From Candidatus Magasanikbacteria bacterium RIFOXYD1_FULL_40_23 (GTDB taxonomy: Bacteria; Patescibacteriota; Patescibacteriia; Magasanikbacterales; GWA2-37-8), in assembly GCA_001783215.1 (NCBI GenBank), contig MFRA01000005.1, forward strand, positions 329,423 to 393,422: a DNA stretch of 64,000 nucleotides, given 5' to 3'. The notes under the pieces are model-generated. The model was not told where the DNA came from. It was given only the letters and a program-made list of their open reading frames with translations, and ran no database searches. The translations under genes were made by a program, and so were the position numbers. Positions 1 through 64,000 of this stretch are shown in pieces (positions within the stretch are counted from its first letter, which is position 1; each line of letters begins with the position of its first letter).

Positions 1-14
1 CACAATCAAAGTCA

Positions 15-905
15 ATGACTCGAGCCGACGCCGGTTCTCTTTTGGAAGAAAAAATACCGGCCAAAACTTCGGGTGGCTTGGTTAGTTCCAAACGAGAGGG
101 TCAGGTAGAAGAAGTAATTAGAAAAATTGGTTTTGGAGTAGCTCCAGATTTGCAGGGTAGATTAAAAAGTTTAATTTTGGCTAGATTGAAAGATATAAAA
201 AGTGAAGATGAAACACGAGAGGTTCTTTCTAGAGCAACGAAAAACAGCGGCTTAGGTCTTTCTGATACTCAAGCAGATAAAATTATTAAAACTTGTAAAG
301 AAGTTTTGGCAGCCGAAAGTTCTTTGGTAAAAGAAAACAATGTTGATATCCCGGGATTAAAAGGAAAACCAAGTAGTATGTCTCTAATGGTAGAGCCACC
401 GGAATTGCCAATGGTAATTCCTGTAAAGGATAATTTTGCTACAAAAAATTCTACCCCAGTTTCGGCACCAATTAAGCCAGTAGGCAATAGTGTAGTTTCT
501 AAATTGATAAATGAAAGCATGGGTAATGAGCCGGTATTTAAGATTAGTACCAAGCCAGTAGTGAAATCAATGGTTCAAGACGTATCTGCTCCGCCAGATC
601 TAGAAATGGGACCAGTAGAAGAATTTAAATCCCTCACAATTGCAGAGTTTAGAAGACTGTCTAGCAATCCAGAAGAAGCCGCCAAAAGACTGCATCAAAA
701 AATGGTTAATTTACAGGAAGAATCTTTTGTGTGGTATCTGGATGCTGTGGCCGCATATCATAGTTCGCCGTTATATTTAGAGTATATGTTGGCAGTCAGC
801 CAGTCTTTAGCTGACAGAAAATCTTTGGCCAATGTACTTGCTGTGAAAAATGGTATAAAATTAAACGAAGTAATGGCAATAGTAGAAATGGAAAAGACGT
901 TGTAA
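15..905 (+). CDS. hypothetical protein (may be 5'-truncated by the window edge)
   Basis: 296-aa ORF with no recognisable motif; the in-frame sequence upstream of ATG at 15 has no stop, so the gene may start outside the window. Confidence 0.3.
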   Translation: MTRADAGSLLEEKIPAKTSGGLVSSKREGQVEEVIRKIGFGVAPDLQGRLKSLILARLKDIKSEDETREVLSRATKNSGLGLSDTQADKIIKTCKEVLAAESSLVKENNVDIPGLKGKPSSMSLMVEPPELPMVIPVKDNFATKNSTPVSAPIKPVGNSVVSKLINESMGNEPVFKISTKPVVKSMVQDVSAPPDLEMGPVEEFKSLTIAEFRRLSSNPEEAAKRLHQKMVNLQEESFVWYLDAVAAYHSSPLYLEYMLAVSQSLADRKSLANVLAVKNGIKLNEVMAIVEMEKTL

Positions 906-912
906 GGTAGCT

Positions 913-983
913 GTCATTCTGAGCAAAGCGAAGAATCCCTTTTGTTAGACGTAGAGGGATCCTTCACTCCGTTCAGGATGACA
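913..983. repeat. palindromic intergenic element family A, copy 1 (GTCATTCTGAGCAAAGCGAAGAATCCCT ... AGGGATCCTTCACTCCGTTCAGGATGAC)
   Basis: imperfect inverted-repeat arms of about 28 nt flank an 8-16-nt variable centre; five copies at 913, 1445, 6083, 7398, 9583. Confidence 0.8.
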
Positions 984-991
984 AAAACAAT

Positions 992-1417
992 ATGGAACAA
1001 TTTGTAGTGCCACAATTTATAGAAGTGGAAGATAAGATCTTTGGCCCTATTACCACCAGACAGTTTATTATTTTACTGGTAACTGGGTTGGTTTTATTTA
1101 TTATTTTTAAATTAGCCGACGTAACGTTATTTATTTTTCTAGCTGTGTTAATAGGCGGTTCGGCTGTGGTAGTGGCCTTTGTAAAAGTAAATGGCCAGCC
1201 ATTCCATTATTTTTTATTAAATATAGTGCAAACATTGCGCCGTCCAAGCAGAAGAGTGTGGTATAAGAGTTTTAGCAAGACTGAGCTGTCAGAGTCAATT
1301 AAGTCCGGAAAACTGGAGGTAGTCGAAGTAATAAAAGAAGTTCCGCGAATGTCTTATAGCAGAATCCGGGATCTATCACTTATAGTAAATACAGGAGGGT
1401 ATTACAAACCAGAGTAG
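992..1417 (+). CDS. PrgI-family-like small membrane protein (T4SS-associated)
   Basis: N-terminus VPQFIEVEDKIFGPITTRQF followed by two TM helices is the typical PrgI-family pattern; it lies just upstream of a VirB4-like ATPase. Confidence 0.45.
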   Translation: MEQFVVPQFIEVEDKIFGPITTRQFIILLVTGLVLFIIFKLADVTLFIFLAVLIGGSAVVVAFVKVNGQPFHYFLLNIVQTLRRPSRRVWYKSFSKTELSESIKSGKLEVVEVIKEVPRMSYSRIRDLSLIVNTGGYYKPE

Positions 1418-1444
1418 CGTCTTTTTTATAGAGTTTCGTAGTGT

Positions 1445-1514
1445 GTCATTCTGAGCAAAGCGAAGAATCCCTCTCGTTCGGGTGTAAGGGATCCTTCACT
1501 CCGTTCAGGATGAC
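1445..1514. repeat. palindromic intergenic element family A, copy 2
   Basis: near-identical to copy 1; lies between the PrgI-like gene and the next ORF. Confidence 0.8.
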
Positions 1515-1549
1515 AGTTGAAGCGAGTCTCATTTGCAATTATCAAAAAT

Positions 1550-2227
1550 ATGGAAGAAAAACCACAAAAAAAGAAAATATCAGTCCCAAGTGCTCAAAGC
1601 CATCTGCCTTTTGCCGAAATCAAATTTGATACGGCAATCATGAAAGATGGTACTTTGCGTGCTGTTCTTATGGTTTCTAGCATTAACTTTGCTTTGAAAA
1701 ATGAAGACGAGCAAAACGCCATTATTTCTTCCTATGTTTCTTTTTTAAACGGCATTGATTTTCCTTTGCAGATTGTGATTCAGTCTCGTCAGTTATATAT
1801 CAAACCGTACTTAGAAAAATTATTAAAAAAAGAGCGTGAACAAACCAACGAATTATTGCGAGTACAAATAGCGGACTATAGATCTTTCGTATCCGAGCTT
1901 GTTAGTCTGGGCAACATTATGAGTAAACAATTCTTTGTGGTTGTGCCTTTTGATCCGCTATCCAACAAAAAAAGAGGTTTTTGGTCCAGAATAAAAGAAG
2001 TTATAAACCCGGCGATAACTATTAAGCTTAAAGATGAGAGATTCCAGCAGCGGAAGCGTGATTTGGATATGAGAGTGCGACAGATACAATCTGGACTTGC
2101 AAGTATGAACTTGGAAGTAGTAAGACTAGATACACAATCGCTAATTGAGTTATTTTATTCTACATATAATCCTGATATTGCCTTTAGCGAACACTTGCCA
2201 TCGGTAAGTGAGTTAAGAGTGGAGTAA
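1550..2227 (+). CDS. hypothetical protein (T4SS-module associated)
   Basis: ORF in the same orientation between the PrgI-like and VirB4-like genes; the start was moved to ATG 1550 because the 1517 start overlaps repeat copy 2. Confidence 0.35.
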   Translation: MEEKPQKKKISVPSAQSHLPFAEIKFDTAIMKDGTLRAVLMVSSINFALKNEDEQNAIISSYVSFLNGIDFPLQIVIQSRQLYIKPYLEKLLKKEREQTNELLRVQIADYRSFVSELVSLGNIMSKQFFVVVPFDPLSNKKRGFWSRIKEVINPAITIKLKDERFQQRKRDLDMRVRQIQSGLASMNLEVVRLDTQSLIELFYSTYNPDIAFSEHLPSVSELRVE

Positions 2228-2251
2228 GCAAAGTTAACTTATATTTCGAAT

Positions 2252-4120
2252 ATGGCTTTTCAACCAAAATTTGCCGTTCCATCTTTCAAGAAAAAAGGGC
2301 CTTTATCCAGTAAGGAGATTGAGATTGCCAAAAAAGCAGGCGAGGAATTGATTACTCTGGAAGAAGAGAGGGTCTATCGCGAAGGCACGGTTTCCATAAA
2401 AGATCTGTTGGCGCCTTCGGCTTTTAATGTTGAATCTAATTTTATAAAGTTGGGCGACATATTTTGTCGTACTATATTTGTGGTAACTTATCCTAGATAT
2501 ATTTCTATTGGCTGGAGCTCTCCTGTGCTTAATCTTTCTATTACCATGGATGTGGGTATGTTTTTTTACCCTGTGCAAGCTCCTGTGATTTTGAAACAAT
2601 TAAGAAACAAAGTAGGTGCTTTGGAAGCCCAGTTAAATGCAGATTCAGAAAAGGGTGCGCCTCGCGATCCGGTGCGTGAAACCGCTTTGCGCGACATAGA
2701 GCAGCTGCGCGATGATCTTACCCAAGGCATTGAGCATTTTTTCCAGTTTTCTTTTTACGTAACTCTTTATGCCAAAACAAAAGAAGAGCTTGATCAAACT
2801 TCCGAAGATGTAGAAAACATTTTTGGTTCCAAACTTATTACCAGTCGTAAAGTTTTGTATCAAGCGGAACAAGGGTTTAATTCTACTCTGCCTTTGGCAA
2901 ATGATGAGCTGATGATATCTTTTAACCTGAACTCTTCGCCAATTGCTGCGTCTTTTCCATTTACTTCCGCAGAGCTTACTTCAGACGATGGTATTCTCTA
3001 TGGTGTAAACCGTCACAACAACAGCCTTATTTTATTTGATAGATTCTCTTTGCAAAACGCCAACATGGCAGTGTTTGCCACTTCTGGTGCTGGTAAAAGT
3101 TACGCTATCAAGTTAGAAATTTTGCGCAGTATGATGATGGGCGCAGATATTATTGTTATTGACCCGGAAATGGAATATAAACATTTGGCAGATGCTGTGG
3201 GTGGTACCTATATAAACATTTCTCTTTCTTCCGAAAGTAAAGTAAATCCTTTTGACTTGCCAAGACCAACTGGCGGACAAGATTTTTCTACAGAAGATAT
3301 AATTCGTGGCGCTGTTATAACTGTAAAAGGCTTGCTCCGTATCATGCTCGGCACGCTTACCACTGAGCAGGATTCTGTAATAGACCGCGCGCTGATAGAA
3401 ACCTATGCCAAAAAAGATATTACCCCTGAAGCAGATTTGGCTGTAGTGCAGCCACCGATAGTTCAAGATTTGCAAGAAATTCTAGAAGGCATGGAAGGTG
3501 CGGGTGATTTGGTTCTTCGATTAAAAAAATATACTGAAGGTACTTTTAGTGGTTTGTTTAACGCGCCTACCAATGTAAATATGAAAAATCAGTTGGTAGT
3601 ATTTAGTGTGCGCGATTTGGAAGACGAGCTGCGCCCTATGGCCATATATGCTATAGTTAACTATATATGGAATGTAGTAAGATCCGAACATAAGAAAAGA
3701 ATACTAGTCATCGATGAAGCCTGGTGGCTTATGCAACACGAAGACAGTGCCAGATTTATCTTTGCTTTGGTAAAACGCGCTCGTAAATATTATTTGGGTG
3801 TTACAACTATTACCCAAGATGTAAATGACTTTTTGAAATCTCAGTACGGACAGGCAATCGTGACCAACTCTGCTTTGCAAATGTTGTTGCGCCAATCACC
3901 GGCATCCATAGATTTGGTGCAGAAAATTTTCTTGCTTACCGAAGGCGAAAAATATTTACTCCTAGAGAGTGGAGTAGGGGAAGGGATATTTTTCGCCGGC
4001 AATAAGCATGCAGCCATTAAAGTGGTGGCTTCATATACCGAAGATCAGTTGGTAACCACCAATCCGGAGCAGATTTTGGAGATAGAAAAATCTAAGAAAG
4101 AGTTCGAAAAACAAGCATAA
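2252..4120 (+). CDS. virB4: VirB4/TrsE/PrgJ-type conjugative-transfer ATPase
   Basis: Walker A (VFATSGAGKSYAIK) and Walker B (ILVIDEAWWLM); N-terminal LAPSAFNVESNFIKLGDIFCRTIFVVTYPRYI is a VirB4-like block. Confidence 0.7.
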   Translation: MAFQPKFAVPSFKKKGPLSSKEIEIAKKAGEELITLEEERVYREGTVSIKDLLAPSAFNVESNFIKLGDIFCRTIFVVTYPRYISIGWSSPVLNLSITMDVGMFFYPVQAPVILKQLRNKVGALEAQLNADSEKGAPRDPVRETALRDIEQLRDDLTQGIEHFFQFSFYVTLYAKTKEELDQTSEDVENIFGSKLITSRKVLYQAEQGFNSTLPLANDELMISFNLNSSPIAASFPFTSAELTSDDGILYGVNRHNNSLILFDRFSLQNANMAVFATSGAGKSYAIKLEILRSMMMGADIIVIDPEMEYKHLADAVGGTYINISLSSESKVNPFDLPRPTGGQDFSTEDIIRGAVITVKGLLRIMLGTLTTEQDSVIDRALIETYAKKDITPEADLAVVQPPIVQDLQEILEGMEGAGDLVLRLKKYTEGTFSGLFNAPTNVNMKNQLVVFSVRDLEDELRPMAIYAIVNYIWNVVRSEHKKRILVIDEAWWLMQHEDSARFIFALVKRARKYYLGVTTITQDVNDFLKSQYGQAIVTNSALQMLLRQSPASIDLVQKIFLLTEGEKYLLLESGVGEGIFFAGNKHAAIKVVASYTEDQLVTTNPEQILEIEKSKKEFEKQA

Positions 4121-4143
4121 GTATATAATCTAACATTAATTGT

Positions 4144-4725
4144 ATGTCACTTCGCGTTCGCATTTTTATCATCGTCAGTGTTGTGGTGCTTTTGGTTTTA
4201 TCTGTAAGTATATTTTTGATAGTTAAAAATAAAAATAAAACTACAGACACTACTACAACCCCAGGCACAGACACAACTTTGCCTAGCACAAGTGGCGGTA
4301 CTCAGTCCGATGTCCAAGTATTAATCGACAAAGGTCTTCCGGCCAAAACACCTACCCCTTTGGAAGTTGAACAAAATGCAGTGGAGCAGTTAGCCAAGAT
4401 TTTTGTAGAGCGCTACGGTACTTATTCCACAGATAACGAATTTCAAAACATAAAAGAATCCCAGACTTTGGTTACCAAATCTTTATGGTCTAGAATTAGT
4501 GTGGGTATAAATGCAAAATCAACCAGTCAAGATTTTTTGGGTCTTACTACCAAAGTAATGAGTACCAGATTGGCTATTTGGGAAGATGCTCGCGCTACTG
4601 TAGAGATAAAAACTATGAGAACAGAAGATAAGGGCGGAGTTGTATCAACTCGTTATCAGAATGCCGCTGTAGGTATGGTAAAAGAAGACGGTGTATGGTT
4701 GGCCAATACATTGGTTTGGAATTAA
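4144..4725 (+). CDS. membrane-anchored protein with Thr-rich linker
   Basis: N-terminal TM helix followed by a TTDTTTTPGTDTT low-complexity linker and a globular C-terminus. Confidence 0.35.
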   Translation: MSLRVRIFIIVSVVVLLVLSVSIFLIVKNKNKTTDTTTTPGTDTTLPSTSGGTQSDVQVLIDKGLPAKTPTPLEVEQNAVEQLAKIFVERYGTYSTDNEFQNIKESQTLVTKSLWSRISVGINAKSTSQDFLGLTTKVMSTRLAIWEDARATVEIKTMRTEDKGGVVSTRYQNAAVGMVKEDGVWLANTLVWN

Positions 4726-4726
4726 C

Positions 4727-5374
4727 ATGTCTGGCAATGTGGTAGGTTGGTTGAAAGATTTATTGTTTCCCAAATTTTGTGTAAGTTGCAAGCAAGAAAG
4801 TGATTGGTTGTGCGAAACGTGTCTGCAAGCAATTTTAAATTTAAAAGACTATTCTTCTATAGATAACCAAGCCGTTTCTAATCTGGATAAGATAACGGCT
4901 TTGTTTGATTATGGAGAAAATACAGTATCAAAATTAATTCAGATGTTTAAGTACAACTATTTAATTGAGCTAGAAGATGTTTTTAGAAAGATGATATTTG
5001 CAAGCCGGCTAGATTTTATTATAAAAGATTTTGTTGTTATGCCTGTACCGCTTCATCCGCGCCGAGAGCGAGAAAGGGGCTTCAATCAATCAGAAATTTT
5101 AGCAAACCTATTTGCAGAAAAACTTGGGCTAGAAATAAATAAAGATTTGCACCGTGCCGTATATACCAAACAGCAAGCCAAGCTTTCTGGTGTTGCTAGG
5201 CGAGATAATTTAAAAGATGTTTTTGTGTTTCGCCAAATAGATAAAATAGTACCAGAAAAAGTTCTACTTATAGATGATGTATATACTACTGGTGCAACTA
5301 TGGAGGAGTGTGCCAAAGCGCTAAAAAGCGTTGGGGTAAAAGTTGTTTGGGGGTTGGTAATGGCCAGAGGATAG
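4727..5374 (+). CDS. comFC: ComF-family competence protein (phosphoribosyltransferase-like)
   Basis: N-terminal Cys cluster (CVSC...CETC) and C-terminal PRTase motif (LLIDDVYTTGATM); the start was set to ATG 4727, just after the previous stop. Confidence 0.65.
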   Translation: MSGNVVGWLKDLLFPKFCVSCKQESDWLCETCLQAILNLKDYSSIDNQAVSNLDKITALFDYGENTVSKLIQMFKYNYLIELEDVFRKMIFASRLDFIIKDFVVMPVPLHPRRERERGFNQSEILANLFAEKLGLEINKDLHRAVYTKQQAKLSGVARRDNLKDVFVFRQIDKIVPEKVLLIDDVYTTGATMEECAKALKSVGVKVVWGLVMARG

Positions 5375-5380
5375 GCCTTC

Positions 5381-5707
5381 CTATATAGGAAGCATGGCTC
5401 GGGCGTCTGGGTCCATCATATCTATTGTCCACATTGGGTTCCAGACCAAGTCTACTGTAACTTTTTTTATTTTAGGAAGCTTTGCCATTTCTTCTTTTAC
5501 TTGCTCAATTAGGCTGGCGCCAAACGGGCAGCCCATACTAGTAAAGGTCATGGTCACCATAGCGGTGGTATTTTTGATTTCTATATTATATACAAGTCCT
5601 AAATCTACAATACCCATACCTACTTCTGGATCAAAAATAGTATTGAGAATTTTCCAATATTCTTGGGTGCGTTGTTCGGGTGGGGTAGGGGTTATTTTTT
5701 TGCTCAT
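5381..5707 (-). CDS. DUF59/MIP18-family Fe-S cluster assembly protein (SufT-like)
   Basis: GMGIVDLGLVY...MTFTSMGCP motif characteristic of DUF59; it lies at the end of the suf operon. Confidence 0.55.
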   Translation of the reverse strand: MSKKITPTPPEQRTQEYWKILNTIFDPEVGMGIVDLGLVYNIEIKNTTAMVTMTFTSMGCPFGASLIEQVKEEMAKLPKIKKVTVDLVWNPMWTIDMMDPDARAMLPI

Positions 5708-5710
5708 ATA

Positions 5711-6067
5711 TTAGTGTAGATTTTTTTGTAATGCGTTGAGTCCTAGTAAAGCGCATTTGGTTCGTCCGGGGCTTATAGTTATTCCCAGTAGATTGTATAT
5801 ATCTTTTGGTTTTAGTTTTTTTAATACAGAGATTTTTTTGCCTTCTACATAATCTGCTAGCATAGACATAGAAGCTTGGCTTATAGCGCAACCATTGCCT
5901 ACAAAACCAATTTCTTCCACTGTGTCTTTATTTATTTTTAAATCAAGACGAATAACATCTCCGCAAAGTGGATTGTGTTCGGTGGTGCTAATTGTAGGTT
6001 TGCCAAGCGCACCCGCATGATGTGGGTGTTGATAGTGATCAAGAATTGTTTCGGTATATATGTCCAT
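5711..6067 (-). CDS. sufU: SufU/IscU-like Fe-S scaffold
   Basis: NifU N-terminal domain motifs LCGD...GNGCAISQAS. Confidence 0.75.
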   Translation of the reverse strand: MDIYTETILDHYQHPHHAGALGKPTISTTEHNPLCGDVIRLDLKINKDTVEEIGFVGNGCAISQASMSMLADYVEGKKISVLKKLKPKDIYNLLGITISPGRTKCALLGLNALQKNLH

Positions 6068-6082
6068 AAGTAATTGGTAGTT

Positions 6083-6150
6083 GTCATCCTGAACGCAGTG
6101 AAGGATCCCTTAAGCCATGAGAGGGATTCATTCGCTCTGCTCAGAATGAC
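6083..6150. repeat. palindromic intergenic element family A, copy 3 (inverted orientation)
   Basis: GTCATCCTGAACGCAGTGAAGGATCCCT ... AGGGATTCATTCGCTCTGCTCAGAATGAC between sufU and sufS. Confidence 0.75.
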
Positions 6151-6165
6151 AACCTGTATTTATAA

Positions 6166-7383
6166 TTATAGTTTAAATATTTTCAATACTTTTTTTAAAG
6201 CTATTTCGACTGTGTCTATATCTTTTTTTGTATTATAAATATAAAAGCTCAATCGCGCGGTGCCATTTGGTGCGCCTAGTTTTTGTAAAAGCGGTTCGGC
6301 GCAATGTAGTCCGGAGCGAATAGCTATGCCGTGGTCGTTAAATATAGTAGCAATGTCGTGCGGGTGTACGCCGTCTATAGCAAAAGATAATACTGCTCCA
6401 GTGTCTTGTGGTTTAGATGGAGAGAAAACTTTTACTTGCGGGTAGCGTGCCAACATCTTTTTTGCGTAAGCGAGCAGTTCTTTGTCGTGATCGGCAATAT
6501 TTTTTAAGCCAATTTTGTTTATATAATCTATGGCTGCACCATATGCAACTACGCCTGCAATGTTTGGCGTACCAGCCTCAAATTTCCAGTGGCCAGTGCG
6601 GTAGGTAGCAGATTTTTCTTGTACAGATTCTATCATTTCGCCACCATACATAAATGGCGTCATTTCGTTCATCAAGTCGCTTCTTATATATAGCACTCCT
6701 ACGCCGGTTGGGCCCATCATTTTGTGGGCAGAAAAAGCAAAGAAATCACAACCAAGACTGGTTAAGTTGGTAGGCGTGTGTCCCACGCTTTGTGCGCCAT
6801 CCACCATTACTTTTGCGCCTACTATATGTGCCATTTCTACTATTTTTTTAACAGGCGTAATTGTGCCAGTTACATTGGATTGAGCGGTAACACAAACCAA
6901 TTTTGTTTTTGCAGAAAGAAGTTTTTGGTAAGCGTCTGTGTCCAAAATATAATTTGCAGTTAGAGGGATAATTTTTAAAATAGCCTTTTTATTTTTGGCC
7001 AATTCTTGCCACGGTACCAAGTTGGCATGATGTTCTAGAGCGCTAACAATTATCTCGTCTCCGGCATTAATATGTTTTTGTCCCCAAGCTACCGCTACGC
7101 AGTTTATAGATTCGGTAGCGCTTTTGGTAAAGATTATTTCTTCTTCTGTGGCGCCAATAAATTTGGCAACTTTTTTTCTTACTTCTTCGTACTTATCAGT
7201 AGCTTCTTCGGATATGGTGTGTATGCCACGATGAATATTGGCGTTAGAGGTAGAATAAAAATCTACCAGTGCCTTTAGTACTGTTTTTGGTTTTTGGGTG
7301 GTGGAGGCGTTATCTAAATAGATTAGCGCTTTGCCATTAATTTTTCTTTTGAGAATAGGGAAGTCTGATTTGATGTTTTGCAT
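6166..7383 (-). CDS. sufS: cysteine desulfurase SufS
   Basis: 405-aa class V aminotransferase; N-terminus LIYLDNASTTQKP; SAHKMMGPTG PLP-lysine region; C-terminal RSGLHCAEP. Confidence 0.85.
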   Translation of the reverse strand: MQNIKSDFPILKRKINGKALIYLDNASTTQKPKTVLKALVDFYSTSNANIHRGIHTISEEATDKYEEVRKKVAKFIGATEEEIIFTKSATESINCVAVAWGQKHINAGDEIIVSALEHHANLVPWQELAKNKKAILKIIPLTANYILDTDAYQKLLSAKTKLVCVTAQSNVTGTITPVKKIVEMAHIVGAKVMVDGAQSVGHTPTNLTSLGCDFFAFSAHKMMGPTGVGVLYIRSDLMNEMTPFMYGGEMIESVQEKSATYRTGHWKFEAGTPNIAGVVAYGAAIDYINKIGLKNIADHDKELLAYAKKMLARYPQVKVFSPSKPQDTGAVLSFAIDGVHPHDIATIFNDHGIAIRSGLHCAEPLLQKLGAPNGTARLSFYIYNTKKDIDTVEIALKKVLKIFKL

Positions 7384-7397
7384 ATGTATTATTGATT

Positions 7398-7476
7398 GTC
7401 ATCCCGAGCGAGGTTTTTGGCCGACGAGGGATCTATACTTTAATGAGTAGATTCCTCACGCAAGGTTCGGAATGAC
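7398..7476. repeat. palindromic intergenic element, divergent subfamily of family A, copy 4
   Basis: arms GTCATCCCGAGCGAGG...GGGATC and GATTCCTCACGC...GGAATGAC between sufS and sufD. Confidence 0.6.
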
Positions 7477-7478
7477 AG

Positions 7479-8150
7479 TTATGAAAGAAAATTTTTAACC
7501 GATGTACGAATTATTTCGGCTATTTTTTCATTTTGTATATTCATTATTTCTGATTCAAAAAATCCTTGTACTAGCAGTGCTCGTGCTTGTGTTTCGTCTA
7601 AGCCGCGAGAAAGTAAATAAAATAAAGCCTCTTCGTCTATTTTTCCTACGCTAGCGCTATGACCGGCTTTTATATCATCTGTTTTTATTTCTAGATTTGG
7701 TGATGTTTTGGCCTTGGCTTCATCGGACAAAAGTAGGGTGTGATGAGAAAAATAGGCATTGGCGCCTTTGGCAGTCTTTTCTATTTTCCAATCGCCTTCA
7801 ATATGGCAGGTTGCCTGATCTGTTAGACCAGCTCTTATTCTGGCTCTGATTTGTGTGTTCGGTGCTCCGTGAATAGCCTCTATTTTTGCTGAGTAAGAAA
7901 AATTATTTTTTCCTAAGATGAAAATTATACAATCGCATTTGGCGCCACGTTCTTTGGCGTTTATAATAAATTTGCGTGAATCTTCCCAGCCTTCGGTAAT
8001 TAAACAAATCAAAGTTAAATCAGCATTTTTTTTCAAAGTTATTTTACCATCGGGAATGGTGTCCAAAAAACAGAGCGCCTTTTTGTTTGCGCCAACCACC
8101 AAAACTTTTTTAAATTTTGTGATAGTTTTTGTTTGTGACATACTATCCAA
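7479..8150 (-). CDS. sufD: SufD-like Fe-S assembly protein (short form)
   Basis: C-terminal SufBD block ...[12 protein letters not shown]; only 223 aa, i.e. lacking most of the N-terminal domain. Confidence 0.6.
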
Positions 8151-9561
8151 CTGAACCAGTCATTTCTAATGCCAAAAGACGGTTTAGTTCTACCGCATAT
8201 TCCATCGGCAGTTGTCGTACAATCGGACTGGCAAAACCATTTACAATAAGCGTGGCTGCCTGCTCTTCGGAAAGTCCACGGCTCATCAGATAAAATAATT
8301 CATCTTCACCAATACTGGCCACAGTAGCTTCGTGAGCAATGGCGACGTCTTTTTCTTTTATATCCATAGTAGGGTAGGTGTCCGAGCGAGAAGCAGGATC
8401 AAGCATTAGAGCATCGCAAACTACGCGAGTTTTTACATTCTTGGCGCCTTTGATTACTTTTACTAAACCGCGATAGGTGGTGCGACCACCGTTTTTGCTA
8501 ATGGATTTAGAAACAATAGTAGAGCTGGTATCTGGGGCTAAGTGAATTACCTTGCCGCCAGCATCTTGGTGTTGTCCTTTGGAGGCAAAAGCTAGAGATT
8601 GAATTTCTCCTTTGGCGCCACGTTCACGCAAAATAATACTAGGGTATTTCATTGTTGCTTTGGAGCCAAGGTTGCAGTCCAGCCAAAACATTTCGGCGTT
8701 CTCAAAGGCAGAAGCACGCTTGGTAACCAGATTATAAACATTGCCAGACCAGTTTTGGATAGTGGTATATTGGACACGTGCGCCTTTTTTTACCACTATT
8801 TCTACTACCGCCGAGTGGAGTGAATCACTGGAGTAGGTGGGTGCGGTACAGCCCTCTACATAGTGCACAGAGCTGCCTTCGTCGGCAATGATAAGTGTGC
8901 GTTCAAATTGACCCATGTTTTCTATGTTTATGCGGAAGTAGGCTTGTAATGGCAATTCTATATGTACGCCTTTTGGTACATAGATAAAACTTCCACCAGA
9001 CCAGACTGCCGAGTTGAGGGCAGAGAATTTATTGTCGTGTGCGGGTACTACAGTACCAAAATATTTTTTAAATAATCCCGGATGGTTTTTTAAGGCGTCA
9101 TCGGTGGATTCAAAAATTACGCCTTTTTTGGCTAGTTCTTTGGCTAGAGAATGATAAACCATTTCGGATTCAAATTGAGCGCCGCTGCCAGATAAAAATT
9201 TTTGTTCCGCTTGTGGTACGCCTAGTTTATCAAAAGTATTTTTAATTTCTGCGGGTACGTCTTCCCATTTGCGTTTGGTTTTATCTTGCGGGCGAACGTA
9301 GTAGTGAATATTATCAAAATCAATGCCGGACAAATCTGCACCCCAATTCGGCATATGCTTTTCCAAAAATACCTCGTAAGCCTTTAAGCGAAAATCAAGC
9401 ATCCATTCTGGTTCGGATTTTTGGCGGGACAGATCGCGGATCACTTCTTCGTTTAAACCTTTTTTGGAAGTAAAGACACTATTTGTTTTGGTACGAAAAT
9501 TAGAGGCGGATTTATTGCCAGTCTTGTTTATTATTTTTTTTGTTTTTGTAGGGATTGCCAT
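8143..9561 (-). CDS. sufB: Fe-S cluster assembly protein SufB
   Basis: 472 aa with SufB conserved blocks ([20 protein letters not shown]...); overlaps sufD by 8 nt. Confidence 0.85.
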
Positions 9562-9582
9562 AAGTTTAAAATTACCTCAATT

Positions 9583-9653
9583 GTCATTCTGAGAGAAACG
9601 AAGAATCCCTTAAGCTTAAAACGAGAGGGATCCTTCATTGTATTCAGGATGAC
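9583..9653. repeat. palindromic intergenic element family A, copy 5
   Basis: GTCATTCTGAGAGAAACGAAGAATCCCT ... AGGGATCCTTCATTGTATTCAGGATGAC between sufB and sufC. Confidence 0.75.
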
Positions 9654-9672
9654 AGTGAAGGTAAGTATTTGT

Positions 9673-10434
9673 TTATTTTTTCTTTATAAATGATCCAAAA
9701 CCATTCTTTTCTATCTTTTTCAAAATTTCTGAACCGCCTTGAGCGACGATTTTACCTTTGGACATAATATGAATTTTGTCTGGCTTGATGAAGTCCAAGA
9801 TGCGAGGGTTGTGACTTACAATTACTAGTCCCATGCCTTGCTTGGCATGGATCTCATTTATTTGTTTGCTCACAATTTTTAGAGCATCTATATCCAATCC
9901 AGAATCAATTTCATCTAAGAAAGCAAAAGCAGGTTGTAAAATCGCCATCTGTAAAACTTCTGATTTTTTCTTTTCTCCACCAGAAAATCCATCGTTTACG
10001 GAGCGAGAAATAAAAGCAGGGTCTATCTTTAATTTTTCCATTTCTTCACGCATAGTGGCAGCAAAAGCAACTGGTGCAATAGCTGGTGTTTTGTCTTTTT
10101 TAGAAGCGGAAATAGTATTTTTGGCTATGCGTAAAAAGTTACCCAATGGTACGCCAACCACCACTTGTGGGTGTTGGAATCCCAAAAATAATCCAGCCTG
10201 CGCGCGTTGGGTAGGAGTTAGCTTTAGGATATCTTTCTTGTCTAACGAAGCCGAACCCATAGTAACGGTATATTTTGGACTACCCATAAGCACAGAAAGT
10301 AGAGTGCTTTTACCAGAGCCGTTTTGACCCATAATTATATGGATTTCACCGGAAGATACGCTTAAAGAAACACCGTTTAATATTTTGGTATTGCCAATAG
10401 TGGCGTGTAAGTTTTTTATGTTTAAAATAGGCAT
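9673..10434 (-). CDS. sufC: Fe-S assembly ATPase SufC
   Basis: ABC ATPase Walker A (GQNGSGKST), signature (FSGGEKK), Walker B (LDEIDSGLD). Confidence 0.85.
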   Translation of the reverse strand: MPILNIKNLHATIGNTKILNGVSLSVSSGEIHIIMGQNGSGKSTLLSVLMGSPKYTVTMGSASLDKKDILKLTPTQRAQAGLFLGFQHPQVVVGVPLGNFLRIAKNTISASKKDKTPAIAPVAFAATMREEMEKLKIDPAFISRSVNDGFSGGEKKKSEVLQMAILQPAFAFLDEIDSGLDIDALKIVSKQINEIHAKQGMGLVIVSHNPRILDFIKPDKIHIMSKGKIVAQGGSEILKKIEKNGFGSFIKKK

Positions 10435-10544
10435 AATTTTGTTTAATCAATAGCTATACTACAGCGAAAAACCCTCTTGGTCAATGCCAGAAGATACAAA
10501 AAATCCCGCCAGAAAGGAGGGATTTTTGTGGTTTGTTATAAGGA

Positions 10545-10958
10545 CTATTCGGTAACTTTGAGGGTGCCCCATTGTCCGCCAGCTCTGTGGCCAGGTTTGG
10601 AGCAGTAATATACGAATTCTCCGGCTTTATCGGCTGTAAATTCGATTGTTACTTCTTCATTTAGAGGCAATTCTTTAGCTACTGCAAATTCGTCTATTAC
10701 GAAGTCGTGCATTCCTAGAGTGTTGGTTACTTTAATTTTTACTTTATCTCCCTTTTTTACATTCATTTCTGGGATAGAGTATATAGGTTTCTTTAGAGCT
10801 GGGTCATAGTAGGCGGTCATGGTGAATTCTTTTACGGCTTGAACGGACGCAGTTTCTGGAGCGGTGTTTGTAGGGGCGCTTGCTTGTTTGGATTTCCACA
10901 TAAACAAACCTCCCACGACTACGACTGCTACTAATGCTGGGACCAATAATTTACGCAT
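10545..10958 (-). CDS. cupredoxin-like (plastocyanin/azurin family) secreted protein
   Basis: signal/TM N-terminus; type-1 copper-site-like motifs MHDF...YYCSKPGHRAGGQWG. Confidence 0.5.
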   Translation of the reverse strand: MRKLLVPALVAVVVVGGLFMWKSKQASAPTNTAPETASVQAVKEFTMTAYYDPALKKPIYSIPEMNVKKGDKVKIKVTNTLGMHDFVIDEFAVAKELPLNEEVTIEFTADKAGEFVYYCSKPGHRAGGQWGTLKVTE

Positions 10959-10988
10959 ACAATTTTTATTATTTAATTAATGTTTATA

Positions 10989-11246
10989 TTATATCATTGA
11001 TTTTTCTTTTTGCAATATTTTCTTTTTTTGTTCTGTTCCGCCGCGGTTGTATCCACCCATTTTGCCATCGGATCGTATTACGCGGTGGCAGGGGATATCT
11101 GGGTTATAGTTTTTCTTTAAAGCCGAGCCCACAGCTCTGGCCGCATCTGGCTTACCAATTTTTGTAGCCACTTGTTTGTAGGTAAGAGTTTTTCCTTTGG
11201 GAATTTTTTTCACAACATTATAAACTTTTTGTTGGAACGTCAGCAT
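10989..11246 (-). CDS. MGMT-family DNA-binding domain protein (stand-alone Ogt C-terminal-like domain)
   Basis: active-site motif IPCHRVIRSDG with a helix-turn-wing preceding it; only 85 aa. Confidence 0.6.
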   Translation of the reverse strand: MLTFQQKVYNVVKKIPKGKTLTYKQVATKIGKPDAARAVGSALKKNYNPDIPCHRVIRSDGKMGGYNRGGTEQKKKILQKEKSMI

Positions 11247-11250
11247 AATT

Positions 11251-11463
11251 TTATTGGTTTATTTCCGGGCAAACAAATTCACAGTTTGGGCCAGTACGGC
11301 CAACGTATGTTCCGTCTGGGCATTGTTTTGCATCCATTGTGCATGCGATAGGTTCTGGCTCGGGAGTTATGGTTTGCGCACCGTTGCTATCTTTTGCAAC
11401 ACAGCCCACACCAGTAAGTAGCAATAGTATAACAATTGCGATAAGTGAATTTTTCGTATGCAT
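11251..11463 (-). CDS. small secreted Cys-rich protein
   Basis: 70 aa, hydrophobic signal-like N-terminus, about six Cys. Confidence 0.3.
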   Translation of the reverse strand: MHTKNSLIAIVILLLLTGVGCVAKDSNGAQTITPEPEPIACTMDAKQCPDGTYVGRTGPNCEFVCPEINQ

Positions 11464-11481
11464 ATAGTAAATTTAAATTAA

Positions 11482-12213
11482 TTATAATCCTTTAGGAGTT
11501 TTGGCTAAGTGGATACACGTATTGTTTGTAGGATTTGTTTCTTTGGATAATAAAAAGATAAATTTCCCTGAAAATAAATTTGGCCACGATTTTAGTAGGA
11601 ATAATCGGAAAAAAGCAGGTGTAAATCTAGTTGGTATAATACCGCACCCCATAAAATTAAATTGAGAAATCTTTGGGTTCCAACCGTTGGCTTGAAAAAC
11701 ACTATATAATTCTGGCAGTGAAAAAAAGCGTATATGCGCATAGTTCCAGGCATTTTCTCCAAATCGTACATGATCCCAATGTATTATACCTTTGCCAAGC
11801 AGGCTGCGAAATCTTTGTCTCAAATCAAAATGATTTGGTACGCCAAAAATTAATTTGCCATCGCTATTTACAACCCTTTTGGCTTCGCGCAAGATATGGG
11901 CTGGGTCATAGACGTGTTCGGGTACGTCTGTAGTTATTACCAAATCAAAGCTACTGTTTTCTATTGGCCAAGGCAAGTTTATATCGCAATTAATAAAGTT
12001 TGGATCATTAGCTGGCAAATCTGGATGAATGTCTAGGCCAACTACTGTATGCCCCAGATTTCGTAGGTAGTTGCTTAAGATACCTGGGCCACAACCTACA
12101 TCTAAAATTTTAAGTTTTTTACCTTGTTCAAAATCCAAAAGCCTTTTTACTTTTTCGTAACTATTAATATCGTGGAAGGTTTTTTTGGATTGATGCCAAG
12201 CGGTTTGGTCCAT
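11482..12213 (-). CDS. class I SAM-dependent methyltransferase
   Basis: motif I ILDVGCGPG; Methyltransf_11-like layout. Confidence 0.6.
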   Translation of the reverse strand: MDQTAWHQSKKTFHDINSYEKVKRLLDFEQGKKLKILDVGCGPGILSNYLRNLGHTVVGLDIHPDLPANDPNFINCDINLPWPIENSSFDLVITTDVPEHVYDPAHILREAKRVVNSDGKLIFGVPNHFDLRQRFRSLLGKGIIHWDHVRFGENAWNYAHIRFFSLPELYSVFQANGWNPKISQFNFMGCGIIPTRFTPAFFRLFLLKSWPNLFSGKFIFLLSKETNPTNNTCIHLAKTPKGL

Positions 12214-12297
12214 AATGGTATGGTTAATTTACTTGATAATCATATAATAAAACAACCCTGTTGCATAGAGTTGTTTTTGTAGTAAATTTGATGGGTT

Positions 12298-12666
12298 TTA
12301 AAGGCACGCGCGAGCGGTGAAATAGTCTGCGGCTGTTGGTTGGAATCCGTTTTTAATTTCGTTGGCGCGTTTGGTGCCTAGTTTTTCGTAGAAACAGGTA
12401 GTCATGGCTGGTGTGATATTGGTTGGAAGAGCGGCGGGGTCAATGCCGATTTTTTCTAGAGCTTGCTCTTGGGTAGGGGATAAAAGAGGATTTTTGTCTG
12501 TAGGAGAGCTGGTTTGTTTTGTGGTCGGCTCTGGTTGTTGGTAGAAACTTTTTATAATTGGTTTTATTCCGTATGGATCAGCGACATAAAAATAAACACC
12601 GCCCAAAATAAGTAAAAAGAAAATCACTCCAAGAGTTGTAAAAAATATTTGTAGAAATTTTTTCAT
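12298..12666 (-). CDS. hypothetical membrane-anchored protein
   Basis: 122 aa with an N-terminal TM helix; no recognisable motif. Confidence 0.3.
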   Translation of the reverse strand: MKKFLQIFFTTLGVIFFLLILGGVYFYVADPYGIKPIIKSFYQQPEPTTKQTSSPTDKNPLLSPTQEQALEKIGIDPAALPTNITPAMTTCFYEKLGTKRANEIKNGFQPTAADYFTARACL

Positions 12667-12765
12667 ATATGAAATGAATGAGATAAAGCCTGTTAGATGT
12701 TTATATTATTATATAATAAAAACACTCCACCGTATAGGATAATTTTAGAGTAGGCGACAAAGACA

Positions 12766-12981
12766 TTAGTTTCTTTTTTTAAGAAACATTGTTTTGAGTA
12801 CGAGAGTGGTTTTTCCGTCGCGGCATTCAACTGTTTCGGTGTCGGAGGGAAGTCGGATATTTTTAAAGACAGTTCCAATTTTATAGGTAACCGAAGAACC
12901 TTTTAATTTTAAATCTTTATTTAGTTGTACGGAATCACCTTCGGCAAGTACGTTGCCGTTACAATCTTTTGTTTCTGACAT
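12766..12981 (-). CDS. PhnA/YjdC-like protein (C-terminal domain only)
   Basis: CNGNVLAEGDSVQLNKDLKLKGSSVTYKIGTVFKNIRL aligns closely with the E. coli PhnA C-terminal domain; the start was set to the internal MSE at 12981. Confidence 0.55.
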   Translation of the reverse strand: MSETKDCNGNVLAEGDSVQLNKDLKLKGSSVTYKIGTVFKNIRLPSDTETVECRDGKTTLVLKTMFLKKRN

Positions 12982-13024
12982 AGTGTATGAATAAATAAAT
13001 AATTTATTTAGCGTTTGGGTTTGC

Positions 13025-13351
13025 TTAATGAAGTCCAAGCACACTTCCTTTTTTAGCTTTTCTACCAAGCATAAATTTCTGCGTAGAACTCAAAGCCTTA
13101 TCCTTTCGGTGAACACAGCCATACCAGCAGCAAGGGCGGCGCATTCCTTCTTTAAGTTCCGAGACGACTCTATCGACATGTTCTTTTCTCTTCTCTGGAG
13201 TTTTAACATATATAGTCCAGCAAATCCATTCATTACGGGAAAGTGGTGTGATATCTTCCCAAACCGCCAATGCTGTTGCGTCAGAAGATAGAGCTTTTCG
13301 CAAGTCTGTCGGCAGCTCATGCGCGACACCGCCGGAAATTTTTTTGCTCAT
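13025..13351 (-). CDS. YdeI/OmpD-associated-family-like protein with a Cys-rich C-terminal extension
   Basis: VPTDLRKAL...WEDITPLSRNEWICWTIYVKTPEKRKEHVDRVV fits the YdeI/OmdA pattern. Confidence 0.4.
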   Translation of the reverse strand: MSKKISGGVAHELPTDLRKALSSDATALAVWEDITPLSRNEWICWTIYVKTPEKRKEHVDRVVSELKEGMRRPCCWYGCVHRKDKALSSTQKFMLGRKAKKGSVLGLH

Positions 13352-13443
13352 AAGTTTTTTATTTGTCTATTAAATAGAATTATACGGCAATCATGCGGTT
13401 TTTACAAGTAAAATCCTATGTATTGTTTATCAACAACAATATA

Positions 13444-13472
13444 TTGACAAACGATAAGGGATAATTTATACT
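13444..13472 (+). promoter_or_regulatory. near-consensus sigma70-type promoter (TTGACA-17-TATACT) for the DUF2975 gene
   Basis: TTGACA at 13444-13449, 17-nt spacer, TATACT at 13467-13472, about 33 nt upstream of ATG 13505. Confidence 0.4.
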
Positions 13473-13504
13473 AAATATATACCTAAACTTAAAAATTAAT
13501 TTAT

Positions 13505-13996
13505 ATGTCCAGCGGTTTAAAAAAATGCTCAACAGTATTTCTTCAAGTAGTAATCGGGCTCATCGGCATCGTGGCGTTGGCTATCCTGATTCGTTTTCCT
13601 TTAACCGAGGGTAGGGCAGTAAACCTGGACTTGTTTAGTATTTACGCTGACCCGTTCATTATATATGGATATCTGGTATCTATCCCATTTTTTGTGGCGC
13701 TGTACTGGGCATTTAAATTACTTGGGTTTATCGGCCAAAATAAAGTATTTTCACTAAACTCTGTGAAGGCTTTGAAGAATATAAAATATTGCGCCATCAT
13801 ATTGGGTATCTTGATTATGTCGACCGTGGTGTACATTACGATATTTCATGCAACAGATGACGATCCAGCGGGCTTTATCGCTATCAGTATTTTGACTACT
13901 TTTATTTCTATCGTAGTTGCTACTGCTGCAGCGGTGTTTGAAAGAACTTTGCAAAGTGCTGTGGAAATAAAATCCGAGAATGATTTAACTGTCTAA
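13505..13996 (+). CDS. DUF2975-like four-TM membrane protein
   Basis: 163-aa polytopic protein immediately upstream of a YozG-like XRE HTH regulator, which is the canonical gene pair. Confidence 0.55.
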   Translation: MSSGLKKCSTVFLQVVIGLIGIVALAILIRFPLTEGRAVNLDLFSIYADPFIIYGYLVSIPFFVALYWAFKLLGFIGQNKVFSLNSVKALKNIKYCAIILGILIMSTVVYITIFHATDDDPAGFIAISILTTFISIVVATAAAVFERTLQSAVEIKSENDLTV

Positions 13997-14001
13997 AATA
14001 T

Positions 14002-14205
14002 ATGTCAATTATAATCAACATAGATGTGATGTTGGCAAAAAGAAAAATGAGCGTCACCGAGCTTGCAGAAAAAGTGGGCATAACCATGGCCAATATTTCT
14101 GTATTAAAAAATGGCAAAGCAAAGGCCATTCGATTCTCGACATTGGAAGCAATTTGCAAAGCTTTGGATTGCCAACCTGGTGATATTTTGGAGTACAAGG
14201 GATAG
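14002..14205 (+). CDS. XRE/Cro-C1 family HTH transcriptional regulator (YozG-like)
   Basis: MLAKRKMSVTELAEKVGITMANISVLKNGKAKAIRFSTLEAICKALDCQPGDILEY is a typical 67-aa HTH_26/XRE protein. Confidence 0.8.
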   Translation: MSIIINIDVMLAKRKMSVTELAEKVGITMANISVLKNGKAKAIRFSTLEAICKALDCQPGDILEYKG

Positions 14206-14230
14206 TGAAAATAATGTATAAAAATAAAAA

Positions 14231-14257
14231 AGAGCGATTTTAAATCGTTCTTTTTTG
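14231..14257. terminator. bidirectional intrinsic terminator between convergent HTH and LigT genes
   Basis: hairpin AGAGCGATTT/TAAATCGTTCT with a T-run on the + side (14251-14256) and an A-run on the other side (14221-14231). Confidence 0.45.
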
Positions 14258-14265
14258 TGTTTAAT

Positions 14266-14303
14266 GCGGAGAGGGAGGGATTCGGCTTCGATTAAAATTT
14301 TGT
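14266..14303 (-). repeat. tRNA-Ser 3'-end-like fragment (att-like direct repeat, copy 2) just after the LigT stop
   Basis: minus-strand reading AATCGAAGCCGAATCCCTCCCTCTCCGC matches the 3' 15-17 nt of the tRNA at 15242-15326. Confidence 0.6.
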
Positions 14304-14858
14304 CTAGTTAGTTCCAAATTTTATATCCATTACTTTATGCCACGATTTAGCCCCATCATTTTTCTGATAAATTCGAATCGAATTAACTTCAAACGCAGGT
14401 AAATTTTTCAGTTCTCGCCTTGCTTTTTCCACCATCTCTAGCGTATCTTCTTTGGTGAGGCCCCACTTTATAGCTCCTAGAGTCAGGTGTGGATGGTATT
14501 CATTATTTTCAAAATATTTTTTTGCTGGATCTTTGTAGTATGGCCCAACTGCACTAAATAAGGTTTTATGAAGATTGATAAGTTCTTGAGAAAAAGCCGG
14601 TTTAAGGAAAATGACATTTTCGTCAAAATTTCCTACTCCTTCAAAAGAGATTTGAAATTTACTAAAACCATTTATTGCTGATTCTATTTTAGGTAGCCAC
14701 AACTTATCTTCTGTTAGTCCTCCCGTGGATTTCACTGTGATATGTGGCTCGACAAGATTAGGTACGTCATTATTAAGGAAGTTTCTTTGGAAAGAAATAA
14801 TTTTTTCACTTATTGTTTCTGGTGGTGTGATTCCTATAAAAAATTGCATAAGTTCCAA
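14304..14858 (-). CDS. 2H phosphoesterase superfamily protein (LigT/ThpR-like RNA 2',3'-cyclic phosphodiesterase)
   Basis: two H-x-T-x motifs (HITV, HLTL) with the appropriate spacing; 184 aa. Confidence 0.6.
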   Translation of the reverse strand: MELMQFFIGITPPETISEKIISFQRNFLNNDVPNLVEPHITVKSTGGLTEDKLWLPKIESAINGFSKFQISFEGVGNFDENVIFLKPAFSQELINLHKTLFSAVGPYYKDPAKKYFENNEYHPHLTLGAIKWGLTKEDTLEMVEKARRELKNLPAFEVNSIRIYQKNDGAKSWHKVMDIKFGTN

Positions 14859-14862
14859 TTTT

Positions 14863-14901
14863 GGCGGAGAGGGAGGGGTTCGGCTTCGACTAAAATTTTT
14901 T
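14863..14901 (-). repeat. tRNA-Ser 3'-end-like fragment (att-like direct repeat, copy 1) just after the GIY-YIG #1 stop
   Basis: minus-strand reading TAGTCGAAGCCGAACCCCTCCCTCTCCGCC, compared with the tRNA 3' end GGTTCGAATCCCTCCCTCTCCGCC. Confidence 0.6.
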
Positions 14902-15132
14902 ATCCAAATGTTTTTTTAAAAAAGCTCTGCCAGAACCAGATTTTAAATATTTTTCAAATTCAAATGCTGTGTATTTATCTTTGAATGCGAAGTAGGCTGT
15001 AAGTTCAACTGGTAAGCGCTTAGCTGTGGCTGGTACTTGGCCTTTTTGATGTCTAGCCATACGTTCTTTTAAATCGGATGTACAGCCAGAATAAAAACCG
15101 TCTTTGCATTTTAATATATAAACATAGTGCAT
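14890..15132 (-). CDS. small GIY-YIG nuclease-family protein (YhbQ/UPF0213-like), copy 1
   Basis: HYVYILKCKDGFYSGCTSDLKERMARHQ contains the GIY-YIG motifs and aligns with E. coli YhbQ; 80 aa. Confidence 0.7.
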   Translation of the reverse strand: MHYVYILKCKDGFYSGCTSDLKERMARHQKGQVPATAKRLPVELTAYFAFKDKYTAFEFEKYLKSGSGRAFLKKHLDKKF

Positions 15133-15241
15133 AAGCGGATTTTATCACGCCGAAGCTTCATCTTTGATAATTCGCATGAACCAAGTATTATGAAAAACTT
15201 AGAACTCGCCTCTGCCCTAAAGGGCTACGGCGAAGCGAAGG

Positions 15242-15326
15242 CGGAGAGGGAGGGATTCGAACCCTCGGTGCCTTGCGGCACACAGCTTTAGCAAAGCTGC
15301 ACAATCGACCACTCTGACACCTCTCC
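15242..15326 (-). tRNA. tRNA-Ser (anticodon GCU by hand fold), type II with long variable arm
   Basis: 7-bp acceptor GGAGAGG/CCTCTCC; anticodon stem CAGCT/AGCTG with loop TTGCTAA; variable arm GTGCC-GCAA-GGCAC; T-arm GAGGG-TTCGAAT-CCCTC; CC but no A encoded. Confidence 0.7.
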
Positions 15327-15362
15327 AGGTGTTGTCGTTTTATAATAAATCTTTTTAATTTT

Positions 15363-15764
15363 TTATTCGTATTGGCTCAGCATTTCTTCTAGTTCACGGG
15401 CCTCCCTCGCTTCTTTTTCTGCTTCAGTTTCGGTGGGTGTTTCAGTTAGCATTTTATTTTTAACTTCTGCAAAGAGTGCATCTACCTCTGTTTCAAGTAT
15501 CACGCCGCCTTGTTTGGCAATACTGCGCACACTATCTAGGCCGTAACCGTCTCTAATTCTTTTTTCCAAATGACCAAGGGCGAATGTCTTTACCTCTGTT
15601 TCCGGCGCGCCTAATTTTAAAAGCTCTCGAACTAAATCACCGCCATGTTCGGTATTTTTGCATGCCTGAGCATATTCTGGTCTTTGGGTAATATTTTTTT
15701 GTTCTGCGGTTTCTGTCGGATTCATTAGTTCCGCTTCTGTTGGGCCAGGTCCTTGCTCGGGCAT
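15363..15764 (-). CDS. hypothetical acidic protein
   Basis: 133-aa ORF with Glu-rich termini and no recognisable motif; sits between the two tRNA/GIY-YIG units. Confidence 0.35.
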   Translation of the reverse strand: MPEQGPGPTEAELMNPTETAEQKNITQRPEYAQACKNTEHGGDLVRELLKLGAPETEVKTFALGHLEKRIRDGYGLDSVRSIAKQGGVILETEVDALFAEVKNKMLTETPTETEAEKEAREARELEEMLSQYE

Positions 15765-15831
15765 ATTGGTATGAACAGTTGTTTAAACTAATTTGAAGTA
15801 TAGCACTGGTGGGTGAGCGGTGACAATTTGT

Positions 15832-15856
15832 CTGGAGAGATATGATTCGGCTTCGA
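15832..15856 (-). repeat. degenerate tRNA 3'-end-like fragment (att-like, copy 3), matching the 3' end of the second tRNA
   Basis: minus-strand reading TCGAAGCCGAATCATATCTCTCCAG, compared with the tRNA at 16209-16295 3' end TCGAATCTCTATCTCTCCGCC. Confidence 0.5.
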
Positions 15857-16099
15857 CTAAAATTTTTTATCCAAATGTTTTTTTAAAAAAGCTCTACCAG
15901 AACCAGATTTTAAATATTTTTCAAATTCAAATGCAACGTATTTATCTTTGAATGCGAAATAGGCTGTAAGTTCTAGTGGTCGGCGATTGATTGTGGCGGG
16001 AACCTGGCCTTTCTGATGTCTTGATATGCGTTCTTTTAGGTCTGAGGTGCAACCAGAATAAAAACCGTCTTTGCATTTTAATATATAAACATAGTGCAT
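15857..16099 (-). CDS. small GIY-YIG nuclease-family protein (YhbQ-like), copy 2
   Basis: 80 aa, identical to copy 1 at both ends but diverged in the centre (ERISRHQKGQVPATINRRPLEL vs ERMARHQKGQVPATAKRLPVEL). Confidence 0.7.
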   Translation of the reverse strand: MHYVYILKCKDGFYSGCTSDLKERISRHQKGQVPATINRRPLELTAYFAFKDKYVAFEFEKYLKSGSGRAFLKKHLDKKF

Positions 16100-16208
16100 A
16101 AGCGGATTTTATCACGCCGAAGCTTCATCTTTGATAATTCGCATGAACCAAGTATTATGAAAAACTTAGAACTCGCCTCTGCCCTAAAGGGCTACGGCGA
16201 AGCGAAGG

Positions 16209-16295
16209 CGGAGAGATAGAGATTCGAACTCTAGAGGCCCTTTCGAGCCCGGCAGTTTAGTAAACTGCTGCCTTAAACCACTCGGCCATCTCTCC
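16209..16295 (-). tRNA. type II tRNA (Ser-like); anticodon reads ACU in my hand fold, which is atypical
   Basis: acceptor GGAGAGA/TCTCTCC; D-arm GCC-GAGTGGTTTAA-GGC; anticodon stem GCAGT/ACTGC with loop TTACTAA; long variable arm; T-arm TAGAG-TTCGAAT-CTCTA. Confidence 0.6.
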
Positions 16296-16406
16296 TGATT
16301 ATGGAATTTTTGTAGCGATAGTGTATCAAAAAACCAGATAAAGTCAACCCTAAAGTTGCTGTAATTTTGCCCGGTTTTATTATATAATATCTTCTCTAGC
16401 AAACGT

Positions 16407-17348
16407 ATGAAAAAATTTCTCGTATTTCTACTTAAATTTATCATAAATATCGCCATTATTGGCGGGTTAGTTTTTGTGTTCCGTGAACCTTTGTGGAACT
16501 TGTGGAGCGTGGTTCAGACCCAATATTTTCCTTGTGCCCAACCTATTGCATATAGCCTGGGTTCTTTTGATAAAAAATTTGGTTTGTCCGAAAAAGAATT
16601 TCTTAGCGCTATAGCGGATGCCGAAGCTGTTTGGGAAAAGCCGGTTGGAAAAAATTTGTTTGAGTACAAAGAAAATGGAAAATTAAAAGTTAATTTGATT
16701 TATGATATTCGCCAAGAGGCAACTGTAAAATTACAAAAATTAGATATAGACGTAAGAGACGATCAGAGTTCGTATAATTCTGTAAAAGCAAAATACGATT
16801 CTTTGAAAGCGGAATATATAAAAGAAAAAGCTGCGCTAGCCGCCAAAGTAGCCGAGCTGGAAGCTGCCAAAAGTAAATATGAAGCGGAAGTAGAATATTG
16901 GAATAGTCACGGAGGTGCAAACAAAGAAACACGTGCACAATTAGAAAAAGAAAGATTGGCGCTCAACGTTATGATAGATCAGATAAACGGAATGCAGGAC
17001 AGGCTAAATGCCAAAGTAGAAAATATAAATGCATTGGTAGTGGTGCTAAACAGATTGGCGCAAACTTTAAATATTACCGTAGATAAATATAATCAAGTGG
17101 GTGACCAGCTGTCAGGAGAATTTGAAGAGGGTTCTTATCAGAGCGGTCCGGAAGGGCAAAAAATAGATATTTATCAATTTGATAATCGTGCAAAATTAAT
17201 ACGCGTGTTAGCGCACGAGCTGGGGCATGCTTTGGGGCTAGACCATATAGAAGAACCTAAAGCGATAATGTATCGGTTGAATAATGGTATAAACGAAAAG
17301 CTGACAGAAGGGGATCTGTCAGTTGTAAAGATGTACTGTAAAATTTAG
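16407..17348 (+). CDS. matrixin-like (M10 family) zinc metalloprotease with N-terminal TM helix and coiled-coil
   Basis: HELGHALGLDH zinc-binding motif plus a Met-turn (IMY) downstream; N-terminal hydrophobic helix. Confidence 0.6.
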   Translation: MKKFLVFLLKFIINIAIIGGLVFVFREPLWNLWSVVQTQYFPCAQPIAYSLGSFDKKFGLSEKEFLSAIADAEAVWEKPVGKNLFEYKENGKLKVNLIYDIRQEATVKLQKLDIDVRDDQSSYNSVKAKYDSLKAEYIKEKAALAAKVAELEAAKSKYEAEVEYWNSHGGANKETRAQLEKERLALNVMIDQINGMQDRLNAKVENINALVVVLNRLAQTLNITVDKYNQVGDQLSGEFEEGSYQSGPEGQKIDIYQFDNRAKLIRVLAHELGHALGLDHIEEPKAIMYRLNNGINEKLTEGDLSVVKMYCKI

Positions 17349-18814
17349 AGAGTTTCCAAATCCAAAACTTGGTCAATTTTTATTTGATCTACAAATTCTG
17401 GTACGTGGCTAACGAGAATAATCGCGCCTTCAAACTCGTCTAGAGCTTTGGCGATAATAGGTAAGTGGCGGAAGTTAATGTGGTTGGTAGGCTCGTCCAT
17501 AATAAGAAGCCCTGGTTTTTGCAAAACAAATCTAGCGTAGCAGAGTAAACCTTTTTGCCCTTCGGATAATGAGCCGACCTTGTTCTTTAATATTTGAGAA
17601 GAGAGTAAAAATTGGGCGCCAGTGGCGTAGATTTCTTGGTTCCATGGGTTGTGCATCATTTCTTCTAGTGCTTGGTATCCTGTTTTATCAAAATCTAAAC
17701 CAGAAAAATCTTGGCGATAATAGCCCACACGCACGTCTGGGGTAATAATTGCACCCTCTTCGGTGCCAGAAGCCAAAGCTTGCAGTAGAGTGCTTTTGCC
17801 AATACCATTTGGTCCTTTGATTAGTAAACGTTGTTTTTTGCGTACCGTAATAGCTGGAGAAATTGTTTTGTGCACTGGTTCGTTGTTTATCATTACACCA
17901 ACAGATTTTATTTCTACCATTGGTCCGATAATTTCTGGTTGAGAGGGGATAGTGAAATCATTTATAGTTTTGTCTTCTTGGCGTTCCTCTACCATATTGT
18001 CTTCGGCTTCTTCTATTTGGTCGCGAAGTTTACTGGCAAGCGCACGCATCTTACCACCTTTGTTGGCAAAAAAGTTTACTTTGTCTTTTCTGTCTTGAAT
18101 ACTTTTTCGTAGCTGAGCGTTTTTGGCGCGTTCACGTTCTATGCGAGCTTCTATTTCTCCGAGTACATTGTAGTAGTCGCCTACGTAGTATTCTACTTTT
18201 TGAGTGAAAGAATCTAGGTACAGCACACCATCGGTAAATGCGTTTAAGAAATTTGCATCGTGAGAAATAACCAGAACAGTTTTTTGGTAGGACATTAGAA
18301 ACGCTGTGAGGTGGTCTATGCCCTGAGTGTCCAAATTGTTGGTTGGTTCGTCTAGAAGTAAAATATCTGGTTTTTGGATAAGTGCATAAGCCAAAAGAAG
18401 TCTGGCTTGTTGGCCGCCGGAGAATTGTTTTACTTTTTTATCTAGCGGAGCGGTTAGGTGCACAATCTCCAAAACTTCAGCGATACGTTTTGGTAAATCG
18501 TAAATTTTTTTATCTTGATCAAAAACTTGTCCAAAAAATTCTTCAATGGTTTTTTCCAAGTTTTCTGGCTTCATTACTTGGGTAGCGATAGCAATTGTGG
18601 CGCCAAGGCTTACATTGGCTTGGCCACTCTCTGGTTTAATTTCTTTGGTGATTAGTTTAAAAATAGTGCTTTTGCCGGCACCGTTTTGGCCCATGATAGT
18701 GATTTTGGAATTTTGGCGAATAGAAAAACTAGCCTCTTCCAAAATAGGCTTGTTTGGGTTGTAGGCGAATTTCACCTTATCAAAGCTGATTATAACGTTT
18801 CCGTGGTCGGCCAT
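17345..18814 (-). CDS. ABC-F family ATPase (tandem ABC domains, no TMD)
   Basis: two Walker A motifs (GQNGAGKST, GPNGIGKST), two signature motifs (FSGGQQ, LSEGQKG), and an inter-domain linker. Confidence 0.8.
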   Translation of the reverse strand: MADHGNVIISFDKVKFAYNPNKPILEEASFSIRQNSKITIMGQNGAGKSTIFKLITKEIKPESGQANVSLGATIAIATQVMKPENLEKTIEEFFGQVFDQDKKIYDLPKRIAEVLEIVHLTAPLDKKVKQFSGGQQARLLLAYALIQKPDILLLDEPTNNLDTQGIDHLTAFLMSYQKTVLVISHDANFLNAFTDGVLYLDSFTQKVEYYVGDYYNVLGEIEARIERERAKNAQLRKSIQDRKDKVNFFANKGGKMRALASKLRDQIEEAEDNMVEERQEDKTINDFTIPSQPEIIGPMVEIKSVGVMINNEPVHKTISPAITVRKKQRLLIKGPNGIGKSTLLQALASGTEEGAIITPDVRVGYYRQDFSGLDFDKTGYQALEEMMHNPWNQEIYATGAQFLLSSQILKNKVGSLSEGQKGLLCYARFVLQKPGLLIMDEPTNHINFRHLPIIAKALDEFEGAIILVSHVPEFVDQIKIDQVLDLETL

Positions 18815-18899
18815 ATATAAAATACTTTGTAAATTTCAACTTCAATATACTAGCAGAAAAAAGCGGTTTGGTCAACCCAGTTAAATGTCGCCTTGCGAC

Positions 18900-18926
18900 A
18901 ATTTTGCTTTGTTTGTAAGCAAAATT
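18900..18926. promoter_or_regulatory. perfect 10-bp inverted repeat (AATTTTGCTT-N7-AAGCAAAATT), candidate operator in a divergent intergenic region
   Basis: seen directly; it lies between the ABC-F start and the 19001 gene. Confidence 0.3.
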
Positions 18927-19000
18927 ATTTAACAGGGTCAATCTGATTGTCTTTGTTTTAGGTTTTGTGGTAGTTTTAAAGGCAACAGGAGGAAGTTTTT

Positions 19001-19234
19001 ATGGGCAAGCCACCGCTGGAGTTTACTCCATTCCATGAGCCAATAGAGAAGAAGATAGCCCGTTGGTGGGCTGGAACCAAGCGTTTGGTCGGCACTTCCG
19101 CTGTAGGCGGAGTAGTAGCTGTGCTTGCACCAATTCCCGGTCCGCACACCGTGGTGATGTTGGGCGGTATGGTTGTGGGAGCAGCCGTTGCTGTAGTTAC
19201 GCGTAAGAAAAGAGTCCCTATTGTGAAGAAGTAG
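19001..19234 (+). CDS. small membrane protein
   Basis: 77 aa, two hydrophobic helices, preceded by an AGGAGG Shine-Dalgarno 8 nt upstream. Confidence 0.4.
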   Translation: MGKPPLEFTPFHEPIEKKIARWWAGTKRLVGTSAVGGVVAVLAPIPGPHTVVMLGGMVVGAAVAVVTRKKRVPIVKK

Positions 19235-19263
19235 CAGTTGGCAAAGGAAGGCTGTTTGGTCGC

Positions 19264-19296
19264 CCTGAGTTGCGCGTTGCGGTTCAGGGTTTTTTA
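19264..19296 (+). terminator. intrinsic terminator
   Basis: CCCTGAG-loop-TTCAGGG followed by TTTTTT. Confidence 0.5.
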
Positions 19297-19414
19297 ATTC
19301 ACAACTAAAATATAGGAAAGTATGTTATAATATAAATAGATATAAAGAGGGGAAAACAATCTCGACAAAATCGGGATTGTTTTTATTAAAATAATTAATA
19401 CATTTTTTGTAAAC

Positions 19415-19920
19415 ACTCCTTCATCATCCCATTTTGTCAGCAAAAACCTCTATAGCCGCTTTCTTTAGAAGAAAGTGGCGGAAAGAATCGCTCGCGGTGG
19501 AAAGGATTCAGAAAATTTAGGACTCGTTTTCGTTAATTTTCAAAACTCACCAGCTTTTTGTTCGCAAAAAGCTGTCTCAAACATTAAAAATTTCCTTTAA
19601 GGAACTCTCAAACTCATCTCTAAATTTTAACTTCACCTTTCCAAAGCTCGCCTGGACAATCGACGGACAACCAATTGTCCCCGAGCATATGGATATCGAG
19701 CCGAGCAGTTCGAGATGAGTTTTTCGTGTCTGGCTCTGTGTTTGAACCCCCGAGGGGGTGAGTTCAGAGTCAGAGAAAAATGAGTCCGAACTGGCTGTGA
19801 GATATTCATCCGCGAGGCAGTTTTGGGGTATCACCCCGTTTTGTTGACAAAATGGGGTGATAAAGGTTAGCGAGCGATTCTTGCCCACTTCTACTAAAGA
19901 AGTGGGGAGAAGAAAGGTTT
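19415..19920. other. structured non-coding region / candidate ncRNA or decayed element with long-range inverted repeats
   Basis: a perfect 15-bp hairpin at 19830-19863 with a partial copy at 19417-19445; 19456-19500 is roughly reverse-complementary to 19867-19918; CCCCCGAGGGGG hairpin at 19748-19759. Confidence 0.3.
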
Positions 19921-20034
19921 GTAAAGGCGGAATGTATATTTGACATTAAAGTTAAAAAAATATAAAGTATCGTGGTAATTTTAAGTATATACAGCTGGAA
20001 AATTCCGGCTGTAATTAAATATATCCATATCTCT

Positions 20035-22110
20035 ATGAAGCAAAATATAGTGAAAGCGGTGAAACTTTTAATCTATGCGACATTTTTTGTACCGCTACTG
20101 GTTCTGCCGATGTCATTTATCTTTCCTTTCATCGTTCCAAAGATTTTAGTATTTCGATCTTTGGTAGAACTAATGCTGGCCGGGTATATTTTACTTCTTA
20201 TTATAAACTGGAAAGAGTTTAAGCCTAAATTTACTTTGTTAAATTTGGCTTTGGCTGCTTTTTTTGCCAGTTTTACAGCTTCTACTTTTATTGGTGTAGA
20301 TCCTTATCATAGTTTTTGGGATAATCACGAAAGAATGTTAGGTCTGTTTACTATTTTTCACTACGTTGCATATTATCTTGTTTGTAGTTCTGTATTCAAA
20401 ACTTGGGAAGATTGGAAAAAGGCTCTAAAAATATTTTTGGTAGCTGGCTCGGCCGTAATGTTTATTGGTATTTTGCAACACTTCAAATCCGGTATACTGC
20501 TTAACCAAGATATGGGCAGAGTCGCTAGTACTTTGGGTAACTCTATCTATGTTGGTGGGTACGGTTTGTTCTTAATCTTTGTATCATTTTTACTTTTCAT
20601 CAAAGAAAATAATAAAGTTTGGAAATGGCTAGAAGTGGCTGCTGGTATTTTGGCAGTATTTGGTATGTTCTTCAGTGGTACCCGTGGTTCTATACTTGGT
20701 TTGGTAGCTGGTTTGGGTATAGCTGTGCTTGGTTATATTATCGTGTTGCGAGACTTTCCTAAAGCCAGAAAAATTATGGTTGGTGTAGCAGTAGGTGGTG
20801 TGGCTGTTATTTCTTTATTGTATGCATTTAGACAAACTAGTTTTGTGCAAAGCATTCCAGCAGTTAACCGCACTATCAATACTTCTTTTACCAGCGTAAA
20901 GAATAGTCCGCGCTGGATAGCTTGGGAAGTGGCTGTAGAAAGTTGGAAGAAAAAGCCAGTATTTGGTTGGGGGCCAAACAATTTCTTTTACGCTTTCAAT
21001 GCGCACTATCAACCAAGATCTTTGGAGTATGGTTATGGAGAAACTTGGTTTGATAATGCTCACAATATTATAATGAATACTTTGGCAGTACAGGGAGCTA
21101 TAGGTTTGGTCAGCTACCTATTTATTTTCTTGGCAGCTATTATTATGTTGGCGCTTGCTAGAATCAGAAAAACTTTGGACTTACACGTGGCTGTAATTGG
21201 CGCTTCGTTTTTGGTGGCCCACTTGGTGCAAAATGTAACCGTGTTTGAAAATCCAACTTCTTATTTATATTTTATGTTTTGGTTGGCGATGGTAGGTAGC
21301 TTGTCAGTAAGAGTAGCTGAACCAGTTGTGGCCGCAATAAAAAATAATGTAAAACCAAACAATACTACACCAGATAAAACTATGAAAATGGGTGGTGTAA
21401 CCACTGCTGGTGTATTGGCTTTGCTTGTCGTGTTTATATTTAATATCCAGCCGGCCAGAGCCAATATGAAGACGTTGGAGGCGCTTAAATTTTTAAGTTA
21501 CCAACCGGAAGTAGGAGTAGAAACAATGAAAATGGCGTTGGCTTTTAACTCTCCTCACATAGACGATATTCGCAGTGATATTACCCGTACGCTTATCTCT
21601 GTGCTTAGCGCCGAAAAATCCAAATTAAGCAAGGAAAAAAACTTGGAAGTATTTAATATAGCTTCCGAAGCGATTAAAGCCAATATAGCGCTTCATCCTT
21701 ATGATATAAGAAACTATCTTACATTGGGTCAGTTGAGTCAGGTTGGTTATATGTTAACCGGTGATGCAAAATATATCGGAGAATATGGAACTAATTTAGA
21801 AGTAGCTAGAACTTATTCTCCTAAACGTCAGCAAATTATATACAATATCGCCAATTTTTATTTACAGATTGGTAGAAACGACGAAGCTGTTAAGCTGTTA
21901 GAAGAAACTATAGATGATGATCCAAAAATAGCAGAAGGTTATTGGCGTTTGGCTTATCTATATAAGTTAATTGGAAAATTAGATAAAGCCAAAGAGGTTT
22001 TGGATTGGGCTACGAAGAATAATATAGTATTTAGACCGGAAGAGCAGACATTGGTAGACGAAATCCTAGACGCTATAAAAGCTAGTGGCGTTAAAGCCAA
22101 AGTGAAATAA
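20035..22110 (+). CDS. O-antigen ligase/PglL-like (Wzy_C) polytopic membrane protein with C-terminal TPR repeats
   Basis: about 12 TM helices with an FSGTRGSILG Wzy_C-like loop; C-terminal 200 aa TPR-like (AEGYWRLAYLYKLIGKLDKA); the start was moved to ATG 20035. Confidence 0.5.
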   Translation: MKQNIVKAVKLLIYATFFVPLLVLPMSFIFPFIVPKILVFRSLVELMLAGYILLLIINWKEFKPKFTLLNLALAAFFASFTASTFIGVDPYHSFWDNHERMLGLFTIFHYVAYYLVCSSVFKTWEDWKKALKIFLVAGSAVMFIGILQHFKSGILLNQDMGRVASTLGNSIYVGGYGLFLIFVSFLLFIKENNKVWKWLEVAAGILAVFGMFFSGTRGSILGLVAGLGIAVLGYIIVLRDFPKARKIMVGVAVGGVAVISLLYAFRQTSFVQSIPAVNRTINTSFTSVKNSPRWIAWEVAVESWKKKPVFGWGPNNFFYAFNAHYQPRSLEYGYGETWFDNAHNIIMNTLAVQGAIGLVSYLFIFLAAIIMLALARIRKTLDLHVAVIGASFLVAHLVQNVTVFENPTSYLYFMFWLAMVGSLSVRVAEPVVAAIKNNVKPNNTTPDKTMKMGGVTTAGVLALLVVFIFNIQPARANMKTLEALKFLSYQPEVGVETMKMALAFNSPHIDDIRSDITRTLISVLSAEKSKLSKEKNLEVFNIASEAIKANIALHPYDIRNYLTLGQLSQVGYMLTGDAKYIGEYGTNLEVARTYSPKRQQIIYNIANFYLQIGRNDEAVKLLEETIDDDPKIAEGYWRLAYLYKLIGKLDKAKEVLDWATKNNIVFRPEEQTLVDEILDAIKASGVKAKVK

Positions 22111-22115
22111 AAGTT

Positions 22116-22862
22116 ATGGAAACAAAGGAGTACGAAATAATGGACAGAATTGAACATGATCATTTTTGGTTTGTTGCAAAAAGAAAATACTTATCAGTGG
22201 TACTAGATAAATACTTCTCGCAGGGCGGAAAAATGTTGGATGTTGGTTGCGGTACGGGCGCAGTAATGGAATTTTTGAAGAGCAGAGGCGAAGTAGAGGG
22301 GGTGGATATGAGTGAAACCGCTCTTAACTATTGTCGTCAAAAAAATTTAAAAGTAGAAAAGGGCTTGGCTAACGAAATGCCGTATAGTCAAAATACTTTT
22401 GATGCTGTATTTGCTTTGGATGTGTTGGAGCATTTGGATAATCCAGTCGGAGCAGTAAAAGAGGCTTCTAGGGTGCTAAAAGATGGTGGTTTGTTTTTTG
22501 CCACCGTGCCAGCTCATCAGTGGCTTTGGTCTCCACATGATGTATCTATGCATCACAAAAAAAGATATGCCAAACAAGATTTTGCCCAACTGTTTGCAGG
22601 CGAATTTGATATTTTAGCGTTGTCTTGGATACACGCATTTATACTGTTGCCGGCTATGGCGGTTAGATTGATTAGAAATCTTTTAAATAACAAAAGCAAT
22701 AGTTCGGATGTAAAAGAGTCTTCAGCTGTAATAAATAAAATAATGTCGTTGCTTTATTTTATAGAAATATCTATATTTAAAGTTTTTTACTCTTTACCTT
22801 TTGGGCTTTCTTTGCTGGTTGTTGCCAAGAAAAAATCATCTGGAGAAGTGGCTAAAAGTTAA
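22116..22862 (+). CDS. class I SAM-dependent methyltransferase with C-terminal hydrophobic tail
   Basis: motif I MLDVGCGTG; DVLEHLDNP; Methyltransf_11-like. Confidence 0.6.
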   Translation: METKEYEIMDRIEHDHFWFVAKRKYLSVVLDKYFSQGGKMLDVGCGTGAVMEFLKSRGEVEGVDMSETALNYCRQKNLKVEKGLANEMPYSQNTFDAVFALDVLEHLDNPVGAVKEASRVLKDGGLFFATVPAHQWLWSPHDVSMHHKKRYAKQDFAQLFAGEFDILALSWIHAFILLPAMAVRLIRNLLNNKSNSSDVKESSAVINKIMSLLYFIEISIFKVFYSLPFGLSLLVVAKKKSSGEVAKS

Positions 22863-22980
22863 AGAAGCTAGTACTCAAAACGCTGTTGGTAATATAAGTT
22901 TTTGAGTTGTCAGTTTTTGATAAGTTTGTTAGAATAGGGTTCGTGGAGTTTGTCTTGAACTTTGCGTAAAGTATTTTTAT

Positions 22981-23718
22981 ATGAATGAAAATCCTTCTGT
23001 TAAGCCAGAACTATCCGTGGTAATTTTGTGTTACCGCGCCGAAGATTTTGTGCCGGTTTTTGTAAAAGAAATGAAGGAAGCTTTGGATAAAGAAAATTTT
23101 AATTATGAATTAGTTTTGGTAGCAAACTACCATAAAGACGCCCCAAAACCAGACAAGACACCAGAAATTGTTCGCCAGTTGGCTCAAAACGACCCTCGTA
23201 TAGTCGTAGTTGCAAGAGAAAAAGAGGGGATGATGGGTTGGGATATGAGAACTGGGCTAGACGCCGCTACCGGAGAAAATATTGCCGTAATAGATGGTGA
23301 TGGTCAAATGCCTCCGCAAGATATAATTAAAGTTTATAATTTGCTTAAAGAAGGCAAGTTTGATGTTGCCAAAACATATCGTGACGCACGGTTTGATGGC
23401 TTGGTTAGAGTGGTTATTTCCAGAGTTTATAACTTCTTGTTCAAGGTTTTATTTCCTAAGGCCACTGTTCGTGATGTTAATTCTAAACCAAAAATTTTTA
23501 CTCGTGCTGCGTTTGATCAGCTCAAATTAACATCGGACGATTGGTTTATTGATGCAGAAATTATAATAAGAGCAACCCAGCTAGGGTTTACCATTGGTGA
23601 AGTAGAGACTCAATTTTTCCCAAATAAATACCGAAACTCCTTCGTTCGCTTTACTACTATCTTTGAATTTATCAAAAACTTTTTGCGTTTTCGTTGGGGC
23701 AATATTTTTAAGAAATAA
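22981..23718 (+). CDS. family-2 glycosyltransferase (polyprenyl-phosphate sugar synthase-like)
   Basis: LSVVILCYRAE ... DGDGQMPPQD GT-A fold DxD region. Confidence 0.6.
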   Translation: MNENPSVKPELSVVILCYRAEDFVPVFVKEMKEALDKENFNYELVLVANYHKDAPKPDKTPEIVRQLAQNDPRIVVVAREKEGMMGWDMRTGLDAATGENIAVIDGDGQMPPQDIIKVYNLLKEGKFDVAKTYRDARFDGLVRVVISRVYNFLFKVLFPKATVRDVNSKPKIFTRAAFDQLKLTSDDWFIDAEIIIRATQLGFTIGEVETQFFPNKYRNSFVRFTTIFEFIKNFLRFRWGNIFKK

Positions 23719-23784
23719 GTAATCTCAGTTTGACTAAGAAGTCGGGTGAAGTACCTTGACTTTTGATAATTTTTATTGTAAGGT

Positions 23785-24672
23785 GTGCAAATGAAAACCA
23801 ATCGGACAATTTCTGGTGATTTGCTCATACTCATCGCCATGGCGATGTTTGGATCACTGTCACTGTTTTTGCGAATTTTGCCGCACGTTTCACCTCTTGC
23901 GTTTCTAGGTGCGTTTCAGGTAGTTGGCATGGTAAGTTTTTTCATTCTTGCCCGTGCTCAGGGAATGCCACGCCTTACAAAACGTGACTACCTTCTTCTG
24001 GTTGCTCTTGCCGTTACGGCAACCTTGAACGATTTGTGCTACTTCTTTGCATTTACCATGACTTCAGTGGCCAATGCGGCCGTAGCGCACCAGTCGGTTT
24101 CAATATTCCTGCTTATCCTTGCTCCGCTTTTGTTGCGTGAGCGTACGCGCAAGGAAGAGTGGGTTGCACTAATCATTTCTCTTGTCGGTATCGTTGTACT
24201 TTATAGCGATCAATTCGGAATGAGCGGCGATAACAGGTCGAGTCTTATCGGCATTTCGCTCGCAGTGATTTCCGGGCTCTTCTATGCGCTCATCATAGTG
24301 CTCTATCGAATTATCCCCAATCCAGATCGGGGCATCACCATTAGCGTAGTAAACTTTTGGCGACATTTGATAAGCGCTGTGCTTCTTCTGCCATTTCTGC
24401 CACTAATGAATCTTGGTAATTTGCATGTGCAAGATGCATTGCCAATTGTCGGCTTCGGTCTAGCCTTCGCATTTGTCGCCTCTGGAATTCACAATTACGG
24501 GATTAGCAAGACGCGTTCGCTTCATGTCTCCATCCTAGGGAAAAGTGAACCAGTATTTGCAATTGCCTATGCGGCGATGATTTTGCATGAAATGCCAACC
24601 ATACGAGTCTTAATTGGCGGAGCTCTTATCGTAGGGTCAAGCCTGTGGCTCGCCTTGAAGAAAGAAAAATAG
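23785..24672 (+). CDS. EamA/DMT-family transporter
   Basis: 10-TM protein with duplicated EamA halves; raised GC compared with flanking DNA. Confidence 0.65.
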   Translation: MQMKTNRTISGDLLILIAMAMFGSLSLFLRILPHVSPLAFLGAFQVVGMVSFFILARAQGMPRLTKRDYLLLVALAVTATLNDLCYFFAFTMTSVANAAVAHQSVSIFLLILAPLLLRERTRKEEWVALIISLVGIVVLYSDQFGMSGDNRSSLIGISLAVISGLFYALIIVLYRIIPNPDRGITISVVNFWRHLISAVLLLPFLPLMNLGNLHVQDALPIVGFGLAFAFVASGIHNYGISKTRSLHVSILGKSEPVFAIAYAAMILHEMPTIRVLIGGALIVGSSLWLALKKEK

Positions 24673-24711
24673 CACGTATCAATTTATAAATTATCTTCGG
24701 TTCACCGGTCG

Positions 24712-24756
24712 GCACTTTGGAAAAATTCGTAACAACGAACCCCAAAGTGCTTTTTT
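24712..24756 (+). terminator. candidate intrinsic terminator after the EamA gene
   Basis: GCACTTTGG ... CCAAAGTGC stem followed by TTTTTT. Confidence 0.35.
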
Positions 24757-24911
24757 AATAAAATTAAGCGAAAAATCTGGATATATCTTATATTGACAAA
24801 TAGAGTTTTATATGGTATTTATTAATATTCTTTTTAGTATGGTTGGGTAAAAATTATAGTCTAATTGATTATAGTTTTAACCCAATCATACAACTTGGAT
24901 AGGAGGTATCT

Positions 24912-25364
24912 GTGGAGAAGCGCAATCTGGATGTAGAGGAAGCTGCTCGCAATGGTATTTCGACTATCTATGAGCAGATGCCGAACGGAGAGTTCCGTTA
25001 CAAGCTCATGCATAGTGGTTTCGGCAATGTTGGTATCGGTATTGCTGGTATGCATGGTGTTTGGCAGAATAGCCACTACCACAAGGGTGTGCAAGAGTTC
25101 ATGGCAGTTCAAGAGGGTTGGATAGCTTTTGTTGAAATGACACCCGGCGGTCTTGGCTGGATCATTTTGCGCAAGGGCGATACAGTTATCAGCAAGCCAA
25201 ACATTGCGCACAATGTGTATGTGTCGGCTGGCACGGTGTTCTACGGCGTAAAGTTCGGCGATATTGATCCGGAAAAAGGGGATTGGTATCCCAGTCCGGA
25301 ACTCGACGTTCTTGTCAAAGGCATGAGCGAGAGTGAGATTCTTCTGGTTGGTGGAAAGAAGTAG
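24912..25364 (+). CDS. cupin-domain protein
   Basis: HYHKGVQEFMAVQEG ... two-His cupin motifs; GTG start 6 nt after an AGGAGG Shine-Dalgarno. Confidence 0.45.
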   Translation: MEKRNLDVEEAARNGISTIYEQMPNGEFRYKLMHSGFGNVGIGIAGMHGVWQNSHYHKGVQEFMAVQEGWIAFVEMTPGGLGWIILRKGDTVISKPNIAHNVYVSAGTVFYGVKFGDIDPEKGDWYPSPELDVLVKGMSESEILLVGGKK

Positions 25365-25606
25365 GTTTGGTCGGATTGCATTCGTCCAACCTCAGATTAT
25401 CCGAAGTCGGTCGCGTTAGCTACCGGCTTTTATATTTATTTAATATATTTGTCATCTTTATGGATAAAACCATATTGTAGCGTTAGGTGGTTCCAGTAGT
25501 TTAGGCTATTTCATAGGTGTGCATTCCCTTGACTTTTGTGTTTATTTATTATAGATTAATCTGTCCTCTCGATTTACAGTGAGTCGGAGACAAAAAGGGG
25601 AAAGTC

Positions 25607-26299
25607 ATGAAAATCCAGGGATTCGCGTTTGATCTTGAAGGTACGGTAGTGAATGTGGAGCCTGCACATCACAACGCCCATTTCGCCACTGCGGCGGAGG
25701 TTGGCTTGGAGATCAACTCCGATAATGCGTTTCAGCTCTTGCCACACTTCATCGGTGGGCCGGATATCAAGGTGATGGAGGACATTTGGGCACTTAGCCA
25801 GAAGAAGGTCTCGCCCGGTGAGCTATTGAAGCGCAAGCAGTTCCACTACGAGCAGCTGCTCGCAACGATGGACGTGGCTCCGCGCAGAGGCTTTCGGCAC
25901 TTCTTCAACACGGTTGTCGATCTTGGTCTGTCTGTTTCGATCGGTTCGCTTACTCCGATGGTTCAGGCCAGGGTGCTTCTGGATCGCTCAGGTGTGGGCA
26001 AGGTGATTGGGGAGGCGAACATTGTCTTGGCCGAGCATGTGCAGAATCACAAGCCGGCGCCCGATGTGTTCTTGGAGACCGCACGACGGATGGGAATCAA
26101 TCCCACGCGCCAGCTGGTTTTCGAGGATTCACCTCGAGGAGTTCAAGCGGCAATCTCTGCTGGCTCCCGAGCTGTTGGCATGCCGGTCTACAACCGGCCC
26201 GAGGCCACCGTGCCGCTCATCCAGGCGGGCGTTTGCCGGCTGTTCATGGAATGGGACGAGATTAGCGTCTTGCCGTTCCTTCAGAACCTGGCGATGTAG
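25607..26299 (+). CDS. HAD-superfamily hydrolase (beta-phosphoglucomutase-like subfamily)
   Basis: motif I FDLEGTV and a C-terminal FEDSPRGVQAA motif III/IV region; high GC; Shine-Dalgarno AAGGGGAAAG. Confidence 0.6.
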   Translation: MKIQGFAFDLEGTVVNVEPAHHNAHFATAAEVGLEINSDNAFQLLPHFIGGPDIKVMEDIWALSQKKVSPGELLKRKQFHYEQLLATMDVAPRRGFRHFFNTVVDLGLSVSIGSLTPMVQARVLLDRSGVGKVIGEANIVLAEHVQNHKPAPDVFLETARRMGINPTRQLVFEDSPRGVQAAISAGSRAVGMPVYNRPEATVPLIQAGVCRLFMEWDEISVLPFLQNLAM

Positions 26300-26318
26300 A
26301 CACGGTATTAGTAACAAC

Positions 26319-26366
26319 GGCCATCCGACACACGTCGGATTCAAATGAGGGCTTGGCCACCCTCAT
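26319..26366. repeat. island-specific double-hairpin repeat, copy 1 (GGCCATCCGACacacGTCGGAT + GAGGGcttggccaCCCTC)
   Basis: two adjacent perfect hairpins; a near-identical copy at 27203-27250. Confidence 0.6.
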
Positions 26367-26456
26367 CTAATGGCATTCCGAAGTGGTTTCGGGGTGGCTT
26401 GGATCCACCACGGGAATAATCGTGATGGAAAAACAATGAGTACAGGAAGGTGAGCC

Positions 26457-27185
26457 GTGGACATTCTCCTCATTCTCGGGCGTGGTATTCAGATGCTTCA
26501 GGCAACGGATCCGGTCTCGGAAGTTCGTTCATGGCAGTTGACCGAAGATCTTGAGATGTGTACTGAGTTGGGTGCGCACCCGCAAGTGCGTGTGCCCGTC
26601 GACGACAACGACCCCAATTGTCTGGTGGGGGGTGCTCAGTTGAACTTGGAAGCAGGCAAGGTGCTGATTCGGCAACATTCGCCACAGGTTGTCGTTTGTG
26701 CATACGGAGACCGTTCCAAGTATTTGAAAGATATTGGCGGGCCTTCAGAGAGCCAGGTGATGACCGGAGTTCTCCAGAAGGATCTTGTCGATGCAGATTT
26801 GGCCAGAAAGCCAGAATTGGTTATCTGGGATCCGGCGCGTTCAAAGGGCGCCCATTCGAACACTCGGCAGGAAATCCTCAACGTCTTCGATCTGGCTATC
26901 GAGCTTGGGTTGGAGCGAATCGGATTCGTGACTGTCGGAGTCCATGTTCCGCGGACAGCGACTTTCATTGCGAAGCACATTTCCACTTTCTCCAAGTACC
27001 AACATCTCTCGCCGGTCATGTTCGAGAGCGAAGAGGTGTTGCTCGGATCTTCCGACCAGTGGAAGTCTCGGGTTGATACTCTCCGCAATTCTCAGGCTTT
27101 CTCTCGCAACCTGACCAATGAGTTCAGAGGCACCTTGGCAGCGCTTACTGGGAAGTATAATGCCGTGAAGGAGCAGACGAAGTAA
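26457..27185 (+). CDS. hypothetical protein (weakly DUF218/YdcF-like)
   Basis: GTG start 6 nt after an AGGAAGG Shine-Dalgarno; ILLILGRG ... VVCAYGDRS blocks; high GC. Confidence 0.3.
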   Translation: MDILLILGRGIQMLQATDPVSEVRSWQLTEDLEMCTELGAHPQVRVPVDDNDPNCLVGGAQLNLEAGKVLIRQHSPQVVVCAYGDRSKYLKDIGGPSESQVMTGVLQKDLVDADLARKPELVIWDPARSKGAHSNTRQEILNVFDLAIELGLERIGFVTVGVHVPRTATFIAKHISTFSKYQHLSPVMFESEEVLLGSSDQWKSRVDTLRNSQAFSRNLTNEFRGTLAALTGKYNAVKEQTK

Positions 27186-27202
27186 GCCCTTCGTAGTTAC
27201 GT

Positions 27203-27250
27203 GGCCATCCGACGCATATCGGATTTTAAATGAGGGTTTGGCCACCCTCA
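27203..27250. repeat. island-specific double-hairpin repeat, copy 2
   Basis: GGCCATCCGACgcatatcGGAT + GAGGGtttggccaCCCTC, matching copy 1. Confidence 0.6.
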
Positions 27251-27423
27251 ATTATCAGTAATCTGATTTTTATAAATGAGATTAGTGATAAGCAAAAATA
27301 CAAAAATATTTTTGTAAAAAGTTCTTTTCAATTTATTTTTTGCACAACACGTTTATTATTTTAAAATTTTTGAACTAATAAGTGTGTTGTGCAATGGGTG
27401 CACATGCGAACCAGGAGAACGAC

Positions 27424-28431
27424 ATGGATACTGATTTTTTCACGTGTGATTCGCAGTTTGTTATGGAATTGTCTGCCCCTGTTCGGGCGGCTGTATTCGC
27501 CGTTCTGGCAGCCGGTGATGTGGCCCAATGGGAAGATCGCGTGCCGAGAGTAAAGGCCGGCGAAGGACAACGTTCCGTTGTTACCGATGGAGATACAAGC
27601 GCAGAGGCGGTCATGGTGAGGAGACTGTTCTATTATGCTGGCTACAACGCACTTATTCTCTCCGAAGAGGACGCCAAGGGTGTCAATATTCTGTCAAAAG
27701 ATAACCCTGTGGGTATCTTGGAAGCAGAGGTTGCTTTCGTGATTGATCCCATCGACGGTACCGCACCCTATTCCGGCTATTTGGGCACATGGTGTGTGTC
27801 GGTTGGGGTGCTGAGTAAGGGCGAAATTATCGGCGGAGCTGTCTATGCTCCGGATCTCAACGGCGGGATGCTGGTCTTTTCGGAGAGGGGGTTGGGAACG
27901 ACTCTGATGAAGTACTGTTCGTTGCCCGCTCGTACACAGATTAGTAAGATTCCATTCCTTACGGCTTCAACCAAGGTGAAGAAGGCTAGGATTGGGCGTG
28001 GTGTAGATACGGATCTCTATCGTCTGATCGGTGAGCTGGTGAGCGCAGAAATCGCTCCCAGCGTGAACATGACCGCGGTGTGCAATTCTGGCATCCTGGG
28101 CCTAACGCAGGTCGCTTGTGGCCAGCTTACGGCTATCATTCAGATGCCGCAGAAGTCATGGGATTGGGCAGGTGCATTTCGCGCCGTGCTAGAAACCGGA
28201 CGGACTGTGTCGTTCTTCCGTCTACTGCCAGATCCAAGCGCTCAGAAATCGGATATGCTGGTGGAAGTGGACGGTTATGACTTCGATGCGTTTAGGTATG
28301 CCAAGCAGCATCGGCTTGGTTTCGTGGCTGGTGAGCCGGACATGGTTCGGCGCATCATGGAGCAGATGCCTCGTACGGGCTACAACCGCACCAACCCGGA
28401 GACGGTTGCCGGAGTTTGGAAGGACAAGTAG
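27424..28431 (+). CDS. inositol-monophosphatase/CysQ-family phosphatase
   Basis: metal-binding motif VAFVIDPIDGT; the start was set to ATG 27424, 6 nt after an AGGAGA Shine-Dalgarno; high GC. Confidence 0.6.
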   Translation: MDTDFFTCDSQFVMELSAPVRAAVFAVLAAGDVAQWEDRVPRVKAGEGQRSVVTDGDTSAEAVMVRRLFYYAGYNALILSEEDAKGVNILSKDNPVGILEAEVAFVIDPIDGTAPYSGYLGTWCVSVGVLSKGEIIGGAVYAPDLNGGMLVFSERGLGTTLMKYCSLPARTQISKIPFLTASTKVKKARIGRGVDTDLYRLIGELVSAEIAPSVNMTAVCNSGILGLTQVACGQLTAIIQMPQKSWDWAGAFRAVLETGRTVSFFRLLPDPSAQKSDMLVEVDGYDFDAFRYAKQHRLGFVAGEPDMVRRIMEQMPRTGYNRTNPETVAGVWKDK

Positions 28432-28565
28432 ATAAGGAGTAAGCAATGACGCTCTGTCATCAAGTCCAAAGCGGACAAGATGGCAGGGCGTGTTTTTATA
28501 TTGCATTCTTAGGCAAAAATTGGTAAAGTATAGGGCATATAATCGTAGATAAATCTACTAAACCT

Positions 28566-30086
28566 ATGTCGAAAAAGTATCTGTACATTGGCTATATTTT
28601 AAGCTGGCTAGTATTTTTTGGTTTTTCTTTGTATCGCTACGCCCAAATTTTGGCGGGAGAGTGTAGGTTTTTCACAAATGGATGGTTGGCGTGTGCGCCT
28701 CAATCAGAATTAAGCAGTCTAGGAAAGTTCGGTATTATTTTTTTAATCGTGGCGGTGTTTGGTTATTTTTTATATACCACTTGGTTGCTTTGGCAAAGTA
28801 ATGATCAAACGATTGGTATTTCCAATAAATTAAAGTGGATGTTATTTGGTCTTGGGGTTTTGGCAGTGTTTGTGGTGCCACTCGGTACAACCGATATGCC
28901 TTTTGATTTTTCGGCTGGAAAAGCAATTAGTAATAATTTAAATCCATACGTTGATAAATGGGTATTAGAAGTAGATTTTTCGGATAGAGGTAATTTTGCG
29001 CCAACTGCTGGATTTCCTTATGGCCCAATTATGGCCAGTGCTTTTTATTGGGTTTATAGTATAAGTTTCAACAATGTGTTGGTCTTTATGTTATTTTGGA
29101 AGATTTTGATGCTACTATTTTTTGTTGGTTGTGGTTTTCTAACAATGAAATTGGGCGGTTTATTATCGAATGGTAAAAATAATACAACTTGGTATGTGCT
29201 TTGGTTTGCACAGCCTATATTTTTGTTTGAATGGATGGTGAATGGGCATTTTGACGGCGTGTGGTTATTTTTTGTACTTCTTGCTTTTTATGCGGCCCAC
29301 ACCAAACGTTGGTGGCTTATGGCGCCAGCTTTTGCAATAGGTGTGTGGACTAAATTTATACCTATTTTTATCGCCCCATTTTTTGCCCTATGGTGGTGGC
29401 AAGATATAAGCAAAGAAACATGGAAAAAAAGTGTGTCAAAGATGGCGGTTGGTTTGGCGCTGGCTATTTTAATTACATTTTTAAGCTGGAAACCATTTTG
29501 GACTGGCCCAGCTGTATTTGCTTCGCTAATCAGTCAATCCAAATTTGCTTCAATGAGTATCTTTGCAACTGCATATTATTCTTTAAAGCCTTTGTTTGTT
29601 TGGTTGTTGGCAGATCAAGCCCACTGGTATCTTACTCGTTTGTTGCAAGGAAGTTTGTTGCTAATAGTTATCTATTTATTATATCCAATAATCAAAAAAT
29701 GTTTGGCTGTGTTGTTTAGAAAAGTAAAATTAGAAAGCGGGGATTATATACAGACCATGTTGATTTTTTTGCTAGTTTATCTTATAGTATGGCAAAAATC
29801 ATTTTGGCCGTGGTATGGCGTATGGTTTATACCTTTAGCTTTAATTTCTTACAAAGCCTATCAGCATCCATATGTGCTAAAAATTGCTGCCTGGTTTAGT
29901 CTGGCATCTCCTATTTACCACATAATTGCTTGGGCAACATTAAAAAATGACGCTGTATCAAAAGATGAATTATGGTTTTATTATTTAATAGTTTGTAGCG
30001 CTTTGCTGTATCCTCTGTATTTAATTTTCCTTTGGCGAAAAAAAGATTTTGCTAATACAAATGAACTACCGGTTAATAATACATAA
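28566..30086 (+). CDS. polytopic membrane protein, putative GT-C-fold glycosyltransferase (DUF2029-like)
   Basis: 506 aa with about 13 TM helices and a Trp-rich first loop; it opens the glycan gene cluster. Confidence 0.4.
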   Translation: MSKKYLYIGYILSWLVFFGFSLYRYAQILAGECRFFTNGWLACAPQSELSSLGKFGIIFLIVAVFGYFLYTTWLLWQSNDQTIGISNKLKWMLFGLGVLAVFVVPLGTTDMPFDFSAGKAISNNLNPYVDKWVLEVDFSDRGNFAPTAGFPYGPIMASAFYWVYSISFNNVLVFMLFWKILMLLFFVGCGFLTMKLGGLLSNGKNNTTWYVLWFAQPIFLFEWMVNGHFDGVWLFFVLLAFYAAHTKRWWLMAPAFAIGVWTKFIPIFIAPFFALWWWQDISKETWKKSVSKMAVGLALAILITFLSWKPFWTGPAVFASLISQSKFASMSIFATAYYSLKPLFVWLLADQAHWYLTRLLQGSLLLIVIYLLYPIIKKCLAVLFRKVKLESGDYIQTMLIFLLVYLIVWQKSFWPWYGVWFIPLALISYKAYQHPYVLKIAAWFSLASPIYHIIAWATLKNDAVSKDELWFYYLIVCSALLYPLYLIFLWRKKDFANTNELPVNNT

Positions 30087-30095
30087 AATATATCT

Positions 30096-31148
30096 ATGTC
30101 TCATACAAAAAGTCCAGCTAAAAAAGCTCTTATTACCGGCATAACAGGACAGGACGGCTCTTACCTGGCAGAATTTTTGTTAGACAAGGGCTATGAAGTT
30201 CATGGAATCATGCGTCGATCTAGTAGTTTTAACACTAGTAGGATCGAACATATTTATCAGGATCCGCACGAAAAGGGCATAAGACTAAAAATGCACTACG
30301 GAGACCTAACAGACGGTAGTAATTTAAATAGAATTATTGAAGAAATTAAACCGGATGAAATATATAATTTGGGTGCACAGAGCCACGTGCGAGTTAGTTT
30401 TGAATTGCCGGAATATACTTGCGATAGTGTAGGTTTGGGCACCTTACGTCTTCTAGATGCTGTACGAGATACTGGTTTGAAGGTTAAATTTTATCAGGCC
30501 GGATCTTCCGAAATGTTTGGTAAAGTAAGAGAAACACCTCAAAAAGAAACTACGCCATTTTATCCTCGCAGCCCATATGGTTGCGCCAAAGTTTTTGCGC
30601 ACAATTTGGCTGTAAATTATAGAGAATCGTACGGCATGTTTATTTGTAACGGTATATTATTCAATCATGAGTCTCCTCGTCGTGGTGGAACATTTGTAAC
30701 CAAAAAAATAGTAGATGGCTTTGCGCAAATTAAAAGCGGCAAACGCGACAAAATTTATTTGGGCAATTTAGAAGCCAAGCGCGACTGGGGTTATGCCAAA
30801 GATTATGTGGAAGCAATGTGGCTTATGTTGCAACAGCCCCAGCCGGATGATTTTGTAATTGCTACGGGTGAAGCGCATAGCGTTCGAGAATTTGCTGAAG
30901 AAGCAGCTTTGTATTTTGGTTACGAATTAAAATGGGAAGGTGAAGGCTTGCAAGAAAAAGGAATAGATAAAAAATCCGGACAAGTTTTGGTTGAAATAGA
31001 CCCCGAATATTTCCGTCCGGCCGAGGTAGAATTTTTGCTTGGAGATGCTAGTAAGGCCAAGAATGTTTTGGGCTGGGAAGCAAAAGTAAGGTTTAAAGAG
31101 TTGGTAAAGATAATGTGTGAGGCAGAAATAGATAAAAAAGATAACTAA
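30096..31148 (+). CDS. gmd: GDP-mannose 4,6-dehydratase
   Basis: [48 protein letters not shown] is near-identical to the E. coli Gmd N-terminus. Confidence 0.9.
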
Positions 31149-31178
31149 CCCATATTGCTACTAACCTGTTTATTTTGT

Positions 31179-32123
31179 ATGGATAAAAATTCAAAAATCT
31201 ATGTAAGCGGTCATAACGGTCTTGTTGGAACAGCGCTTGTTAACGAACTCAAAAGACAAGGTTATGAAAACATTGTTACCAGATCCCACAAAGATTTGGA
31301 GCTGCTAGATCAAGTGTCAGTAAATAAATTTTTTGAAGAAGAAAGACCAGAGTATGTTTTTCATCTAGCTGCGAAAGTGGGAGGAATTATTGGTAATAAA
31401 ACCTATCCAGCTGATTTCACTTATGAAAATACAATAATTAATTTTAATGTCATTCACGCAGCGCATCAAGTGGGTGTTAAGAAGTTGTTGAATTTTGGGA
31501 GTATTTGTATTTATCCGCTGAAAGCAGAAGTTCCAGTGAAGGAAAGTTCTTTGCTAACAGGACCGTTAGAATCTTCCAATGAAGGTTATGCGATTTCCAA
31601 GATTGCTAGTCTTATGCTTTGTAAGAAATATAAAGAGCAGTATGGCAGTAATTTTATTTCTGTTATGCCAGCTAATCTATATGGTCCACATGATAACTTT
31701 CATCCTCAAAATGCCCATGTAATTCCCATGCTTATGGATCGGTTTCATAAGGCCAAGGTAAATGGCGATCAAGAGGTTGTAGTTTGGGGAACAGGAAAAC
31801 CAACCAGAGATTTTCTCTACTCCGAAGATTTAGCTGAAGGTTTGGTATTGTTAATGAATAAGTATGATGAGCTAGAGCATATAAATATTGGTCCCGGAGC
31901 GGAAACTTCAATTCGGGAGTTGGCAGAAACAATGAAAGAAGTAGTAGGCTTTAACGGAGGGCTTGTATTTGATATTTCCAAACCGGACGGGACTCCGAGA
32001 AGGTATTTAGATATTGAAAAGATGAATGGTTTAGGATGGAATGCGAAGACTTCGTTAAAGAATGGATTGTCGAGTATGTATGCTTGGTATCTTGATAATG
32101 CAGACCATCTTAATAGTAAATAA
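31179..32123 (+). CDS. fcl: GDP-L-fucose synthase (GDP-4-keto-6-deoxymannose 3,5-epimerase/4-reductase)
   Basis: IYVSGHNGLVG ... AAKVGGI ... YPADF ... PANLYGPHDNFHP ... KPDGTPR aligns with E. coli Fcl along its whole length. Confidence 0.85.
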   Translation: MDKNSKIYVSGHNGLVGTALVNELKRQGYENIVTRSHKDLELLDQVSVNKFFEEERPEYVFHLAAKVGGIIGNKTYPADFTYENTIINFNVIHAAHQVGVKKLLNFGSICIYPLKAEVPVKESSLLTGPLESSNEGYAISKIASLMLCKKYKEQYGSNFISVMPANLYGPHDNFHPQNAHVIPMLMDRFHKAKVNGDQEVVVWGTGKPTRDFLYSEDLAEGLVLLMNKYDELEHINIGPGAETSIRELAETMKEVVGFNGGLVFDISKPDGTPRRYLDIEKMNGLGWNAKTSLKNGLSSMYAWYLDNADHLNSK

Positions 32124-32180
32124 TTTTGTAGAAGCATAAAATTGATTTGGAAAAAGGCATTAAACTAACCTGCAAATGGT

Positions 32181-32975
32181 ATGAGTCTGCACAAAAATAA
32201 TTTTCTTAGTAATCCGGTATTGTTTCTATTGCGTCAAATCTATAGAGTATTTTTTATATGGCCATTTCAGTTTGTAGTGATAGTGTTTAGTTTTTTTGCC
32301 AAGAGCAATCAATTTGCAGACAAAGAAAAGTCGCCATATTGTTTTATTATAACTTCGGTAATTTATCCGAAACCAGGTAAGCAGATTCAGTACAACGCGC
32401 CCCGTTCCGTTTTTAGTCCAGAAGATAGGGCCAAACAAACTCAACAAACCATAGATTCTATACGCAGTCGGGTGCCGGGAGCCAAAATAATTTTGGTAGA
32501 AAGCGGTCTGCAAAAGGCGCTGCCGTTTGATGTAGATAAAAAAGCCGATCAATATATTTATGTTGGAGATAATAAATTAGTGCGTTGGTCTTGTGATAGT
32601 AAACAGAAAAGCTTGGGTGAAATAATGATGTTATATTTTGCGATGAAAAAGTTTGAGTTTTCGGCCGATTTTTATTTTAAAATAAGCGGACGGTATTTTT
32701 TAAACGAGGAGTTCGATTTGAACGCTTGGAAGCAGGGGGATTTTGTTTTGCAATACATTAAAGAAGACTATATTTGTACACGGCTATATGGTTTTCGCAG
32801 TTCAGTGTTTTCTGTATGGAAATATGCGCTGTTAAAAGGAATTCCATTAACTATGGTTGCTTACCCAATAGAAAACACATTGGCAAAGTATATACCAAGA
32901 AATCGGGTGCATAGATTGGTGCGGCTTGGAGTATCTGGGGTAGGGGCATCATCTAGTGAAATTATTAGGGATTAA
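32181..32975 (+). CDS. hypothetical protein (possibly a nucleotide-sugar transferase-like fold)
   Basis: 264-aa ORF in an operon-like position with no confident motif. Confidence 0.3.
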   Translation: MSLHKNNFLSNPVLFLLRQIYRVFFIWPFQFVVIVFSFFAKSNQFADKEKSPYCFIITSVIYPKPGKQIQYNAPRSVFSPEDRAKQTQQTIDSIRSRVPGAKIILVESGLQKALPFDVDKKADQYIYVGDNKLVRWSCDSKQKSLGEIMMLYFAMKKFEFSADFYFKISGRYFLNEEFDLNAWKQGDFVLQYIKEDYICTRLYGFRSSVFSVWKYALLKGIPLTMVAYPIENTLAKYIPRNRVHRLVRLGVSGVGASSSEIIRD

Positions 32976-33018
32976 CTAAAATTAAATTTATTCTATAATT
33001 CATTAATTCATCTTACGT

Positions 33019-33807
33019 ATGAATCCAAAACTTAAACAATTTTTAAAGAAAACTTTTCCACTGGGATTATTGGTGGCTGCAGATAGAATAAAAAATAAAA
33101 TACTTAATAAGTTTAGATATTTAGAGTTTTTAAAAGAGTGGAAGCAATTTAAAGAGATGTCAGGCCAACTTGGAGACAATAGATTTGTTCTATCTTCCAA
33201 AAATTTTTATCCTATTCTACACGAAAAGGCTAGTACGCATGATTACGATCATCATTATATTTATCATCCAGCTTGGGCTGCCAGAAAATTGGCCGAAATT
33301 AAACCAGAATTTCATGTAGATATTAGCTCAACACTCCATTTTAGTACTATTGTTTCAGCTTTTATTCCTGTAAAATTTTATGATTATCGACCCGCTGTAG
33401 TAGATTTAAATAATTTTACTTCAGGGTCCGCTGATTTGTTAAAGCTGCCGTTTGAGGACAATAGTATAAAATCTCTTTCTTGCATGCATACGCTTGAACA
33501 TATTGGTTTGGGTAGATATGGCGACCCGATTGATCCGATTGGTGATGTTAAGTCTATGAAAGAGTTAGGGCGAGTTTTGGCTGTGGGTGGAAGTTTGTTA
33601 ATTGTAGTACCGGTAGGGAAGCCGAATGTAATGTTTAATGCCCATAGAGTTTTTGCTTATGAACAAGTGATAAATGCTTGTGCTGGTCTTCAAGTGCGAG
33701 AGTTTACTTTGCTTACTGACGATGGAAGGTTTATTACCAATGCCGACAAATCTTTGGTAGAGCAACAAATTTACGGTATGGGATGTTTTTGGTTTGTTAA
33801 GCCGTAA
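33019..33807 (+). CDS. putative SAM-dependent methyltransferase (DUF268-like)
   Basis: LKLPFEDNSIKSLSCMHTLEHIG ... LAVGGSLLIVVPVG is a Methyltransf_11-like core. Confidence 0.45.
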   Translation: MNPKLKQFLKKTFPLGLLVAADRIKNKILNKFRYLEFLKEWKQFKEMSGQLGDNRFVLSSKNFYPILHEKASTHDYDHHYIYHPAWAARKLAEIKPEFHVDISSTLHFSTIVSAFIPVKFYDYRPAVVDLNNFTSGSADLLKLPFEDNSIKSLSCMHTLEHIGLGRYGDPIDPIGDVKSMKELGRVLAVGGSLLIVVPVGKPNVMFNAHRVFAYEQVINACAGLQVREFTLLTDDGRFITNADKSLVEQQIYGMGCFWFVKP

Positions 33808-33827
33808 ATTTATCTGAGCGTTAAATT

Positions 33828-35129
33828 ATGCAAATGATAGAGTGGGTACAATCTATTTTTAAAAAAAAAGCATTGCACCAAACGGCTTTTGTTACGGTTG
33901 GGTCGTTAATAAACGGCGTATCATTGCTTGTACTTAATATAGTTTTGGCCAGAGCTTTGAGCAGAGAAGTCTTTGGAATCTTTTCATTGTCTGTTTTAGC
34001 ACTGAGCACAGCGGCGGAATTGTCTGACTTTGGTTTGAATTTAGGCCTTCTTAGGTTCGCCCCCTATTACATCGCTACCAATCAAACAGAAAAGTTAAAA
34101 CAGTTAATCAAAACAATCTGGCGTTGGAGAGTTATACTTACTTGGGTGCTCACAGTAGGCGGCATAGTTTTGTCCTATCCTTTGGCCAAGTATATGTTTG
34201 GCCAAGCCAAGGTGGCCCCGTACCTAGCTTATTCCTTTTTAGGCATCGGTGGTGTTATACTGCTTGGTTTTTTGGCTACTTTTTTGCAAGCAAAGCAAAG
34301 ATTTTTTTATCAAGCTTCCGTCCAATCGCTAAAAGGTTTTTTACGTTTGGCTATAGTTGTGATTTTGGCTATATTCGGTGTAGAAAATTTGTTTGCATAT
34401 TTATCTGTATATATTTTTGTTCCTTGGATTTTGTTTATAGTAAACTATGGGGTTTTCCCGGAAAAGTTTAGGACAGTCGAAGTGGACGGAGAGGTTAAGA
34501 AAAATTTACATTCCCAGTTAGCCAAATTTAGTTTTTGGCTTACGATTTCTTCGTTACTAGGGATTATCGGTGGCAAAATAGACCAAGTAATTATTAGTCA
34601 TTACCTTGGATTAGAATACGTTGCAGTTTTTACTGTTGCTTGGCAATTTTTGCAGATTTTTATGGTGCTTAATGGTTCTATTAGTTCTGTTTTAATGCCG
34701 AAGATAAGTAGTTTGAAGAATAAAGCGGAATTAGTTATTTTTGTTAAACGAGTCTTTAAATGGGTGCTTGTCGGAACAATTGGTATCGCGTTTTTAATCT
34801 ATCCATCTCAATATTTAATTAATTTCATTTTTGGCCAGAAGTACGTAGAAGCGATGCCAGTTTATTTAATCTTAGCCTATAGTATGTTATTAAATATTTT
34901 GGCTATCCCGCTGTCTATGACCATTACTGTTTTCAACAAAACCCACATAATGGCTGTGGCTGCGTTTTTTCAGACCGTTATCTTTATTATTTCTAATTTA
35001 GTATTTATTCCTCGATATGGTATTATGGGGGCAGCCTATGCGTATGTGGTTGTGCAGGTAGCCACATTTATGTGGAATCTCATATGGTCTCTGTATTTAA
35101 TAAAAAAGAAAGATTTTAATATAGTATAA
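33828..35129 (+). CDS. wzx: Wzx-type oligosaccharide flippase (MOP superfamily polysaccharide biosynthesis protein)
   Basis: 433 aa with about 12 TM helices; the N-terminal TVGSLINGVSLLVLNIVLAR is a typical Wzx start. Confidence 0.6.
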   Translation: MQMIEWVQSIFKKKALHQTAFVTVGSLINGVSLLVLNIVLARALSREVFGIFSLSVLALSTAAELSDFGLNLGLLRFAPYYIATNQTEKLKQLIKTIWRWRVILTWVLTVGGIVLSYPLAKYMFGQAKVAPYLAYSFLGIGGVILLGFLATFLQAKQRFFYQASVQSLKGFLRLAIVVILAIFGVENLFAYLSVYIFVPWILFIVNYGVFPEKFRTVEVDGEVKKNLHSQLAKFSFWLTISSLLGIIGGKIDQVIISHYLGLEYVAVFTVAWQFLQIFMVLNGSISSVLMPKISSLKNKAELVIFVKRVFKWVLVGTIGIAFLIYPSQYLINFIFGQKYVEAMPVYLILAYSMLLNILAIPLSMTITVFNKTHIMAVAAFFQTVIFIISNLVFIPRYGIMGAAYAYVVVQVATFMWNLIWSLYLIKKKDFNIV

Positions 35130-35133
35130 AAGT

Positions 35134-36123
35134 ATGCAAGAAATTACTGGGTCAACTCAAGATAAGACTTTTTCTACTAATCGGCTCCTAAAAAGATCGG
35201 ACACTCCTTTTGTAGGTAATTTTAAAAGTTACGGTGGGTTGCGAACTGAAGGTTGGAAGAAAGAATCGTTAGATGGCAAACCTTTAGTCAGTGTGGTTAC
35301 GGTTGTAAGAAATGACGTTGCTAATATAGAGAAAACAATCTTAAGTGTCTTAAACCAAACTTATAGCAACGTGGAATATGTTGTGATTGATGGTAATTCA
35401 ACCGACGGTACTTTGGAAGTTATAAAAAAGTATGCCAAATATATTGACCTTTGGGTTAGCGAGCCGGATGAAGGTTTGTTTTATGCATTTAATAAGGGTG
35501 TAGATTTGGTAACTGGAGAATGGGTGCAAATTTTAAATTGCGGTGATTTCTTGTATAATAATACGGTTTTTGCTGATATTTTTGAAGGAAAGAAAATAGA
35601 CGTTGACGGACTCTATGGCAGCGCAGCATGTTACGTTAATGGGCGTATGGCCATTGTTGAAGCCCACGAAGATTTGTATGAAAAAGCGTGGCAGGGGATG
35701 AGGCTCATTCACGAGACGCTTTTTGTAAAAGCAGAGATAATAAAAAAATTTAAATTTGATACGAAGTATAAAGTCTCTGGCGACGGTGACTTTGTGTTAA
35801 AATGTGTGAGTAAAGGGTATAAGTTTCGTAAAGTGAATGTGGTTGTATTTGAGACTGGCCCCCAAGGTTATTCGGCCAAACATTGGCGTTTAGCTAGAAA
35901 AGAAAATTGGTTAATTGCCCGTAGTTATTATCCAGGCTTAAAAACCGATCTCTTTAATTTGCAAGGGTGGGTATACGACGAAGTTTTTAGAGTTTTTAAA
36001 AGAATCATGTCCGCCGTAGGTGTTTATGATTTTTTAAAGAAATACTATAGGCGTTATTGGGGAGATAAAATTATGCGAGAAAAATATCATTATATGGTAG
36101 TTGATGAAAAGAATAAGAACTAG
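35134..36123 (+). CDS. family-2 glycosyltransferase
   Basis: VSVVTVVRNDVANIEKTILSVLNQTYSNVEYVVIDGNSTDGT. Confidence 0.65.
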   Translation: MQEITGSTQDKTFSTNRLLKRSDTPFVGNFKSYGGLRTEGWKKESLDGKPLVSVVTVVRNDVANIEKTILSVLNQTYSNVEYVVIDGNSTDGTLEVIKKYAKYIDLWVSEPDEGLFYAFNKGVDLVTGEWVQILNCGDFLYNNTVFADIFEGKKIDVDGLYGSAACYVNGRMAIVEAHEDLYEKAWQGMRLIHETLFVKAEIIKKFKFDTKYKVSGDGDFVLKCVSKGYKFRKVNVVVFETGPQGYSAKHWRLARKENWLIARSYYPGLKTDLFNLQGWVYDEVFRVFKRIMSAVGVYDFLKKYYRRYWGDKIMREKYHYMVVDEKNKN

Positions 36124-36128
36124 AGTTT

Positions 36129-36914
36129 ATGGCTTCTATTACAGCCCACTGTTTGGTAAAAAATGAAGAAAATTTTGTTTATTACACTATAAAATCCGTA
36201 GTTAATTTTGTTGATACCATAATGGTTTTTGATACTGGCTCTACCGATAAAACTGTAGAAATTATAAAAGACCTAGTAAAAGAATATCCAAACAAAATAA
36301 TTTTTGAAGAAAAGGGCGTTGCAGACGGTAAAAGACATACGGAGTTGCGACAAGAAATGCTAGATAGAACAAAGACTGAATGGTTTATGGTGCTTGATGG
36401 CGATGAAGTTTGGACCAAACGAGTAATGGAAGAAGCGCTGGGTGTTATAAAAAGTAAATCTACAGTAGAGGCAATTTTAGCCCCATTTTACTTGTGTGTT
36501 GGCGATATTTATCACCGCACATTTAGAAAAGGTCCAATGAAGATGTTGGGCAGGCAAGATTTTTTTTATCCGAGGTTTATAAAAATTGTAAATGGCGTAC
36601 ATTGGAGCGGGGATTATAATCAAGACACCCTGCTAACAGGCGATAAAAAAGTTTTTTGTGCAGATAACAATTCTGTAATTTTGCAGGAAAAGTATTGGCA
36701 TATGACCCACCTAAAAAGATCTTCGCAAGATGATAACGACTACAGTTCTGGCGGTAATCGTCGCATAAAGAGAAGATTGAGTTATTTTATTATCGGCAGA
36801 AAAATTAACGAACCTGCCCCAGAAGTTTTTGCAGGCAAGGAAGCAGAGCTTAAAATGCCATACCCAATTTCATTTATTAATTTTTTTAAATTATTATTTA
36901 AAATAAGTATTTAG
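36129..36914 (+). CDS. family-2-like glycosyltransferase
   Basis: ITAHCLVKNEENFV ... FDTGSTDKT ... VLDGDE. Confidence 0.5.
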   Translation: MASITAHCLVKNEENFVYYTIKSVVNFVDTIMVFDTGSTDKTVEIIKDLVKEYPNKIIFEEKGVADGKRHTELRQEMLDRTKTEWFMVLDGDEVWTKRVMEEALGVIKSKSTVEAILAPFYLCVGDIYHRTFRKGPMKMLGRQDFFYPRFIKIVNGVHWSGDYNQDTLLTGDKKVFCADNNSVILQEKYWHMTHLKRSSQDDNDYSSGGNRRIKRRLSYFIIGRKINEPAPEVFAGKEAELKMPYPISFINFFKLLFKISI

Positions 36915-36915
36915 T

Positions 36916-37692
36916 ATGACGGAAGAAAATAAATTTGGAGGAGAAAGGTTGGATTCAAAAAGTAGTTTATCCAGAAACGGACTAATGGAACATTTAGCTC
37001 GTTATAATTTTGTGACTGGCGATCAGGGGAGTGAAGTTTTAGATATTGGTTGTGGTTCCGGACATGGTAGTAATAAATTGGCAGCCAAATTTAAAAAAGT
37101 ATATGCGGTAGATGTGTCCGAAGATGCATTGGCTTATGCCAAAGAAAACTGGTCAGCACCAAATATAGAATTTATTGTCGGTTCAGGCACCAGCATTCCG
37201 TTTCCTGATAACTCTTTCGATATCGTGGCTTCGTTTGAAGTGTTTGAACATATAGAAGATTGGAAAAAATTCTTGTCAGAAATAAAAAGAGTATTAAAAA
37301 ATAATGGACGGCTTTTCATGTCTACGCCAAACAGAGATGTGTATTCTCCAGGTAAAAAATTAACTGATAAGCCTAGAAACCCGTTTCATTTTTTTGAAAT
37401 GTCAGTGCCAGAATTCAAGAATGCGCTGGGTGAGTTTTTTACAATTGAAAAGTTTTATGGACAAAGAACTCCTATATATAATGATCGTTGGTTTTGGCCC
37501 GTTTTAAACCCCGTTTTATTTTTATTACAACGTCTGCACATTGTAAGTTATAAGGCTGCTAATACATTTAAATTAAGTATAGTAAATTGGATAAAGCCAG
37601 AATTGGAGTTAAGTGACATTAAATTTTTTGAAGATGAAGCTAATATAAATAAATCAAGGAATATGTTGGCAGTATGTAAAGTAAGTAAGTAA
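36916..37692 (+). CDS. class I SAM-dependent methyltransferase
   Basis: VLDIGCGSGHGS ... FEVFEHIED ... LKNNGRLFMSTPN. Confidence 0.65.
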   Translation: MTEENKFGGERLDSKSSLSRNGLMEHLARYNFVTGDQGSEVLDIGCGSGHGSNKLAAKFKKVYAVDVSEDALAYAKENWSAPNIEFIVGSGTSIPFPDNSFDIVASFEVFEHIEDWKKFLSEIKRVLKNNGRLFMSTPNRDVYSPGKKLTDKPRNPFHFFEMSVPEFKNALGEFFTIEKFYGQRTPIYNDRWFWPVLNPVLFLLQRLHIVSYKAANTFKLSIVNWIKPELELSDIKFFEDEANINKSRNMLAVCKVSK

Positions 37693-37707
37693 TCCTAACC
37701 ACACTAA

Positions 37708-39048
37708 ATGTTAGAAAAAATTCGTGTTGCCTCTCTTGCCAACGATATGGGAATAGGAGGCACCGCCAGACAAGCTGTGTCGATTGATAAGCACCTGAAC
37801 AAGGAATTTTTTGAGCATTTTATAATTTCTTTAAGTTCCCAAGGGGATACAAGGTCTAAATTTGTAGATAGTAAAAAAGTATTTTTTATCTCTGACCCAA
37901 AAGAAATTGCCGATGTGTTGGAAAAAAATAAGGTGAATATTTTGTATGTGCACAGGCATGGCCGAAATGATCCAAGGCACGACGCGATTGCTAAAGAGGT
38001 AAGTAGTGATGTAGAAATTGCAGAGATGAACACCTTTAGTGTAGAAGACAAAGGTTATTTTGGGCAAAGATGTAATAAACATATATTTGTTAGCCAAACC
38101 AATGTTGTAAAGTATTGTGCGCAAAACAATATAAACTTTGATTTCAAAAAACACAAAGTTTTGTATGGGTTAGTTGATTCGGAAAATTTTATCTCTAAAT
38201 CACCCACAGAATCGGAAATAAAAGAATATAAAAATAAGTTCGGTATAAGTGGGCATCCGGTAATGGGTAGGCTGGCCAGGCCAGTTATGGAGAAGTGGGA
38301 CGACCAGATGTTAGTGATGTGGAAAAAACTATCTCAAATAAATCCGCAGACCAAGTTTGTAATTTATGGTGTACCGGAAGAAAAAAAGAAGTTATTACAA
38401 TCTGCCGGCAATTTAGAAAATTTAATAATGCTCGATCCAACTGATTCTGACAAAGAGCTGGCGTTGTTTTATTCAGCCATTGATGTGTTTGTCCACGATA
38501 GCCAAATTGGCGAATGTAATTGCGGAGCGATCGCAGAGGCAATGTTGTTTAAAAAACCTTGCGTTATAATGTCTACACCATTTCCTAAATATATATATGG
38601 GAGAAACCATACCAATGATAATGGTCAGATAGAACAGATTAAAAATGGGGAAAATGGCTATGTAGTTACAAGTGGAACTGCTATGGCTTACGCAGTTGAT
38701 AGTTTGTTTAAAAATCCAGATTTGGCTAAGAAAATGGGAGAGAGGAACGGTAAAGAGTTGTTAGATAGGTATGATGTTTCGGTCGGTATAAAGACTTTGG
38801 AGAAGATTTTTATGGAAATTATGTTAGATAGGGGTATTTCTTTGCCAGAATCTGCGTTAAATTACTATAATTCATTCAAGTTTTATCCAGATGAAAATGA
38901 GGTGAAAAACTGGTTTAAAGAGTACTATTTTAGACTTGACGATGTTTATGGGAAGGAGTATTCTAATTCTGCGCTTGATAAAGCGATTTTGTTTTATTTA
39001 AAATACCATAGAAAATTTAAAACTGTATTAAAAAAGCTAGGAATTTAA
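37708..39048 (+). CDS. family-4-like (GT-B) glycosyltransferase
   Basis: C-terminal GECNCGAIAEAMLFKKPCVIMS ... NGENGYVV resembles the GT1/GT4 EX7E region. Confidence 0.55.
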   Translation: MLEKIRVASLANDMGIGGTARQAVSIDKHLNKEFFEHFIISLSSQGDTRSKFVDSKKVFFISDPKEIADVLEKNKVNILYVHRHGRNDPRHDAIAKEVSSDVEIAEMNTFSVEDKGYFGQRCNKHIFVSQTNVVKYCAQNNINFDFKKHKVLYGLVDSENFISKSPTESEIKEYKNKFGISGHPVMGRLARPVMEKWDDQMLVMWKKLSQINPQTKFVIYGVPEEKKKLLQSAGNLENLIMLDPTDSDKELALFYSAIDVFVHDSQIGECNCGAIAEAMLFKKPCVIMSTPFPKYIYGRNHTNDNGQIEQIKNGENGYVVTSGTAMAYAVDSLFKNPDLAKKMGERNGKELLDRYDVSVGIKTLEKIFMEIMLDRGISLPESALNYYNSFKFYPDENEVKNWFKEYYFRLDDVYGKEYSNSALDKAILFYLKYHRKFKTVLKKLGI

Positions 39049-39084
39049 TAATATTTAAGCATTAATTATTAACTTAATTCATAT

Positions 39085-40005
39085 ATGTCCAAGATTCTTA
39101 TCACAGGTATTGCTGGTTTTATCGGAAGTAACTTAGCAGTTCGTTTATTAGAAGAAGGTCATCAAGTTGTTGGTATAGATGATCTTTCTCACGGTCTTCA
39201 AGAACAAGTTCCGGAAGGTGCTACTTTTATTAAGCAAGATATTAGATCAAGAGATATATATTCCTTATTTGAAGGTGTAGATTATGTTTTTCATCTAGCC
39301 GCTCTTAGCTCTATCCCAGATTGCCAGCGCGATCCAGTAAGTGCTTGTGACGTAAATACAACTGGTACAGTAAATGTATTTGAAGCTAGTGCGAGAGCTG
39401 GTGTGAAAAAAGTTATTTTTGCAGAAACCTCCGCAGTATACGAAGGTATTCAACAATGGCCAACTCCAGAAGCAAATGTCGATCCACACAGTGTTTATGC
39501 TGTAGGCAAAATGGCTGCTCGTCTTTTTGCAAAACCTTATAAAGAATTCCGCAATTTAGATAGTGTTGGTGTACGCTACTTTAATGTTTATGGTCCAAGA
39601 CAAGATTATAGACGCAGTATTCCACCTCTAATGTCTGCATTTATTCTTGCTTTGTTGCGCGGCGAAAAACCAGTTATCTATGGTGATGGAGAAAAGAGAC
39701 GTGATTTTATTTATGTAGACGATGTAAATGACGCTCACCTGTTGCTTATGAAAGACGACAGAGCTAATAATAATATTTATAATATTGGCTCCGGTACAAA
39801 CAACTCTATCAATGAAATTTATAAAATGACCAAGGAGTTGTTGGGAACAGATATTGAGCCAGTTCACAAAGATAATTTAGAGGCCGAAGCTCAAATAACA
39901 TTGGCCGATTGCAGTGCCTTAAAGAATTTGGGATGGCAGCCAAAAATGAGTCTTGAAGAAGGGATTAAAATTCAGCTTGAATATATCAAGAAGCATGTTT
40001 TATAG
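39085..40005 (+). CDS. NAD-dependent nucleotide-sugar epimerase/dehydratase (UDP-hexose 4-epimerase family)
   Basis: ILITGIAGFIGSNL Rossmann motif; YAVGK catalytic YxxxK. Confidence 0.65.
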   Translation: MSKILITGIAGFIGSNLAVRLLEEGHQVVGIDDLSHGLQEQVPEGATFIKQDIRSRDIYSLFEGVDYVFHLAALSSIPDCQRDPVSACDVNTTGTVNVFEASARAGVKKVIFAETSAVYEGIQQWPTPEANVDPHSVYAVGKMAARLFAKPYKEFRNLDSVGVRYFNVYGPRQDYRRSIPPLMSAFILALLRGEKPVIYGDGEKRRDFIYVDDVNDAHLLLMKDDRANNNIYNIGSGTNNSINEIYKMTKELLGTDIEPVHKDNLEAEAQITLADCSALKNLGWQPKMSLEEGIKIQLEYIKKHVL

Positions 40006-40035
40006 AGTTTTAATACTATCTAAAATCAGTTTATA

Positions 40036-40106
40036 GGAGCTAAAGCCCATATATTCTCATTCGTTCGGAAATAATTAAGCAAGTTTAATTATCTCACTCA
40101 CTTATT
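40036..40106 (+). promoter_or_regulatory. conserved hairpin+leader cassette (family B), copy A, ending at the ATG of the GHMP-kinase gene
   Basis: GGAGCTAAAGCCC hairpin + ATATATTCTCATTCGTTC ... CTCACTCACTTATTTTGATTATG. Confidence 0.6.
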
Positions 40107-41099
40107 TTGATTATGATTTTGACAAGAACCCCATTTAGAATTCCTCTTGGTGGAGGAGGTACTGATTTACCATCTTTTTATCAGCAGCATGGTGGTTTTT
40201 TGTTTAGCGCCGCCATAGATAAATACATGTATATTGCCATCAATCGTCCGATTGTGGATCCGCTTGTATACATCAGATATTCACGCACCGAAATTGTAGA
40301 ACATGTATCTCAAATCCAAAATCAATTGGCTCGGGCTGCTCTAGAACAGTATGGCATACAAGATCGCATAGAAATTTCTTCTATGTCTGATGTGCCAGCT
40401 GGTACAGGAATGGGTTCATCCGGTTCTTATTTAGTTGGAATACTAAAAGGTTTGCAAGCTTTAACTCGTAGGGGTTCCAGTGTGCAGGATCTTGCGGAAG
40501 AGGCTTGTCATATTGAGATTGATTTATTGAAGAAACCGGTAGGTAAACAGGATCAGTATCTAGCAGCTTTTGGGGGCTTTACTATAATGGATATAGATAA
40601 AGATGGAAAAGTAAAAGTTTCTAATGCTAATGTAAGCTATGAAACTATAGAAGAGCTTCAGAGTAAGTTAATTTTATTTTATACCGGTATTTCACGAGAT
40701 GCGATGAGTATTTTGGGAGAACAAAGTGCAGCAGCCAAAAAAGAAGAAAGCGATGTTTCCAAATCATTATTGCAAATCAAAGACATTGGCATGGAAATTA
40801 AAAATTCAATTGAACAAGGTAATTTGGATAATTTTGGTAGATTGATGGATGAGCATTGGAGAGTAAAGAAAATGATGTCTAATAAAATGTCTGATCCAAA
40901 GATTGATCGTCTTTATGCGTTAGCCAAAGAAAAAGGCGCTTTGGGTGGAAAAATTATGGGTGCAGGAGGCGGAGGTTTCTTTGTGTTCTATTGCCCTAAT
41001 GATAAAAAAGGAGTGCGCGAAGCAATGAGAGCAGAAGGTTTGAAAGAAATGCCTTTTAGGTTTGAAAACGAAGGCGCAAAAACAATGGTTGATTTTTGA
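40107..41099 (+). CDS. hddA: GHMP-family sugar kinase (D-glycero-D-manno-heptose 7-phosphate kinase-like)
   Basis: GHMP motif PAGTGMGSSGSYLVG; it lies in a cluster with a SIS isomerase, GmhB and a nucleotidyltransferase; TGA stop. Confidence 0.65.
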   Translation: MIMILTRTPFRIPLGGGGTDLPSFYQQHGGFLFSAAIDKYMYIAINRPIVDPLVYIRYSRTEIVEHVSQIQNQLARAALEQYGIQDRIEISSMSDVPAGTGMGSSGSYLVGILKGLQALTRRGSSVQDLAEEACHIEIDLLKKPVGKQDQYLAAFGGFTIMDIDKDGKVKVSNANVSYETIEELQSKLILFYTGISRDAMSILGEQSAAAKKEESDVSKSLLQIKDIGMEIKNSIEQGNLDNFGRLMDEHWRVKKMMSNKMSDPKIDRLYALAKEKGALGGKIMGAGGGGFFVFYCPNDKKGVREAMRAEGLKEMPFRFENEGAKTMVDF

Positions 41100-41158
41100 T
41101 TTAACGAAACCATGTCGGGTAACGACCATTGAAACCTGACGAGAACTCTTCATATTAT

Positions 41159-42472
41159 ATGGGTAAGGATTCAGCAAAAGTAGCCGTAATCGGCTTATGG
41201 CATTTAGGGTGTACTGCTTCTGCCGGTTTGGCCGAAGCGGGTTATGTTGTTACTGGAGTTGATTTTGATAAAAAAATAGTTAATGATTTAGCAGAGCAAA
41301 GTGCGCCACCTCTATTTGAGCCTGGTTTGGTAGATTTGATTAAAAAAAATAAAGATGCTGGTAGGTTAAATTTTACCGCTGATTTTAAAAGCGCCTTACA
41401 GGGAAAGAAGTTCGTAGTTATTGGTTTTGATACCCCAGTAAATGATAATGATTATCCTGATCCAAAGGTGATATATAAAGCGTGCGAAGAAATTGCCAAG
41501 TTTGCCGACGATAATTGTTTTGTTATAATTATGAGTCAGGTGCCAGTTGGCAGTTGCCGCGAGATGAAGAAATTAATTTTAAAACGTAGACCAGGGATGA
41601 AATGTAATATAGTTTATAACCCGGAAAATTTGCAGTTGGGCCAGTCTATAAAAAGATTTTTAGAACCGGACAGAGTAATAATCGGCTTGGAGAATGAATC
41701 CGCGCGTCAGTCAGTAGAAGGTTTTTTTCAAGCAATTGGTGGGCAGAAATTATACATGGATTTAGAAAGCGCAGAGATGGTAAAACATGCTACCAACACT
41801 TTTCTGGCCATGTCTATAAGTTTTATAAATGAAATTGCTGATTTTTGTGAAATTACTGGTGCGGATATACGCAGGGTGGTAGAGGGTCTAAAGGCAGATG
41901 CTAGAATAGGAGCTAGGGCATTTTTAAGTCCGGGAATTGGTTATGCCGGCGGTACTTTAGGTCGTGATATTGCGGTGTTAAGAGATTTGGCAAAATCCAA
42001 AAAATTAAAAACGCACATTATCGGCGCGGTTAGAGAAGTCAACCGCAGTCGTCAAAAAAAGATTATAGAAAAAATAAAAGGCATTATCGGTTCGTTGCGG
42101 AATAAAAAAGTTGCTATTTTGGGACTAACCTATAAACCGGGCACAAGCACTCTGCGTCGTTCCATGTCACTCGAGATAGCGCAAAAATTATTGGCAGTAG
42201 GCGTAAAAATTAAAGCCTATGATCCAAAGATTATTACTCCGATCAAAGGTTTGTCAAAAATGAAAGTGTGCTTGGACCCGTATCAAGCCATTCTTGGCGC
42301 CGATGTAATTTTGTTGGCCACCGATTGGCCGGAATTTAAAGAATTAGATTTTGTCAAAATTAAAAAAATAGCCAATCGGGCTATAGTAGTAGACTGTAAG
42401 AATTTTTTATCGCCCGAAGTTATTAAAAATCATGGCTTTTCGTATTATGGCATAGGCTTTAATTTGGAGTAA
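41159..42472 (+). CDS. UDP-glucose/GDP-mannose dehydrogenase-family nucleotide-sugar dehydrogenase
   Basis: N-terminal VAVIGLWHLGCTASAGLAEAGYVV Rossmann motif; the central helix and C-terminal UDP-binding domain match the family. Confidence 0.7.
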   Translation: MGKDSAKVAVIGLWHLGCTASAGLAEAGYVVTGVDFDKKIVNDLAEQSAPPLFEPGLVDLIKKNKDAGRLNFTADFKSALQGKKFVVIGFDTPVNDNDYPDPKVIYKACEEIAKFADDNCFVIIMSQVPVGSCREMKKLILKRRPGMKCNIVYNPENLQLGQSIKRFLEPDRVIIGLENESARQSVEGFFQAIGGQKLYMDLESAEMVKHATNTFLAMSISFINEIADFCEITGADIRRVVEGLKADARIGARAFLSPGIGYAGGTLGRDIAVLRDLAKSKKLKTHIIGAVREVNRSRQKKIIEKIKGIIGSLRNKKVAILGLTYKPGTSTLRRSMSLEIAQKLLAVGVKIKAYDPKIITPIKGLSKMKVCLDPYQAILGADVILLATDWPEFKELDFVKIKKIANRAIVVDCKNFLSPEVIKNHGFSYYGIGFNLE

Positions 42473-42481
42473 ATTATTTAT

Positions 42482-43339
42482 ATGATTTTAAAAAATAAAG
42501 TAGCTATAGTTACGGGTGGCAGTCGAGGGATTGGCAAAGCCGTAGTAATATCTCTTGCTAAATCTGGCTGCAAAGTTGTGGTTGCTTCTATAATTTCTGA
42601 AGATTTAAAAAATTTGCAAAAAGAGCTTTTGCGCGAAAGTTTTCGTATAGAAATAAAAAAAGTGGATGTTTCTGATTACAGCCAAGTACAAAGAGTAGTA
42701 AAGGCTGTGGTGAAGAAATTCGGTACTGTAGATATTTTGGTAAACGCTGCCGGAATATATGGACCAATTGGATTGTTTAAAGATAACGATATTCAAAAGT
42801 GGGCGCAAACATTGCAAGTAAATTTACTTGGCACTGTTAATTGTGTGCATGCTGTTTTGCCTATAATGATGAAGAAAAAATCTGGTAAAATTATTGATTT
42901 TTCTGGTGGGGGCGCCGTAAATAGTTTCCCTAATTTTTCTGGCTATGCCACCTCCAAAGCTGCAGTAGTTCGTTTTACCGAAACAATTGCTGAAGAGTTA
43001 AAGCCATACAATGTGCAGATTAATGCGATTGCGCCGGGAGCGGTAAACACCAAATTGCTAGATGAATCTTTGGAAGCAGGTAAAAAAGCTGTAGGCGACA
43101 AATTTTATACAAAGATTGTGCAGCAGAAAAAAGAAGGCGGAGACTCGCCTCAGTTGGCGGTGGATTTAATTTTATTCCTTATCTCCGATAAGTCCTTTAA
43201 TCTAACCGGCAAATTGATAAGTGCAAAGTGGGATAATTGGAAAAATTGGAAAAAAGAAGATATTGAGAAATTAAAAAATAATTCGGAATATAATTTGAGA
43301 CGAATTGATAATAAAGATTTCCGAGAAGTAAAAAAGTAA
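42482..43339 (+). CDS. short-chain dehydrogenase/reductase (SDR)
   Basis: VAIVTGGSRGIGKAV; NAAG; YATSKAA catalytic YxxxK. Confidence 0.7.
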   Translation: MILKNKVAIVTGGSRGIGKAVVISLAKSGCKVVVASIISEDLKNLQKELLRESFRIEIKKVDVSDYSQVQRVVKAVVKKFGTVDILVNAAGIYGPIGLFKDNDIQKWAQTLQVNLLGTVNCVHAVLPIMMKKKSGKIIDFSGGGAVNSFPNFSGYATSKAAVVRFTETIAEELKPYNVQINAIAPGAVNTKLLDESLEAGKKAVGDKFYTKIVQQKKEGGDSPQLAVDLILFLISDKSFNLTGKLISAKWDNWKNWKKEDIEKLKNNSEYNLRRIDNKDFREVKK

Positions 43340-43354
43340 TTATCATACTTTATA

Positions 43355-43465
43355 GGGGCTAAAGCCCATATATTCTCATTCACTCAGAAATATCCAGATT
43401 CGGTATTTATAATTCGCAAGCAATTATAAATACCTCACCGGCTATTTCACTCACTCATTTCGAAT
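43355..43465 (+). promoter_or_regulatory. conserved hairpin+leader cassette (family B), copy B
   Basis: GGGGCTAAAGCCC + ATATATTCTCATTCACTC ... TTTCACTCACTCATTTCGAATATG. Confidence 0.65.
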
Positions 43466-44467
43466 ATGAAAGTTGGAATTATTGGCGCGGGGCTTATTGG
43501 GACAAAAAGAGCGGAAGTTATATATAATTTAAAAAAAGACAAACTAGTCTCTGTTTTTGATATTGATTTTAGTAAGAGTGAGCAGCTAACTGCAAAATTC
43601 GGAGGAAAGGCTGTAAAAAGTAAAGACGATATTTTTAAAGATAAAAGCATAGATACAGTAATTATCGCTACCTGGAATAATGTTTTGGCAAAGTTATGTT
43701 TGGAAGCTATAAAAAACAACAAAAATGTTTTGTGCGAAAAACCCCTTGGCATAAATTACGAGGAGGCAAAGAAAATTTATTCGGCGGCAAAAAAGAAAGG
43801 CGTAACACTTAAAGCTGGATTTAATCATCGTTTTCACGGTTCGGTATGGAAAGCGCATCAGCTTGTAAAAAGTGGAGCCATCGGCGATCTTATGTATATG
43901 CGCGCAGTATATGGGCATGGAGGAAGAAAGGGCTATGATTTAGAATGGAGAAGAAATAAAAAAATCTCTGGTGGGGGAGAGCTATTGGAAAAAGGTGTAC
44001 ACTTGCTAGACTTATTCCGCTGGTTTATGGGTGAGTTCAAAGAAGGGGTGGCCTTTTGTGAGAACATGTTTTGGGATAGGACAAAACTAGAGGATAATGC
44101 CTTTTGTACCCTGCGTACACGCGATGGTAAGGTAGCTCAAATGCAGGTAAGTATTACTCAGTGGAAGAACAAGTTTAATATTGACATCTTTGGCAAGAAA
44201 GGCTATGTTAGCGTAGAGGGAAAAGGAGGCAGTTATGGTCCGGAAAAGCTAGTAATCGGCAGAAGAAAAGAGTTGGGAGTTAAGCCAATTGAAGAAGAAT
44301 TTTTGTTTGACAAAGATACTTCTTGGGAAGAGGAATGGAAAAATTTTAGCACAGCTGTGGCAAAAAAGATTGAGCCAATCGGTAGTGGCTATGACGGCAT
44401 GATGACAAATAAATTGGTAGCAGGTTTATACGCTTCGTCTAAAAATAGAAAAATTATTAATTTTTAA
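43466..44467 (+). CDS. Gfo/Idh/MocA-family NAD(P)-dependent oxidoreductase
   Basis: MKVGIIGAGLIG ... EKP ... family layout. Confidence 0.7.
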   Translation: MKVGIIGAGLIGTKRAEVIYNLKKDKLVSVFDIDFSKSEQLTAKFGGKAVKSKDDIFKDKSIDTVIIATWNNVLAKLCLEAIKNNKNVLCEKPLGINYEEAKKIYSAAKKKGVTLKAGFNHRFHGSVWKAHQLVKSGAIGDLMYMRAVYGHGGRKGYDLEWRRNKKISGGGELLEKGVHLLDLFRWFMGEFKEGVAFCENMFWDRTKLEDNAFCTLRTRDGKVAQMQVSITQWKNKFNIDIFGKKGYVSVEGKGGSYGPEKLVIGRRKELGVKPIEEEFLFDKDTSWEEEWKNFSTAVAKKIEPIGSGYDGMMTNKLVAGLYASSKNRKIINF

Positions 44468-44474
44468 TTATATA

Positions 44475-44546
44475 GGCTGCGGCATATATTCTCGTTCGCT
44501 CTGATAAAATTAAAACATTTAATTCTTTCACTCATTCATTTCATAT
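44475..44546 (+). promoter_or_regulatory. conserved hairpin+leader cassette (family B), copy C
   Basis: GGCTGCGGC + ATATATTCTCGTTCGCTC ... TTTCACTCATTCATTTCATATATG. Confidence 0.6.
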
Positions 44547-45116
44547 ATGGACAAACACAGCTATATTGATCAGTATCTAAAAAGAACAGCCCAGATCGCC
44601 AACGAATGTAGTCGCGAAAGTTTGGAAAAGATGGCCAATATTTTAGCTATTACCCGAGAAGTAAAGGGTAGGGTATTTTTTTTGGGCATAGGTGGAGGGG
44701 GAGCATCTACTTCTCACGCTACCAACGATTTTAATAAGATTGCCAAAATTTCTACATTTTGTCTTTCTGATAACGCTGGACTTCTTACTGCTTTAGCAAA
44801 TGATGAGGGTTGGGATTCTATTTTTCAACGACAATTGGAAATGCACCATCTAACCGCCAAAGATTGTTTATTTATTTTTTCAGTAAATGGGGGAACTCTA
44901 AATATTTCTAGCAATTTAGTTAAGGCTATGGAATATGGCAAAGTGATTGGGTCCAGGATTCTGGCTGTAGTGGGCCGATCAACTGGCGTAGCCGCTCAGC
45001 TTGCCGATGCCTGTTTGGTTGTGCCGACTGTGGACGAGTCTATGGTAACTGCACACACCGAAGATTTTCAATTACTTGTTAACCACTTGTTAGTAAATTT
45101 GCTCAAACAGGTATAA
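44547..45116 (+). CDS. gmhA: SIS-domain sugar-phosphate isomerase (phosphoheptose isomerase-like)
   Basis: SIS-domain layout with GIGGGGASTSHATNDF; it lies in the heptose-pathway cluster. Confidence 0.6.
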   Translation: MDKHSYIDQYLKRTAQIANECSRESLEKMANILAITREVKGRVFFLGIGGGGASTSHATNDFNKIAKISTFCLSDNAGLLTALANDEGWDSIFQRQLEMHHLTAKDCLFIFSVNGGTLNISSNLVKAMEYGKVIGSRILAVVGRSTGVAAQLADACLVVPTVDESMVTAHTEDFQLLVNHLLVNLLKQV

Positions 45117-45142
45117 GGGCTAAAGCCCCACTCATTTCGTAT
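45117..45142 (+). promoter_or_regulatory. conserved hairpin+leader cassette (family B), minimal copy D
   Basis: GGGCTAAAGCCCC + ACTCATTTCGTATATG. Confidence 0.5.
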
Positions 45143-45751
45143 ATGTTAAAAAGTCAGTCCGCTAAGACCAAAAAAAATTCTAAGTCCGGCCGCAAGGCCG
45201 TTTTTTTGGATAGAGATGGAACTATTATAAAACAGGTAGAGCTTATGCATTCTGTAGAAGAGTTGCATTTACTGCCTGGTGCAGCCCGTGCAATAAACGC
45301 TTTAAATAAATTAGGTTTTTTGGTAGTTATTGTTACTAATCAGCCAGTAGTGGCACGAGGTATTATAGGGCCAAAAGAAGTGGACCAAATACATGCGGTT
45401 TTAATCGAGCGATTAAATGGCAAGGGGGCTAAAATAGACGGTGTGTATTTTTGCCCACATCACCCGGAAGCTACTATGCCGGAATACCGTTTGCGCTGCC
45501 GCTGCCGCAAGCCGGAGCCGGGAATGATTTTAAAAGGCTTAAAGAAATTAAATATAAATCCGAAAAAAAGTTTCATGATTGGCGATGCCTTGATAGATGT
45601 GGTTTCTGGTAAAAAAGCAGGTGTAAAAACAATTTTGGTAAAAACCGGTCCGGGGCATGCTCGTTTGGATGAAAAATATAAAGATATTAAACCAGATTTT
45701 ACAGTTAAAAATTTGATGCAGGCAGTTAAAGAAATAACAAATAGTATTTAA
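45143..45751 (+). CDS. gmhB: D,D-heptose 1,7-bisphosphate phosphatase (HAD IIIA)
   Basis: HAD motif I FLDRDGT; GmhB-specific zinc loop CPHHPEATMPEYRLRCRCRKPEPGM. Confidence 0.75.
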   Translation: MLKSQSAKTKKNSKSGRKAVFLDRDGTIIKQVELMHSVEELHLLPGAARAINALNKLGFLVVIVTNQPVVARGIIGPKEVDQIHAVLIERLNGKGAKIDGVYFCPHHPEATMPEYRLRCRCRKPEPGMILKGLKKLNINPKKSFMIGDALIDVVSGKKAGVKTILVKTGPGHARLDEKYKDIKPDFTVKNLMQAVKEITNSI

Positions 45752-45755
45752 TATT

Positions 45756-46490
45756 ATGTCTAATATAAAACAAGCGGTTATTCTATGTGCTGGTTTGGGT
45801 ACTCGTTTGCGCCCCCTTACAGATACAATGCCCAAACCAATGATACCAATTTTAGGTAAGCCACTTTTGGAGTGGAATATAGAACAGTTTAAAAAACACG
45901 GAGTTACGGAATTTTTTATAAATCTTTATTATTTGCCGGATGTTATTCGTGATTATTTTGGCGATGGTGCCAAATGGGGAGTGAAGATTAATTATTTTCA
46001 GGAGAAAGATATTTTGGGTACTGCCGGCGGGGTGAAAAATTTCGCCAGTATGTTGGATGATAAGTTTTTTCTAATATACGGAGACATGATTAGTTTGATG
46101 GATTATTCCAAGATGGCCGAAGAGTTTGCCTCTCACCCAGATGCTATCGGTATGCAAAGAATGCAAAAAACCGATAATTATGCAGATGCAGATGTGGCTG
46201 AACTGGGGCCAGACGGCAGTTATCTTAAGATACATGCTAAGCCGCACACAGAGAGTTACCCAAATGCCTATCGTATGAAGGGTATATTTATTTTGCGAAA
46301 AGATATTTTGGAGTATGTTCCAGCTAGTACTTTTTATGAGCTTGGCAAGCAGCTTTTGCCAGACGCGGTAAAGGATGGTAAGAAGTTTTATAGCTATGAA
46401 TGCAAAGAGTATACAAAAGGCATAGATACAATGGAAAAATACCAGGAAGTAGAAGAATATTTGAAAAATAACGAAATTACAGTTTCATAG
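45756..46490 (+). CDS. hddC: sugar-1-phosphate nucleotidylyltransferase (heptose 1-phosphate guanylyltransferase-like)
   Basis: ILCAGLGTRLRPLTDTMPKPMIPILGKPLLEW NTP-transferase signature. Confidence 0.65.
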   Translation: MSNIKQAVILCAGLGTRLRPLTDTMPKPMIPILGKPLLEWNIEQFKKHGVTEFFINLYYLPDVIRDYFGDGAKWGVKINYFQEKDILGTAGGVKNFASMLDDKFFLIYGDMISLMDYSKMAEEFASHPDAIGMQRMQKTDNYADADVAELGPDGSYLKIHAKPHTESYPNAYRMKGIFILRKDILEYVPASTFYELGKQLLPDAVKDGKKFYSYECKEYTKGIDTMEKYQEVEEYLKNNEITVS

Positions 46491-46564
46491 GCCAATTCTT
46501 GACAGTTTTGATTATACAGGTTAGTTTAACCATAATAATTTCAATTTATTATATATAATATACT

Positions 46565-47287
46565 ATGAAAATATTTATAGATAGTGCTGATCTTAAGGAG
46601 ATTGAAAAGTATGTCAGTTGGGGAATTTGTGATGGTGTTACCACCAATCCTAGCATTTGTTTAAAATCCGGAGTAACGGGCGGTGAAGAAGGAATGAAGC
46701 AAAGATCAATTGAAATTGCTAATCTTATTGCGCCTCAACCACTAAGTGTAGAGGTAACTTCCGATGATATAGACCAGGTCTTTGCTCAGGCTAGAAAGTT
46801 TAATACTTGGGCAGACAATATTTCCGTAAAAGTTACTATTACCGATAGAAACGGTGCTTCACTTTTGCCTGCAGTATATAGACTCGTTAGCGAAGGTATT
46901 TCGGTAAATGTTACTGCTATGATGACCTTTAACCAAGCTATTATGGCTGCCAAGGCTATAAATGCCGGTTTAGAAAAAACCAATATTAAGAAAACTCATT
47001 TTATTAGTATTTTTGCCGGCAGAATTTCAGAAGAGCATGGGGTAGAGCATTCGCAAAAAGTTCTTGAAGATGTAAGGCAGTGGCTTGATTTTCATAACTA
47101 TAAAAATATTGAAATTATTGTTGGCTCAGTACGTAGTCCGGAAAATGTAAAATTGTGGGGCAAGAGTGGTGCCCATATTCTTACTATACCTCCAGAAGTA
47201 ATTGGTAAATGTTTGATGAATGCTCGTACCAAAGAAACAGTTGTGCAGTTCTTAAATGATGCCAATAAGGCCATGCAATCTCTCTAG
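46565..47287 (+). CDS. transaldolase / fructose-6-phosphate aldolase (TalC/FSA subfamily)
   Basis: FIDSADLKEI ... GVTTNPS and overall alignment to E. coli FSA; about 220-240 aa. Confidence 0.75.
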   Translation: MKIFIDSADLKEIEKYVSWGICDGVTTNPSICLKSGVTGGEEGMKQRSIEIANLIAPQPLSVEVTSDDIDQVFAQARKFNTWADNISVKVTITDRNGASLLPAVYRLVSEGISVNVTAMMTFNQAIMAAKAINAGLEKTNIKKTHFISIFAGRISEEHGVEHSQKVLEDVRQWLDFHNYKNIEIIVGSVRSPENVKLWGKSGAHILTIPPEVIGKCLMNARTKETVVQFLNDANKAMQSL

Positions 47288-47323
47288 TCTCAGGTAGTTC
47301 AGCCATGGTATACTAATTCTACT

Positions 47324-48418
47324 ATGTCAAAGAATGGCGCCCAAACAATATCCGCTTGTCTTGTTATTTATAATGAAGAAAAAGTAATCAAGCAGTGTTT
47401 AGAAAGTATTAAAGATTTAGTTGATGAAATTATAGTTGTTCATGACGGGCAGTGTACGGACAGAACTTTAGAAATAGTTAAGCAATATACAGATAAAATA
47501 TTTGTTAGAGACCATCTAGTTCTCAACGAACCGCACTTAGTATTTGCTTTTGATCAAGCTAAATGTGAGTGGTTATTGCGCATGGATGCGGATGAGTTTT
47601 TTGATACTGCCGATCATGACAAGCTTCGCAAAATGCTAGCTTCTTCTGTTGCTGTAGACGGCTATACTTTAAATTGGGAGTTGTGGGACGGCGAAAAAAT
47701 AGTAACCTTTAAAGGCTTGCAGAAGTCTTGTTTTTTTAGGCGAAAGAATTTTCATTATATTGGTGTTTCACAAGAGGTTGGGTGGGTAGATGGCGAAATG
47801 AAAAAAGAAGAAATAGTTTTACATCACCGTCCTAATTATAATAATGTGGTGGGCGAGGCAGTAATGAAAAAAGCAAGCAAGTGGGTGCCTATCTACGCAA
47901 AATCTTTTTTTCCGGAGCTTTCTACATATGCCTGTTATAATACAACCCCAGACAAGTGGGTTAATTATGCCAAAAAAGTTCGCAAACACCCTGTTTTATA
48001 TTTACTTTTTTATCCGCTTAAAACATTCTTGGCTCAATTAAAAAACGGTCTATTATTTAGTTGGGTAGGGTGCAAGGTTGCTTTTCAGCATTATATTATT
48101 TATACATGGCTCTACTTACAGATATGGCAATTGCAAAGAAAAGTTGAGCCAGAAAAAACTGTTATTGGTGTTTTAAAAAAAATAGGAAAAGTATTGTATA
48201 AATACTGGATGAAGTTCGCTCATGTTTTGGGAACTATAAACGGTTTTATTATCCTCTTCGTTTTTTATTTTGTGATTATTGGCTTGTATGCGCTGGTGCA
48301 AAAAAGCATAATGTTGATTTCTAGATTAGTAACAAGAGAAAAAAAGAACGAGCCTACTTTTTGGAAACAAAAAATGGAGAAGGGTGATGGCTTGGATCAT
48401 TTAAAGTATCAATTTTAA
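47324..48418 (+). CDS. family-2 glycosyltransferase with C-terminal TM region (paralog of the 54992 gene)
   Basis: ISACLVIYNEEKVIKQCLESIKDLVDEIIVVHDGQCTDRTLEI; two C-terminal TM helices. Confidence 0.6.
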   Translation: MSKNGAQTISACLVIYNEEKVIKQCLESIKDLVDEIIVVHDGQCTDRTLEIVKQYTDKIFVRDHLVLNEPHLVFAFDQAKCEWLLRMDADEFFDTADHDKLRKMLASSVAVDGYTLNWELWDGEKIVTFKGLQKSCFFRRKNFHYIGVSQEVGWVDGEMKKEEIVLHHRPNYNNVVGEAVMKKASKWVPIYAKSFFPELSTYACYNTTPDKWVNYAKKVRKHPVLYLLFYPLKTFLAQLKNGLLFSWVGCKVAFQHYIIYTWLYLQIWQLQRKVEPEKTVIGVLKKIGKVLYKYWMKFAHVLGTINGFIILFVFYFVIIGLYALVQKSIMLISRLVTREKKNEPTFWKQKMEKGDGLDHLKYQF

Positions 48419-48420
48419 GT

Positions 48421-50220
48421 ATGTCCAAAGAAAATATTTACATCTTAGGACTGTCATTTGACTATCACGACTCTGCTGCCGCTTTAATAAAAGATGGCAA
48501 GGTTGTGGCAGCTGCTCAAGAAGAAAGATTTACACGAGAAAAACAAGATTCATCTTTGCCAGAAAATGCAATTAAATATTGTTTGGATTTTGCCGGTATT
48601 TCTGCCGACCGTTTGGACTACGTGGTATTTTACGAGAAGCCATTTATAAAATTTGAGCGTTTGATAAAAAATTATATTAACACATGGCCAAGAGGATTTA
48701 TATCTTTTGTTAAAGCCATGCTTGTTTTTCTTAAAACAAAACTTTGGGTAGAGAGTAGAGTTCGCAAAGCGTTGGGCGGGTATAAAGGCCAAGTATTGTT
48801 TACCGAGCATCACTATTCGCATGCTGCCAGCGCTTATTATTGTTCTAATTTTGAAGATGCGGTGGTAGTTACTATGGACGGAGTGGGTGAATTTGATACG
48901 AGTACCTTTGGTTATGGCAAAGGGAGCGACTTAAAGCTAACTCATACTATAGAATTTCCACATTCTTTGGGTCTGTTTTATTCCGCACTTACTTATTATT
49001 TGGGTTTCAAAGTAAACAGCGCTGAATATAAAGTTATGGGGCTTGCGCCTTATGGAGATCCGGATAAATATTACGATAAGTTTAAAGAGTTAATGGAAGT
49101 AAAAGAAGATGGGGGAATAAAACTAAACATGAAATATTTTTCATACGAGTATGGTTTGCGTATGACAAATAAAAATTTTGATAAGTTGTTTGGTGGTCCA
49201 GCCAGAAAACCAGAATCACCGCTAACTCAAAAAGAAAAAGATATTGCAGCTGCTTTGCAAAAAGTAACCAACGAAGTAGTGTTGAAAATTGTTGATTATG
49301 CCAGGTCTGTGCACCCTTCAAAAAACCTTTGCTTGGCTGGTGGTGTGGCCCTAAATTGTGTGGCAAATGGCAAGATTTTGGAGAAGAACTGGTTTGAGCA
49401 TATCTATATCCAACCAGCCGCAGGAGATGCTGGAGGGGCTGCTGGAGCGGCCTTGTTTGCCTATTTTAGCGGCTTGGGCAACACCTATCCGCTTGTCGAG
49501 GGTAAGGTAATGGATACGATATATCTTGGTCCAGAATATAGCGAAGCAGAGATAGAGAAGTTTTTAAATGATGAGGTAAAAAGTATTATTGGAGAAAATA
49601 ATAAAGTTATTTATACAAAATTATCCGGAGAAGAGGTTGTAAAACAAGTCTCTGATTTAATTACCGGCAATAATGTAATTGGTCTTTTTGGTGGGCGTAT
49701 GGAATATGGTCCGCGCTCTTTGGGCAATCGTTCTATTATTGCAGATGCACGCAACAAAGAAAATTGGCAAAAAGTAAATTTAAAAATAAAATTTAGAGAA
49801 AGCTTTAGGCCTTTTGCGCCTACTGTTTTAGAAGACAAATTATCCGAATGTTTTGATATTCCAGTACCAAGTCCCTATATGCTACTAGTGGCGCCAGTAA
49901 AAAGAACAGATGTACCAGCCATTACTCATGTAGATAATTCGGCCCGCATTCAATCTGTAAGCAGAGAGCAGAATCCAAGATATTACGATATTATAAAATC
50001 GTTTTACGACAAAACAGGTTGCCCAATAATAATAAATACATCATTTAATGTGCGTGGAGAGCCTATCGTGATGTCGCCTCGCGACGCTTTCAATACGTTC
50101 TTAAATACATTCATGGACTATCTTATTTTGGGAGATTTTATAATTTCCAAAAAAGATAATGAGCATTTGGTGGACAGCGAAAAAATGAAGACCTATTTGG
50201 GTAAGTTTAAATTGGATTAG
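48421..50220 (+). CDS. carbamoyltransferase (NodU/CmcH family)
   Basis: N-terminal ILGLSFDYHDSAAALIKDGKVVAAAQEERFTREK, HHYSHAASAYY, and a C-terminal YrdC/Kae1-like domain. Confidence 0.8.
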   Translation: MSKENIYILGLSFDYHDSAAALIKDGKVVAAAQEERFTREKQDSSLPENAIKYCLDFAGISADRLDYVVFYEKPFIKFERLIKNYINTWPRGFISFVKAMLVFLKTKLWVESRVRKALGGYKGQVLFTEHHYSHAASAYYCSNFEDAVVVTMDGVGEFDTSTFGYGKGSDLKLTHTIEFPHSLGLFYSALTYYLGFKVNSAEYKVMGLAPYGDPDKYYDKFKELMEVKEDGGIKLNMKYFSYEYGLRMTNKNFDKLFGGPARKPESPLTQKEKDIAAALQKVTNEVVLKIVDYARSVHPSKNLCLAGGVALNCVANGKILEKNWFEHIYIQPAAGDAGGAAGAALFAYFSGLGNTYPLVEGKVMDTIYLGPEYSEAEIEKFLNDEVKSIIGENNKVIYTKLSGEEVVKQVSDLITGNNVIGLFGGRMEYGPRSLGNRSIIADARNKENWQKVNLKIKFRESFRPFAPTVLEDKLSECFDIPVPSPYMLLVAPVKRTDVPAITHVDNSARIQSVSREQNPRYYDIIKSFYDKTGCPIIINTSFNVRGEPIVMSPRDAFNTFLNTFMDYLILGDFIISKKDNEHLVDSEKMKTYLGKFKLD

Positions 50221-50831
50221 AGTTCTACCGGTTTTATCCGAGCCGAAAGAAGTTTCTTGTAAAATTGATTGGTCCAGCCAATAAAGTTTTTGCCGCCGGC
50301 AATGCGTTTGGCTGTAGGCGTGCGTAACCAATAAAAATCATCATATATTAAACGAATATCATTTTGTATTTTTTTCCAATCAGCACTTGGGTTTTGTTTT
50401 TCTCGTGTCCAAAGTATTGGTCCAAACAGATCTAGTTTATCGGCGTCGCGTAGTATTACTGCCTCCCAGTATTTATCAGCAAAGTTATTCCAGTGGTTGC
50501 GTATGGAGTAAAGTATGATGGTTTTTTCTTGACGAGACAGGGAAGAATACATAGGGTCTGCACGAAACCATTGGCGGCATAATTCGTATGAAATTTCGTG
50601 GTGGGTAATACCCGGGAATTTTTGTTCGTCGGCCCGGCCTATATCGTGCAGCAGCCCGCTTAGAGCTGATAAAAAAATATTGCCACCGTGAGCCTTTGCT
50701 AAACGTATGGCGAAAAGTCGAACTCTGTCAGCGTGGCCGTAGTCGTGGCTTGGAGCAGGGTTACTTTTCAAAAAATCACGGACTTTACTCTCTGTGTGTT
50801 TAATAATAGATTTTTGTTCTTTTGTGTACAT
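50217..50831 (-). CDS. HD-domain phosphohydrolase
   Basis: H...HD...D motifs (SHDYGHADRV, LLHDIGR, LRDADKLD). Confidence 0.6.
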   Translation of the reverse strand: MYTKEQKSIIKHTESKVRDFLKSNPAPSHDYGHADRVRLFAIRLAKAHGGNIFLSALSGLLHDIGRADEQKFPGITHHEISYELCRQWFRADPMYSSLSRQEKTIILYSIRNHWNNFADKYWEAVILRDADKLDLFGPILWTREKQNPSADWKKIQNDIRLIYDDFYWLRTPTAKRIAGGKNFIGWTNQFYKKLLSARIKPVEL

Positions 50832-50934
50832 AGTCTATTTAGTAGATAAATTAGAGCATCTTCTAAGGCTTAATTTTATCATAAATAGACGCCTGGTCAA
50901 CTAAAATTAAGTGTTTTTTGCTAGGCAATGTTAG

Positions 50935-50964
50935 TTGACTGTAATTTAAGCGGCATGCTACAAT
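50935..50964 (+). promoter_or_regulatory. candidate sigma70-type promoter (TTGACT-18-TACAAT) in a divergent intergenic region
   Basis: hexamers seen directly; flanked by direct repeats AACTAAAATTA(A)G at 50899-50912 and 50981-51004. Confidence 0.35.
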
Positions 50965-51009
50965 AATAGCGTATTTTTAACTAAAATTAGAAGTAAAATT
51001 AAGTAAAGT

Positions 51010-52191
51010 ATGTCCGAGGGGAAGAAAAATATAATAACACTCGCAGTTGCGGTAGTCTTTTCTCTTTTGGTTATAGAGGGGATGCTTCGTCTTTTTGAAA
51101 CTCAAACCTATGTGGCTCTTTGGCAGGTAAACAAAGACAATATGGTGGTTTTAAAACCAAATTTAGATAAAAATATTTTTGATAATGAAGATTTAAAGTA
51201 CCATCATGTAAAAATTAATAGTTTAGGTTTTTTGGGAGAAGACGTAAACCAAGAAAAACCAATCGACACTTTGCGTATTGCAGTTATGGGGGATTCATAT
51301 GTGGCGGCCACTGGCGTTGATTTTGATAAAACTTTTCCGTACTTATTAACAAAAAAGGTGCAAGATTTGCTTGCCACTGCCACAAGTTCAGCATACAAAA
51401 AAGTAGAAGTCTTAAATTTTGGTATGGGTGGTACCGGCACGGTAGACGAGATGAAGTATTATGAAAAGTATGCGCAAAAGTATAATCCAGATGTAGTAGT
51501 TTTAAGTTTCTATCTTCAAAACGATACAGTTGATAATAGTTTGAATTATGAGCATCGAGATGCAATGCTATCTTCCAAGGAACAATGGAGTACTTTTCCT
51601 CAGTATGGATCAACACAAGTAAAAAGTTTTGTATCTATTAAAGATAAAGTATATAGAAAATCAGCTATTGTAAGGTTTGTAGATAGGGTGGTGAGAAGTA
51701 GTCCTAAATTAAGCGGTCTAGCTGTAAAGCTTGGACTGCATCGTCCGCCAGTTAAAGGTGAGTCTGGATTAGATATTCCATTTGATGATTATTATTACAT
51801 AGAGCCGTTAGATAGCCAGCGCGCAGAATACCTAAAGTTTAGTTCTGATCTATTGAATAATTTTAAAAAGCAGTTAGACACAGACGGTGTTAAATTTGCA
51901 ATCATGTTTATTCCAGAAGGAAAGACTATAAACGACGATTTGATAAATGCGTTCAAAAATACCTACCCTAAACTAAAAGATTTTAATTTTAATCCTAAGG
52001 GGATGGAAAATAAGCTAATTTCTGCAGTAGATCCTTCAGTAAAAGTTTTGAATTTACGCGAAACAATGACAAAACAAGTATCAGAAAATAAAGAAATGTA
52101 TAAAAATGGTACGGGTCATTTTGCCGAAGGCGGGCACGAGGTAGCTTCGGATGCTTTGGCTAATTTTATCTTTGATTCATTTTTTAAGTAA
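51010..52191 (+). CDS. SGNH/GDSL-family hydrolase or O-acyltransferase-like protein, membrane-anchored
   Basis: N-terminal TM helix; GDS block IAVMGDSYVAATG; C-terminal GHF...GGH. Confidence 0.5.
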   Translation: MSEGKKNIITLAVAVVFSLLVIEGMLRLFETQTYVALWQVNKDNMVVLKPNLDKNIFDNEDLKYHHVKINSLGFLGEDVNQEKPIDTLRIAVMGDSYVAATGVDFDKTFPYLLTKKVQDLLATATSSAYKKVEVLNFGMGGTGTVDEMKYYEKYAQKYNPDVVVLSFYLQNDTVDNSLNYEHRDAMLSSKEQWSTFPQYGSTQVKSFVSIKDKVYRKSAIVRFVDRVVRSSPKLSGLAVKLGLHRPPVKGESGLDIPFDDYYYIEPLDSQRAEYLKFSSDLLNNFKKQLDTDGVKFAIMFIPEGKTINDDLINAFKNTYPKLKDFNFNPKGMENKLISAVDPSVKVLNLRETMTKQVSENKEMYKNGTGHFAEGGHEVASDALANFIFDSFFK

Positions 52192-52222
52192 ATCGATTTA
52201 ATAAATAATCAATAGTAATTAT

Positions 52223-52384
52223 ATGAATGATACGATAGGAATATTAAAACAACTTTGGAGCTTTTTAAAGATGAGAAAGAAGTGGTGGTTGGCGCCGATT
52301 TTAGTAATCTTATTTTTGTTTGCGGGGCTTTTGGTCTTTGCACAGACATCTCCACTTGCGCCGTTTATTTATACATTGTTCTAA
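52223..52384 (+). CDS. small hydrophobic ORF (53 aa) immediately upstream of, and overlapping, the GT2 gene start
   Basis: MNDTIGILKQLWSFLKMRKKWWLAPILVILFLFAGLLVFAQTSPLAPFIYTLF contains a single TM helix; its stop overlaps the GTG start at 52387. Confidence 0.25.
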   Translation: MNDTIGILKQLWSFLKMRKKWWLAPILVILFLFAGLLVFAQTSPLAPFIYTLF

Positions 52385-52386
52385 AT

Positions 52387-53079
52387 GTGAAGCTTTCTAT
52401 AATAGTTCCGGTATATAATGAGAAAAATACTATACAAGAAATCTTGAAAAGATTAGATGTTTTAGATTTGGGTGTGGTAGAAAAAGAATTAGTTATTATC
52501 GACGATTATTCCACCGACGGCACCCGCCAAATTATTGAGGGCTTGCCTGCAAAATATAAAAAGATTTTTCATAATCAAAATCAGGGCAAGGGCGCCGCCA
52601 TTCGCAGCGGCCTAAAGGAAGCAAGTGGTGATTATATCGTGATACAGGATGCGGATATGGAATATGACCCGAACGATTTGAAAGTTATGGTCGACAAGAT
52701 GATTGCGGAAAAGCTTCAGGTATTGTATGGTTCGCGCCGGCTTAAAAAAGAGAATGTTCAGTATTCTGGTTTATTGTATTACTTTGGAGGTTGGTTGCTT
52801 ACGGTAATAGCCAATATTTTGTACGGACAAAAAATAACAGATGAGCCTACTTGCTATAAAATGTTTCAAGCAAATTTTATTAAAAGTTTACCGCTGCAAT
52901 GCAGTCGTTTTGAGTTTTGTCCAGAGGTAACAGCGCTGTCGGCTTTGCGAGGTGTAAAAATAACCGAAGTGCCAATTTCGTATTTTCCTCGCCACAGAAA
53001 CGAAGGTAAAAAAATTCGTTGGCAAGATGAGTTTGTGGCTATCTGGGTGTTATTAAAGTATAGGTTCAAAAAGATATGA
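52387..53079 (+). CDS. polyprenyl-phosphate sugar synthase-type GT2 (DPM1/ArnC/GtrB-like)
   Basis: from the GTG start: KLSIIVPVYNEKNTIQEIL ... IIDDYSTDGT ... IVIQDADMEYDP. Confidence 0.7.
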   Translation: MKLSIIVPVYNEKNTIQEILKRLDVLDLGVVEKELVIIDDYSTDGTRQIIEGLPAKYKKIFHNQNQGKGAAIRSGLKEASGDYIVIQDADMEYDPNDLKVMVDKMIAEKLQVLYGSRRLKKENVQYSGLLYYFGGWLLTVIANILYGQKITDEPTCYKMFQANFIKSLPLQCSRFEFCPEVTALSALRGVKITEVPISYFPRHRNEGKKIRWQDEFVAIWVLLKYRFKKI

Positions 53080-53684
53080 GGGAACTAGCATTTGGTGAAA
53101 ACAAAATATCTGTTTTAGATAAAGTAATATTTTTTTTCCGAGCAAGGCGCATAAAAAAATATTTGCAAGATTGTGATGTAGTTGTAGATGCTGGCTGCGG
53201 CCATTCTGCTACTCTTCTGAAATGGATTTTGAAAACCTTTTCTGTCAAAAAGGGGATTGGCCTAGATGTTTCTTTTGAAGGTGGTCTAACAGACGAAAAA
53301 TTGAATTTAATAAAAAGTGATTTTTCTAATCCGTTACCGCTTGGCGACAACCTGGCTGATTATGTTATTTCTACGGCGGTTGTAGAACATTTATCAGATC
53401 CTTTGTTTCATGCAAAAGAAATAGAGAGGGTATTAAAGCCCGGTGGTAAGTTGTTGCTTACCACGCCCTCAAAGTTGGCAAAACCAATTTTGGAGTTTTT
53501 GGCTTTTAAATTGGGTGTTATAGACAGAGACGAAATAGCCGATCATAAACAATATTTTAATGTTGCAGAGCTAAAGGAGCTGCTGGTTAAATGTGGGTTC
53601 CGCCCTGAAGATATTTCTGCCCACACTTTTTTATTTGGACTAAATAATTTTATTTTAGCAAAAAAGTATGTCAAATCTAATTGA
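53076..53684 (+). CDS. class I SAM-dependent methyltransferase
   Basis: VVDAGCGHSAT ... VEHLSDP ... LKPGGKLLLTTP; ATGA overlap with the upstream gene. Confidence 0.6.
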   Translation: MRELAFGENKISVLDKVIFFFRARRIKKYLQDCDVVVDAGCGHSATLLKWILKTFSVKKGIGLDVSFEGGLTDEKLNLIKSDFSNPLPLGDNLADYVISTAVVEHLSDPLFHAKEIERVLKPGGKLLLTTPSKLAKPILEFLAFKLGVIDRDEIADHKQYFNVAELKELLVKCGFRPEDISAHTFLFGLNNFILAKKYVKSN

Positions 53685-54873
53685 AAAGTTAAAAAAACAT
53701 AAAATAATATTAGCCCTCTTTTTGTTGGCGACCCTAAACCTCCTTGTTTTTTGGAGATTGTATGGTTTTCATCCAAACAACGATACGGGCGGATTTATTG
53801 ATCTGATTAATTTTTTTAGAGGCCAAGACATTGCCTTTTTTGTGCCAGCTAGATATTTGAACCCGTTCTATGCGATAGTTGGTTCTAAGATATTGTTTTT
53901 CATGTCTGCGGAGCATAGTTTGATTACCACTAACATATTTTTTTATTACGGTCTTGTTTTCCTTACTTATGGTTTGATTAGGCGCGTATTTAAAAATAAT
54001 TTTATTGGTTTTACATCGGCTATTATCGTGATGACTGGCTATGCTATGGTGCGATATGCCCTTACTCAAGTTCAGGATATTGGTGGTTATTTCTGGTTTC
54101 TTTTAACTTTGTATGCCGGATGGAGATGGTGGGAGGAAAAAGACAAAAAGTGGCTTTATTTAGGCGGTGTAGCCGTAGCTTTTGGGCTTTTAACAAAGGA
54201 GAGTGGCGCTATGGGGGCCTTGTTTGTGGGTATTTTGTTTTTACTTGATAAAGTTTCTTGGAAAGAAAGAATATTTAATTTTATTAGGTTCTCTATTCTT
54301 CCATTTGCGACTATTGTTATCAATGCGTTTAGAGGAATGGATGTAGATTATAATTCCGCTCGTTGGTTTGTCTTTGCTTGGAAAGAATATGCCAAAGATA
54401 ATTTTACTCTGTTTAAATGGTTTGGTGTTCACACCACCACGTATAATATTCTGTGGTTTTTTATTTTGGTTGGTTTATACTTCTTAATCAAAAATTGGAA
54501 AGATTTGGATAGAAATATAAAAATTTATTTATTGGCAGTCATACCTTCAAGCCTCTCTTATTACATGTGGTCGTTATTTATAGCCAGAACTGTATTTATT
54601 TCCGCTTGGCTTTTCGTGCCGATTGCTAGCTATGGTATATATAGCGTATATGCCAAAGGGCGTATGTATAAGCACGTAGCCGTAGGAATGATTATTTTGG
54701 CTATGGTTACCCCGTACGTTCTGCAAAGTACCCTTCGTTACGCTACTATTTTTACAATAATGAATATTTGTAAGAATAATATCCCTTGTACTTGGAACTA
54801 TTTTTGGAAAAATAGACAGCAGTTTAGCACGACTGGGGACGTGCTTTACTTTCAGTATAAATTGGACCAATAG
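53668..54873 (+). CDS. polytopic membrane protein, putative GT-C-fold glycosyltransferase
   Basis: 401 aa with about 11 TM helices, directly downstream of a polyprenyl-phosphate sugar synthase. Confidence 0.4.
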   Translation: MSNLIEKLKKHKIILALFLLATLNLLVFWRLYGFHPNNDTGGFIDLINFFRGQDIAFFVPARYLNPFYAIVGSKILFFMSAEHSLITTNIFFYYGLVFLTYGLIRRVFKNNFIGFTSAIIVMTGYAMVRYALTQVQDIGGYFWFLLTLYAGWRWWEEKDKKWLYLGGVAVAFGLLTKESGAMGALFVGILFLLDKVSWKERIFNFIRFSILPFATIVINAFRGMDVDYNSARWFVFAWKEYAKDNFTLFKWFGVHTTTYNILWFFILVGLYFLIKNWKDLDRNIKIYLLAVIPSSLSYYMWSLFIARTVFISAWLFVPIASYGIYSVYAKGRMYKHVAVGMIILAMVTPYVLQSTLRYATIFTIMNICKNNIPCTWNYFWKNRQQFSTTGDVLYFQYKLDQ

Positions 54874-54991
54874 ACCAGGATTATCGCTTAAATGGCTTGC
54901 TTTTGGGGCTAAAACATGCTAGCATTAAGTGTGCTAGAGGTGGTAATTTTTTGTAAAAACGGTTGGTTTGTTAGGTGTAAATGGTTGCCCT

Positions 54992-55801
54992 ATGCCAAGT
55001 AAAAAAGACACAATTTCTGCTTGTTTGGTAGTTTATAACGAAGAAGCTGTTATTGAGCGTTGCTTGCAAAGTATAAAAGGTCAGGTGGATGAAATAATAA
55101 TAGTCCATGATGGCCCTTGCGCAGACAAGACTTTAGAAATAGCAAAACGCTATACTGACAAAATTTTTGTAAGAGATCATGCCGGGGTAATGGAGGCGCA
55201 TTTGGTATTTGCGTTCCAGCAAGCCCAAAGCGAATGGTTGTTGCGCATAGATGCAGATGAGTTTTTGGATGCAGATAGTTTTTTAAAAATTAAAGAAGCG
55301 ATACAGCCAGAAACTGTAGATGCACTGATTTTGAACTGGGAAATGTGGAATGGTCAAGAAACAATCAGTTTGCCGGGGTTGCAAAAAATGTGTCTGATGA
55401 GAAAAAACAGATTTCATTATTGTGGTGTGCCCCATGAAAATGGCGAGGTAGATGGTCAAGTAAAAAAGATTGACGCATTTTTACATCATCGTCCAGCGTA
55501 CAACAATGTGGCCTGGTCATCCTTTCTGCGAAAGAGTAAAAAATGGGTTCCAATACACGCCAACTATTTTTTTCCAGAAAACATTTCTTTTACATGTTTT
55601 AATAGTAGTTCAGACAAATGGATAGAACACGCAAAGTATGTGCGTACACATATTTGGCGATATTTATTTTTTAAACCAATTAAAATGTCTCTAGGCCAGC
55701 TCAAAAATGGTCTATGGAAAAGTTTTATTGGTATACAGGTTTCCGTTCAAGTTTATGTCTATTACACCATGCTTTATTGGCAAATAATAAAAAAACTATA
55801 A
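54992..55801 (+). CDS. family-2 glycosyltransferase (paralog of the 47324 gene)
   Basis: ISACLVVYNEEAVIERCLQSIKGQVDEIIIVHDGPCADKTLEI, about 60% identical to the N-terminal half of the 47324 product. Confidence 0.6.
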   Translation: MPSKKDTISACLVVYNEEAVIERCLQSIKGQVDEIIIVHDGPCADKTLEIAKRYTDKIFVRDHAGVMEAHLVFAFQQAQSEWLLRIDADEFLDADSFLKIKEAIQPETVDALILNWEMWNGQETISLPGLQKMCLMRKNRFHYCGVPHENGEVDGQVKKIDAFLHHRPAYNNVAWSSFLRKSKKWVPIHANYFFPENISFTCFNSSSDKWIEHAKYVRTHIWRYLFFKPIKMSLGQLKNGLWKSFIGIQVSVQVYVYYTMLYWQIIKKL

Positions 55802-55824
55802 TATAAAAACTTATTTCGAATATA

Positions 55825-55900
55825 GGGGCTAAAGCCCATATATTCTCATTCACTCGCATAAAGTTAAATACATTTAACTTTATGCTCATTCATTTCGAAT
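55825..55900 (+). promoter_or_regulatory. conserved hairpin+leader cassette (family B), copy E
   Basis: GGGGCTAAAGCCC + ATATATTCTCATTCACTC ... CTCATTCATTTCGAATATG, preceded by a partial tail copy CTTATTTCGAATAT at 55810-55823. Confidence 0.65.
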
Positions 55901-57013
55901 ATGCAAAAGAATTTTTGGTATGGTAAAAGAGTGCTAGTAACCGGAGGAGAAGGTTTTCTTGCGTCCCATTTAGTTAAACAGCTTATCGATGTGGGTGCAT
56001 GTGTAACCACTACCGTTCGTCATGCTCGTCCGCTTAACACTTTAAATCTTATTCAAAAAGGTCCTAAGAAATCTGCTAGCCCAGATGTAGAGCACTCCGA
56101 TTTGTTGGATTTTTTTGCTTTGCGCCGAATTTGTGACCGTCACCAGATAGATACTATATTTCATCTAGCCGCCTCTGCTATTGTAAGTGATGCTGCCAAT
56201 TCTCCAATGTCTACAATAGAAAATAACGTGGTAGGAACTTTAAATATTTTAGAAGTAGCTCGCATCAACCATATTCCGCGCGTGGTAATTGCTTCGACAG
56301 ACAAATCCTACGGAGATCATGCCAACGATAATTTGGAGAAATTACCTTATAGAGAAAATTATGCTTTGCGCGGACTGGATGTATATAGCGCCTCCAAAGT
56401 TTGTGCAGATGTTTTGAGCCAGACATATTCCTACCAGTTTAAATTACCGGTTGTTGTTTTGCGACCTTGCAATATGTATGGTCCTGCAGATCTAAATTTT
56501 TCTCGTCTTATTCCGCGCACTATTATGTGTTTGTTGTCTGGCAGAGCGCCGCATATCAATGCAGGCAACGCAGATGTATTGCGAGAGTATATGTATATAG
56601 AAGATGTAGTGCAGGGCTATTTGTTGGCAGCCGAAAAGGTGTCAGATATTTATGGAGAAAACAATCAAAATATGCCAAAGCATGGCAAAGAAACCTATGG
56701 CTGGGCTGCGTTTAATTTGGGATCATACACAGAAAAAGATTTACAAAATATTTCCAAATGCGACAAGATCCGCAGCGTTACCACAGTTATTGATATGTTA
56801 AGAAAAAAGATTAAAAATATTGAGCCGGTTGTAAAAGCAAAAGCAGCTAATTTTATAGAAATCCCAGATCAGTATTTAGATGGTGGTAAATTAGGCAAGT
56901 TAGGATTTAAACCCAAAGTTAATTTTGAACAAGGCATAGACAAAACTATTAGCTGGTACAAAGAACACTTTGACGATTTGTCCGGCTTAGCAGAGAGATA
57001 CATAGCCAATTAA
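55901..57013 (+). CDS. NAD-dependent nucleotide-sugar epimerase/dehydratase (4,6-dehydratase-like)
   Basis: VLVTGGEGFLASHL Rossmann motif; YSASK catalytic YxxxK. Confidence 0.6.
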   Translation: MQKNFWYGKRVLVTGGEGFLASHLVKQLIDVGACVTTTVRHARPLNTLNLIQKGPKKSASPDVEHSDLLDFFALRRICDRHQIDTIFHLAASAIVSDAANSPMSTIENNVVGTLNILEVARINHIPRVVIASTDKSYGDHANDNLEKLPYRENYALRGLDVYSASKVCADVLSQTYSYQFKLPVVVLRPCNMYGPADLNFSRLIPRTIMCLLSGRAPHINAGNADVLREYMYIEDVVQGYLLAAEKVSDIYGENNQNMPKHGKETYGWAAFNLGSYTEKDLQNISKCDKIRSVTTVIDMLRKKIKNIEPVVKAKAANFIEIPDQYLDGGKLGKLGFKPKVNFEQGIDKTISWYKEHFDDLSGLAERYIAN

Positions 57014-57066
57014 ATTACGCGCCGCGTTTCAAATGACGTTACGCGGCATGATTTCGCTAAATCAAT

Positions 57067-58236
57067 ATGTCTACCAGAAAAATAACCGTAGCTCAGATCC
57101 GTGGAGATGGGTTAAGTGATCGCGAAACCAAAACCTGGGAATATTTTTCTGACGATATTGTGCAGACAGTTTTTGCATCTCGAAAAAACGTTTATTCTCA
57201 ATCCGCTTTGCCTTTTCCAATCATAACATTGCCAGCTAGTAGTGATAATTTTTTATTCAAAAATTACTATAAATATTTTTTTGGTCAATACAAAAGAATG
57301 TTTGGTTTAGAAAAACATTTAGCCGGGTTTGACGTGGCGCATGCGGGTGAGCTTTATAATTATTATACGTACCAAGCTGTCTCGGCAAAAAAGATAAATA
57401 AGAATTTAAAAGTAGTAGCTACAGTTTGGGAAAATAGTTTTGGCAGATTTGAATATAATTACTGGCCGGGATTTAAAATCCCACCAGCTTATTGGCGTCG
57501 TCAGCTCAAAGCGGTTATGGATCGCAACAAAGATGGAGTAGATAAGTTTTTACCAGTCTCTCAAGATGCGGCTGGTTTGTTGTCAGATTACGGCGTTGCA
57601 GATAGTCAAATTCAAGTAGTTGTTCCTGGCATCATCCCAACTCCTGAAGGCAAAATAGTTGTACCTACGCAATTCGCTGGTAAGCAAATTTACTTAATGG
57701 TTAATCGTCTGGTAAAGGAAAAAGGGGTCTATGATGTTTTGTATGGCTGGAGAATATATCTTTCCAAAGCATCAGACGCCAGTCGCAAATTACTTGTTAT
57801 CGTAGGAGAAGGTCCGGAGCTAGGTAATATGCGCCGACTCGTTAAAGAGTGGCAAATGGAGAATAAAATTGCTTTTGTTAATCAGATGCCGTATAGCGAA
57901 GTTTTGGGTCTTTATAAGGGTGCGCAGTGCTTAATTTTGGGCAGTATTCCACGACCAACCTGGCAAGAACAGTTTGGCTATGTGCTCGCCGAAGCTATCT
58001 GTGCCGGTGTGCCTATTGTAGCCACCTATAGTGGTGCAATCCCAGAAGTGGTGGGTGAGGCTGGTTTGCTTGTGCCGCCCGCTCATCCTATTGCGCTGGC
58101 AAATGCCTTGCTTTCAACAGATGACGCCTCTGTTTATAATCGTCTAAAAACAGGTTGTCAAAAAGAAGCAAAGAAGTTTGCGGCTGAAAGCTACGCTCGT
58201 CAAGTCAGTGATATTTACAGATCTTTAGTTGGTTAA
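57067..58236 (+). CDS. family-4 (GT-B) glycosyltransferase
   Basis: C-terminal EQFGYVLAEAICAGVPIVATYSGAIPEVV EX7E region. Confidence 0.55.
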   Translation: MSTRKITVAQIRGDGLSDRETKTWEYFSDDIVQTVFASRKNVYSQSALPFPIITLPASSDNFLFKNYYKYFFGQYKRMFGLEKHLAGFDVAHAGELYNYYTYQAVSAKKINKNLKVVATVWENSFGRFEYNYWPGFKIPPAYWRRQLKAVMDRNKDGVDKFLPVSQDAAGLLSDYGVADSQIQVVVPGIIPTPEGKIVVPTQFAGKQIYLMVNRLVKEKGVYDVLYGWRIYLSKASDASRKLLVIVGEGPELGNMRRLVKEWQMENKIAFVNQMPYSEVLGLYKGAQCLILGSIPRPTWQEQFGYVLAEAICAGVPIVATYSGAIPEVVGEAGLLVPPAHPIALANALLSTDDASVYNRLKTGCQKEAKKFAAESYARQVSDIYRSLVG

Positions 58237-58256
58237 AATAGTAATTAGACTGAAGT

Positions 58257-58955
58257 GTGGTTATGCTAAGGGTTTCAATTGTTATTCCTACTTATAACGA
58301 AGCAAAAAACCTTCCGCTTTTGGCCGAAGAAATTTTTGGCGTAGTTGATCGAAATCAATTTGATGTGGAGTTAATTATTGTAGATGATAATTCTCCAGAC
58401 GGAACTGGAGCGGTGGCAGATGATTTAGCCAAAAAATATCCAATACAAGTTATTCATCGCGCAGGCAAGCTAGGTTTGGGTAGTGCAGTTCGTGAAGGGT
58501 TTGCCAAATCCAATCGTGAAGTATTGGGGGTAATGGATGCCGATCTAAGCCACGATCCGCAGCATCTTAATCAAATGCTTTCACTTTTAAGTGAGTATGA
58601 TTTGGTGGTAGGCAGTAGATTTGAGCAGGGAAGTACTGTAGAGCAATGGAAATGGTGGCGACGTATTATTTCGCAAGTAGGCGTGTTTGTTACGTATATG
58701 CTTACAGGCGTAAAAGATCCGCTTAGCGGCTTTTTCTTCTTCCGCCGTTTTATTTTAGCCAATGTCGAACTTAGCACCACTGGTTATAAAATATTATTAG
58801 AAATTTTAGTTAAAGGTAATCACAAAAAAGTAAAAGAAATCCCGTTTCGTTTTCGTATCAGGAAATTTAGCACCTCTAAACTGGACAAGAAAGAATATTG
58901 GTTATTTTTAAAACAAATTATTTCCTATAGCTTGTATAAAATTTTTAAGAAATAG
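58257..58955 (+). CDS. polyprenyl-phosphate sugar synthase-type GT2 (DPM1/ArnC-like)
   Basis: VSIVIPTYNEAKNLPLL ... IIVDDNSPDGT ... GVMDADLSHDP. Confidence 0.75.
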   Translation: MVMLRVSIVIPTYNEAKNLPLLAEEIFGVVDRNQFDVELIIVDDNSPDGTGAVADDLAKKYPIQVIHRAGKLGLGSAVREGFAKSNREVLGVMDADLSHDPQHLNQMLSLLSEYDLVVGSRFEQGSTVEQWKWWRRIISQVGVFVTYMLTGVKDPLSGFFFFRRFILANVELSTTGYKILLEILVKGNHKKVKEIPFRFRIRKFSTSKLDKKEYWLFLKQIISYSLYKIFKK

Positions 58956-58959
58956 AGTT

Positions 58960-60504
58960 ATGTGGTTGAGAATTAAAAATTGGTGCAGTCTAAATAAGTT
59001 TTTGGTTGCCCTATTAATTTTATCTGCGTTTCTGCTTTTTTATCGTATTTCTTATAGAACTTTTTGGGGAGACGAAATGGCAGTTCTAGATTACCTCAAA
59101 GAAAGTCCGCGAGAATTTTTAGTTAATTATTGGAATAAACCGGATAATCATCCGCCTCTGTATTATTTTTTGGTTGTTTTGGTTAGTAAGATCTTGCCAT
59201 GGAATGAATTTATGGTGCGTTTTGTGTCTGCAGTATCTGGGTTAGCTACTGTGTATTTGGTATATATATTTTCGTTTCGTGTTAGTGGTCAAAAAAAGTT
59301 GGCACTGCTCGCAGGGCTATTTACCGCCGTTTCATCTTATTTTGTCCTTATTTCACAGATGGCTAGGTATCATAGTTTGGCGGCGTTGTTTTCGCTTCTA
59401 ACCTTTTATTTTTTCTACCAGCTTTTCGTAGAGGGGTATTCTAAGCGGGCGTGGTATTTGTTTTTAGTTTCGTTAGTAGCTACTGGTTATACAGACTACC
59501 CGCATTGTTTTTATGTGGTTGTGATTGTAAATACCTTTTATTTATACAGCCTAATAAAGCGTAAAGCCAGCGTGTCGTTCTTGAAATGGGTGGGGGGACA
59601 ATTGGCGGCAGTTGTTTTGCTTAGCCCTTTGGCGTGGATGATTTATAACAGAATTGCGGTGCAAGGCGATGGTGGTTGGGATAAAATAAACTTGCTAGCG
59701 AATTCTTGGGTGCATATTGTAATGGCTATATTTTTCCATATTTACAGTTTTTTATTTGGAGAAAATGTTTTTCCTTGGAATTATTTTTTCTTTTTATCTG
59801 GGGTGGCTGTGTTGTTGGGGGTGTTGTTTGGGTTTATATATGGACTCCGCAAAAAGTCGTGGACCTCTAGCCAGTTGTTTGTGGTAGCTTTAAGTGTATT
59901 TACAGTGGTCTTAAATACATTCTTCATGAACATGGCTAACCCTCGTTATAATTTTATAGTGTATCCAAAGTTTGGTTTTGTGGCTTTTCCTTTGTGGGTT
60001 ATGGTATTTGTCTTATGTTTAAGCAAACTGCCAGATAAAATTAGGATAGCTTTATTTTCTTTATGGGCAGTGGTGGCTATTTTTGGCTTATATAATTTTT
60101 ATCAGGCAACAAATTATTTAAACCCTAGTTATTTTCGCACCTTTGAATCTTTTGAATATATTCGTGATCATGCCAAAGAGGGTGAGTATTTTGCAATTTC
60201 TCCACATGCTGGACCTGGTTTTTTTGAGTTTTATAAAGGCAAATATTTTAATAGCTTAAAAACAGCTGATTGGAAGCAGATTCCGATTCTAGAAAAACAG
60301 GCAAGGCTTTGGTATTTCTCGGCTGGTTCAGAAGGTGCCGAAACTACCTTTGATCCATCTATGGTAGTTCCGGAAGGTTACAAAATTCTAGAACAGTTTG
60401 ATAGCGTGCCGCTTGATCCAACATTTAAAAAAGTAAAAGAAAAAGTATTGGGTCGTCCTGGCTATACTTATAAATATAGTCTATTTTTATTAGAAAAAAT
60501 TTAA
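58960..60504 (+). CDS. GT-C-fold membrane glycosyltransferase (ArnT/PMT, GT39/83-like)
   Basis: 514 aa with about 12 TM helices and a first-loop acidic motif FWGDEMAV; directly downstream of an ArnC-like gene. Confidence 0.55.
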   Translation: MWLRIKNWCSLNKFLVALLILSAFLLFYRISYRTFWGDEMAVLDYLKESPREFLVNYWNKPDNHPPLYYFLVVLVSKILPWNEFMVRFVSAVSGLATVYLVYIFSFRVSGQKKLALLAGLFTAVSSYFVLISQMARYHSLAALFSLLTFYFFYQLFVEGYSKRAWYLFLVSLVATGYTDYPHCFYVVVIVNTFYLYSLIKRKASVSFLKWVGGQLAAVVLLSPLAWMIYNRIAVQGDGGWDKINLLANSWVHIVMAIFFHIYSFLFGENVFPWNYFFFLSGVAVLLGVLFGFIYGLRKKSWTSSQLFVVALSVFTVVLNTFFMNMANPRYNFIVYPKFGFVAFPLWVMVFVLCLSKLPDKIRIALFSLWAVVAIFGLYNFYQATNYLNPSYFRTFESFEYIRDHAKEGEYFAISPHAGPGFFEFYKGKYFNSLKTADWKQIPILEKQARLWYFSAGSEGAETTFDPSMVVPEGYKILEQFDSVPLDPTFKKVKEKVLGRPGYTYKYSLFLLEKI

Positions 60505-60522
60505 TCTTTGTTGTTTTGTTCT

Positions 60523-61380
60523 ATGTTGTGTATTAATTGTGGTACAAAAATGGATGCATATTTTGTAAAAAAGAGTTTCAGTATTGTGCGTTGTTTTACC
60601 TGTAAACTTATGGCCGTAGAAAATGTACCCGCTGACCTAAGCCCATATTATAGGGAAGGGTACTTTACCGGTGATGTGACCTTAGACGGTTATATGGATT
60701 ATGATTCAGACAAAGAAGTTAGTAAGAAAACCTATGTGGATTTTCTTGGAGTAATGAAAAAATTTGTTAAAAACCAACATAGTCCTAGTATGTTAGAAGT
60801 TGGTTGTGCTACTGGATTTTTTATGAATTTGGGCAAGCAGCAGGGGTGGCAAGTAGAGGGGATAGATATATCGGAATATGCAGTCCAAAAAACCAAAGAA
60901 AAGGGAATGGTAGCGTCGGTTGGTACATTAGAAACATATGTAACAGATAAAAAATTTGACGCCATCGTAGCCCAAGATGTAATTGAGCATGTAAAAGACC
61001 CTATTAACGATATTAAAAAATCCGCTGATTTACTCGCAGACAATGGCTTGTTGGTGCTCACCACTCCAGACGCCGGTAGTCTGTGGGCCAGGGTATGGGG
61101 TAAGCGTTGGCATGCTTTTGTGCCGCCTCAGCACTTATTTTATTTTTCAGTCAAAAACCTCTCTTCTGTTTTAGAGAAAAATGGCTTCAAGGTAGAGTAT
61201 TGCGCCCATCACGGTAAGTGGTTTGCAGTTCCATATATTATCAGGCTCTTGTATAGCTGGACTGGTCTTGGAATTTTTTCCAAACTAGCGAGCTGGTCTA
61301 GCAATTCTTTTTTAAAAAAAATATCCCTGCCTATAAATGTCAGAGATACTATTTTTTTGATTGCTCGAAAGATTAACTAA
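60523..61380 (+). CDS. class I SAM-dependent methyltransferase with N-terminal Zn-ribbon
   Basis: CINCGTKM...CFTCKL four-Cys ribbon, then LEVGCATGFF motif I and DVIEHVKDP. Confidence 0.6.
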   Translation: MLCINCGTKMDAYFVKKSFSIVRCFTCKLMAVENVPADLSPYYREGYFTGDVTLDGYMDYDSDKEVSKKTYVDFLGVMKKFVKNQHSPSMLEVGCATGFFMNLGKQQGWQVEGIDISEYAVQKTKEKGMVASVGTLETYVTDKKFDAIVAQDVIEHVKDPINDIKKSADLLADNGLLVLTTPDAGSLWARVWGKRWHAFVPPQHLFYFSVKNLSSVLEKNGFKVEYCAHHGKWFAVPYIIRLLYSWTGLGIFSKLASWSSNSFLKKISLPINVRDTIFLIARKIN

Positions 61381-61381
61381 T

Positions 61382-62509
61382 TTATTCCGCTAGAGTTTTT
61401 TCTATAGACTTCCAAAGATCTGCCGCTGATTTATCCCAAGAGAATTTTTGACATTGGATTTTTCCTTTTTCAATCAGCATATGGCGCAGGCTTTCGTCGG
61501 CAGTTATCCTTACCATAGCATCTCTGACTTCTTGGATTTGAAACGGATTAACAAATACGGCTGCGCCGCCCGCTATTTCTGGCATAGAAGTAAGACTAGA
61601 AGAGATAATAGGTACGTGTGCCCGCATGGCCTCTACTAGAGGTACGCCAAAACCTTCAAAATATGGGATGTAGGTTAAGCAGAAAGCTGAACCCAAAAGT
61701 AGTCTCATTTCATTGTCGTCTACTCGGCCAGTAAAAATAATATCGTTTTTAAATTCTAGTTTGTTCAAAGTTTCGTTGAGTTTGTCTTGTCCCCAAAAGT
61801 TTGCGCCAGCTATGATTAGTTTAAGGTTATTCTTATTTTCTTTTTTAAATAAATCAAAGGCTTCCATTAGCCGCCCTATATTTTTGCGAGGCGATACAGA
61901 TCCGATAAAAACGAAATAGTCTTCTCCTTTAGAATATTTTTGGCGCGTTTCTCTTTTTTCCTCTGCTGTTATTGGTGCGAAGATTTCATCCGCCGCATTG
62001 TATACAACGTCTATTTTATCTGAGCTTGTGCGGTATTCCTGCATTAGATCTTTTTTTGTGTATTCTGAAACAGTAACAATTCTATTGGCTGCGAAAGCGT
62101 ATTTAGGGAAGTAGTAATTAAAAAATTTACCGGTCCAGAACTTAAGATCTTCGGGGTAGTGTTTAAAGTTGATGTCGTGGATAACTGCCAACTGCTTACA
62201 CTGGGCACCCAAAGGTAGAAGTCCGTCCGGAGACAAAAACAGGTCTGGTTTAATTTTTTTTAGGGCTAGTTTTACTGATATTTGAAACCATAAGTAATAT
62301 AAAAAAGGATGCCTGGTTGGGGGTGGAATAACCATCGGGGTTACGTTTTTGGAAAAAATAAATTCATCGCTAAATTTTCTGTCGAATAAAAATACAAACT
62401 CAACTTCGGGATGAGCCTTGGTGATCCTGCTTAATGTGTGATAGGCAAATCGACCGATACCGTCTAGGCGGTCTTTTAGGAGCATGCGTGTATTTACTGC
62501 AATTTTCAT
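61382..62509 (-). CDS. family-4 (GT-B) glycosyltransferase
   Basis: EGFGVPLVEAMRAHVPIISSSLTSMPEIAG EX7E motif; N-terminal MKIAVNTRML. Confidence 0.7.
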   Translation of the reverse strand: MKIAVNTRMLLKDRLDGIGRFAYHTLSRITKAHPEVEFVFLFDRKFSDEFIFSKNVTPMVIPPPTRHPFLYYLWFQISVKLALKKIKPDLFLSPDGLLPLGAQCKQLAVIHDINFKHYPEDLKFWTGKFFNYYFPKYAFAANRIVTVSEYTKKDLMQEYRTSSDKIDVVYNAADEIFAPITAEEKRETRQKYSKGEDYFVFIGSVSPRKNIGRLMEAFDLFKKENKNNLKLIIAGANFWGQDKLNETLNKLEFKNDIIFTGRVDDNEMRLLLGSAFCLTYIPYFEGFGVPLVEAMRAHVPIISSSLTSMPEIAGGAAVFVNPFQIQEVRDAMVRITADESLRHMLIEKGKIQCQKFSWDKSAADLWKSIEKTLAE

Positions 62510-62636
62510 ATTCGAAATGAGTGAGTGAAATAGCTAGTGAGATATTTATAATCGCTTGCGAGTTATAAATATTGAATCTGGATATTTTTGAGCGAATGAG
62601 TATATATGCGGCGCAGCCCATATAATAAAATGGGCG
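62510..62636 (-). promoter_or_regulatory. conserved hairpin+leader cassette (family B), copy F on the minus strand
   Basis: the reverse complement reads GGGCTGCGCCGC + ATATATACTCATTCGCTC ... TTTCACTCACTCATTTCGAATATG, about 85% identical to copy B. Confidence 0.65.
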
Positions 62637-62797
62637 TATAAACTAGGTTTTAGTATAGCATATAAGTCAAATTTACCTCAATTAGCCAGCTTGCCAAGGG
62701 GGCGTATTTTATTATATACTATCGTATATTAGTAACTTGCTCGGAAAAGTTTGCAAGCGACCTTTTCTCTCGTTTCATTACTAATATAATCAACCAT

Positions 62798-63349
62798 ATG
62801 GAATCAACTAAATTAAACATTGGCTGCGGAAATCATATTTTGCCTGGATGGGTCAATTTAGACATATCCGCCTTACCGGGCGTAGATGTCGTGCACAATA
62901 TAGAAAGTTCCCCCTTTCCTTTTCCAGACGGCAAATTTGAAGAAGTCCTCTGCCAAGATGTATTGGAACACGTTGACTATATACCTGTTTTACGGGAAAT
63001 TTTGCGTATCATGAAAAAAGATGGGTCTTTAACTATTCGCGTTCCTCATTTTACATCCAAGCATAATTTTATGGATCCAACCCATAAAAAAATGTTTTCT
63101 ATCAACACCTTTGATTTTTTTGTAAAAGGTTCGTCCGAACAAGATAGCAGGGGTTATTATTTTGATTTTAGCTTTTCCTCTTGCCGCGAAGCCAAAATAG
63201 TTTTTGAACGCGACTCAATAGTGTTTTTGTTAAACCCCCTAATTGAAAGTTTGGTAAACTCCAGTCCCAGAATGCAAAGAATATACGAATCCACCTTTCT
63301 TTCCAGACTTTTTCCGGCTGGTAATATTCTTGTAACTCTTATTAAATAG
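62798..63349 (+). CDS. class I SAM-dependent methyltransferase
   Basis: LNIGCGNHILPGWVNLD ... VLCQDVLEHVD ... MKKDGSL. Confidence 0.6.
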   Translation: MESTKLNIGCGNHILPGWVNLDISALPGVDVVHNIESSPFPFPDGKFEEVLCQDVLEHVDYIPVLREILRIMKKDGSLTIRVPHFTSKHNFMDPTHKKMFSINTFDFFVKGSSEQDSRGYYFDFSFSSCREAKIVFERDSIVFLLNPLIESLVNSSPRMQRIYESTFLSRLFPAGNILVTLIK

Positions 63350-63359
63350 TTCCAAAATT

Positions 63360-64000
63360 ATGGTTTCATTAATTGCAACTGTTTTAAATGAGGGTAACAA
63401 TATATCCGATTGGTTGAATGGAATCCTGTCTCAGACTGTTTTGCCAGATGAAATAATTATTGTAGACGGAGGATCAAAAGACGGTACATGGGAAATTTTA
63501 ACAAAAAAAAGCCAAGAAAATAATCGTATTAAAATTTTTCAACACGCAGGCAATATATCCTCTGGCAGAAATTTCGCTATAAGTAAAGCCGGTGGAGAAA
63601 ATATAGTAGTAACTGATGCTGGCTGCACATACGATAAAAATTGGTTTAAAAAAATTTCAGATCCGATTATTTCCGGTGCGCAAGTTTTTGTAGCCACAGG
63701 TTTTGGTCCTTGGTTCAAGCCAAGCGACAATTTATTAGCGTATTTAGTAGCCGCCGCCACCACTCCTGCTCCGGCTGAATTTAGCAGAAATTGGCTTCCC
63801 TCAAGCCGCTCAGTTGCTTTCAAGAAAGATGTTTGGGCAAAAGCTGGCGGTTATCCGGAATGGATTCCTCTCTGTGAAGATGTAGTCTTTGATTTCAAGA
63901 TTTTTAAAACAGGAATAAAGCCGAATTATATCCGTGAGGCGTTGGTTTTTTGGCGTCCGCGCACGACACTTTCTTCATTCTTCAAGCAATTGTTTGGTTA
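63360..64000 (+). CDS. family-2 glycosyltransferase (3'-truncated by the window end)
   Basis: MVSLIATVLNEGNNISDWLNGILSQTVLPDEIIIVDGGSKDGT; the ORF runs off the window end. Confidence 0.55.
   Translation, partial: MVSLIATVLNEGNNISDWLNGILSQTVLPDEIIIVDGGSKDGTWEILTKKSQENNRIKIFQHAGNISSGRNFAISKAGGENIVVTDAGCTYDKNWFKKISDPIISGAQVFVATGFGPWFKPSDNLLAYLVAAATTPAPAEFSRNWLPSSRSVAFKKDVWAKAGGYPEWIPLCEDVVFDFKIFKTGIKPNYIREALVFWRPRTTLSSFFKQLFG

Follow-up and report, generated by a model that had tools for sequence, protein, structure and literature searches.

Recombination between two tRNA-linked GIY-YIG cassettes as the probable source of their mosaic divergence in a Magasanikbacteria genome

Two copies of a short GIY-YIG gene, each placed behind its own tRNA-Ser gene, lie close together in the window analysed here (the whole stretch of 64,000 nucleotides from Candidatus Magasanikbacteria bacterium RIFOXYD1_FULL_40_23), and the question that they raise is how two such units came to be almost identical at their ends and so different in the middle of the gene. 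In the sense direction, which is the minus strand for all genes and signals below (alignment tracts are given without strand), a promoter-like site (TTGACT-16-TACACT, TG; 16320-16347) stands upstream of tRNA2, a tRNA-Ser with anticodon ACT (16207-16295; ARAGORN; Rfam RF00005, 54.5 bits) whose 3′ end adjoins trailer B (16100-16206). This trailer has 107 nt and contains a module-1 hairpin (16172-16206) and a second hairpin, CGGCGTGATAAAATCCGC (hairpin 2; 16102-16119), immediately 5′ of the ATG of GIY-YIG gene copy B (15857-16099; 80 aa, single domain; PF01541, E 2.7e-12), the product of which is protein P0001 of the host genome. An 11-nt tail common to both copies, in the sense direction TCGAAGCCGAA, follows the stop codon (15846-15856) and forms the leftmost part of homology block B. 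ORF133 (15363-15764), located between cassette B and tRNA1, encodes 133 aa without a family match and has a promoter-like site upstream of it (TTGTCA-18-TATACT, TG; 15797-15826). The 3′ end of tRNA1, a tRNA-Ser(GCT) recognized by ARAGORN and Rfam (15240-15326), adjoins trailer A (15133-15239; 107 nt; module-1 hairpin 15205-15239, hairpin 2 15135-15152), which leads into gene copy A (14890-15132; 80 aa; PF01541, E 6.4e-12) and, beyond it, a gene assigned by domain search to the LigT-like 2H phosphoesterase / 2′-5′ RNA ligase family (14304-14858). These two trailers, both behind tRNAs, are the only trailer copies in the window. As neither of them holds a promoter-like site on the minus strand, tRNA and GIY-YIG gene are probably co-transcribed.

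Pairwise alignment identified 14879-15248 and 15846-16215 as the true homologous pair, 370 bp long with 27 differences and no indels, the two copies being in direct orientation and 967 bp apart. A preliminary description of this DNA had let both blocks start further to the left; the homology exists, but the left ends so included (14863-14878 and 15832-15845) are non-homologous and represent relics of two different tRNA 3′ ends. All 27 differences are confined to 14929-15085. The tract 15086-15248 (corresponding to 16053-16215), which comprises the trailer, the first 15 codons and the 9-nt 3′ end of the tRNA, is identical at 163 of 163 positions; the centre, 15007-15085 (15974-16052), which falls within codons 16-55, carries 22 differences in 79 bp (72% identity); and the distal tract on the 3′ side of the gene, 14879-15006 (15846-15973), has 5 differences in 128 bp. 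When the differences were placed at random 100,000 times, 22 of 27 never fell within 80 bp (p < 1e-5) and an identical run of 163 was never reached. Thus, the identical flanks and diverged gene centre first noticed in the sequence are present far beyond chance, and the uniform divergence that had been named as speaking against them is not seen. The segments, initially put at about 110, 70 and 190 bp, measure about 128, 79 and 163 bp, and the diverged peptides are residues 23-44 rather than 28-50. As originally stated, the two adjacent tRNAs, Ser-GCT and Ser-‘ACT’, have only their terminal nine nucleotides, CTCTCCGCC, in common.

The segments differ not only in identity but in age. Along this one 80-codon gene, dS between A and B is 0, 1.19 and 0.08 from the first segment to the last, with dN 0.11 in codons 16-55 and a dN/dS of about 0.09 in the centre, a pattern that selection cannot yield; 13 codons of the centre have changed synonymously, and the seven amino-acid differences of the whole protein cluster at residues 25-55. 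Between the centres of A and B identity is 78%, no higher than the 80% that each copy reaches with homologues of other organisms, whereas the flanks of the two copies are 98-100% identical to each other and at most 90% identical to any other homologue. Synonymous sites of codons 1-15 are identical within this genome, and the same codons reach at most 87% identity to other lineages. The trailers repeat this contrast: A and B match at 107 of 107 positions, against 93 of 107 (87%) between the window and sister-lineage contig L001. A near-identical orthologue of tRNA2 opens L001 and is also found in contig L098; in this lineage, too, the two tRNAs are followed by trailers that are near-identical to each other (103/108 between the linked and the solo trailer of L001; 216/216 between the latter and L098). 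Near-identity within lineages and 87% identity between them mean that the trailers evolve in concert. Copies A and B are thus shown to have homogenised their proximal 163 bp and distal 128 bp while a centre of about 80 bp keeps between-species divergence; the centre diverged long ago and the flanks were homogenised recently.

Population data also include recombinants. Two contigs of the same species, from two metagenomes (L087 and L089), carry a clean 967-bp deletion with the order tRNA2, A-type gene and A downstream sequence, from which ORF133 is missing and whose junction falls within the 163-bp identical tract. A further contig (L094) joins the A-type gene to the sequence downstream of B, although this 513-nt MEGAHIT contig could be chimeric. 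In an all-against-all comparison of the flanks of 223 loci, two-copy versus one-copy recombinants were the sole presence/absence variants. Four loci with two GIY-YIG matches (L029, L053, L065 and L080), considered as further mosaics, were set aside, their second copies being distant paralogues (36-48% identity) that are uninformative on conversion.

Recombination, then, very probably accounts for the mosaic, and gene conversion or crossing-over between the two direct repeats is well supported. The dS pattern, the identity contrast, the haplotypes and the sister-lineage trailers all back the original suggestion of recombination or gene conversion as opposed to a simple recent duplication. The mosaic would have arisen by non-reciprocal homologous recombination, that is, gene conversion, with tracts beginning at the cassette boundaries, where homology meets the non-homologous tRNAs or downstream DNA, and ending inside the open reading frame. 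The deletion haplotype would stem from a reciprocal crossover in the 163-bp tract, a reading that we adopt since the gene in that haplotype is still followed by the relic derived from tRNA1. Duplicated bacterial genes such as tufA/tufB and the rRNA operons undergo concerted evolution by gene conversion, and the present locus resembles them in its higher identity within than between genomes, its sharply bordered mosaic tracts and its deletions by direct-repeat crossover; it differs in the very small size of its repeats (370 bp) and in having tracts that end within a gene of 80 codons.

The main competitor reverses the direction of the exchange: the whole unit would have been duplicated or transposed recently to the second tRNA, after which the central 80-160 bp or so were replaced by a short patch, taken either from a third GIY-YIG copy, diverged and located elsewhere in the genome, or by transformation from foreign DNA, leaving the flanks original and the centre foreign. 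One event would suffice where the preferred reading takes two tracts, the fit is equally good, and all 27 differences, lying within 14929-15085, could form a single patch. Moreover, five of the seven amino-acid differences of B (37 I/V, N38, R40, L42 and V55) are common to the lineage of protein P0022, so that the centre of B belongs to a pre-existing allele class. Against this, no donor was found: at the nucleotide level the centre of B is 76% identical to the P0022 locus (L095), no closer than to A, and nothing closer than 76-78% was present among about 136 homologous coding sequences. The relic behind B, far more decayed than that behind A, suggests an old insertion of B despite its new-looking flanks, and two tRNA-linked trailers were already in tandem in the sister lineage. 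We regard an imported centre as unlikely, if the most serious of the alternatives.

The relics just invoked are short copies of tRNA 3′ ends. The last 20 nt of tRNA1 recur twice, with 19/20 matches each and none expected by chance: directly after cassette A (14863-14882; in the sense direction CGAACCCCTCCCTCTCCGCC, then an A giving CCA) and again at 14265-14284, where the 5′ neighbour on the sense strand, AAAATTTTAATCGAAGC, matches the end of a GIY-YIG unit; the LigT-like gene is bracketed by a 36-nt direct repeat (14266-14301 and 14864-14899). Behind cassette B, a degenerate relic of the tRNA2 end (15830-15849) reads CGAATCATATCTCTCCAGAC in the sense direction against CGAATCTCTATCTCTCCGCC in tRNA2, a weak match that is based on ATCTCTCC and CGAATC and is too degenerate for a scan allowing three mismatches. 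About 10 of 62 other loci have similar relics. Scored as an integrative element, the locus does present a tRNA 3′ segment as a direct repeat at the far end, with the relic behind B being degenerate. In this it resembles islands and prophages at tRNA ends, in which the inserted DNA lies between direct repeats of a tRNA segment of ~20 nt that runs from the T-loop to the 3′ end; indeed, other haplotypes have a bona fide prophage at this very tRNA end, sitting exactly at the tRNA/trailer junction, between CCGCC and TTCGC, and its serine recombinase was found only there (haplotype L084). The inserts considered here, in contrast, are single-gene cassettes of 0.4-0.6 kb whose content is a GIY-YIG gene or LigT only, with no integrase or recombinase inside them. 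Judged by eye, readings of trailer and relics as a group I or group II intron, a retroelement primer-binding site, a tRNA-like 3′ element or an attC-like site were rejected, given a non-coding part (64-107 nt) of insufficient size, the lack of a reverse transcriptase or integrase, and a relic that has no 5′ acceptor partner.

The arrangement extends well beyond this genome. The cassette here begins with a tRNA-Ser gene whose last letters are CCGCC, continues with a GC-rich hairpin trailer of 107 nt and ends with an 80-aa single-domain GIY-YIG gene. Among 77 informative homologue matches in Patescibacteria, 64 have a tRNA on the same strand 64-372 nt (median 94) upstream. The partner in these 64 is Ser in 52, Trp in 9, Asp in 2 and Thr in one (L080); the Thr call is actually an unannotated intron-containing tRNA ending CCCCCACC, and Ser, Trp or Asp thus accounts for 63 of the 77. 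The trailer occurs only behind tRNAs ending xCCGCC. Protein relatedness does not predict the partner, the nearest neighbour of a protein having the same one in 12 of 62 cases versus 11.1 by chance, and downstream genes vary among close relatives (LigT, ORF133, Exo_endo_phos, VIT1). Tandem trailer arrays exist, and 15 of 26 motif-selected loci have a trailer behind a tRNA-Ser and no GIY-YIG gene at all; trailers being this common without the gene, the trailer may have a function that does not depend on the nuclease, one related to the tRNA or exerted at the RNA level. No cassette-free allele was present among the 223 related loci compared, and the end of tRNA1 joined straight to LigT had no match in metagenome contigs, a collection apparently without this species. 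Searchable literature (GIY-YIG with tRNA, Patescibacteria, UPF0213, YhbQ) yielded no description of a tRNA / trailer / GIY-YIG linkage.

The trailer itself behaves as a conserved structure. Compensatory changes affect 8 of the 17 pairs in its alifold consensus, and 92-97% of the cells are paired, versus about 35% with the partner slid; G-U pairs are limited to the sense strand, which fits RNA as well as single-stranded DNA. The hairpin has a conserved GCTWC flank, a 7-bp stem and a 3-nt loop. Hairpin 2 stands upstream of the gene in sense orientation at 56 of 76 loci (distal control, 1/73), and its motif is found downstream at only 6 of 76. The loop of hairpin 2 has 3 nt in 57 of 60 cases, the stem occurs as GAC/GTC, GAT/ATC, GGC/GCC or GGT/ACC, and the tRNA terminal hexamer (TCCGCC here) is repeated in it at 58 of 60 loci. 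Rfam 15 has no family for the trailer at gathering score or at a relaxed E-value; only the two tRNAs pass, and sub-threshold matches overlap them.

Membership of the protein in the GIY-YIG superfamily is clear from PF01541 scores of 46.1 and 47.2 bits for the two copies, against a cut-off of 22.6, and from profile matches to the UPF0213 structures 1ZG2 (copy A, E 6e-11) and 1YWL, UPF0213 members being the only solved relatives; no NCBIfam model matches it or ORF133. Residues Y3, Y5, Y14, G16, R24, R27, H28 and E60, invariant in 29 family members, are retained in both copies, none of the seven A-versus-B amino-acid differences hits an invariant column, and the roles of the superfamily's motif and catalytic residues, namely Tyr of ‘GIY’, Tyr/Gly of ‘YIG’, Arg and Glu, may be assigned to them by analogy. 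The domain covers residues 1-68 of the 80, with no DNA-binding domain fused. Over 2,300 homologues lie above the search threshold, sizes in the family range from 76 to 98 aa, and conservation amounts to about 70-80% identity across classes, with purifying selection in the centre. A tblastn search of 72,556 plasmids returned only three weak matches. A phage origin was considered and rejected, the family being present at a single locus among 2.9 million viral contigs of IMG/VR.

Several of these properties are those of a mobile element, and the cassette could be a currently active selfish one, a homing-type or hairpin-dependent transposon driven by the GIY-YIG protein and recently inserted behind both tRNA-Ser genes; the mosaic would then result from recombination between element lineages during copying, with co-conversion gradients from the cut site. 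Local tRNA 3′-end copies downstream of the inserts, the hexamer repeated in hairpin 2, the lack of correlation between tRNA partner and protein relatedness, the changing downstream genes and tandem trailers, and an identity that peaks next to the junction all agree with this. Yet none of the related contigs has an empty site, the protein is very conserved and under purifying selection, unlike most homing endonucleases, and lacks a DNA-binding domain, the hairpin is at one end only, and there are two copies in 64 kb with trailers common where the gene is missing. Seg enzymes, in comparison, have about 200 aa or more and DNA-binding domains, against 80 aa here. In the case of SegB of phage T4 (PMC2330249), a GIY-YIG gene likewise sits among tRNA genes and homing co-converts flanking DNA, which would make identity decay with distance from the cut; the present family, however, is cellular and not phage-borne (one IMG/VR locus), and no empty target allele was found. 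A currently active element of this type is improbable. Of the ‘active, recombining element family’ evoked in the preliminary description, the recombining part is borne out, but present-day mobility goes beyond the evidence.

Creation of the identical flanks or of the second copy by the assembler, through a collapsed or chimeric repeat, deserved attention, given that the 163-bp tract exceeds common k-mer sizes and that contigs do break at repeat borders (L085 at 15086) or begin inside the repeat (L083 and L084). At least one independent SPAdes assembly, however, spans both copies in a 393,751-bp contig of ERZ4902915 (L081/L086) and agrees with the window at every position of 5,243 bp, a second contig of 433,619 bp also carries copy B, and contigs from other samples (L085 and L090) run from B through tRNA1 into A; moreover, where repeat flanks truly differ, an assembler does not make them alike. 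With both copies recurring in several independent assemblies, an artefact is very improbable. Least probable of all is selection alone, with flanks fixed by nucleotide constraint (RNA structure, protein-binding sites) and a centre diversifying towards two specificities: the trailer is a conserved structure and the seven amino-acid changes do cluster, but the dS pattern refutes it, the centre having changed synonymously in 13 codons, with omega about 0.09; nor is constraint absolute, as the trailers of the sister lineage are 87% identical to those of the window, and codons 1-15 reach at most 87% to other lineages.

Recombining paralogous cassettes and the cassette model, taken jointly, make up the overall explanation that we favour, with some reservation. 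As to what the cassette does, the closest known system is that of the Ssn nucleases, single-domain GIY-YIG nucleases that cut single-stranded DNA at hairpin repeats lying on either side of their own genes, exemplified by SsnA of Neisseria meningitidis with its NTS/SRM sequences (cd10448; Chenal et al. 2025, PMC11893778). Both systems combine a small single-domain protein (80-94 aa) with an oriented GC-rich hairpin of similar size (conserved flank of 5 nt, stem of 7-8 bp, loop of 3 nt) that also occurs without the gene, and in both the nuclease-hairpin pair is proposed to shape recombination. They differ in that the hairpin here stands on one side only, upstream of the gene and sense-oriented, with tRNA genes ending CCGCC providing the anchor at their 3′ end; NTS repeats are dispersed in hundreds, against two copies here, as counted in 64 kb only; and the hosts are Patescibacteria, a phylum that, like tRNA, goes unmentioned in PMC11893778. 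The SRM search sequence as published likewise matches nothing here: HGTCWY N0-2 YYVSBRH N0-5 WNVSBRG N0-2 RNCYNB, which in a control did match the NTS consensus, had no match on either strand of the 64-kb window or from -400 to +300 of 84 homologous genes. Nor was there an SRM/NTS motif around a Sphingomonas plasmid homologue that might have formed a bridge. The relation to the Ssn family is thus drawn by analogy.

Likenesses are also apparent to REP/BIME sequences with RAYT (TnpA-REP) and to IS200/IS605 (REP/RAYT and IS608 features being taken from general knowledge and from the discussion in PMC11893778): a nuclease gene lies beside palindromic repeats on which it presumably acts, the repeats form tandem arrays and also exist where the gene is absent, and, as in IS200/IS605 and REP, a short hairpin-side sequence matches the flanking target, here the terminal TCCGCC in hairpin 2. 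The present cassettes differ in having a hairpin at one end only and a fixed niche, tRNA 3′ ends, with no Y1/HUH transposase reading frame at the locus.

By analogy with Ssn, the protein might bind, in single-stranded DNA, the hairpin of its own trailer (GCTWC flank, 7-bp stem, 3-nt loop) and nick nearby, at or near the tRNA/trailer junction. Such nicking would make the junction recombinogenic, which could account for the conversion tracts, for a prophage placed exactly there and for the repeated changes of tRNA partner in Patescibacteria. We put this model forward tentatively. A bolder version, which we hold to be doubtful, is that the cassettes form an undescribed class of nuclease-hairpin elements of Patescibacteria and their neighbours, addressed to tRNA 3′ ends in CCGCC (Ser, Trp, Asp), with an apical hairpin that would be a copy plus complement of the last 6-8 nt of the tRNA (target-templated or guide-like) and a nuclease that would nick single-stranded DNA at the junction, so that in these minimal genomes the ends of tRNA genes would be programmed hot spots at which cassettes are exchanged, genes converted and prophages integrated.

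As such, the mosaic is what textbooks lead one to expect when short direct repeats undergo gene conversion, and it would not surprise a specialist. What it draws attention to is a very abundant family of 80-aa GIY-YIG proteins from the ultra-small bacteria of the CPR, tied to a covarying hairpin element whose start coincides with the final nucleotide of certain tRNA genes. Should the protein be an Ssn-like nuclease of single-stranded DNA with the trailer as its site, the Ssn/NTS principle would reach a new phylum and a precisely addressed genomic niche, enzyme/site pairs new to the field of single-stranded DNA tools would become available, and there would be a mechanistic handle on tRNA-Ser ends as hot spots of recombination and integration in these tiny genomes.

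The two GIY-YIG genes of the window each belong to a cassette composed of a tRNA, a spacer separating the tRNA 3′ end from the gene (the trailer), and the gene itself. On the minus strand, tRNA-Ser(ACT) (tRNA2; 16295..16207), a 107-nt trailer and copy B (16099..15857; 80 aa; identical to a protein of Candidatus Magasanikbacteria RIFOXYD1_FULL_40_23) are followed by an acidic 133-aa ORF without Pfam or NCBIfam match (15363-15764) and then by tRNA-Ser(GCT) (tRNA1; 15326..15240), the same 107-nt trailer, copy A (15132..14890; 80 aa) and a LigT-like gene (2H phosphoesterase). Since no promoter-like site was found within the window trailers on the coding strand, the sequence makes co-transcription of the GIY-YIG genes with their tRNAs likely. 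The 133-aa ORF, which has a promoter-like site of its own (15797-15826), was present in all two-copy haplotypes and missing from the deletion form described below. Both tRNAs read the AGY codon box. A34 is unusual in bacterial tRNAs except tRNA-Arg(ACG); the ACT anticodon (16207-16295, minus strand) was kept in other loci from Patescibacteria (L098, the start of L001, L018, L020 and L050). Elsewhere in the window, a GC-rich patch (~24000-28500; 46-51% vs ~38%) encoding an EamA transporter, a cupin, a HAD hydrolase, a DUF218 protein and a member of the inositol-monophosphatase family was possibly acquired horizontally.

Global alignment of 14879-15248 with 15846-16215 revealed 370 bp of gapless homology with 27 differences: the tRNA-proximal 163 bp have none, 15007-15085 contains 22, and the other 128 bp contain 5. 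When 27 differences were placed at random 100,000 times, neither 22 within 80 bp nor an identical run of 163 was ever obtained. The patchwork of identical flanks and diverged centre noted in the preliminary description is thus real, subject to minor corrections: the 14-16 nt at the outer edge of its blocks (14863-15242 and 15832-16208) are not homologous, the segments measure about 128, 79 and 163 bp rather than about 110, 70 and 190 bp, and the peptides it quoted span residues 23-44 rather than 28-50. The centres of A and B share 78% identity and are thus no nearer to each other than either is to homologues of other organisms (up to 80%); between the two copies the flanks match at 98-100%, vs at most 87-90% with any other homologue. 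Among the 20 differing codons, 13 changes are synonymous and 7 alter the amino acid; because none of these seven affects a family-invariant residue, both copies look functional. Selection on the protein cannot account for a dS of 0 over codons 1-15, 1.19 over codons 16-55 (dN 0.11) and 0.08 over codons 56-80, as saturated beside zero dS within one small gene indicates segments of different age.

Same-species contigs from several samples and assemblers were gathered by exact-protein look-up. An assembly artefact, a concern raised earlier, is made very unlikely by an independent SPAdes contig (393,751 bp) identical to the window across 5,243 bp, both copies included, and by further contigs running from B via tRNA1 into A. 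Two JGI metagenomes (L087, L089) harbored a clean 967-bp deletion, in which tRNA2 is followed by a gene of A type at each of the 27 diagnostic sites and then by A’s downstream sequence; this is the product expected of a crossover within the 163-bp identical tract. This haplotype derives from the two-copy state, since the relic behind its gene, a leftover copy of a tRNA 3′ end, comes from tRNA1. One short contig (L094), in which an A-type gene precedes B’s downstream sequence, represents a B locus that underwent conversion, or else a chimera.

A sister lineage carries near-identical orthologues of both tRNA1 and tRNA2. One of its loci (L001) reads tRNA2, trailer (no ORF), tRNA1, trailer, GIY-YIG, Exo_endo_phos; another (L098) reads tRNA2, trailer, GIY-YIG, Exo_endo_phos and is a deletion form analogous to that of the window species. 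tRNA-Ser(GCT) is missing from both deletion forms (L087/L089 and L098). Trailers were identical at 103/108 and 216/216 positions inside the sister lineage and at 107/107 inside the window genome, vs 93/107 (87%) between the two. They predate the lineage split and yet are more alike within than between genomes, a signature of gene conversion; at 87% identity between lineages, they are not kept invariant by constraint. The dS pattern, the population haplotypes and this concerted evolution all support recombination or gene conversion, as originally proposed; very probably the mosaic arose when two short direct repeats exchanged sequence by gene conversion and crossover, an ordinary process. The old age of the tandem trailers and the decayed state of the relic behind copy B favour homogenisation of the flanks over import of the centre.

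Copies of the 3′-terminal 20 nt of tRNA1, from T-loop C56 onward, lie at 14863-14882 and 14265-14284 (19/20 each; 0 expected by chance), each preceded on the sense strand by AAAATTTTA(G/A)TCGAAGC, the end of a GIY-YIG unit. A 36-nt direct repeat (14266-14301 and 14864-14899; 94% identical), combining the final codons and tail of a GIY-YIG unit with the tRNA1 3′ end copy, brackets the LigT-like gene and may stem from a second cassette or a duplication. The degenerate relic behind copy B resembles tRNA2, and similar relics were found in about 10 of 62 other loci; the relics resemble scars left where DNA inserted into tRNA 3′ ends. No integrase was found in the cassettes and no empty site among the 223 loci compared; of the “active, recombining element family” first proposed, recombination is thus supported, and present-day mobility is putative. 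In other haplotypes (L082-L084, L088, L093), a prophage encoding a large serine recombinase (537 aa) and an amidase (Amidase_2) sits precisely at the junction of the tRNA1 end with the trailer (...CTCTCCGCC / TTCGC..., that is, CCGCC/TTCGC), with attL after window 15240 (L082-L084), attR before window 15247 (L088/L093) and inverted repeats GGTTCTAACTT(CG)GGACATC as its ends. Almost the same right end adjoins a trailer in an unrelated metagenome contig (L134).

In Patescibacteria the GIY-YIG family has very many members (2,337 matches, typically 70-80% identical), and it is essentially absent from the viral contigs searched. Across 80 genome loci, 64 of the 77 informative matches had a same-strand tRNA 64-372 nt (median 94) upstream, the partner being tRNA-Ser in 52 (all anticodons), Trp in 9, Asp in 2 and Thr in 1. 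The Thr case (L080, Yanofskybacteria; 2629-2990) is really a group I intron-split tRNA, missed by ARAGORN, before a trailer and GIY-YIG gene; the intron matched RF00028 with 47.1 bits vs a gathering score of 50 (E 8e-11). Trailers begin with TTCG and always directly follow a tRNA whose end reads xCCGCC; none was found behind tRNAs with other ends in the loci examined. The nearest protein relative shares tRNA or anticodon in 12/62 cases vs 11.1 expected, indicating that the cassette switched partner, or paralogues were homogenised, many times. A motif-based metagenome scan, many other matches of which were chance ones in GC-rich genes, returned trailers behind tRNA-Ser with (11) and without (15) a GIY-YIG gene, and ends of integrated elements adjoining trailers. 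Such ends were seen in L105/L108, L129, L143/L168 and L170/L176. A single tRNA-Ser can also be followed by 2-5 trailer modules in tandem (L122, with five copies at 63-nt spacing, L161, L022, L055, L070, L117), each module closing with a new TCCGCC.

Short trailers fold into a long interrupted hairpin. Its apex is hairpin 2, a 7-bp stem with a 3-nt loop and a conserved GCTWC flank. Compensatory double changes were seen at 8 of the 17 pairs in the alifold consensus; paired cells reached 92-97% under two alternative structures vs about 35% with partners slid, and a single arm covaries with either of two partners. The occurrence of G-U pairs on the tRNA/GIY-sense strand assigns the structure to that strand, as RNA or ssDNA. 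In 56/76 loci, hairpin 2 precedes the gene in sense orientation; it almost never lies downstream, and its 3′ strand repeats the tRNA terminal hexamer, x being T for Ser (48/49 loci), C for Trp (9/9) and A in one Asp case. Several genomes encode a second, distant small GIY-YIG subfamily (36-48% identity) no more than a few kb from the tRNA-linked gene (L029 1798-2025, L053 945-1175, L065, L080), each member preceded by GC-rich repeats of its own.

Of the systems described so far, the Ssn family comes closest; its 94-aa single-domain GIY-YIG proteins cut only ssDNA, doing so beside an oriented hairpin repeat (NTS/SRM) that flanks the Ssn gene itself and modulates recombination of transforming DNA (PMC11893778). 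Both systems place a small GIY-YIG gene beside a hairpin; the Ssn repeat, however, flanks its gene, whereas the hairpin here is one-sided and anchored to tRNA ends. That report makes no mention of tRNA or Patescibacteria, the published SRM motif had no match in the 64-kb window or 84 homologous loci, and the solved relatives of the protein are UPF0213 proteins only. For these reasons we liken the cassette, which by analogy may work like Ssn/NTS, to that system without classing it as an Ssn member. Upstream of a distant homologue (106 aa; 39% identity) on a Sphingomonas parapaucimobilis plasmid (NZ_CP155752.1; L223, ~1357-1447) lies a perfect 28-bp inverted repeat, GGGCTTCGACTTCGCTCAGCCTGAACGG ... 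CCGTTCAGGCTGAGCGAAGTCGAAGCCC, rich in the same CTTCG/CGAAG motif; this region gave no SRM-regex match. A mechanistic link to a trailer-specific ssDNA nuclease is tentatively suggested. As a variation on the nuclease-plus-hairpin theme, the tRNA-anchored trailer/GIY-YIG unit seems not to have been described before, and it merits follow-up more than the mosaic does.

Follow-up and report, generated by a model that had tools for sequence, protein, structure and literature searches.

The gap upstream of the Wzy_C/TPR gene

The window, i.e. the whole 64-kb stretch of DNA analysed here, comes from a Candidatus Magasanikbacteria (CPR) MAG. Within it, a gene-free gap of ~800 bp separates a 77-aa ORF (19001-19234, stop at 19234) from a Wzy_C/TPR gene, whose start is most likely the ATG at 20035 because the gene call in public assemblies is 691 aa. 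A first-pass annotation of the same DNA had reported 650 bp without genes; the gene-free stretch is real and even longer than was claimed. The features of the gap are collected in Table 1.

Table 1. Features of the gap between the 77-aa ORF and the Wzy_C/TPR gene (positions in the window)
Feature	Position	Strand	Description
Intrinsic terminator of the 77-aa ORF	19262-19296	+	13-bp stem (19262-19290), then T-run; flank, outside the element
Conserved short unit	19316-19392	+	Extended -10 TGTTATAAT, then AAAGAGGGGAAAACAA, hairpin 19353-19383, U-run
Direct repeat, left copy	19406-19413		8-bp TTTGTAAA; candidate target-site duplication or integration core
Putative inserted element	19414-19917	+	504 bp; hairpin modules arranged as a mosaic, together a large imperfect palindrome
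Segment a1	19418-19445	+	Degenerate copy of 5' arm and loop of the terminal hairpin; 28 nt, 89% complementary to 19839-19866
Unit L	19455-19495	+	Hairpin GCCGCTTTCTT-TAG-AAGAAAGTGGC plus GGAAAGAATCGCTCGC; inverted partner of unit R
Degenerate inverted module	19547-19650	-	Ends in hairpin A, 19551-19574 (CAGCTTTTTG-TTCG-CAAAAAGCTG)
Palindrome centre	19646-19686		GCTCG...GGACAAT..ATTGTCC...CGAGC; CCGAGC 5' ends of head-to-head modules meet
Module M, best-preserved unit	19681-19862	+	CCGAGC, long irregular hairpin, UUUUGGGG, terminal hairpin
Long hairpin H5 of module M	19706-19793	+	Apex CCCCCGAGGGGG at 19745-19756; hypervariable between strains
Terminal hairpin B, family signature	19829-19862	+	TATCACCCCGTTTTG-TTGA-CAAAATGGGGTGATA; 15 bp, 4-nt loop, one G.T wobble
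Short opposite-strand module	19829-19922	-	Unit R (19870-19910) plus shared palindromic hairpin B; covariance-model match of 14.9 bits, E = 0.001
Direct repeat, right copy	19918-19925		8-bp TTTGTAAA
Promoter of the Wzy gene	19940-19968	+	TTGACA-17-TAAAGT; conserved in relatives without the element
5'-UTR hairpin of the Wzy gene	19991-20012	+	Ahead of ATG 20035 (block 19940-20034); conserved in relatives without the element

The intrinsic terminator that the first-pass annotation had placed at 19264-19296 is present, and the extended -10 promoter of the short unit that follows lies at 19323-19331, 2 nt from its proposed position (19321-19329). Using nhmmer, the short unit was found upstream of the same gene in the five closest relatives (L003, L004, L005, L007 and L008; E = 1e-14 to 4e-19) and also in L014 (E = 1.9e-9), where it lies ~2.4 kb upstream of the Wzy gene. 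Its stem covaries (CAAUCUCGA/UCGGGAUUG, CAAUCUUGA/UCAAGAUUG, CAAUCCCGAG/CUCGGGAUUG and CAACCGCGA/UCGGGGUUG). This conservation, in the five relatives and L014, and the covarying stem back the earlier prediction of a short promoter-to-terminator transcript (~19337-19400). The short unit is older than the insertion, and it occurs in relatives that lack the element.

We compared the locus with 80 orthologous loci from Candidatus Magasanikbacteria and other Patescibacteria genomes. In the five closest relatives (Wzy 72-78% identical), the distance from the short unit to the Wzy promoter is only ~10-85 nt. Because both flanking units are kept this close together there, 19414-19917 is read as a lineage-specific insertion. 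In the same-locus comparison, 79 of the 80 orthologous loci were free of modules. Both the Wzy promoter and the upstream short unit are intact and lie outside the element.

The first-pass annotation had proposed a search for terminal inverted repeats or target-site duplications of a 19417-19918 unit. The ends at 19414 and 19917 do not carry a significant terminal inverted repeat: when the first 45 nt were compared with the reverse complement of the last 45, 1287 of 2000 shuffles scored as high or higher. The 28-nt inverted repeat (19418-19445/19839-19866) is internal on the right side. A direct repeat, TTTGTAAA, does flank the element, and the flanks rejoined across it resemble the L003 spacer. 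However, exact 8-mer repeats are not rare here (three within a 581-nt stretch), and the flanking repeat is only suggestive because the probability of one arising by chance is a few per cent. Its length is not fixed either, since the right flank in the strain variant L165 differs (ATTTTTTGTATAC vs ATTTTTTGTAAAC on the left).

Modules and folding of the element

The region is exceptionally structured and, as first noted, its GC content is locally higher (0.43-0.48, vs 0.31-0.38 in the adjoining DNA). The minimum free energy of 19410-19925 is -205 kcal/mol, compared to -135 +/- 5.9 for dinucleotide shuffles (z = -11.8, + strand), and on the minus strand z = -9.6. The element matches its own reverse complement over 19417-19866 (nhmmer E = 3e-8). 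It is a mosaic of hairpin modules of ~100-190 nt in alternating orientations, and therefore both strands fold almost equally well. From CCGAGC at its start, a module (~180 nt, range ~100-190) runs through a long irregular hairpin to UUUUGGG-N-CCCGUUUUG-loop-CAAAAUGGG at its end. Modules are found singly or as head-to-head inverted pairs; by this pairing, the whole element becomes an imperfect palindrome of 400-550 bp, with both strands folding into strings of hairpins. Among the related copies described below, sense and antisense folding energies are similar, the sense strand being favoured in the window, L120 and L135 and the antisense strand in L037 and L140, which makes folding energy an ambiguous guide to the strand; z = -7 to -9 for the L037 element.

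A covariance model, R1, was built from L037, L120 and L135 only, with the window left out. A scan of the 64-kb window gave a single match, module M, at full length (35.8 bits, E = 1e-6). Besides this one full module, R1 picks out weaker inverted ones, including the degenerate inverted module (19547-19611, - strand, 6.4 bits); the homologous position in L037 carries a clear second module (53 bits). The arrangement at the palindrome centre is the same in L037 (3645-3670) and in L170, and segment a1 resembles the outer hairpin of the second module of L170. The changes in hairpin A in L165 yield G.U pairs on the - strand.

The features described previously, both hairpins and long-range inverted repeats, are present, within 1-2 nt wherever a position had been given and with two corrections; the hairpin with CCCCCGAGGGGG at its apex is among them. 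What had been called a perfect 15-bp hairpin (19830-19863) has 15 bp and a 4-nt loop, but one pair is a G.T wobble; and 19417-19445, described as a partial copy of its 3' half, is a copy of the 5' arm and loop instead. The rough reverse complementarity between 19456-19500 and 19867-19918 resolves into two paired blocks, 19461-19473 with 19889-19901 and 19480-19495 with 19870-19885, which are 92-94% complementary. Around 19824-19866, some pairings are mutually exclusive.

Related copies and strain variants

In all, ~9 distinct modules of the family were recovered, with one copy of the element in the 64-kb window. The related modules lie on other CPR contigs, in either orientation and among unrelated genes, and are often paired head to head. 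The L120 copy follows a thioredoxin-like ORF, itself following infB; the L135 copy follows rplA; the L140 copy lies between a KH protein gene and trmD; and the L037 copy lies upstream of Wzy in the orientation opposite to that of the window. In the comparison of L037 with its nearest relative for an empty site, the relative (L047) has a gene at that place. In L170 (ComEC - methyltransferase - element - MBL-fold - NusA), 19681-19920 is present in inverted form, with 97.5% identity over 240 nt and unrelated flanks. L094, L097 and L140 share an identical final stretch (65 nt held in L094, ~87 nt in L097) that ends ...GGGTGGCAT and is followed by three different flanks. Similarity to the window ends at 19920 in L170 and at 19923 in L165. 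Head-to-head pairs were matched by R1 in L037 (202 + 53 bits) and L170 (37.6 + 36.9 bits). Five of six copies are co-directional with the upstream gene. At the left end, the window and L140 carry a degenerate, directly oriented copy of the hairpin that L120 and L135 lack, and no motif common to the left flanks was found. In a 405-aa ORF comparison made for kinship with L170, the window ORF was not NusA.

The immediate surroundings of the copies and the 18 window ORFs scanned yielded no transposase, HUH enzyme, reverse transcriptase or recombinase, and these ORFs also gave no match to Y1_Tnp. A BLAST comparison of the insert with phage and plasmid collections returned no match, and a scan of viral contigs for the signature hairpin returned 0 matches.

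Each of the ten public contigs that cover this locus is collinear with the window. Two strain variants, L163 and L165, are the same as the window elsewhere, but have a different hairpin at H5. The difference between L163 and L165 is almost confined to a fully compensated 8-bp stem, with the caveat that L165 could be a chimeric low-coverage contig. A simple inversion of the variable hairpin between the window and L163 was considered and rejected (35 for the direct alignment vs 8 for the reverse complement).

In an alignment of eight modules, canonical pairs fill 92.9% of the pair cells and covariation is seen at 32 of 61 pairs, compared to 35-48% canonical and 4-9 covarying pairs in shifted controls; the alignment was fitted to the structure of the model, which inflates the paired-cell fraction. 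Three sequences alone gave five covarying pairs. When each module is read on its own sense strand, G.U is commoner than A.C (22 vs 2), and this also holds for modules that lie inverted in the same element. The stem of hairpin B and its one G.U wobble are kept in the modules of the window, L037, L120, L135 and L140/L097/L094, whilst the loop varies; perfectly paired variants occur in L037-M2 and L170(+). Internal-loop motifs are also conserved next to flanking stems that vary: UGUUUGAG/UGAGUUCA in the window, L163 and L165, and AACUCG..CUCAAACA in L037 and L120. The covariation and the G.U bias would be equally expected of a functional RNA.

The first-pass annotation could fit the region to none of the known RNA families that it considered, and database scans agree. 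At gathering thresholds, Rfam matched two tRNAs only in the window, and no tmRNA was found by ARAGORN. A permissive scan of 19150-20100 gave a best E of 0.9, with bit scores far under the thresholds, and the elements in L037, L120 and L135 were also without a match. None of the families considered (RNase P, tmRNA, SRP, 6S, group II intron, OLE, GOLLD, ROOL, HEARO, raiA and others) reached its gathering threshold. As to a type I toxin-antitoxin system, the window, L037 and L120 share no conserved small ORF in the element: the frame that starts at the AUG of the CCGAGCAUAUG motif, for example, has 9 aa in the window and 20 aa in L037, and in L120 that AUG is followed at once by UGA. Literature searches turned up nothing specific on structured RNAs or MITEs of CPR bacteria.

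Competing explanations and relation to known repeats

The suggestion that the gap holds one large structured RNA gene is contradicted by the absence of the element from the spacer in the five closest relatives, by its mosaic of alternating modules and by the near-identical or related modules at unrelated loci. A wider version of this idea is possible, if doubtful: the element could encode a new large or modular class of ncRNA, perhaps on a mobile element like the HEARO/omega RNAs of IscB/TnpB, or the copies could be paralogous ncRNA genes, with the terminal hairpin and the UUUUGGG tract as binding sites for protein or RNA and the variable stems tuning specificity. This would account for the folding z-scores in the window and L037, for the recovery of the module with its structure intact by a model built without the window, for the covarying pairs (in the three sequences and across the eight modules), for the retained wobble in hairpin B and the excess of G.U over A.C, for the internal-loop motifs conserved beside variable stems and for the co-direction of most copies with the upstream gene. 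However, on the + strand there is no promoter-like site before the element and no terminator after it. Each element has modules in both orientations, and because the inverted modules keep G.U pairs on their own strands, a single transcript cannot exploit them. The element is absent at nearly all of the related loci, its gene neighbourhood is inconsistent and it matches no Rfam family. The swapping of whole perfect stems between near-identical strains resembles palindrome turnover at the DNA level rather than stepwise compensation.

Other explanations relate the element to the gene downstream. The 28-bp repeats at 19418-19445 and 19839-19866 (28 nt, 89% complementary, 393 bp apart) lie directly upstream of this O-antigen-ligase-like gene and could bound an inverton, i.e. 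a segment flipped by a site-specific recombinase with phase variation of the downstream Wzy/glycosyltransferase genes for surface polysaccharide; the opposite orientation of the related L037 element relative to Wzy would fit. We consider this very unlikely, given that all public contigs have the same orientation, that the strain variants reflect replacement rather than inversion (in L163 and L165, the variable part aligns with the window in direct orientation and not as a reverse complement), that element-free relatives conserve the Wzy promoter, which is located beyond the repeats, that no outward promoter towards Wzy was found inside the element, that other copies adjoin housekeeping genes and that no recombinase was found nearby. 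Alternatively, the stretch could serve the Wzy operon as a cis-regulatory leader or attenuator, in which alternative pairings (GGGG/CCCC plus U-tract vs hairpin B; hairpin B vs a long-range a1 helix) would control how far transcription from the upstream promoter reads through. The mutually exclusive pairings and the co-orientation of the stretch with Wzy favour such a leader, but it is absent in close relatives with the same gene and promoter, the gene's own promoter is downstream of the element, and the same module occurs beside unrelated genes and reversed; we regard this explanation as largely refuted and highly improbable. A coding role, either as a decayed gene or through the 103-aa ORF (19577-19888, minus strand) as a real gene, has in its favour that the ORF exists. 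It is refuted for practical purposes, with negligible likelihood. The ORF, already thought to be non-coding, has no Pfam match, a search of 5.8 billion proteins gave no homologue other than a spurious ORF in a further copy of the element DNA, and it is broken by indels in L163 into 42-aa and 68-aa pieces; ORFs over the related copies are on differing strands and in differing frames, with frameshifts between them. The spurious ORF of L135, used as a query, matched only itself. A decayed gene homologous to the L037 ORF was also considered and rejected (ORFs on different strands relative to the element, with frameshifts and stops). The window ORF, used as a query, matched one further copy, which led to L170.

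The explanation we prefer, and hold to be probable, is that 19414-19917 represents one copy of a palindromic repeat, both non-coding and non-autonomous, that inserted between the short unit and the Wzy_C/TPR promoter in this Magasanikbacteria lineage. The best reading of the family as a whole is a new REPIN/MITE-like palindromic repeat family. In the "decayed element" offered by the first-pass annotation, "element" is nearer the truth than an RNA gene, but decay is not obvious, since the copies preserve their base-pairing. As for repeats of the MITE/REP type, copies lie at unrelated loci (L170; L094/L097/L140) and empty sites exist (L003, L004, L005, L007 and L008).

REP, REPIN and BIME elements are mobilised by RAYT, an HUH Y1 transposase. 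Like these, the family is intergenic, non-coding, multi-copy and patchy among related genomes. As in REPs, the unit is an imperfect palindrome in which the stem sequence and a conserved imperfection are kept and the loop is variable; as in REPINs, units pair inverted into a larger hairpin; and as in BIMEs, they form mosaics with alternating orientation. The differences lie in size (modules of 100-190 nt and elements of 400-550 bp, vs 20-40 nt for REPs and ~70-110 nt for REPINs), in that no conserved GTAG-type head was seen and no RAYT gene was found, in an apparently low copy number and in the CPR host. A REP/REPIN would be based on a 20-40-nt imperfect palindrome with a conserved head, in tens to hundreds of copies. 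The terminal hairpin here, at 28-34 nt, is conserved in sequence, but the copied unit is 100-240 nt, with only one element in 64 kb. Bacterial MITEs (Correia/CREE, ERIC, RUP, Rickettsia palindromic elements) are similar in being non-autonomous, intergenic, a few hundred bp long, folded into long hairpins when transcribed and polymorphic for presence or absence in close relatives, with a short flanking direct repeat possible. In contrast to MITEs, and specifically to the classical DDE-derived form with terminal inverted repeats, the outer ends here are without a significant one; the element is instead a head-to-head dimer of modules, each with a conserved end hairpin, and its internal stems are hypervariable and perfectly compensated.

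There are also parallels with the ends of IS200/IS605 elements and their non-autonomous derivatives (PATEs), together with the TnpB omega RNA associated with them: a conserved subterminal hairpin a few nt from a sharp 3' boundary (...GGGTGGCAT, in three copies), no terminal inverted repeats, ~170 nt of structured and conserved sequence upstream of the end and a strand-specific constraint on the hairpin, which suggests a single-stranded intermediate. The differences are that there is no tnpA or tnpB near any copy, that several copies have only a degenerate left-end hairpin or none, that a conserved target motif of 4-5 nt was not identified, and that the window copy is flanked by an 8-bp direct repeat, whereas IS200/IS605 make none. 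The element resembles the large ornate ncRNAs (OLE, GOLLD, ROOL, HEARO, raiA) in its ~500 nt, many helices and GC above its surroundings, and GOLLD, ROOL and HEARO in its sporadic distribution, but differs in having no covariance-model match, a pseudo-palindromic architecture with modules repeated in both orientations and no defined transcription unit.

Under the preferred reading, copies would spread within and between CPR genomes via an intermediate that is single-stranded and has a defined polarity. A trans-acting enzyme may recognise the sequence-conserved terminal hairpin, with its conserved G.T/G.U wobble, much as HUH (Y1) transposases handle REP/REPIN sequences and the ends of IS200/IS605. 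The internal hairpins may turn over rapidly through templated, palindrome-preserving replacement, and the local effect of a copy is probably neutral or mildly insulating. A bolder proposal, which we think rather unlikely, is that the modules are the mobile form of an undescribed single-strand-dependent CPR element, a hairpin-ended RNA or ssDNA unit of ~180 nt that is copied via an intermediate with a defined polarity and whose internal stems are rewritten wholesale yet stay perfectly paired. If so, it would imply either a new mechanism of templated palindrome diversification or a programmable guide-like stem that a partner recognises.

For annotation, the locus illustrates that nested inverted repeats, and not an RNA gene, can be the source of an extreme folding z-score and apparent covariation in intergenic DNA. 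CPR/Patescibacteria have small, streamlined genomes in which mobile DNA is thought to be scarce; a family of large palindromes moving among unrelated loci, and apparently between genomes, would enlarge the known CPR mobilome, and would mark rearrangement hot spots and assembly breaks in CPR MAGs. The strain-level swap of entire stems for different, perfectly complementary ones is unusual, and could be used to study the upkeep and diversification of long palindromes.

A lineage-specific insertion in the Wzy spacer

The gene-free, hairpin-rich stretch reported in the first-pass annotation was confirmed. By the ORF list and a reading of 19000-20300, a 77-aa ORF ends at 19234, and the Wzy_C/TPR gene (Pfam Wzy_C, E = 1.9e-20) starts, as called in public assemblies, at an ATG at 20035 and encodes 691 aa; the gene-free gap is therefore ~800 bp. 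The features listed for it (hairpin, inverted repeats, a CCCCCGAGGGGG hairpin apex and an extended -10 promoter) were all found, with offsets of 1-2 nt (Table), although one pair of the supposedly perfect 15-bp hairpin is a G.T wobble. GC content is raised as described, at 0.43-0.48 versus 0.31-0.38 in the adjoining DNA. Folding of 19410-19925 is strong (-205 kcal/mol versus -135 +/- 5.9 for shuffles; z = -11.8), and the reverse strand folds almost equally (z = -9.6). The stretch is present once in the 64-kb window, and the window is 99.99-100% identical to contig MFRD01000013.1 of GCA_001783315.1.

Table. Coordinates of features in the window and in comparison loci
Feature	Coordinates	Remark
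77-aa ORF, stop	19234	
Intrinsic terminator	19262-19296	clear; after the 77-aa ORF
Short unit (conserved piece 1)	19316-19392	L003 3767-3850; L004 2083-2166; L005 3766-3849; L007 208-288; L008 3768-3852; L014 1516-1583
Extended -10 promoter	19323-19331	
U-tailed hairpin	19353-19383	follows the promoter
Insertion	19414-19917	
Inverted-repeat segment	19418-19445	28 nt, 89% complementary to 19839-19866
Inverted-repeat segment	19461-19495	complementary to 19870-19901
Inverted modules, weaker	19547-19611 (-); 19829-19922 (-)	R1, filters off
Central hairpin	19646-19686	
Full-length module	19681-19862 (+)	R1
Terminal hairpin	19829-19862	15 bp, one a G.T wobble
Wzy promoter and 5' UTR (conserved piece 2)	19937-20024	
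Wzy_C/TPR start codon	20035	
L037 modules	3475-3644 (-); 3671-3843 (+)	R1: 202 and 53 bits
L170 copy	2415-2654	window 19920-19681, inverted
L140 interior repeat	2793-2976	L097 425-512
GIY-YIG nuclease-domain ORF	15857-16099 (-)	80 aa
tRNA-Ser (GCT)	15240-15326	
tRNA-Ser (ACT)	16207-16295 (-)	Rfam tRNA model, 54.5 bits
Leader-like repeat	43350-43465	L120 4350-4423; L037 6076-6149; L135 1540-1620
GCCGCGTTTCAAATGACGTTACGCGGCATGATTnCG hairpin motif	57019-57065	L170 2023-2069 and 5162-5207
PrgI-family ORF and two further ORFs	992-4120	141, 236 and 622 aa

The region matches no known RNA family: Rfam at gathering thresholds returned only two tRNAs in the whole window, a permissive scan of the region gave only noise, and ARAGORN found no tmRNA. 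The 103-aa minus-strand ORF, rightly suspected of being non-coding, does not encode a protein. Pfam gives no match, its single match among 5.8 billion proteins (P0002) is itself a spurious ORF from a further copy of this DNA, and the strain variant L163 has the ORF broken into pieces of 42 and 68 aa.

A Wzy protein search with one genome per species gave 80 orthologous loci, at 44-78% identity, in MAGs of Candidatus Magasanikbacteria and other Patescibacteria; most have an upstream gap of <300 nt. The five closest relatives (L003, L004, L005, L007 and L008) share with the window just two pieces of the gap: a short unit (promoter, AAAGAGGGG..., hairpin and U-run), whose stem covaries among relatives, and the Wzy promoter with its 5' UTR. 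These pieces are ~10-85 nt apart in the relatives but ~540 nt apart in the window. Hence 19414-19917 is an insertion specific to this lineage, and the spacer that received it was already in place. An 8-bp direct repeat, TTTGTAAA, flanks the insertion, and the window flanks rejoined without the insert are similar to the L003 spacer.

The short unit is a conserved orphan mini transcription unit, usually directly upstream of the Wzy promoter and 2.4 kb off in L014. The extended -10 is followed ~10 nt later by (A/G)AAGAGGGG(G)AA(A/G)CAA, a 9-10-bp covarying hairpin and UUGUUUUUAUU. The predicted RNA of ~45 nt, with a Shine-Dalgarno-like GAGGGG, may act as a small RNA or as a decoy.

Copies at unrelated loci

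Only one of the 80 loci, L037, has a related sequence, upstream of Wzy on the opposite strand (nhmmer E = 0.006). It has three collinear motifs in common with the window: a CUUUUUG-UUCG-CAAAAAG hairpin, CCGAGCnUAUnnnAnnCGAGCCG, and a hairpin CCCGUUUUG-loop-ACAAAAUGGG with a G.U wobble kept in both. A metagenome scan for this last hairpin returned 74 loci, mostly chance matches, from which true relatives were picked by an nhmmer filter and inspection of context. L103 has the same sequence as L037; L120 lies downstream of a thioredoxin-like ORF, itself after infB; L135 is downstream of rplA, ahead of a dCMP-deaminase gene; L140 is between a KH-protein gene and trmD; L097 and L094 were also retained. 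The last stretch is identical in L094, L097 and L140 (65 nt of it in L094, ~87 nt in L097) and ends at ...ACAAAATGGGTGGCAT, after which the three flanks differ. A further copy, L170, was reached through P0002; it is 97.5% identical to the window over 240 nt, with unrelated flanks (gene order ComEC, methyltransferase, element, MBL-fold gene, NusA, YidC). No transposase-like gene was found beside these copies, nor did Rfam give any family match on L037, L120 and L135; the family was found neither in the literature searched nor in Rfam.

About 90 nt of the L140 interior recurs in L097 (nhmmer E = 3e-11), on the opposite strand and ~800 nt from that locus's own short module, and the L140 interior matches its own reverse complement. 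This suggests more nested repeat units in that lineage.

Palindromic module architecture and stem turnover

The 3' 170 nt of L037, L120 and L135 align with 94% column identity, and RNAalifold folds them into a long irregular hairpin closed by CCGAGC/GCUCGG, then a terminal hairpin, with five covarying pairs among just these three sequences. A covariance model, R1, built from these three and with the window left out, has a single match in the 64-kb window, at full length (35.8 bits, E = 1e-6), which independently confirms homology and a common architecture. R1 also finds a second, inverted module in L037, head-to-head with the first, and likewise a head-to-head pair in L170; no R1 module was found in the remaining 79 Magasanikbacteria loci. 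With filters off, R1 detects weaker inverted modules in the window, and the insert matches its own reverse complement over 19417-19866 (nhmmer E = 3e-8). The element is thus a mosaic of modules of alternating orientation forming a large imperfect palindrome. This accounts for the almost equal folding of the two strands, the inverted repeats at long range and the central hairpin, where two module heads meet.

When eight modules, several closely related, were aligned to R1, 92.9% of pair cells in this model-fitted alignment were canonical versus 35-48% with partners shifted by 1-3 columns, and 32 of 61 pairs had changed on both sides versus 4-9 in the shifted controls. Counted on the sense strand of each module, G.U outnumbers A.C by 22 to 2, a strand bias that argues that the hairpins matter in single-stranded form, as RNA or ssDNA. 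Oppositely oriented modules in one element each keep their own polarity, so a single transcript could not exploit the bias; inheritance by each module from a polar intermediate during copying would explain it better.

A look-up of the 77-aa neighbour gave ten contigs of the window locus. Seven full-length contigs are 99.9-100% identical to the window, as are L167 and L168 over the covered part; L163 and L165 are 92% and 87% identical. L163 differs in the centre apex and the long hairpin H5 (~19660-19815) and by 19844 T>C in the terminal-hairpin loop, and is elsewhere 100% identical; L165 also has scattered substitutions in the 5' half. Both carry another, longer hairpin at ~19660-19815, and almost their sole difference from each other is an apical stem of 8 bp, fully compensated (AACACCTG/CAGGTGTT against ATTGGCCG/CGGCCAAT). 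The wholesale swap of perfect stems between near-identical strains resembles a templated turnover of DNA that preserves the palindrome, and not compensatory substitution in single steps.

Similarity of L165 to the window ends at 19923. The sequence to the right (L165 3390-3420) is unrelated, and a minus-strand FtsW/RodA gene stands in place of Wzy. This flank starts ATTTTTTGTATAC, almost equal to the element's left flank ATTTTTTGTAAAC. Either the element was the site of a rearrangement or recombination, or L165 is a chimera assembled at low coverage.

Nature of the element and other window features

The insertion is lineage-specific, non-coding, modular and palindromic, with copies at unrelated loci, a sharp 3' boundary beside a conserved hairpin, and stems that are hypervariable yet paired. 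It is best explained as a copy of a new, REPIN/MITE-like family of large palindromic repeats carried by CPR bacteria. As in REP/REPIN-RAYT or IS200/IS605 systems, mobility would proceed via a single-stranded intermediate, with the terminal hairpin presumably serving as the recognition site of a trans-acting enzyme; none was detected among the ORFs scanned in the window and the copy neighbourhoods. The element differs from a classical MITE in having no terminal inverted repeat. The flanking 8-bp repeat makes for an equivocal target-site duplication.

A functional structured RNA is a live rival to the mobile-repeat reading. The large structured RNA proposed from the sequence is partly supported, by the strong folding, but the absence of the insertion from the five closest relatives and the copies at unrelated loci speak against it. 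The same two observations contradict a role as a Wzy leader. An inverton is not supported, as all ten locus contigs are oriented alike and the inverted repeats do not enclose the Wzy promoter.

Elsewhere in the window, ARAGORN called a tRNA-Ser with the unusual anticodon ACT ~100 nt from a GIY-YIG nuclease-domain ORF, and there is a second tRNA-Ser (GCT). A leader-like repeat of ~75-110 nt (TATATTCTCATTCAYTC...GAAAT, variable hairpin, ATTTCnCTCAYTCATTTC) abuts a start codon in the window and L120, and in L135 also sits as an insertion within the palindromic element (nhmmer E = 5e-4 to 6e-6). The PrgI-family ORF and the two that follow it together resemble a gene cluster for type IV secretion or a conjugation-like process. 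Finally, a hairpin motif of ~46 nt (GCCGCGTTTCAAATGACGTTACGCGGCATGATTnCG..AATCAA), 87% conserved between the window and two sites in L170, is a possible 5'-UTR element. In the window it ends 1 nt ahead of the ATG at 57067, and one L170 copy ends ~27 nt ahead of the YidC start; the other L170 copy is within the methyltransferase ORF.

Follow-up and report, generated by a model that had tools for sequence, protein, structure and literature searches.

A GC-rich gene island with strong Shine-Dalgarno motifs in a glycan locus of Candidatus Magasanikbacteria may belong to an old family of expression cassettes

Genes of atypical GC content in O-antigen and capsule loci are classically read as horizontally acquired islands. 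The GDP-D-glycero-alpha-D-manno-heptose pathway (GmhA, HddA, GmhB, HddC) serves S-layer and capsule glycans, and the DUF218 family (YdcF, SanA, ElyC) is envelope-related. The cassettes of integrons are promoterless as a rule. In SD-blind Bacteroidia, rpsU and prfB are led by Shine-Dalgarno (SD) motifs, and the anti-SD is sequestered by bS21/bS18/bS6 (PMC7797042, PMC9976891, PMC13000453, PMC10798248). Among the Parcubacteria, the anti-SD motif has been reported to be missing in about half (PMC9297842).

The locus described here belongs to a tiny groundwater bacterium of the Candidatus Magasanikbacteria (CPR), and the window, i.e., the whole stretch of DNA that was analyzed, has a length of 64,000 nt. 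Five plus-strand genes at 23791-28431 form an island within a glycan locus, with genes for a Wzy_C+TPR protein, a methyltransferase, and a GT2 on the left and for an MptA_B-family GT-C, a GDP-mannose dehydratase, and an epimerase on the right. In relatives, the site is empty and the methyltransferase gene directly abuts the MptA_B gene. In L022 and L024 (homologous loci are denoted by L numbers), the equivalent place is taken by a cassette that belongs to the same family but has different cargo.

The original prediction had described a rise in GC content over the five genes, from about 23.75 to 28.45 kb, and this was borne out at three levels of resolution. In 1-kb bins, the region of 25-29 kb had a GC content of 0.45-0.55 versus a background of 0.34-0.43; in 200-nt windows, the GC content went up at about 23.8 kb, peaked at 0.61, and went down again at about 28.45 kb. 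The single genes had GC/GC3 values of 0.47/0.48 (EamA), 0.49/0.54 (cupin-like), 0.57/0.69 (HAD), 0.53/0.61 (DUF218-like), and 0.54/0.58 (IMPase-like), and thus ranges of 0.47-0.57 and 0.48-0.69, compared to a native GC3 of 0.25-0.44. A doubtful 103-aa ORF (19577-19888) has the sole native GC3 above 0.44, namely 0.50. The deviation persisted after GC correction: the Karlin dinucleotide delta* of the island was 126, versus 37 +/- 11.5 (maximum 66) for size-matched native windows (z = 7.8), and the tetranucleotide distance had a z of 19.8. Codon usage was shifted as well (island versus native: AAG 0.79 versus 0.24, CAG 0.78 versus 0.32, TTC 0.66 versus 0.14), as a general increase of G- and C-ending codons that does not match the classic pattern of translational selection. 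The segment is a compositional alien. Its GC1, GC2, and GC3 agree with the Muto-Osawa equilibrium lines for genomes of 47-57% GC, and relative to these lines, the island genes lack a GC3 deficit of the amelioration type.

The GC steps are sharp at both island ends, as would be expected if DNA of a higher-GC organism had been joined into the contig during assembly. However, more than 15 contigs, obtained from different samples and with different assemblers (SPAdes, MEGAHIT, JGI, and NCBI, including one 393-kb contig and one NCBI MAG), share these junctions at 99.85-100% identity, and relatives have homologues of both border elements, the promoter hairpin and the terminator. Therefore, the island is not a chimera for all practical purposes.

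The cargo had been predicted to consist of sugar-phosphate handling enzymes and a DMT permease, and the Pfam and PDB matches support this; the Pfam cut-offs were exceeded by EamA, HAD, and Inositol_P. The first gene (23791..24672) encodes an EamA/DMT permease of 293 aa (E=2e-32) and has a weak SD motif, AAGGTG. Its homologue in L076 is 49% identical, and the gene order EamA-HAD-DUF218-IMPase recurs there at 37-49% identity. The second gene (24912..25364; GTG start, SD TAGGAGGT) encodes a small cupin-like protein of 150 aa (Cupin_2 20 bits, below the cut-off) from a tiny family with 7 hits. One homologue is the only SD-led gene of its Patescibacteria contig (L090), and in L089 the cupin block forms a low-GC island within an ICE-like region. 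The third gene (25607..26299) encodes a HAD-IA, beta-phosphoglucomutase-like sugar-phosphate phosphatase of 230 aa (Pfam HAD_2/Hydrolase; motif I FDLEGT). The D-x-E motif is kept in 8/8 family members seen, beta-PGM and sugar phosphatases in the PDB were matched at 1e-12, and homologues in L042 and L043 are 82% identical. The fourth gene (26457..27185; GTG start, SD AGGAAGGTGA) encodes a divergent DUF218-family protein of 242 aa. Although the window protein, at 22.4 bits, is below the Pfam cut-off, DUF218 (PF02698) was matched by 43/46 family members; the AlphaFold2 model of the window protein had a pLDDT of 93.4, and neither sequence nor Foldseek searches yielded a PDB match (best Foldseek E 0.06, TM 0.35). 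The fifth gene (27424..28431; SD AGGAGA) encodes an IMPase-family (Inositol_P) sugar-phosphate phosphatase of 335 aa (Pfam 74 bits) with the motifs SEE, DPIDGT, and WDWAG. It matched IMPases in the PDB at 3e-7, and its closest homologues, at 53-58%, are all from CPR. In the MAG of the closest relative (L092), an IMPase gene of native GC content and without SD lies between the NTP-transferase and transaldolase genes; at that place, the window contains nothing but a 75-nt spacer. The island IMPase looks like a xenologue, and the L092 copy shows that neither the SD nor the elevated GC content is obligatory for this subfamily.

The presence of SD motifs set the island apart as clearly as its composition. 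The four motifs that had been predicted (starts at 24912, 25607, 26457, and 27424) were all present, and strong SDs preceded 4/5 island genes versus 0/58 native genes. Computed against ACCUCCUUU, which may not be the host's own 16S 3' end, the duplex energies at the starts were -3.9 for EamA, -11.5 for the cupin-like gene, -8.0 for HAD, -7.8 for the DUF218-like gene, and -7.4 for the IMPase-like gene. The median at native starts was +0.6 (Mann-Whitney p = 2e-4), with 1/58 at or below -6 and 0/58 at or below -7, in agreement with the prediction that most native genes have no recognizable SD. At random island positions, -7 was reached in 4.3%.

The comparison was extended to the gene family in 34 non-redundant loci with a locus GC content of 0.38-0.61, with the pathway genes of the same loci as controls. 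A strong SD was found in 33/44 module genes versus 3/128 pathway genes (Fisher p = 1.7e-22). The DUF218-like genes had GGAGG or GAGGTG in 24/34 cases versus 1/128 controls, with GGAGGTG mostly 4 nt before the start, and their start codons were GTG (13), TTG (11), and ATG (10), i.e., non-ATG in 24/34. In L066, HAD and DUF218 are separated by 5.6 kb, and each has kept its SD. General SD use was absent from all of the about 30 CPR contigs that carry homologues, whatever their GC content (0.38-0.61). Thus, the SD is a property of the module genes themselves throughout the family. As it is conserved across hosts of 38% to 61% GC that otherwise lack SDs, it is not the relic of a recent donor.

Between the genes, the island contains AT-rich spacers (GC 0.29-0.38), with the exception of a structured spacer (26300-26456; 0.51), and the plus strand carries a series of recurrent non-coding elements. 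Cassette start 1 (23737..23780; repeat D1) is a terminator-like hairpin, AGAAGTCGGG..CCTTGACTTTT, that also ends the GT2 gene; the -35 box TTGACT lies in its 3' arm and is followed by the -10-like TATTGT. The CCTTGACTTTT motif has 2 copies in the whole window, both inside the island. The second is the -35 element of cassette start 2 (25527..25606), which comprises a promoter-like site at 25529-25557 with a -10 of TAGATT, a 5' leader hairpin at about 25562-25592, and the SD AAGGGGAAAG. This start is homologous to the cassette 5' regions of L022, L024, L041-L044, and L046. A putative intrinsic terminator, read from the sequence, is located 3' of EamA (24712..24756; GCACTTTGG..CCAAAGTGC plus T6), and a conserved cassette terminator, AAGGAG..GCTCTGTCATCAAGTCCAA..GGACAAGATGGCAGGGCG plus a T run, follows the last gene (28434..28498; one copy in the window), with homologues in the same position, after the final cassette gene, in L022, L041, L042, L044, and L046. 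A structured intercistronic RNA at 26319..26437 consists of hairpin 0, P1 (GAGGG..CCCTC), and a long P2 (covariance model R1, 26345-26437, 52.8 bits), and no Rfam family matched it. Matches to the spacer RNA and to the promoter/leader came from the close clade only (9-10 sequences each); in these, the spacer RNA was 94.7% paired with compensatory changes at 6/21 pairs and the leader hairpin 88.9% paired with such changes at 5/9 pairs. A second spacer copy (27203..27300; repeats D2/D7; R1 match 27230-27300, 58.6 bits) is AT-enriched, with a GC content of 0.31, and its P2 is preserved via compensatory changes, which shows that the AT pressure of the host acts on the island. The predicted island-specific hairpin repeats (26319-26365 and 27203-27250; 87-92% identical, without further copies in the 64 kb) turned out to be parts of this spacer RNA. 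An AT-rich palindrome with 27-nt arms of 85% complementarity (27340..27394; inverted repeat I2) lies immediately 5' of the IMPase SD and may act as an operator or a 5' hairpin. With L022, L024, and L041-L047, the window shares homologous promoter/leader, spacer RNA, and terminator elements.

The informative homologues of the island genes are all from CPR. Between the window and L041-L047, amino acid identities were 66-88% for the native pathway, 71-80% for DUF218, and 82% and 56% for HAD; dS was 0.9-1.8 for the module and ranged from 1.1 to saturated for native controls. HAD and DUF218, with a dS near 1, have diverged to a similar extent as the native heptose-pathway genes, so the SD is an old feature that is intrinsic to the genes. 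The elevated GC content has likewise lasted over about one synonymous substitution per site, either by maintenance or by repeated renewal from CPR sources. In 15/19 loci, the DUF218 GC3 was above that of matched controls, and this excess was greatest in low-GC hosts.

These results bear on the interpretation that the original prediction had offered, namely that a higher-GC organism with genome-wide SD use recently donated all 4.7 kb as one block, SD and GC being unameliorated donor traits. The strong compositional deviation, the equilibrium relation of GC1/2/3 as in a very fresh import, and the empty site in relatives would fit, as would the best cupin homologue, found within an ICE-like region on an SD-using contig of 65% GC. 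However, no donor-like contig was found among the homologue carriers, the closest HAD and DUF218 homologues reside with shared control elements in equally low-GC, SD-less relatives, and the internal spacers are AT-rich and host-like. At the island borders, no integrase or other mobility gene, tRNA junction, or flanking direct repeat was found, and the nearest relatives differ among the five genes, which thus did not arrive as one block. The interpretation is partly upheld in that the segment is alien in composition, missing at this site in relatives, and contains a xenologue-like IMPase, but "recent" and "SD-using donor" were not supported. A simple recent import, which we regard as quite unlikely, explains the island poorly, because SD, control RNAs, and raised GC content are kept across many related genomes.

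Instead, we propose, with about an even chance of being right, that an old family of self-contained expression cassettes accompanies a heptose-type nucleotide-sugar (surface glycan) pathway in CPR, and that the island is its local copy. A cassette unit has an insulating hairpin that includes a sigma-70-type -35 box, together with an extended -10 and a leader hairpin at the 5' terminus. Its canonical SD is often combined with a GTG or TTG start, its GC-rich ORFs are set apart by a conserved structured RNA, and its terminator is conserved as well. The partner pathway (39085..47287, plus strand; Pfam domains) has native GC content and no SD, and encodes an epimerase, a GHMP kinase, a UDPG/GDP-Man dehydrogenase, an SDR, a GFO/IDH/MocA oxidoreductase, SIS (GmhA-like), HAD (GmhB-like), an NTP-transferase, and a transaldolase. 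The island, between the GT2 and MptA_B glycosyltransferase genes, is 11.6 kb away from it; the GC-rich module of L041-L044 and L047 immediately adjoins the cluster. Rearrangement and exchange among CPR are indicated by position and gene content, i.e., by the empty site in relatives and the xenologue-like IMPase. The cassette may have reached its present place through rearrangement or recombination at the cassette level within CPR glycan loci, with at least one xenologous replacement (IMPase) and addition of the full-length EamA and the cupin gene. Counting against the cassette family are a GC3 that would have to be held at 0.5-0.7 in a genome at 0.33, with a general codon shift, and a module dS below most native controls, which could be due to later common ancestry instead of constraint on synonymous sites. 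The SD-less L092 IMPase, the restriction of the matches for spacer RNA and promoter/leader to the close clade, the reported absence of the anti-SD motif from about half of the Parcubacteria, and the DUF218 and cargo comparisons given below speak against it as well.

The low module dS would also fit a neutral renewal, in which cassettes are frequently exchanged within CPR via their conserved flanks and re-seeded from a GC-richer CPR reservoir; GC-richness would then be history, not selection, and the SD would persist only because the reservoir lineage needs it. At depth, identities of DUF218 and neighboring genes were uncorrelated (Spearman -0.11, 141 pairs), which implies frequent horizontal movement or paralogy. 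One orthologous cargo has a GC3 of 0.84 in L022 and 0.57 in L024, which looks like different recent histories, and the IMPase xenologue and the different cargo between the same flanks point in the same direction. The DUF218 GC3 is buffered, with a regression slope of 0.47. On the other hand, the AT-rich flanks, shared almost unchanged, fit a high-GC source badly, the separated module genes of L066 each keep their SD, and no SD-using reservoir is visible, since the other genes of the sampled higher-GC CPR contigs (L021, L048, L080) likewise lack SDs. We consider neutral renewal a serious but somewhat unlikely alternative. The conserved flanks could also serve as homology arms and recombination hot spots at which biased repair raises the GC content, the SD being a separate matter. 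The GC excess is limited to the cassettes, including their structured spacers at about 0.5 GC. Such GC-biased gene conversion is very unlikely, however: +0.3 in GC3 is far above what is known from bacteria, the island's promoter spacers are rich in AT, and DUF218 does not exceed its neighbors in GC content in the hosts of highest GC.

Under the cassette family hypothesis, the 5' hairpin, the intercistronic hairpins, and the GC-rich coding sequences would make the mRNA stable and structured. It might then be unable to use the native AU-rich, SD-independent initiation and might hence depend on SD pairing. HAD, the IMPase-type phosphatase, DUF218, cupin, and DMT permease may run a side branch of the GDP-heptose/GDP-sugar pathway, possibly for dephosphorylation or for salvage-and-export.

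Taken together, the island shares with O-antigen and capsule islands a variable glycan locus, deviant GC content and codon usage, absence in relatives, and sugar-nucleotide-related cargo. In contrast to these, it lacks mobility genes, a tRNA junction, and repeats at its borders, its deviation persists in several related genomes at a dS of about 1, and it has its own conserved promoter, leader, spacer, and terminator together with a host-atypical translation signal. As in integrons, differing cargo lies between recurrent structured boundary elements at equivalent places, but no intI was present in the genes examined, the boundary hairpins lack R''/R' (RYYYAAC/GTTRRRY) core sites, and the cassettes have their own promoters and terminators. 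The partner cluster, by its Pfam domains, resembles the GDP-heptose pathway in having SIS, GHMP kinase, GmhB-like HAD, and NTP-transferase, plus a transaldolase, whereas the beta-PGM-like HAD, DUF218, IMPase-like protein, EamA, and cupin of the island are outside the described pathway. The envelope or glycan context of the DUF218-like genes is in line with their family. As in SD-blind Bacteroidia, a genome nearly without SDs contains a few specific genes with strong, phylogenetically conserved SDs; in contrast to them, the lineage is CPR, the genes encode glycan and sugar-phosphate enzymes instead of ribosomal proteins or release factors, and no autoregulatory loop is evident. In Bacteroidia and CPR cassettes alike, strong SDs on few genes of near-SD-less genomes imply a special translational control.

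Five genes on the forward strand, encoding an EamA transporter, a cupin-like protein, a HAD protein, a DUF218-like protein, and an IMPase-like protein, form a GC-rich island at 23791-28431. In 1-kb bins, the GC content of the window is 0.34-0.43 and rises to 0.45-0.55 at 25-29 kb, and at a resolution of 200 nt it steps up at about 23.8 kb, reaches a maximum of 0.61, and steps down at about 28.45 kb. The GC/GC3 values of the five genes are 0.47/0.48 (EamA), 0.49/0.54 (cupin-like), 0.57/0.69 (HAD), 0.53/0.61 (DUF218-like), and 0.54/0.58 (IMPase-like). The island GC3 of 0.48-0.69 compares with 0.25-0.44 for native genes, with a doubtful ORF of 103 aa at 19577-19888 as the sole native outlier (0.50). 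The GC rise of the original prediction was thus borne out, and the deviation persisted after GC correction. The GC-normalised dinucleotide distance delta* was 126 for the island versus 37 ± 11.5 for size-matched native windows (z = 7.8), and the tetranucleotide z-score was 19.8. Codon shares differed widely between island and native genes (AAG 0.79 versus 0.24, CAG 0.78 versus 0.32, TTC 0.66 versus 0.14); that of GAT remained at 0.72. A GC3 deficit is expected during amelioration. Judged by the Muto-Osawa regressions, the island genes have no such deficit, and their GC1, GC2, and GC3 lie on the equilibrium lines for genomes of 47-57% GC. The island and both junctions were found in more than 15 contigs from different samples and assemblers (SPAdes, MEGAHIT, JGI, and an NCBI MAG) with 99.85-100% identity, and one of these contigs is 393 kb long. 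The island is therefore no assembly artefact. As these contigs represent one population, they support the assembly, not the age of the island.

An SD signal was defined as a motif complementary to the 3′ end of the 16S rRNA, 4-9 nt upstream of the start codon and enriched over background, and the island genes carry such signals. All four SD motifs of the original prediction were present, with pairing energies to ACCUCCUUU of -11.5, -8.0, -7.8, and -7.4 for the cupin-like, HAD, DUF218-like, and IMPase-like genes, respectively; the value for EamA was -3.9. An energy of -7 kcal/mol or lower was found for four of the five island genes, for none of the 58 native genes (median +0.6), and at 4.3% of random positions. 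A metagenome scan with the DUF218-like alignment yielded 43 further loci. In 34 non-redundant loci with a GC content of 0.38-0.61, the module genes, that is the island-type genes, were compared with heptose-pathway genes of the same loci, and one start-finding rule was applied to both. A strong SD preceded 33 of 44 module genes versus 3 of 128 controls (Fisher p = 1.7e-22). GGAGG or GAGGTG was present ahead of the DUF218-like gene in 24 of the 34 loci and ahead of one of the 128 controls, and the GGAGGTG of DUF218-like genes usually lies 4 nt before the start. The start codons of these genes were GTG (13), TTG (11), and ATG (10), whereas about 85% of the controls start with ATG. In one locus (L066), HAD and DUF218 are 5.6 kb apart, and each alone has kept its SD.

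In 15 of the 19 loci compared, DUF218 had a higher GC3 than its matched controls (Wilcoxon p = 0.005). The excess amounted to +0.30 in the window and +0.20 in L041; in the hosts of highest GC it was close to zero or below. Regression on the GC3 of the host gave a slope of 0.47. A GC3 independent of the host was rejected: antisense ORFs called in high-GC contigs had in part created that impression, and 0.47 is the corrected slope. At 1556-2332 of L041, a small GC-rich EamA gene beginning near 1577 (+) probably lies under a precomputed minus-strand gene, which would be an antisense miscall. In L041-L044, four related low-GC contigs, the host genes have a low GC content, no SD, and a CU-rich leader as in the window's native genes, whereas the module genes are SD-led and have a GC3 of 0.52-0.79 versus 0.34-0.47 for the host genes. 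General SD use on other genes was seen in none of about 30 homologue-bearing contigs, including the high-GC contigs (Kaiserbacteria L021, L048, and L080). Of 349 ORFs in the window and 19 related loci, only 5 had an SD of -8 or lower. Taken together, SD and raised GC go with these genes, and not with a donor. No 16S fragment from which the anti-SD of the host could be read was present in about 1 Mb of window and related sequence; according to published work, about half of Parcubacteria lack this motif (PMC9297842). For conserved genes that keep an SD in otherwise SD-blind bacteria, the closest parallel is that of rpsU and prfB in Bacteroidia (PMC7797042, PMC9976891, PMC13000453, PMC10798248). 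A G-free leader motif, CACTCAyTCATTTC, is present ahead of native genes, with its 3′ end 4-5 nt before the ATG (6 matches versus 0.96 expected, at 43448-43461, 44529-44542, 62514-62527(-), 55883-55896, 40095-40108, and 12671-12684(-)). It also precedes the orthologous SIS, GmhB, and TAL genes in L041-L044 and in L092, another related contig, and may be an SD-independent initiation or leader signal of the lineage.

The module copies of related genomes have control regions homologous to those of the island. The 5′ unit consists, in this order, of a terminator-like hairpin (AAAAAGTCrGGG..CCTTGACTTTTTTG) that holds the -35 box, an extended -10, a 5′ leader hairpin, and the SD. In the window, this unit is located at 25527 (HAD) and, lacking the leader hairpin, at 23754 (EamA); further copies are in L022, L024 (two), L041-L044, and L046. 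The cargo behind them comprises small EamA operons, an AAA_33 protein, a protein of 191-198 aa, an IMPase, or DUF218 alone. Pairing in the leader hairpin reaches 88.9%, 5 of its 9 pairs show compensatory changes, and the pairing is clearly in register compared with slid controls. The second element is a structured spacer RNA upstream of HAD, DUF218, and IMPase genes, with a stem P1 (GAGGG..CCCTC) and a long P2. A covariance model placed it at 26345-26437 and 27230-27300 of the window and in L024, L041 (three), L042/L043 (two), L044, L045, and L047. Pairing reaches 94.7% in this element, and 6 of its 21 pairs show compensatory changes; the second window copy is enriched in AT (GC 0.31) with its pairing kept. 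The third is a terminator conserved after the last gene (window 28434-28498; L022, L041, L042, L044, and L046). The covariation comes from 9-10 related sequences and is suggestive, not conclusive, for these RNA elements. Rfam gave no relevant match at E<=1 in 23700-28600, and at the gathering threshold only two tRNAs in the whole window. In L042, a conserved GUUCAUUUC is predicted from the single sequence to pair with GGAGGUGAAC of the SD, and this helix could possibly sequester the SD. An AT-rich palindrome at 27340-27394, with 27-nt arms that are 85% complementary, lies immediately upstream of the IMPase SD and may act as an operator, as an attenuator, or as a 5′ hairpin.

The hairpin repeats previously noticed at 26319-26365 and 27203-27250 are real, confined to the island, and represent the 5′ part of the spacer RNA. 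Their exact 22-nt core occurs only in same-species contigs, and the covariance model recovered diverged homologues in related cassettes. A dispersed REP/MITE family was rejected for them, as there are two copies only, both in the island. Elsewhere the window contains intergenic inverted repeats that look like a REP/MITE-like family, of the form TGTCATyCTGAG..~48 nt..yTCAGGATGACA (11 half-sites versus 3.5 expected), at 912-983, 1444-1515, 6082-6151, 7397-7477, and 9582-9654, and the IMPase gene of L091 is flanked by similar GGAATGACA-type repeats. In L022 (138-713) and L024 (7895-8491), the 191-198 aa protein is encoded within the cassette frame of promoter hairpin, leader hairpin, SD, and terminator, just upstream of aminotransferase and MptA_B genes. 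A Nudix reading of this cargo, based on likeness by eye, was dropped because there was no Pfam match. In summary, the comparison of these sequences indicates that private control elements are common to the cassettes within the Magasanikbacteria-like clade.

The island lies in a surface-glycan locus, with Wzy_C+TPR, methyltransferase, and GT2 genes to the left and MptA_B-family GT-C, GDP-mannose dehydratase, epimerase, flippase, and glycosyltransferase genes to the right. In nine related contigs (L027, L028, L030, L031, L033, L034, L036, L039, and L040), the island is absent and the methyltransferase gene directly abuts MptA_B, so the island and the GT2 gene of native GC occupy a variable slot. 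This GT2 gene (22981-23718) has no SD, yet it is missing between methyltransferase and MptA_B in relatives like the island itself; in L004/L005, two contigs of this population, the gene call is shorter (193 aa) or absent, around a small indel region. In the closest relatives, L022/L023 (MptA_B 68-69% identical), an aminotransferase gene is present at the island site. In L022/L024, the same flanks enclose different cargo at the equivalent site, and the GC3 of this cargo differs between the two genomes (0.84 versus 0.57). At the island borders, no integrase, tRNA junction, or flanking direct repeat was found, and the tRNAs are 7.5 kb away. The tRNA-Ser genes belong to a tandem duplication (14879-15262 and 15846-16229, 92% identical), each copy of which carries a GIY-YIG ORF and one tRNA-Ser, with the anticodons GCT (15240-15326) and ACT (16207-16295), the latter with an unusual A34. 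An integron cassette is recognised by an attC site with R''/R' cores, an adjacent intI integrase, and promoterless ORFs. This interpretation was rejected, because the boundary and spacer sequences lack RYYYAAC/GTTRRRY cores by eye and the cassettes have their own promoters. No integrase domain occurred among the window genes examined, a set that covers 1-19 kb and 53-64 kb only in part. Horizontal acquisition as originally proposed is thus in agreement with the alien composition and the absence at the site in relatives, but it lacks the hallmarks of mobility.

Homologues of the island proteins are few and, wherever a source names them, come from CPR, the host group; an identical DUF218-like protein is listed under Candidatus Magasanikbacteria bacterium RIFOXYD2_FULL_39 (CPR/Patescibacteria). 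Several CPR-like MAG contigs among L022-L040 are titled "uncultured Gammaproteobacteria" or "Udaeobacter", which are probably mislabels. The best identities were 53-58% for the IMPase-like protein, 68-81% for the DUF218-like protein (short groundwater contigs), and 82% for HAD (L042/L043). The gene order of the window, EamA-HAD-DUF218-IMPase, recurs in L076 (GC 0.49), with identities of 37-49%. In L041-L044 and L047, a small EamA, HAD, DUF218, and a different IMPase paralogue, in this order, directly adjoin the heptose-type nucleotide-sugar cluster. In the window, this cluster lies at 39-47 kb, has native GC and no SD, and encodes an epimerase, a GHMP kinase, a dehydrogenase, an SDR, a GFO/MocA oxidoreductase, SIS, a GmhB-like HAD, an NTP-transferase, and a transaldolase.

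Between the window and L041-L047, the amino acid identity is 66-88% for native pathway proteins, 71-80% for DUF218, and 82% and 56% for HAD. The synonymous divergence is 0.9-1.1 for DUF218, 1.0-1.8 for HAD, and 1.1 to saturated for native genes. The HAD-DUF218 core has thus diverged like native genes, with a dS of about 1, and therefore its GC-rich, SD-led state predates the split of these low-GC lineages. This makes "recent" untenable for the core, and no SD-using donor was found among the roughly 30 homologue contigs. A recent import from such a donor would explain the composition. It does not account for regulatory DNA in common with relatives, for the dS values, for an SD that is present throughout the family in hosts without SD use, or for the absence of any donor. 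A search by dinucleotide signature also gave no convincing higher-GC CPR contig (delta* 97-147); the value of 64 for L066 is within noise for short segments. The module copies resemble one another (delta* 28-89), as homologous DNA would. The correlation of DUF218 identities with those of neighbouring genes was r = 0.77 against the window alone, but the Spearman coefficient was -0.11 over all pairs. At depth, DUF218 thus does not follow its neighbours, and strict co-inheritance is claimed for the close clade at most.

Horizontal processes are evident from this incongruence, from the differing cargo of L022/L024, and from the IMPase and cupin genes. L092 belongs to the same MAG as L023, with NTP-transferase and transaldolase 85% and 86% identical. 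Between these two genes it encodes an IMPase of the window's subfamily (1075-2079; 57% aa identity, GC3 0.32, no SD), whereas the window has only a 75-nt spacer there (46491-46564). The two IMPases are long-branch sisters in a neighbour-joining tree, which looks like xenologous displacement in the lineage of the window or of L092. The spacer downstream of the L092 IMPase contains tandem native leader motifs and a GGGGCTAAAGCCC hairpin. The best homologue of the cupin-like protein (44%) is encoded in a low-GC block of HAD, 432-aa, and cupin genes at 5846-8438 of L089 (GC3 0.58 versus 0.73-0.94), within an ICE-like region of this 65% GC contig with a TraG-type coupling protein, an integrase, and a DNA methylase. 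Another cupin homologue is the sole SD-led gene of a 58% GC Patescibacteria contig. Neutral re-seeding of the modules from a GC-richer CPR reservoir is a serious rival. The lower dS, the incongruence at depth, and the variation in cargo GC3 all agree with it, but a reservoir that uses SD is not visible. GC-biased conversion could add to the raised GC, but it seems too weak to account for the effect. We favour a long-standing cassette family in which the SD is selected and the GC content is maintained or renewed within CPR. The arrangement in the window would have been produced by cassette-level recombination. Stable, structured GC-rich messages might depend on an SD, since the open, AU-rich start region that serves native genes is missing from them.

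The IMPase-like protein scored 74.2 bits with PF00459 (Inositol_P; cut-off 27) and has the metal-binding motifs SEE, DPIDGT, and WDWAG (EE, DPxDGT, and WDxxxG in the family). The HAD protein, a candidate member of the beta-PGM-like subfamily IA, scored 52 bits with HAD_2 (cut-off 23.8) and matched beta-PGM in the PDB at 1e-12. Its motif I, FDLEGT, is D-x-E and not DxDx(T/V), so that Glu takes the place of the general acid/base at Asp+2, an uncommon feature among HAD phosphatases and mutases. FD(L/M)EGT was found in 8 of 8 family members (window 25628-25645; L019, L042-L044, L066, and L076). The DUF218-like protein of the window scored 22.4 bits versus a gathering cut-off of 27.6 for PF02698, and 43 of 46 family members matched DUF218 at E<0.01 (best 6e-9). 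Its structure model is confident, and Foldseek returned no structural neighbour in the PDB. A viral origin was rejected, as IMG/VR contained no DUF218-like relative. The label "cupin" is tentative, with 20 bits versus a gathering cut-off of 27.2 for Cupin_2 (PF07883) and no PDB sequence match. HIT-domain proteins of 289-301 aa are encoded in L017 (11097-11981), L019 (11370-12275), and L091 (2044-2934) by SD-led, GC-rich genes directly after IMPase homologues, and in L044 (3433-4302) before the cassette by a gene with no SD and near-native GC. In plants, VTC2 and VTC4 combine a HIT-type GDP-sugar phosphorylase with an IMPase-type sugar-1-phosphate phosphatase, and as a lead, HIT and IMPase may form such a pair here. 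Most economically, the island would provide the GDP-heptose/GDP-sugar pathway with a side branch for dephosphorylation or salvage, together with a DMT permease.

Taken together, the original observation was confirmed, and its interpretation was supported in part. Atypical GC is routinely read as recent transfer, and here the genes stay atypical across many genomes and over a divergence of about one substitution per synonymous site, and they retain a ribosome-binding site that is absent from their neighbours. A bare island of horizontal transfer would be ordinary; the recurrence of SD-led, GC-elevated genes across CPR is worth pursuit. If the state is maintained, the genes are a natural marker set for translation start in CPR, where the anti-SD might be absent, hidden, or conditionally used, and a case in which composition-based detection of transfer misleads. 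The analysis also adds three candidate regulatory RNA/DNA elements with covariation support, and links DUF218, the D-x-E HAD subfamily, and the IMPase subfamily to a heptose-type surface-glycan pathway in organisms that are not yet culturable.

A more far-reaching proposal, which we consider unlikely, is that the genes form a small, very long kept "SD-only" regulon for glycan precursors in CPR lineages whose other genes start translation without SD pairing. Its messages would be marked by the extended GGAGGTG, weak GTG or TTG starts, the 5′ hairpin, structured intercistronic RNAs, and the GC-rich coding sequence. Their translation would require ribosomes in a special state, with an exposed anti-SD, or else a ligand-sensing spacer RNA. 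Selection for the stability or structure of the mRNA, and not inheritance from a donor, would account for the GC-rich coding sequence itself. Such a ribosome state could be likened to the ribosomes without bS21 and to rpsU of Bacteroidia.
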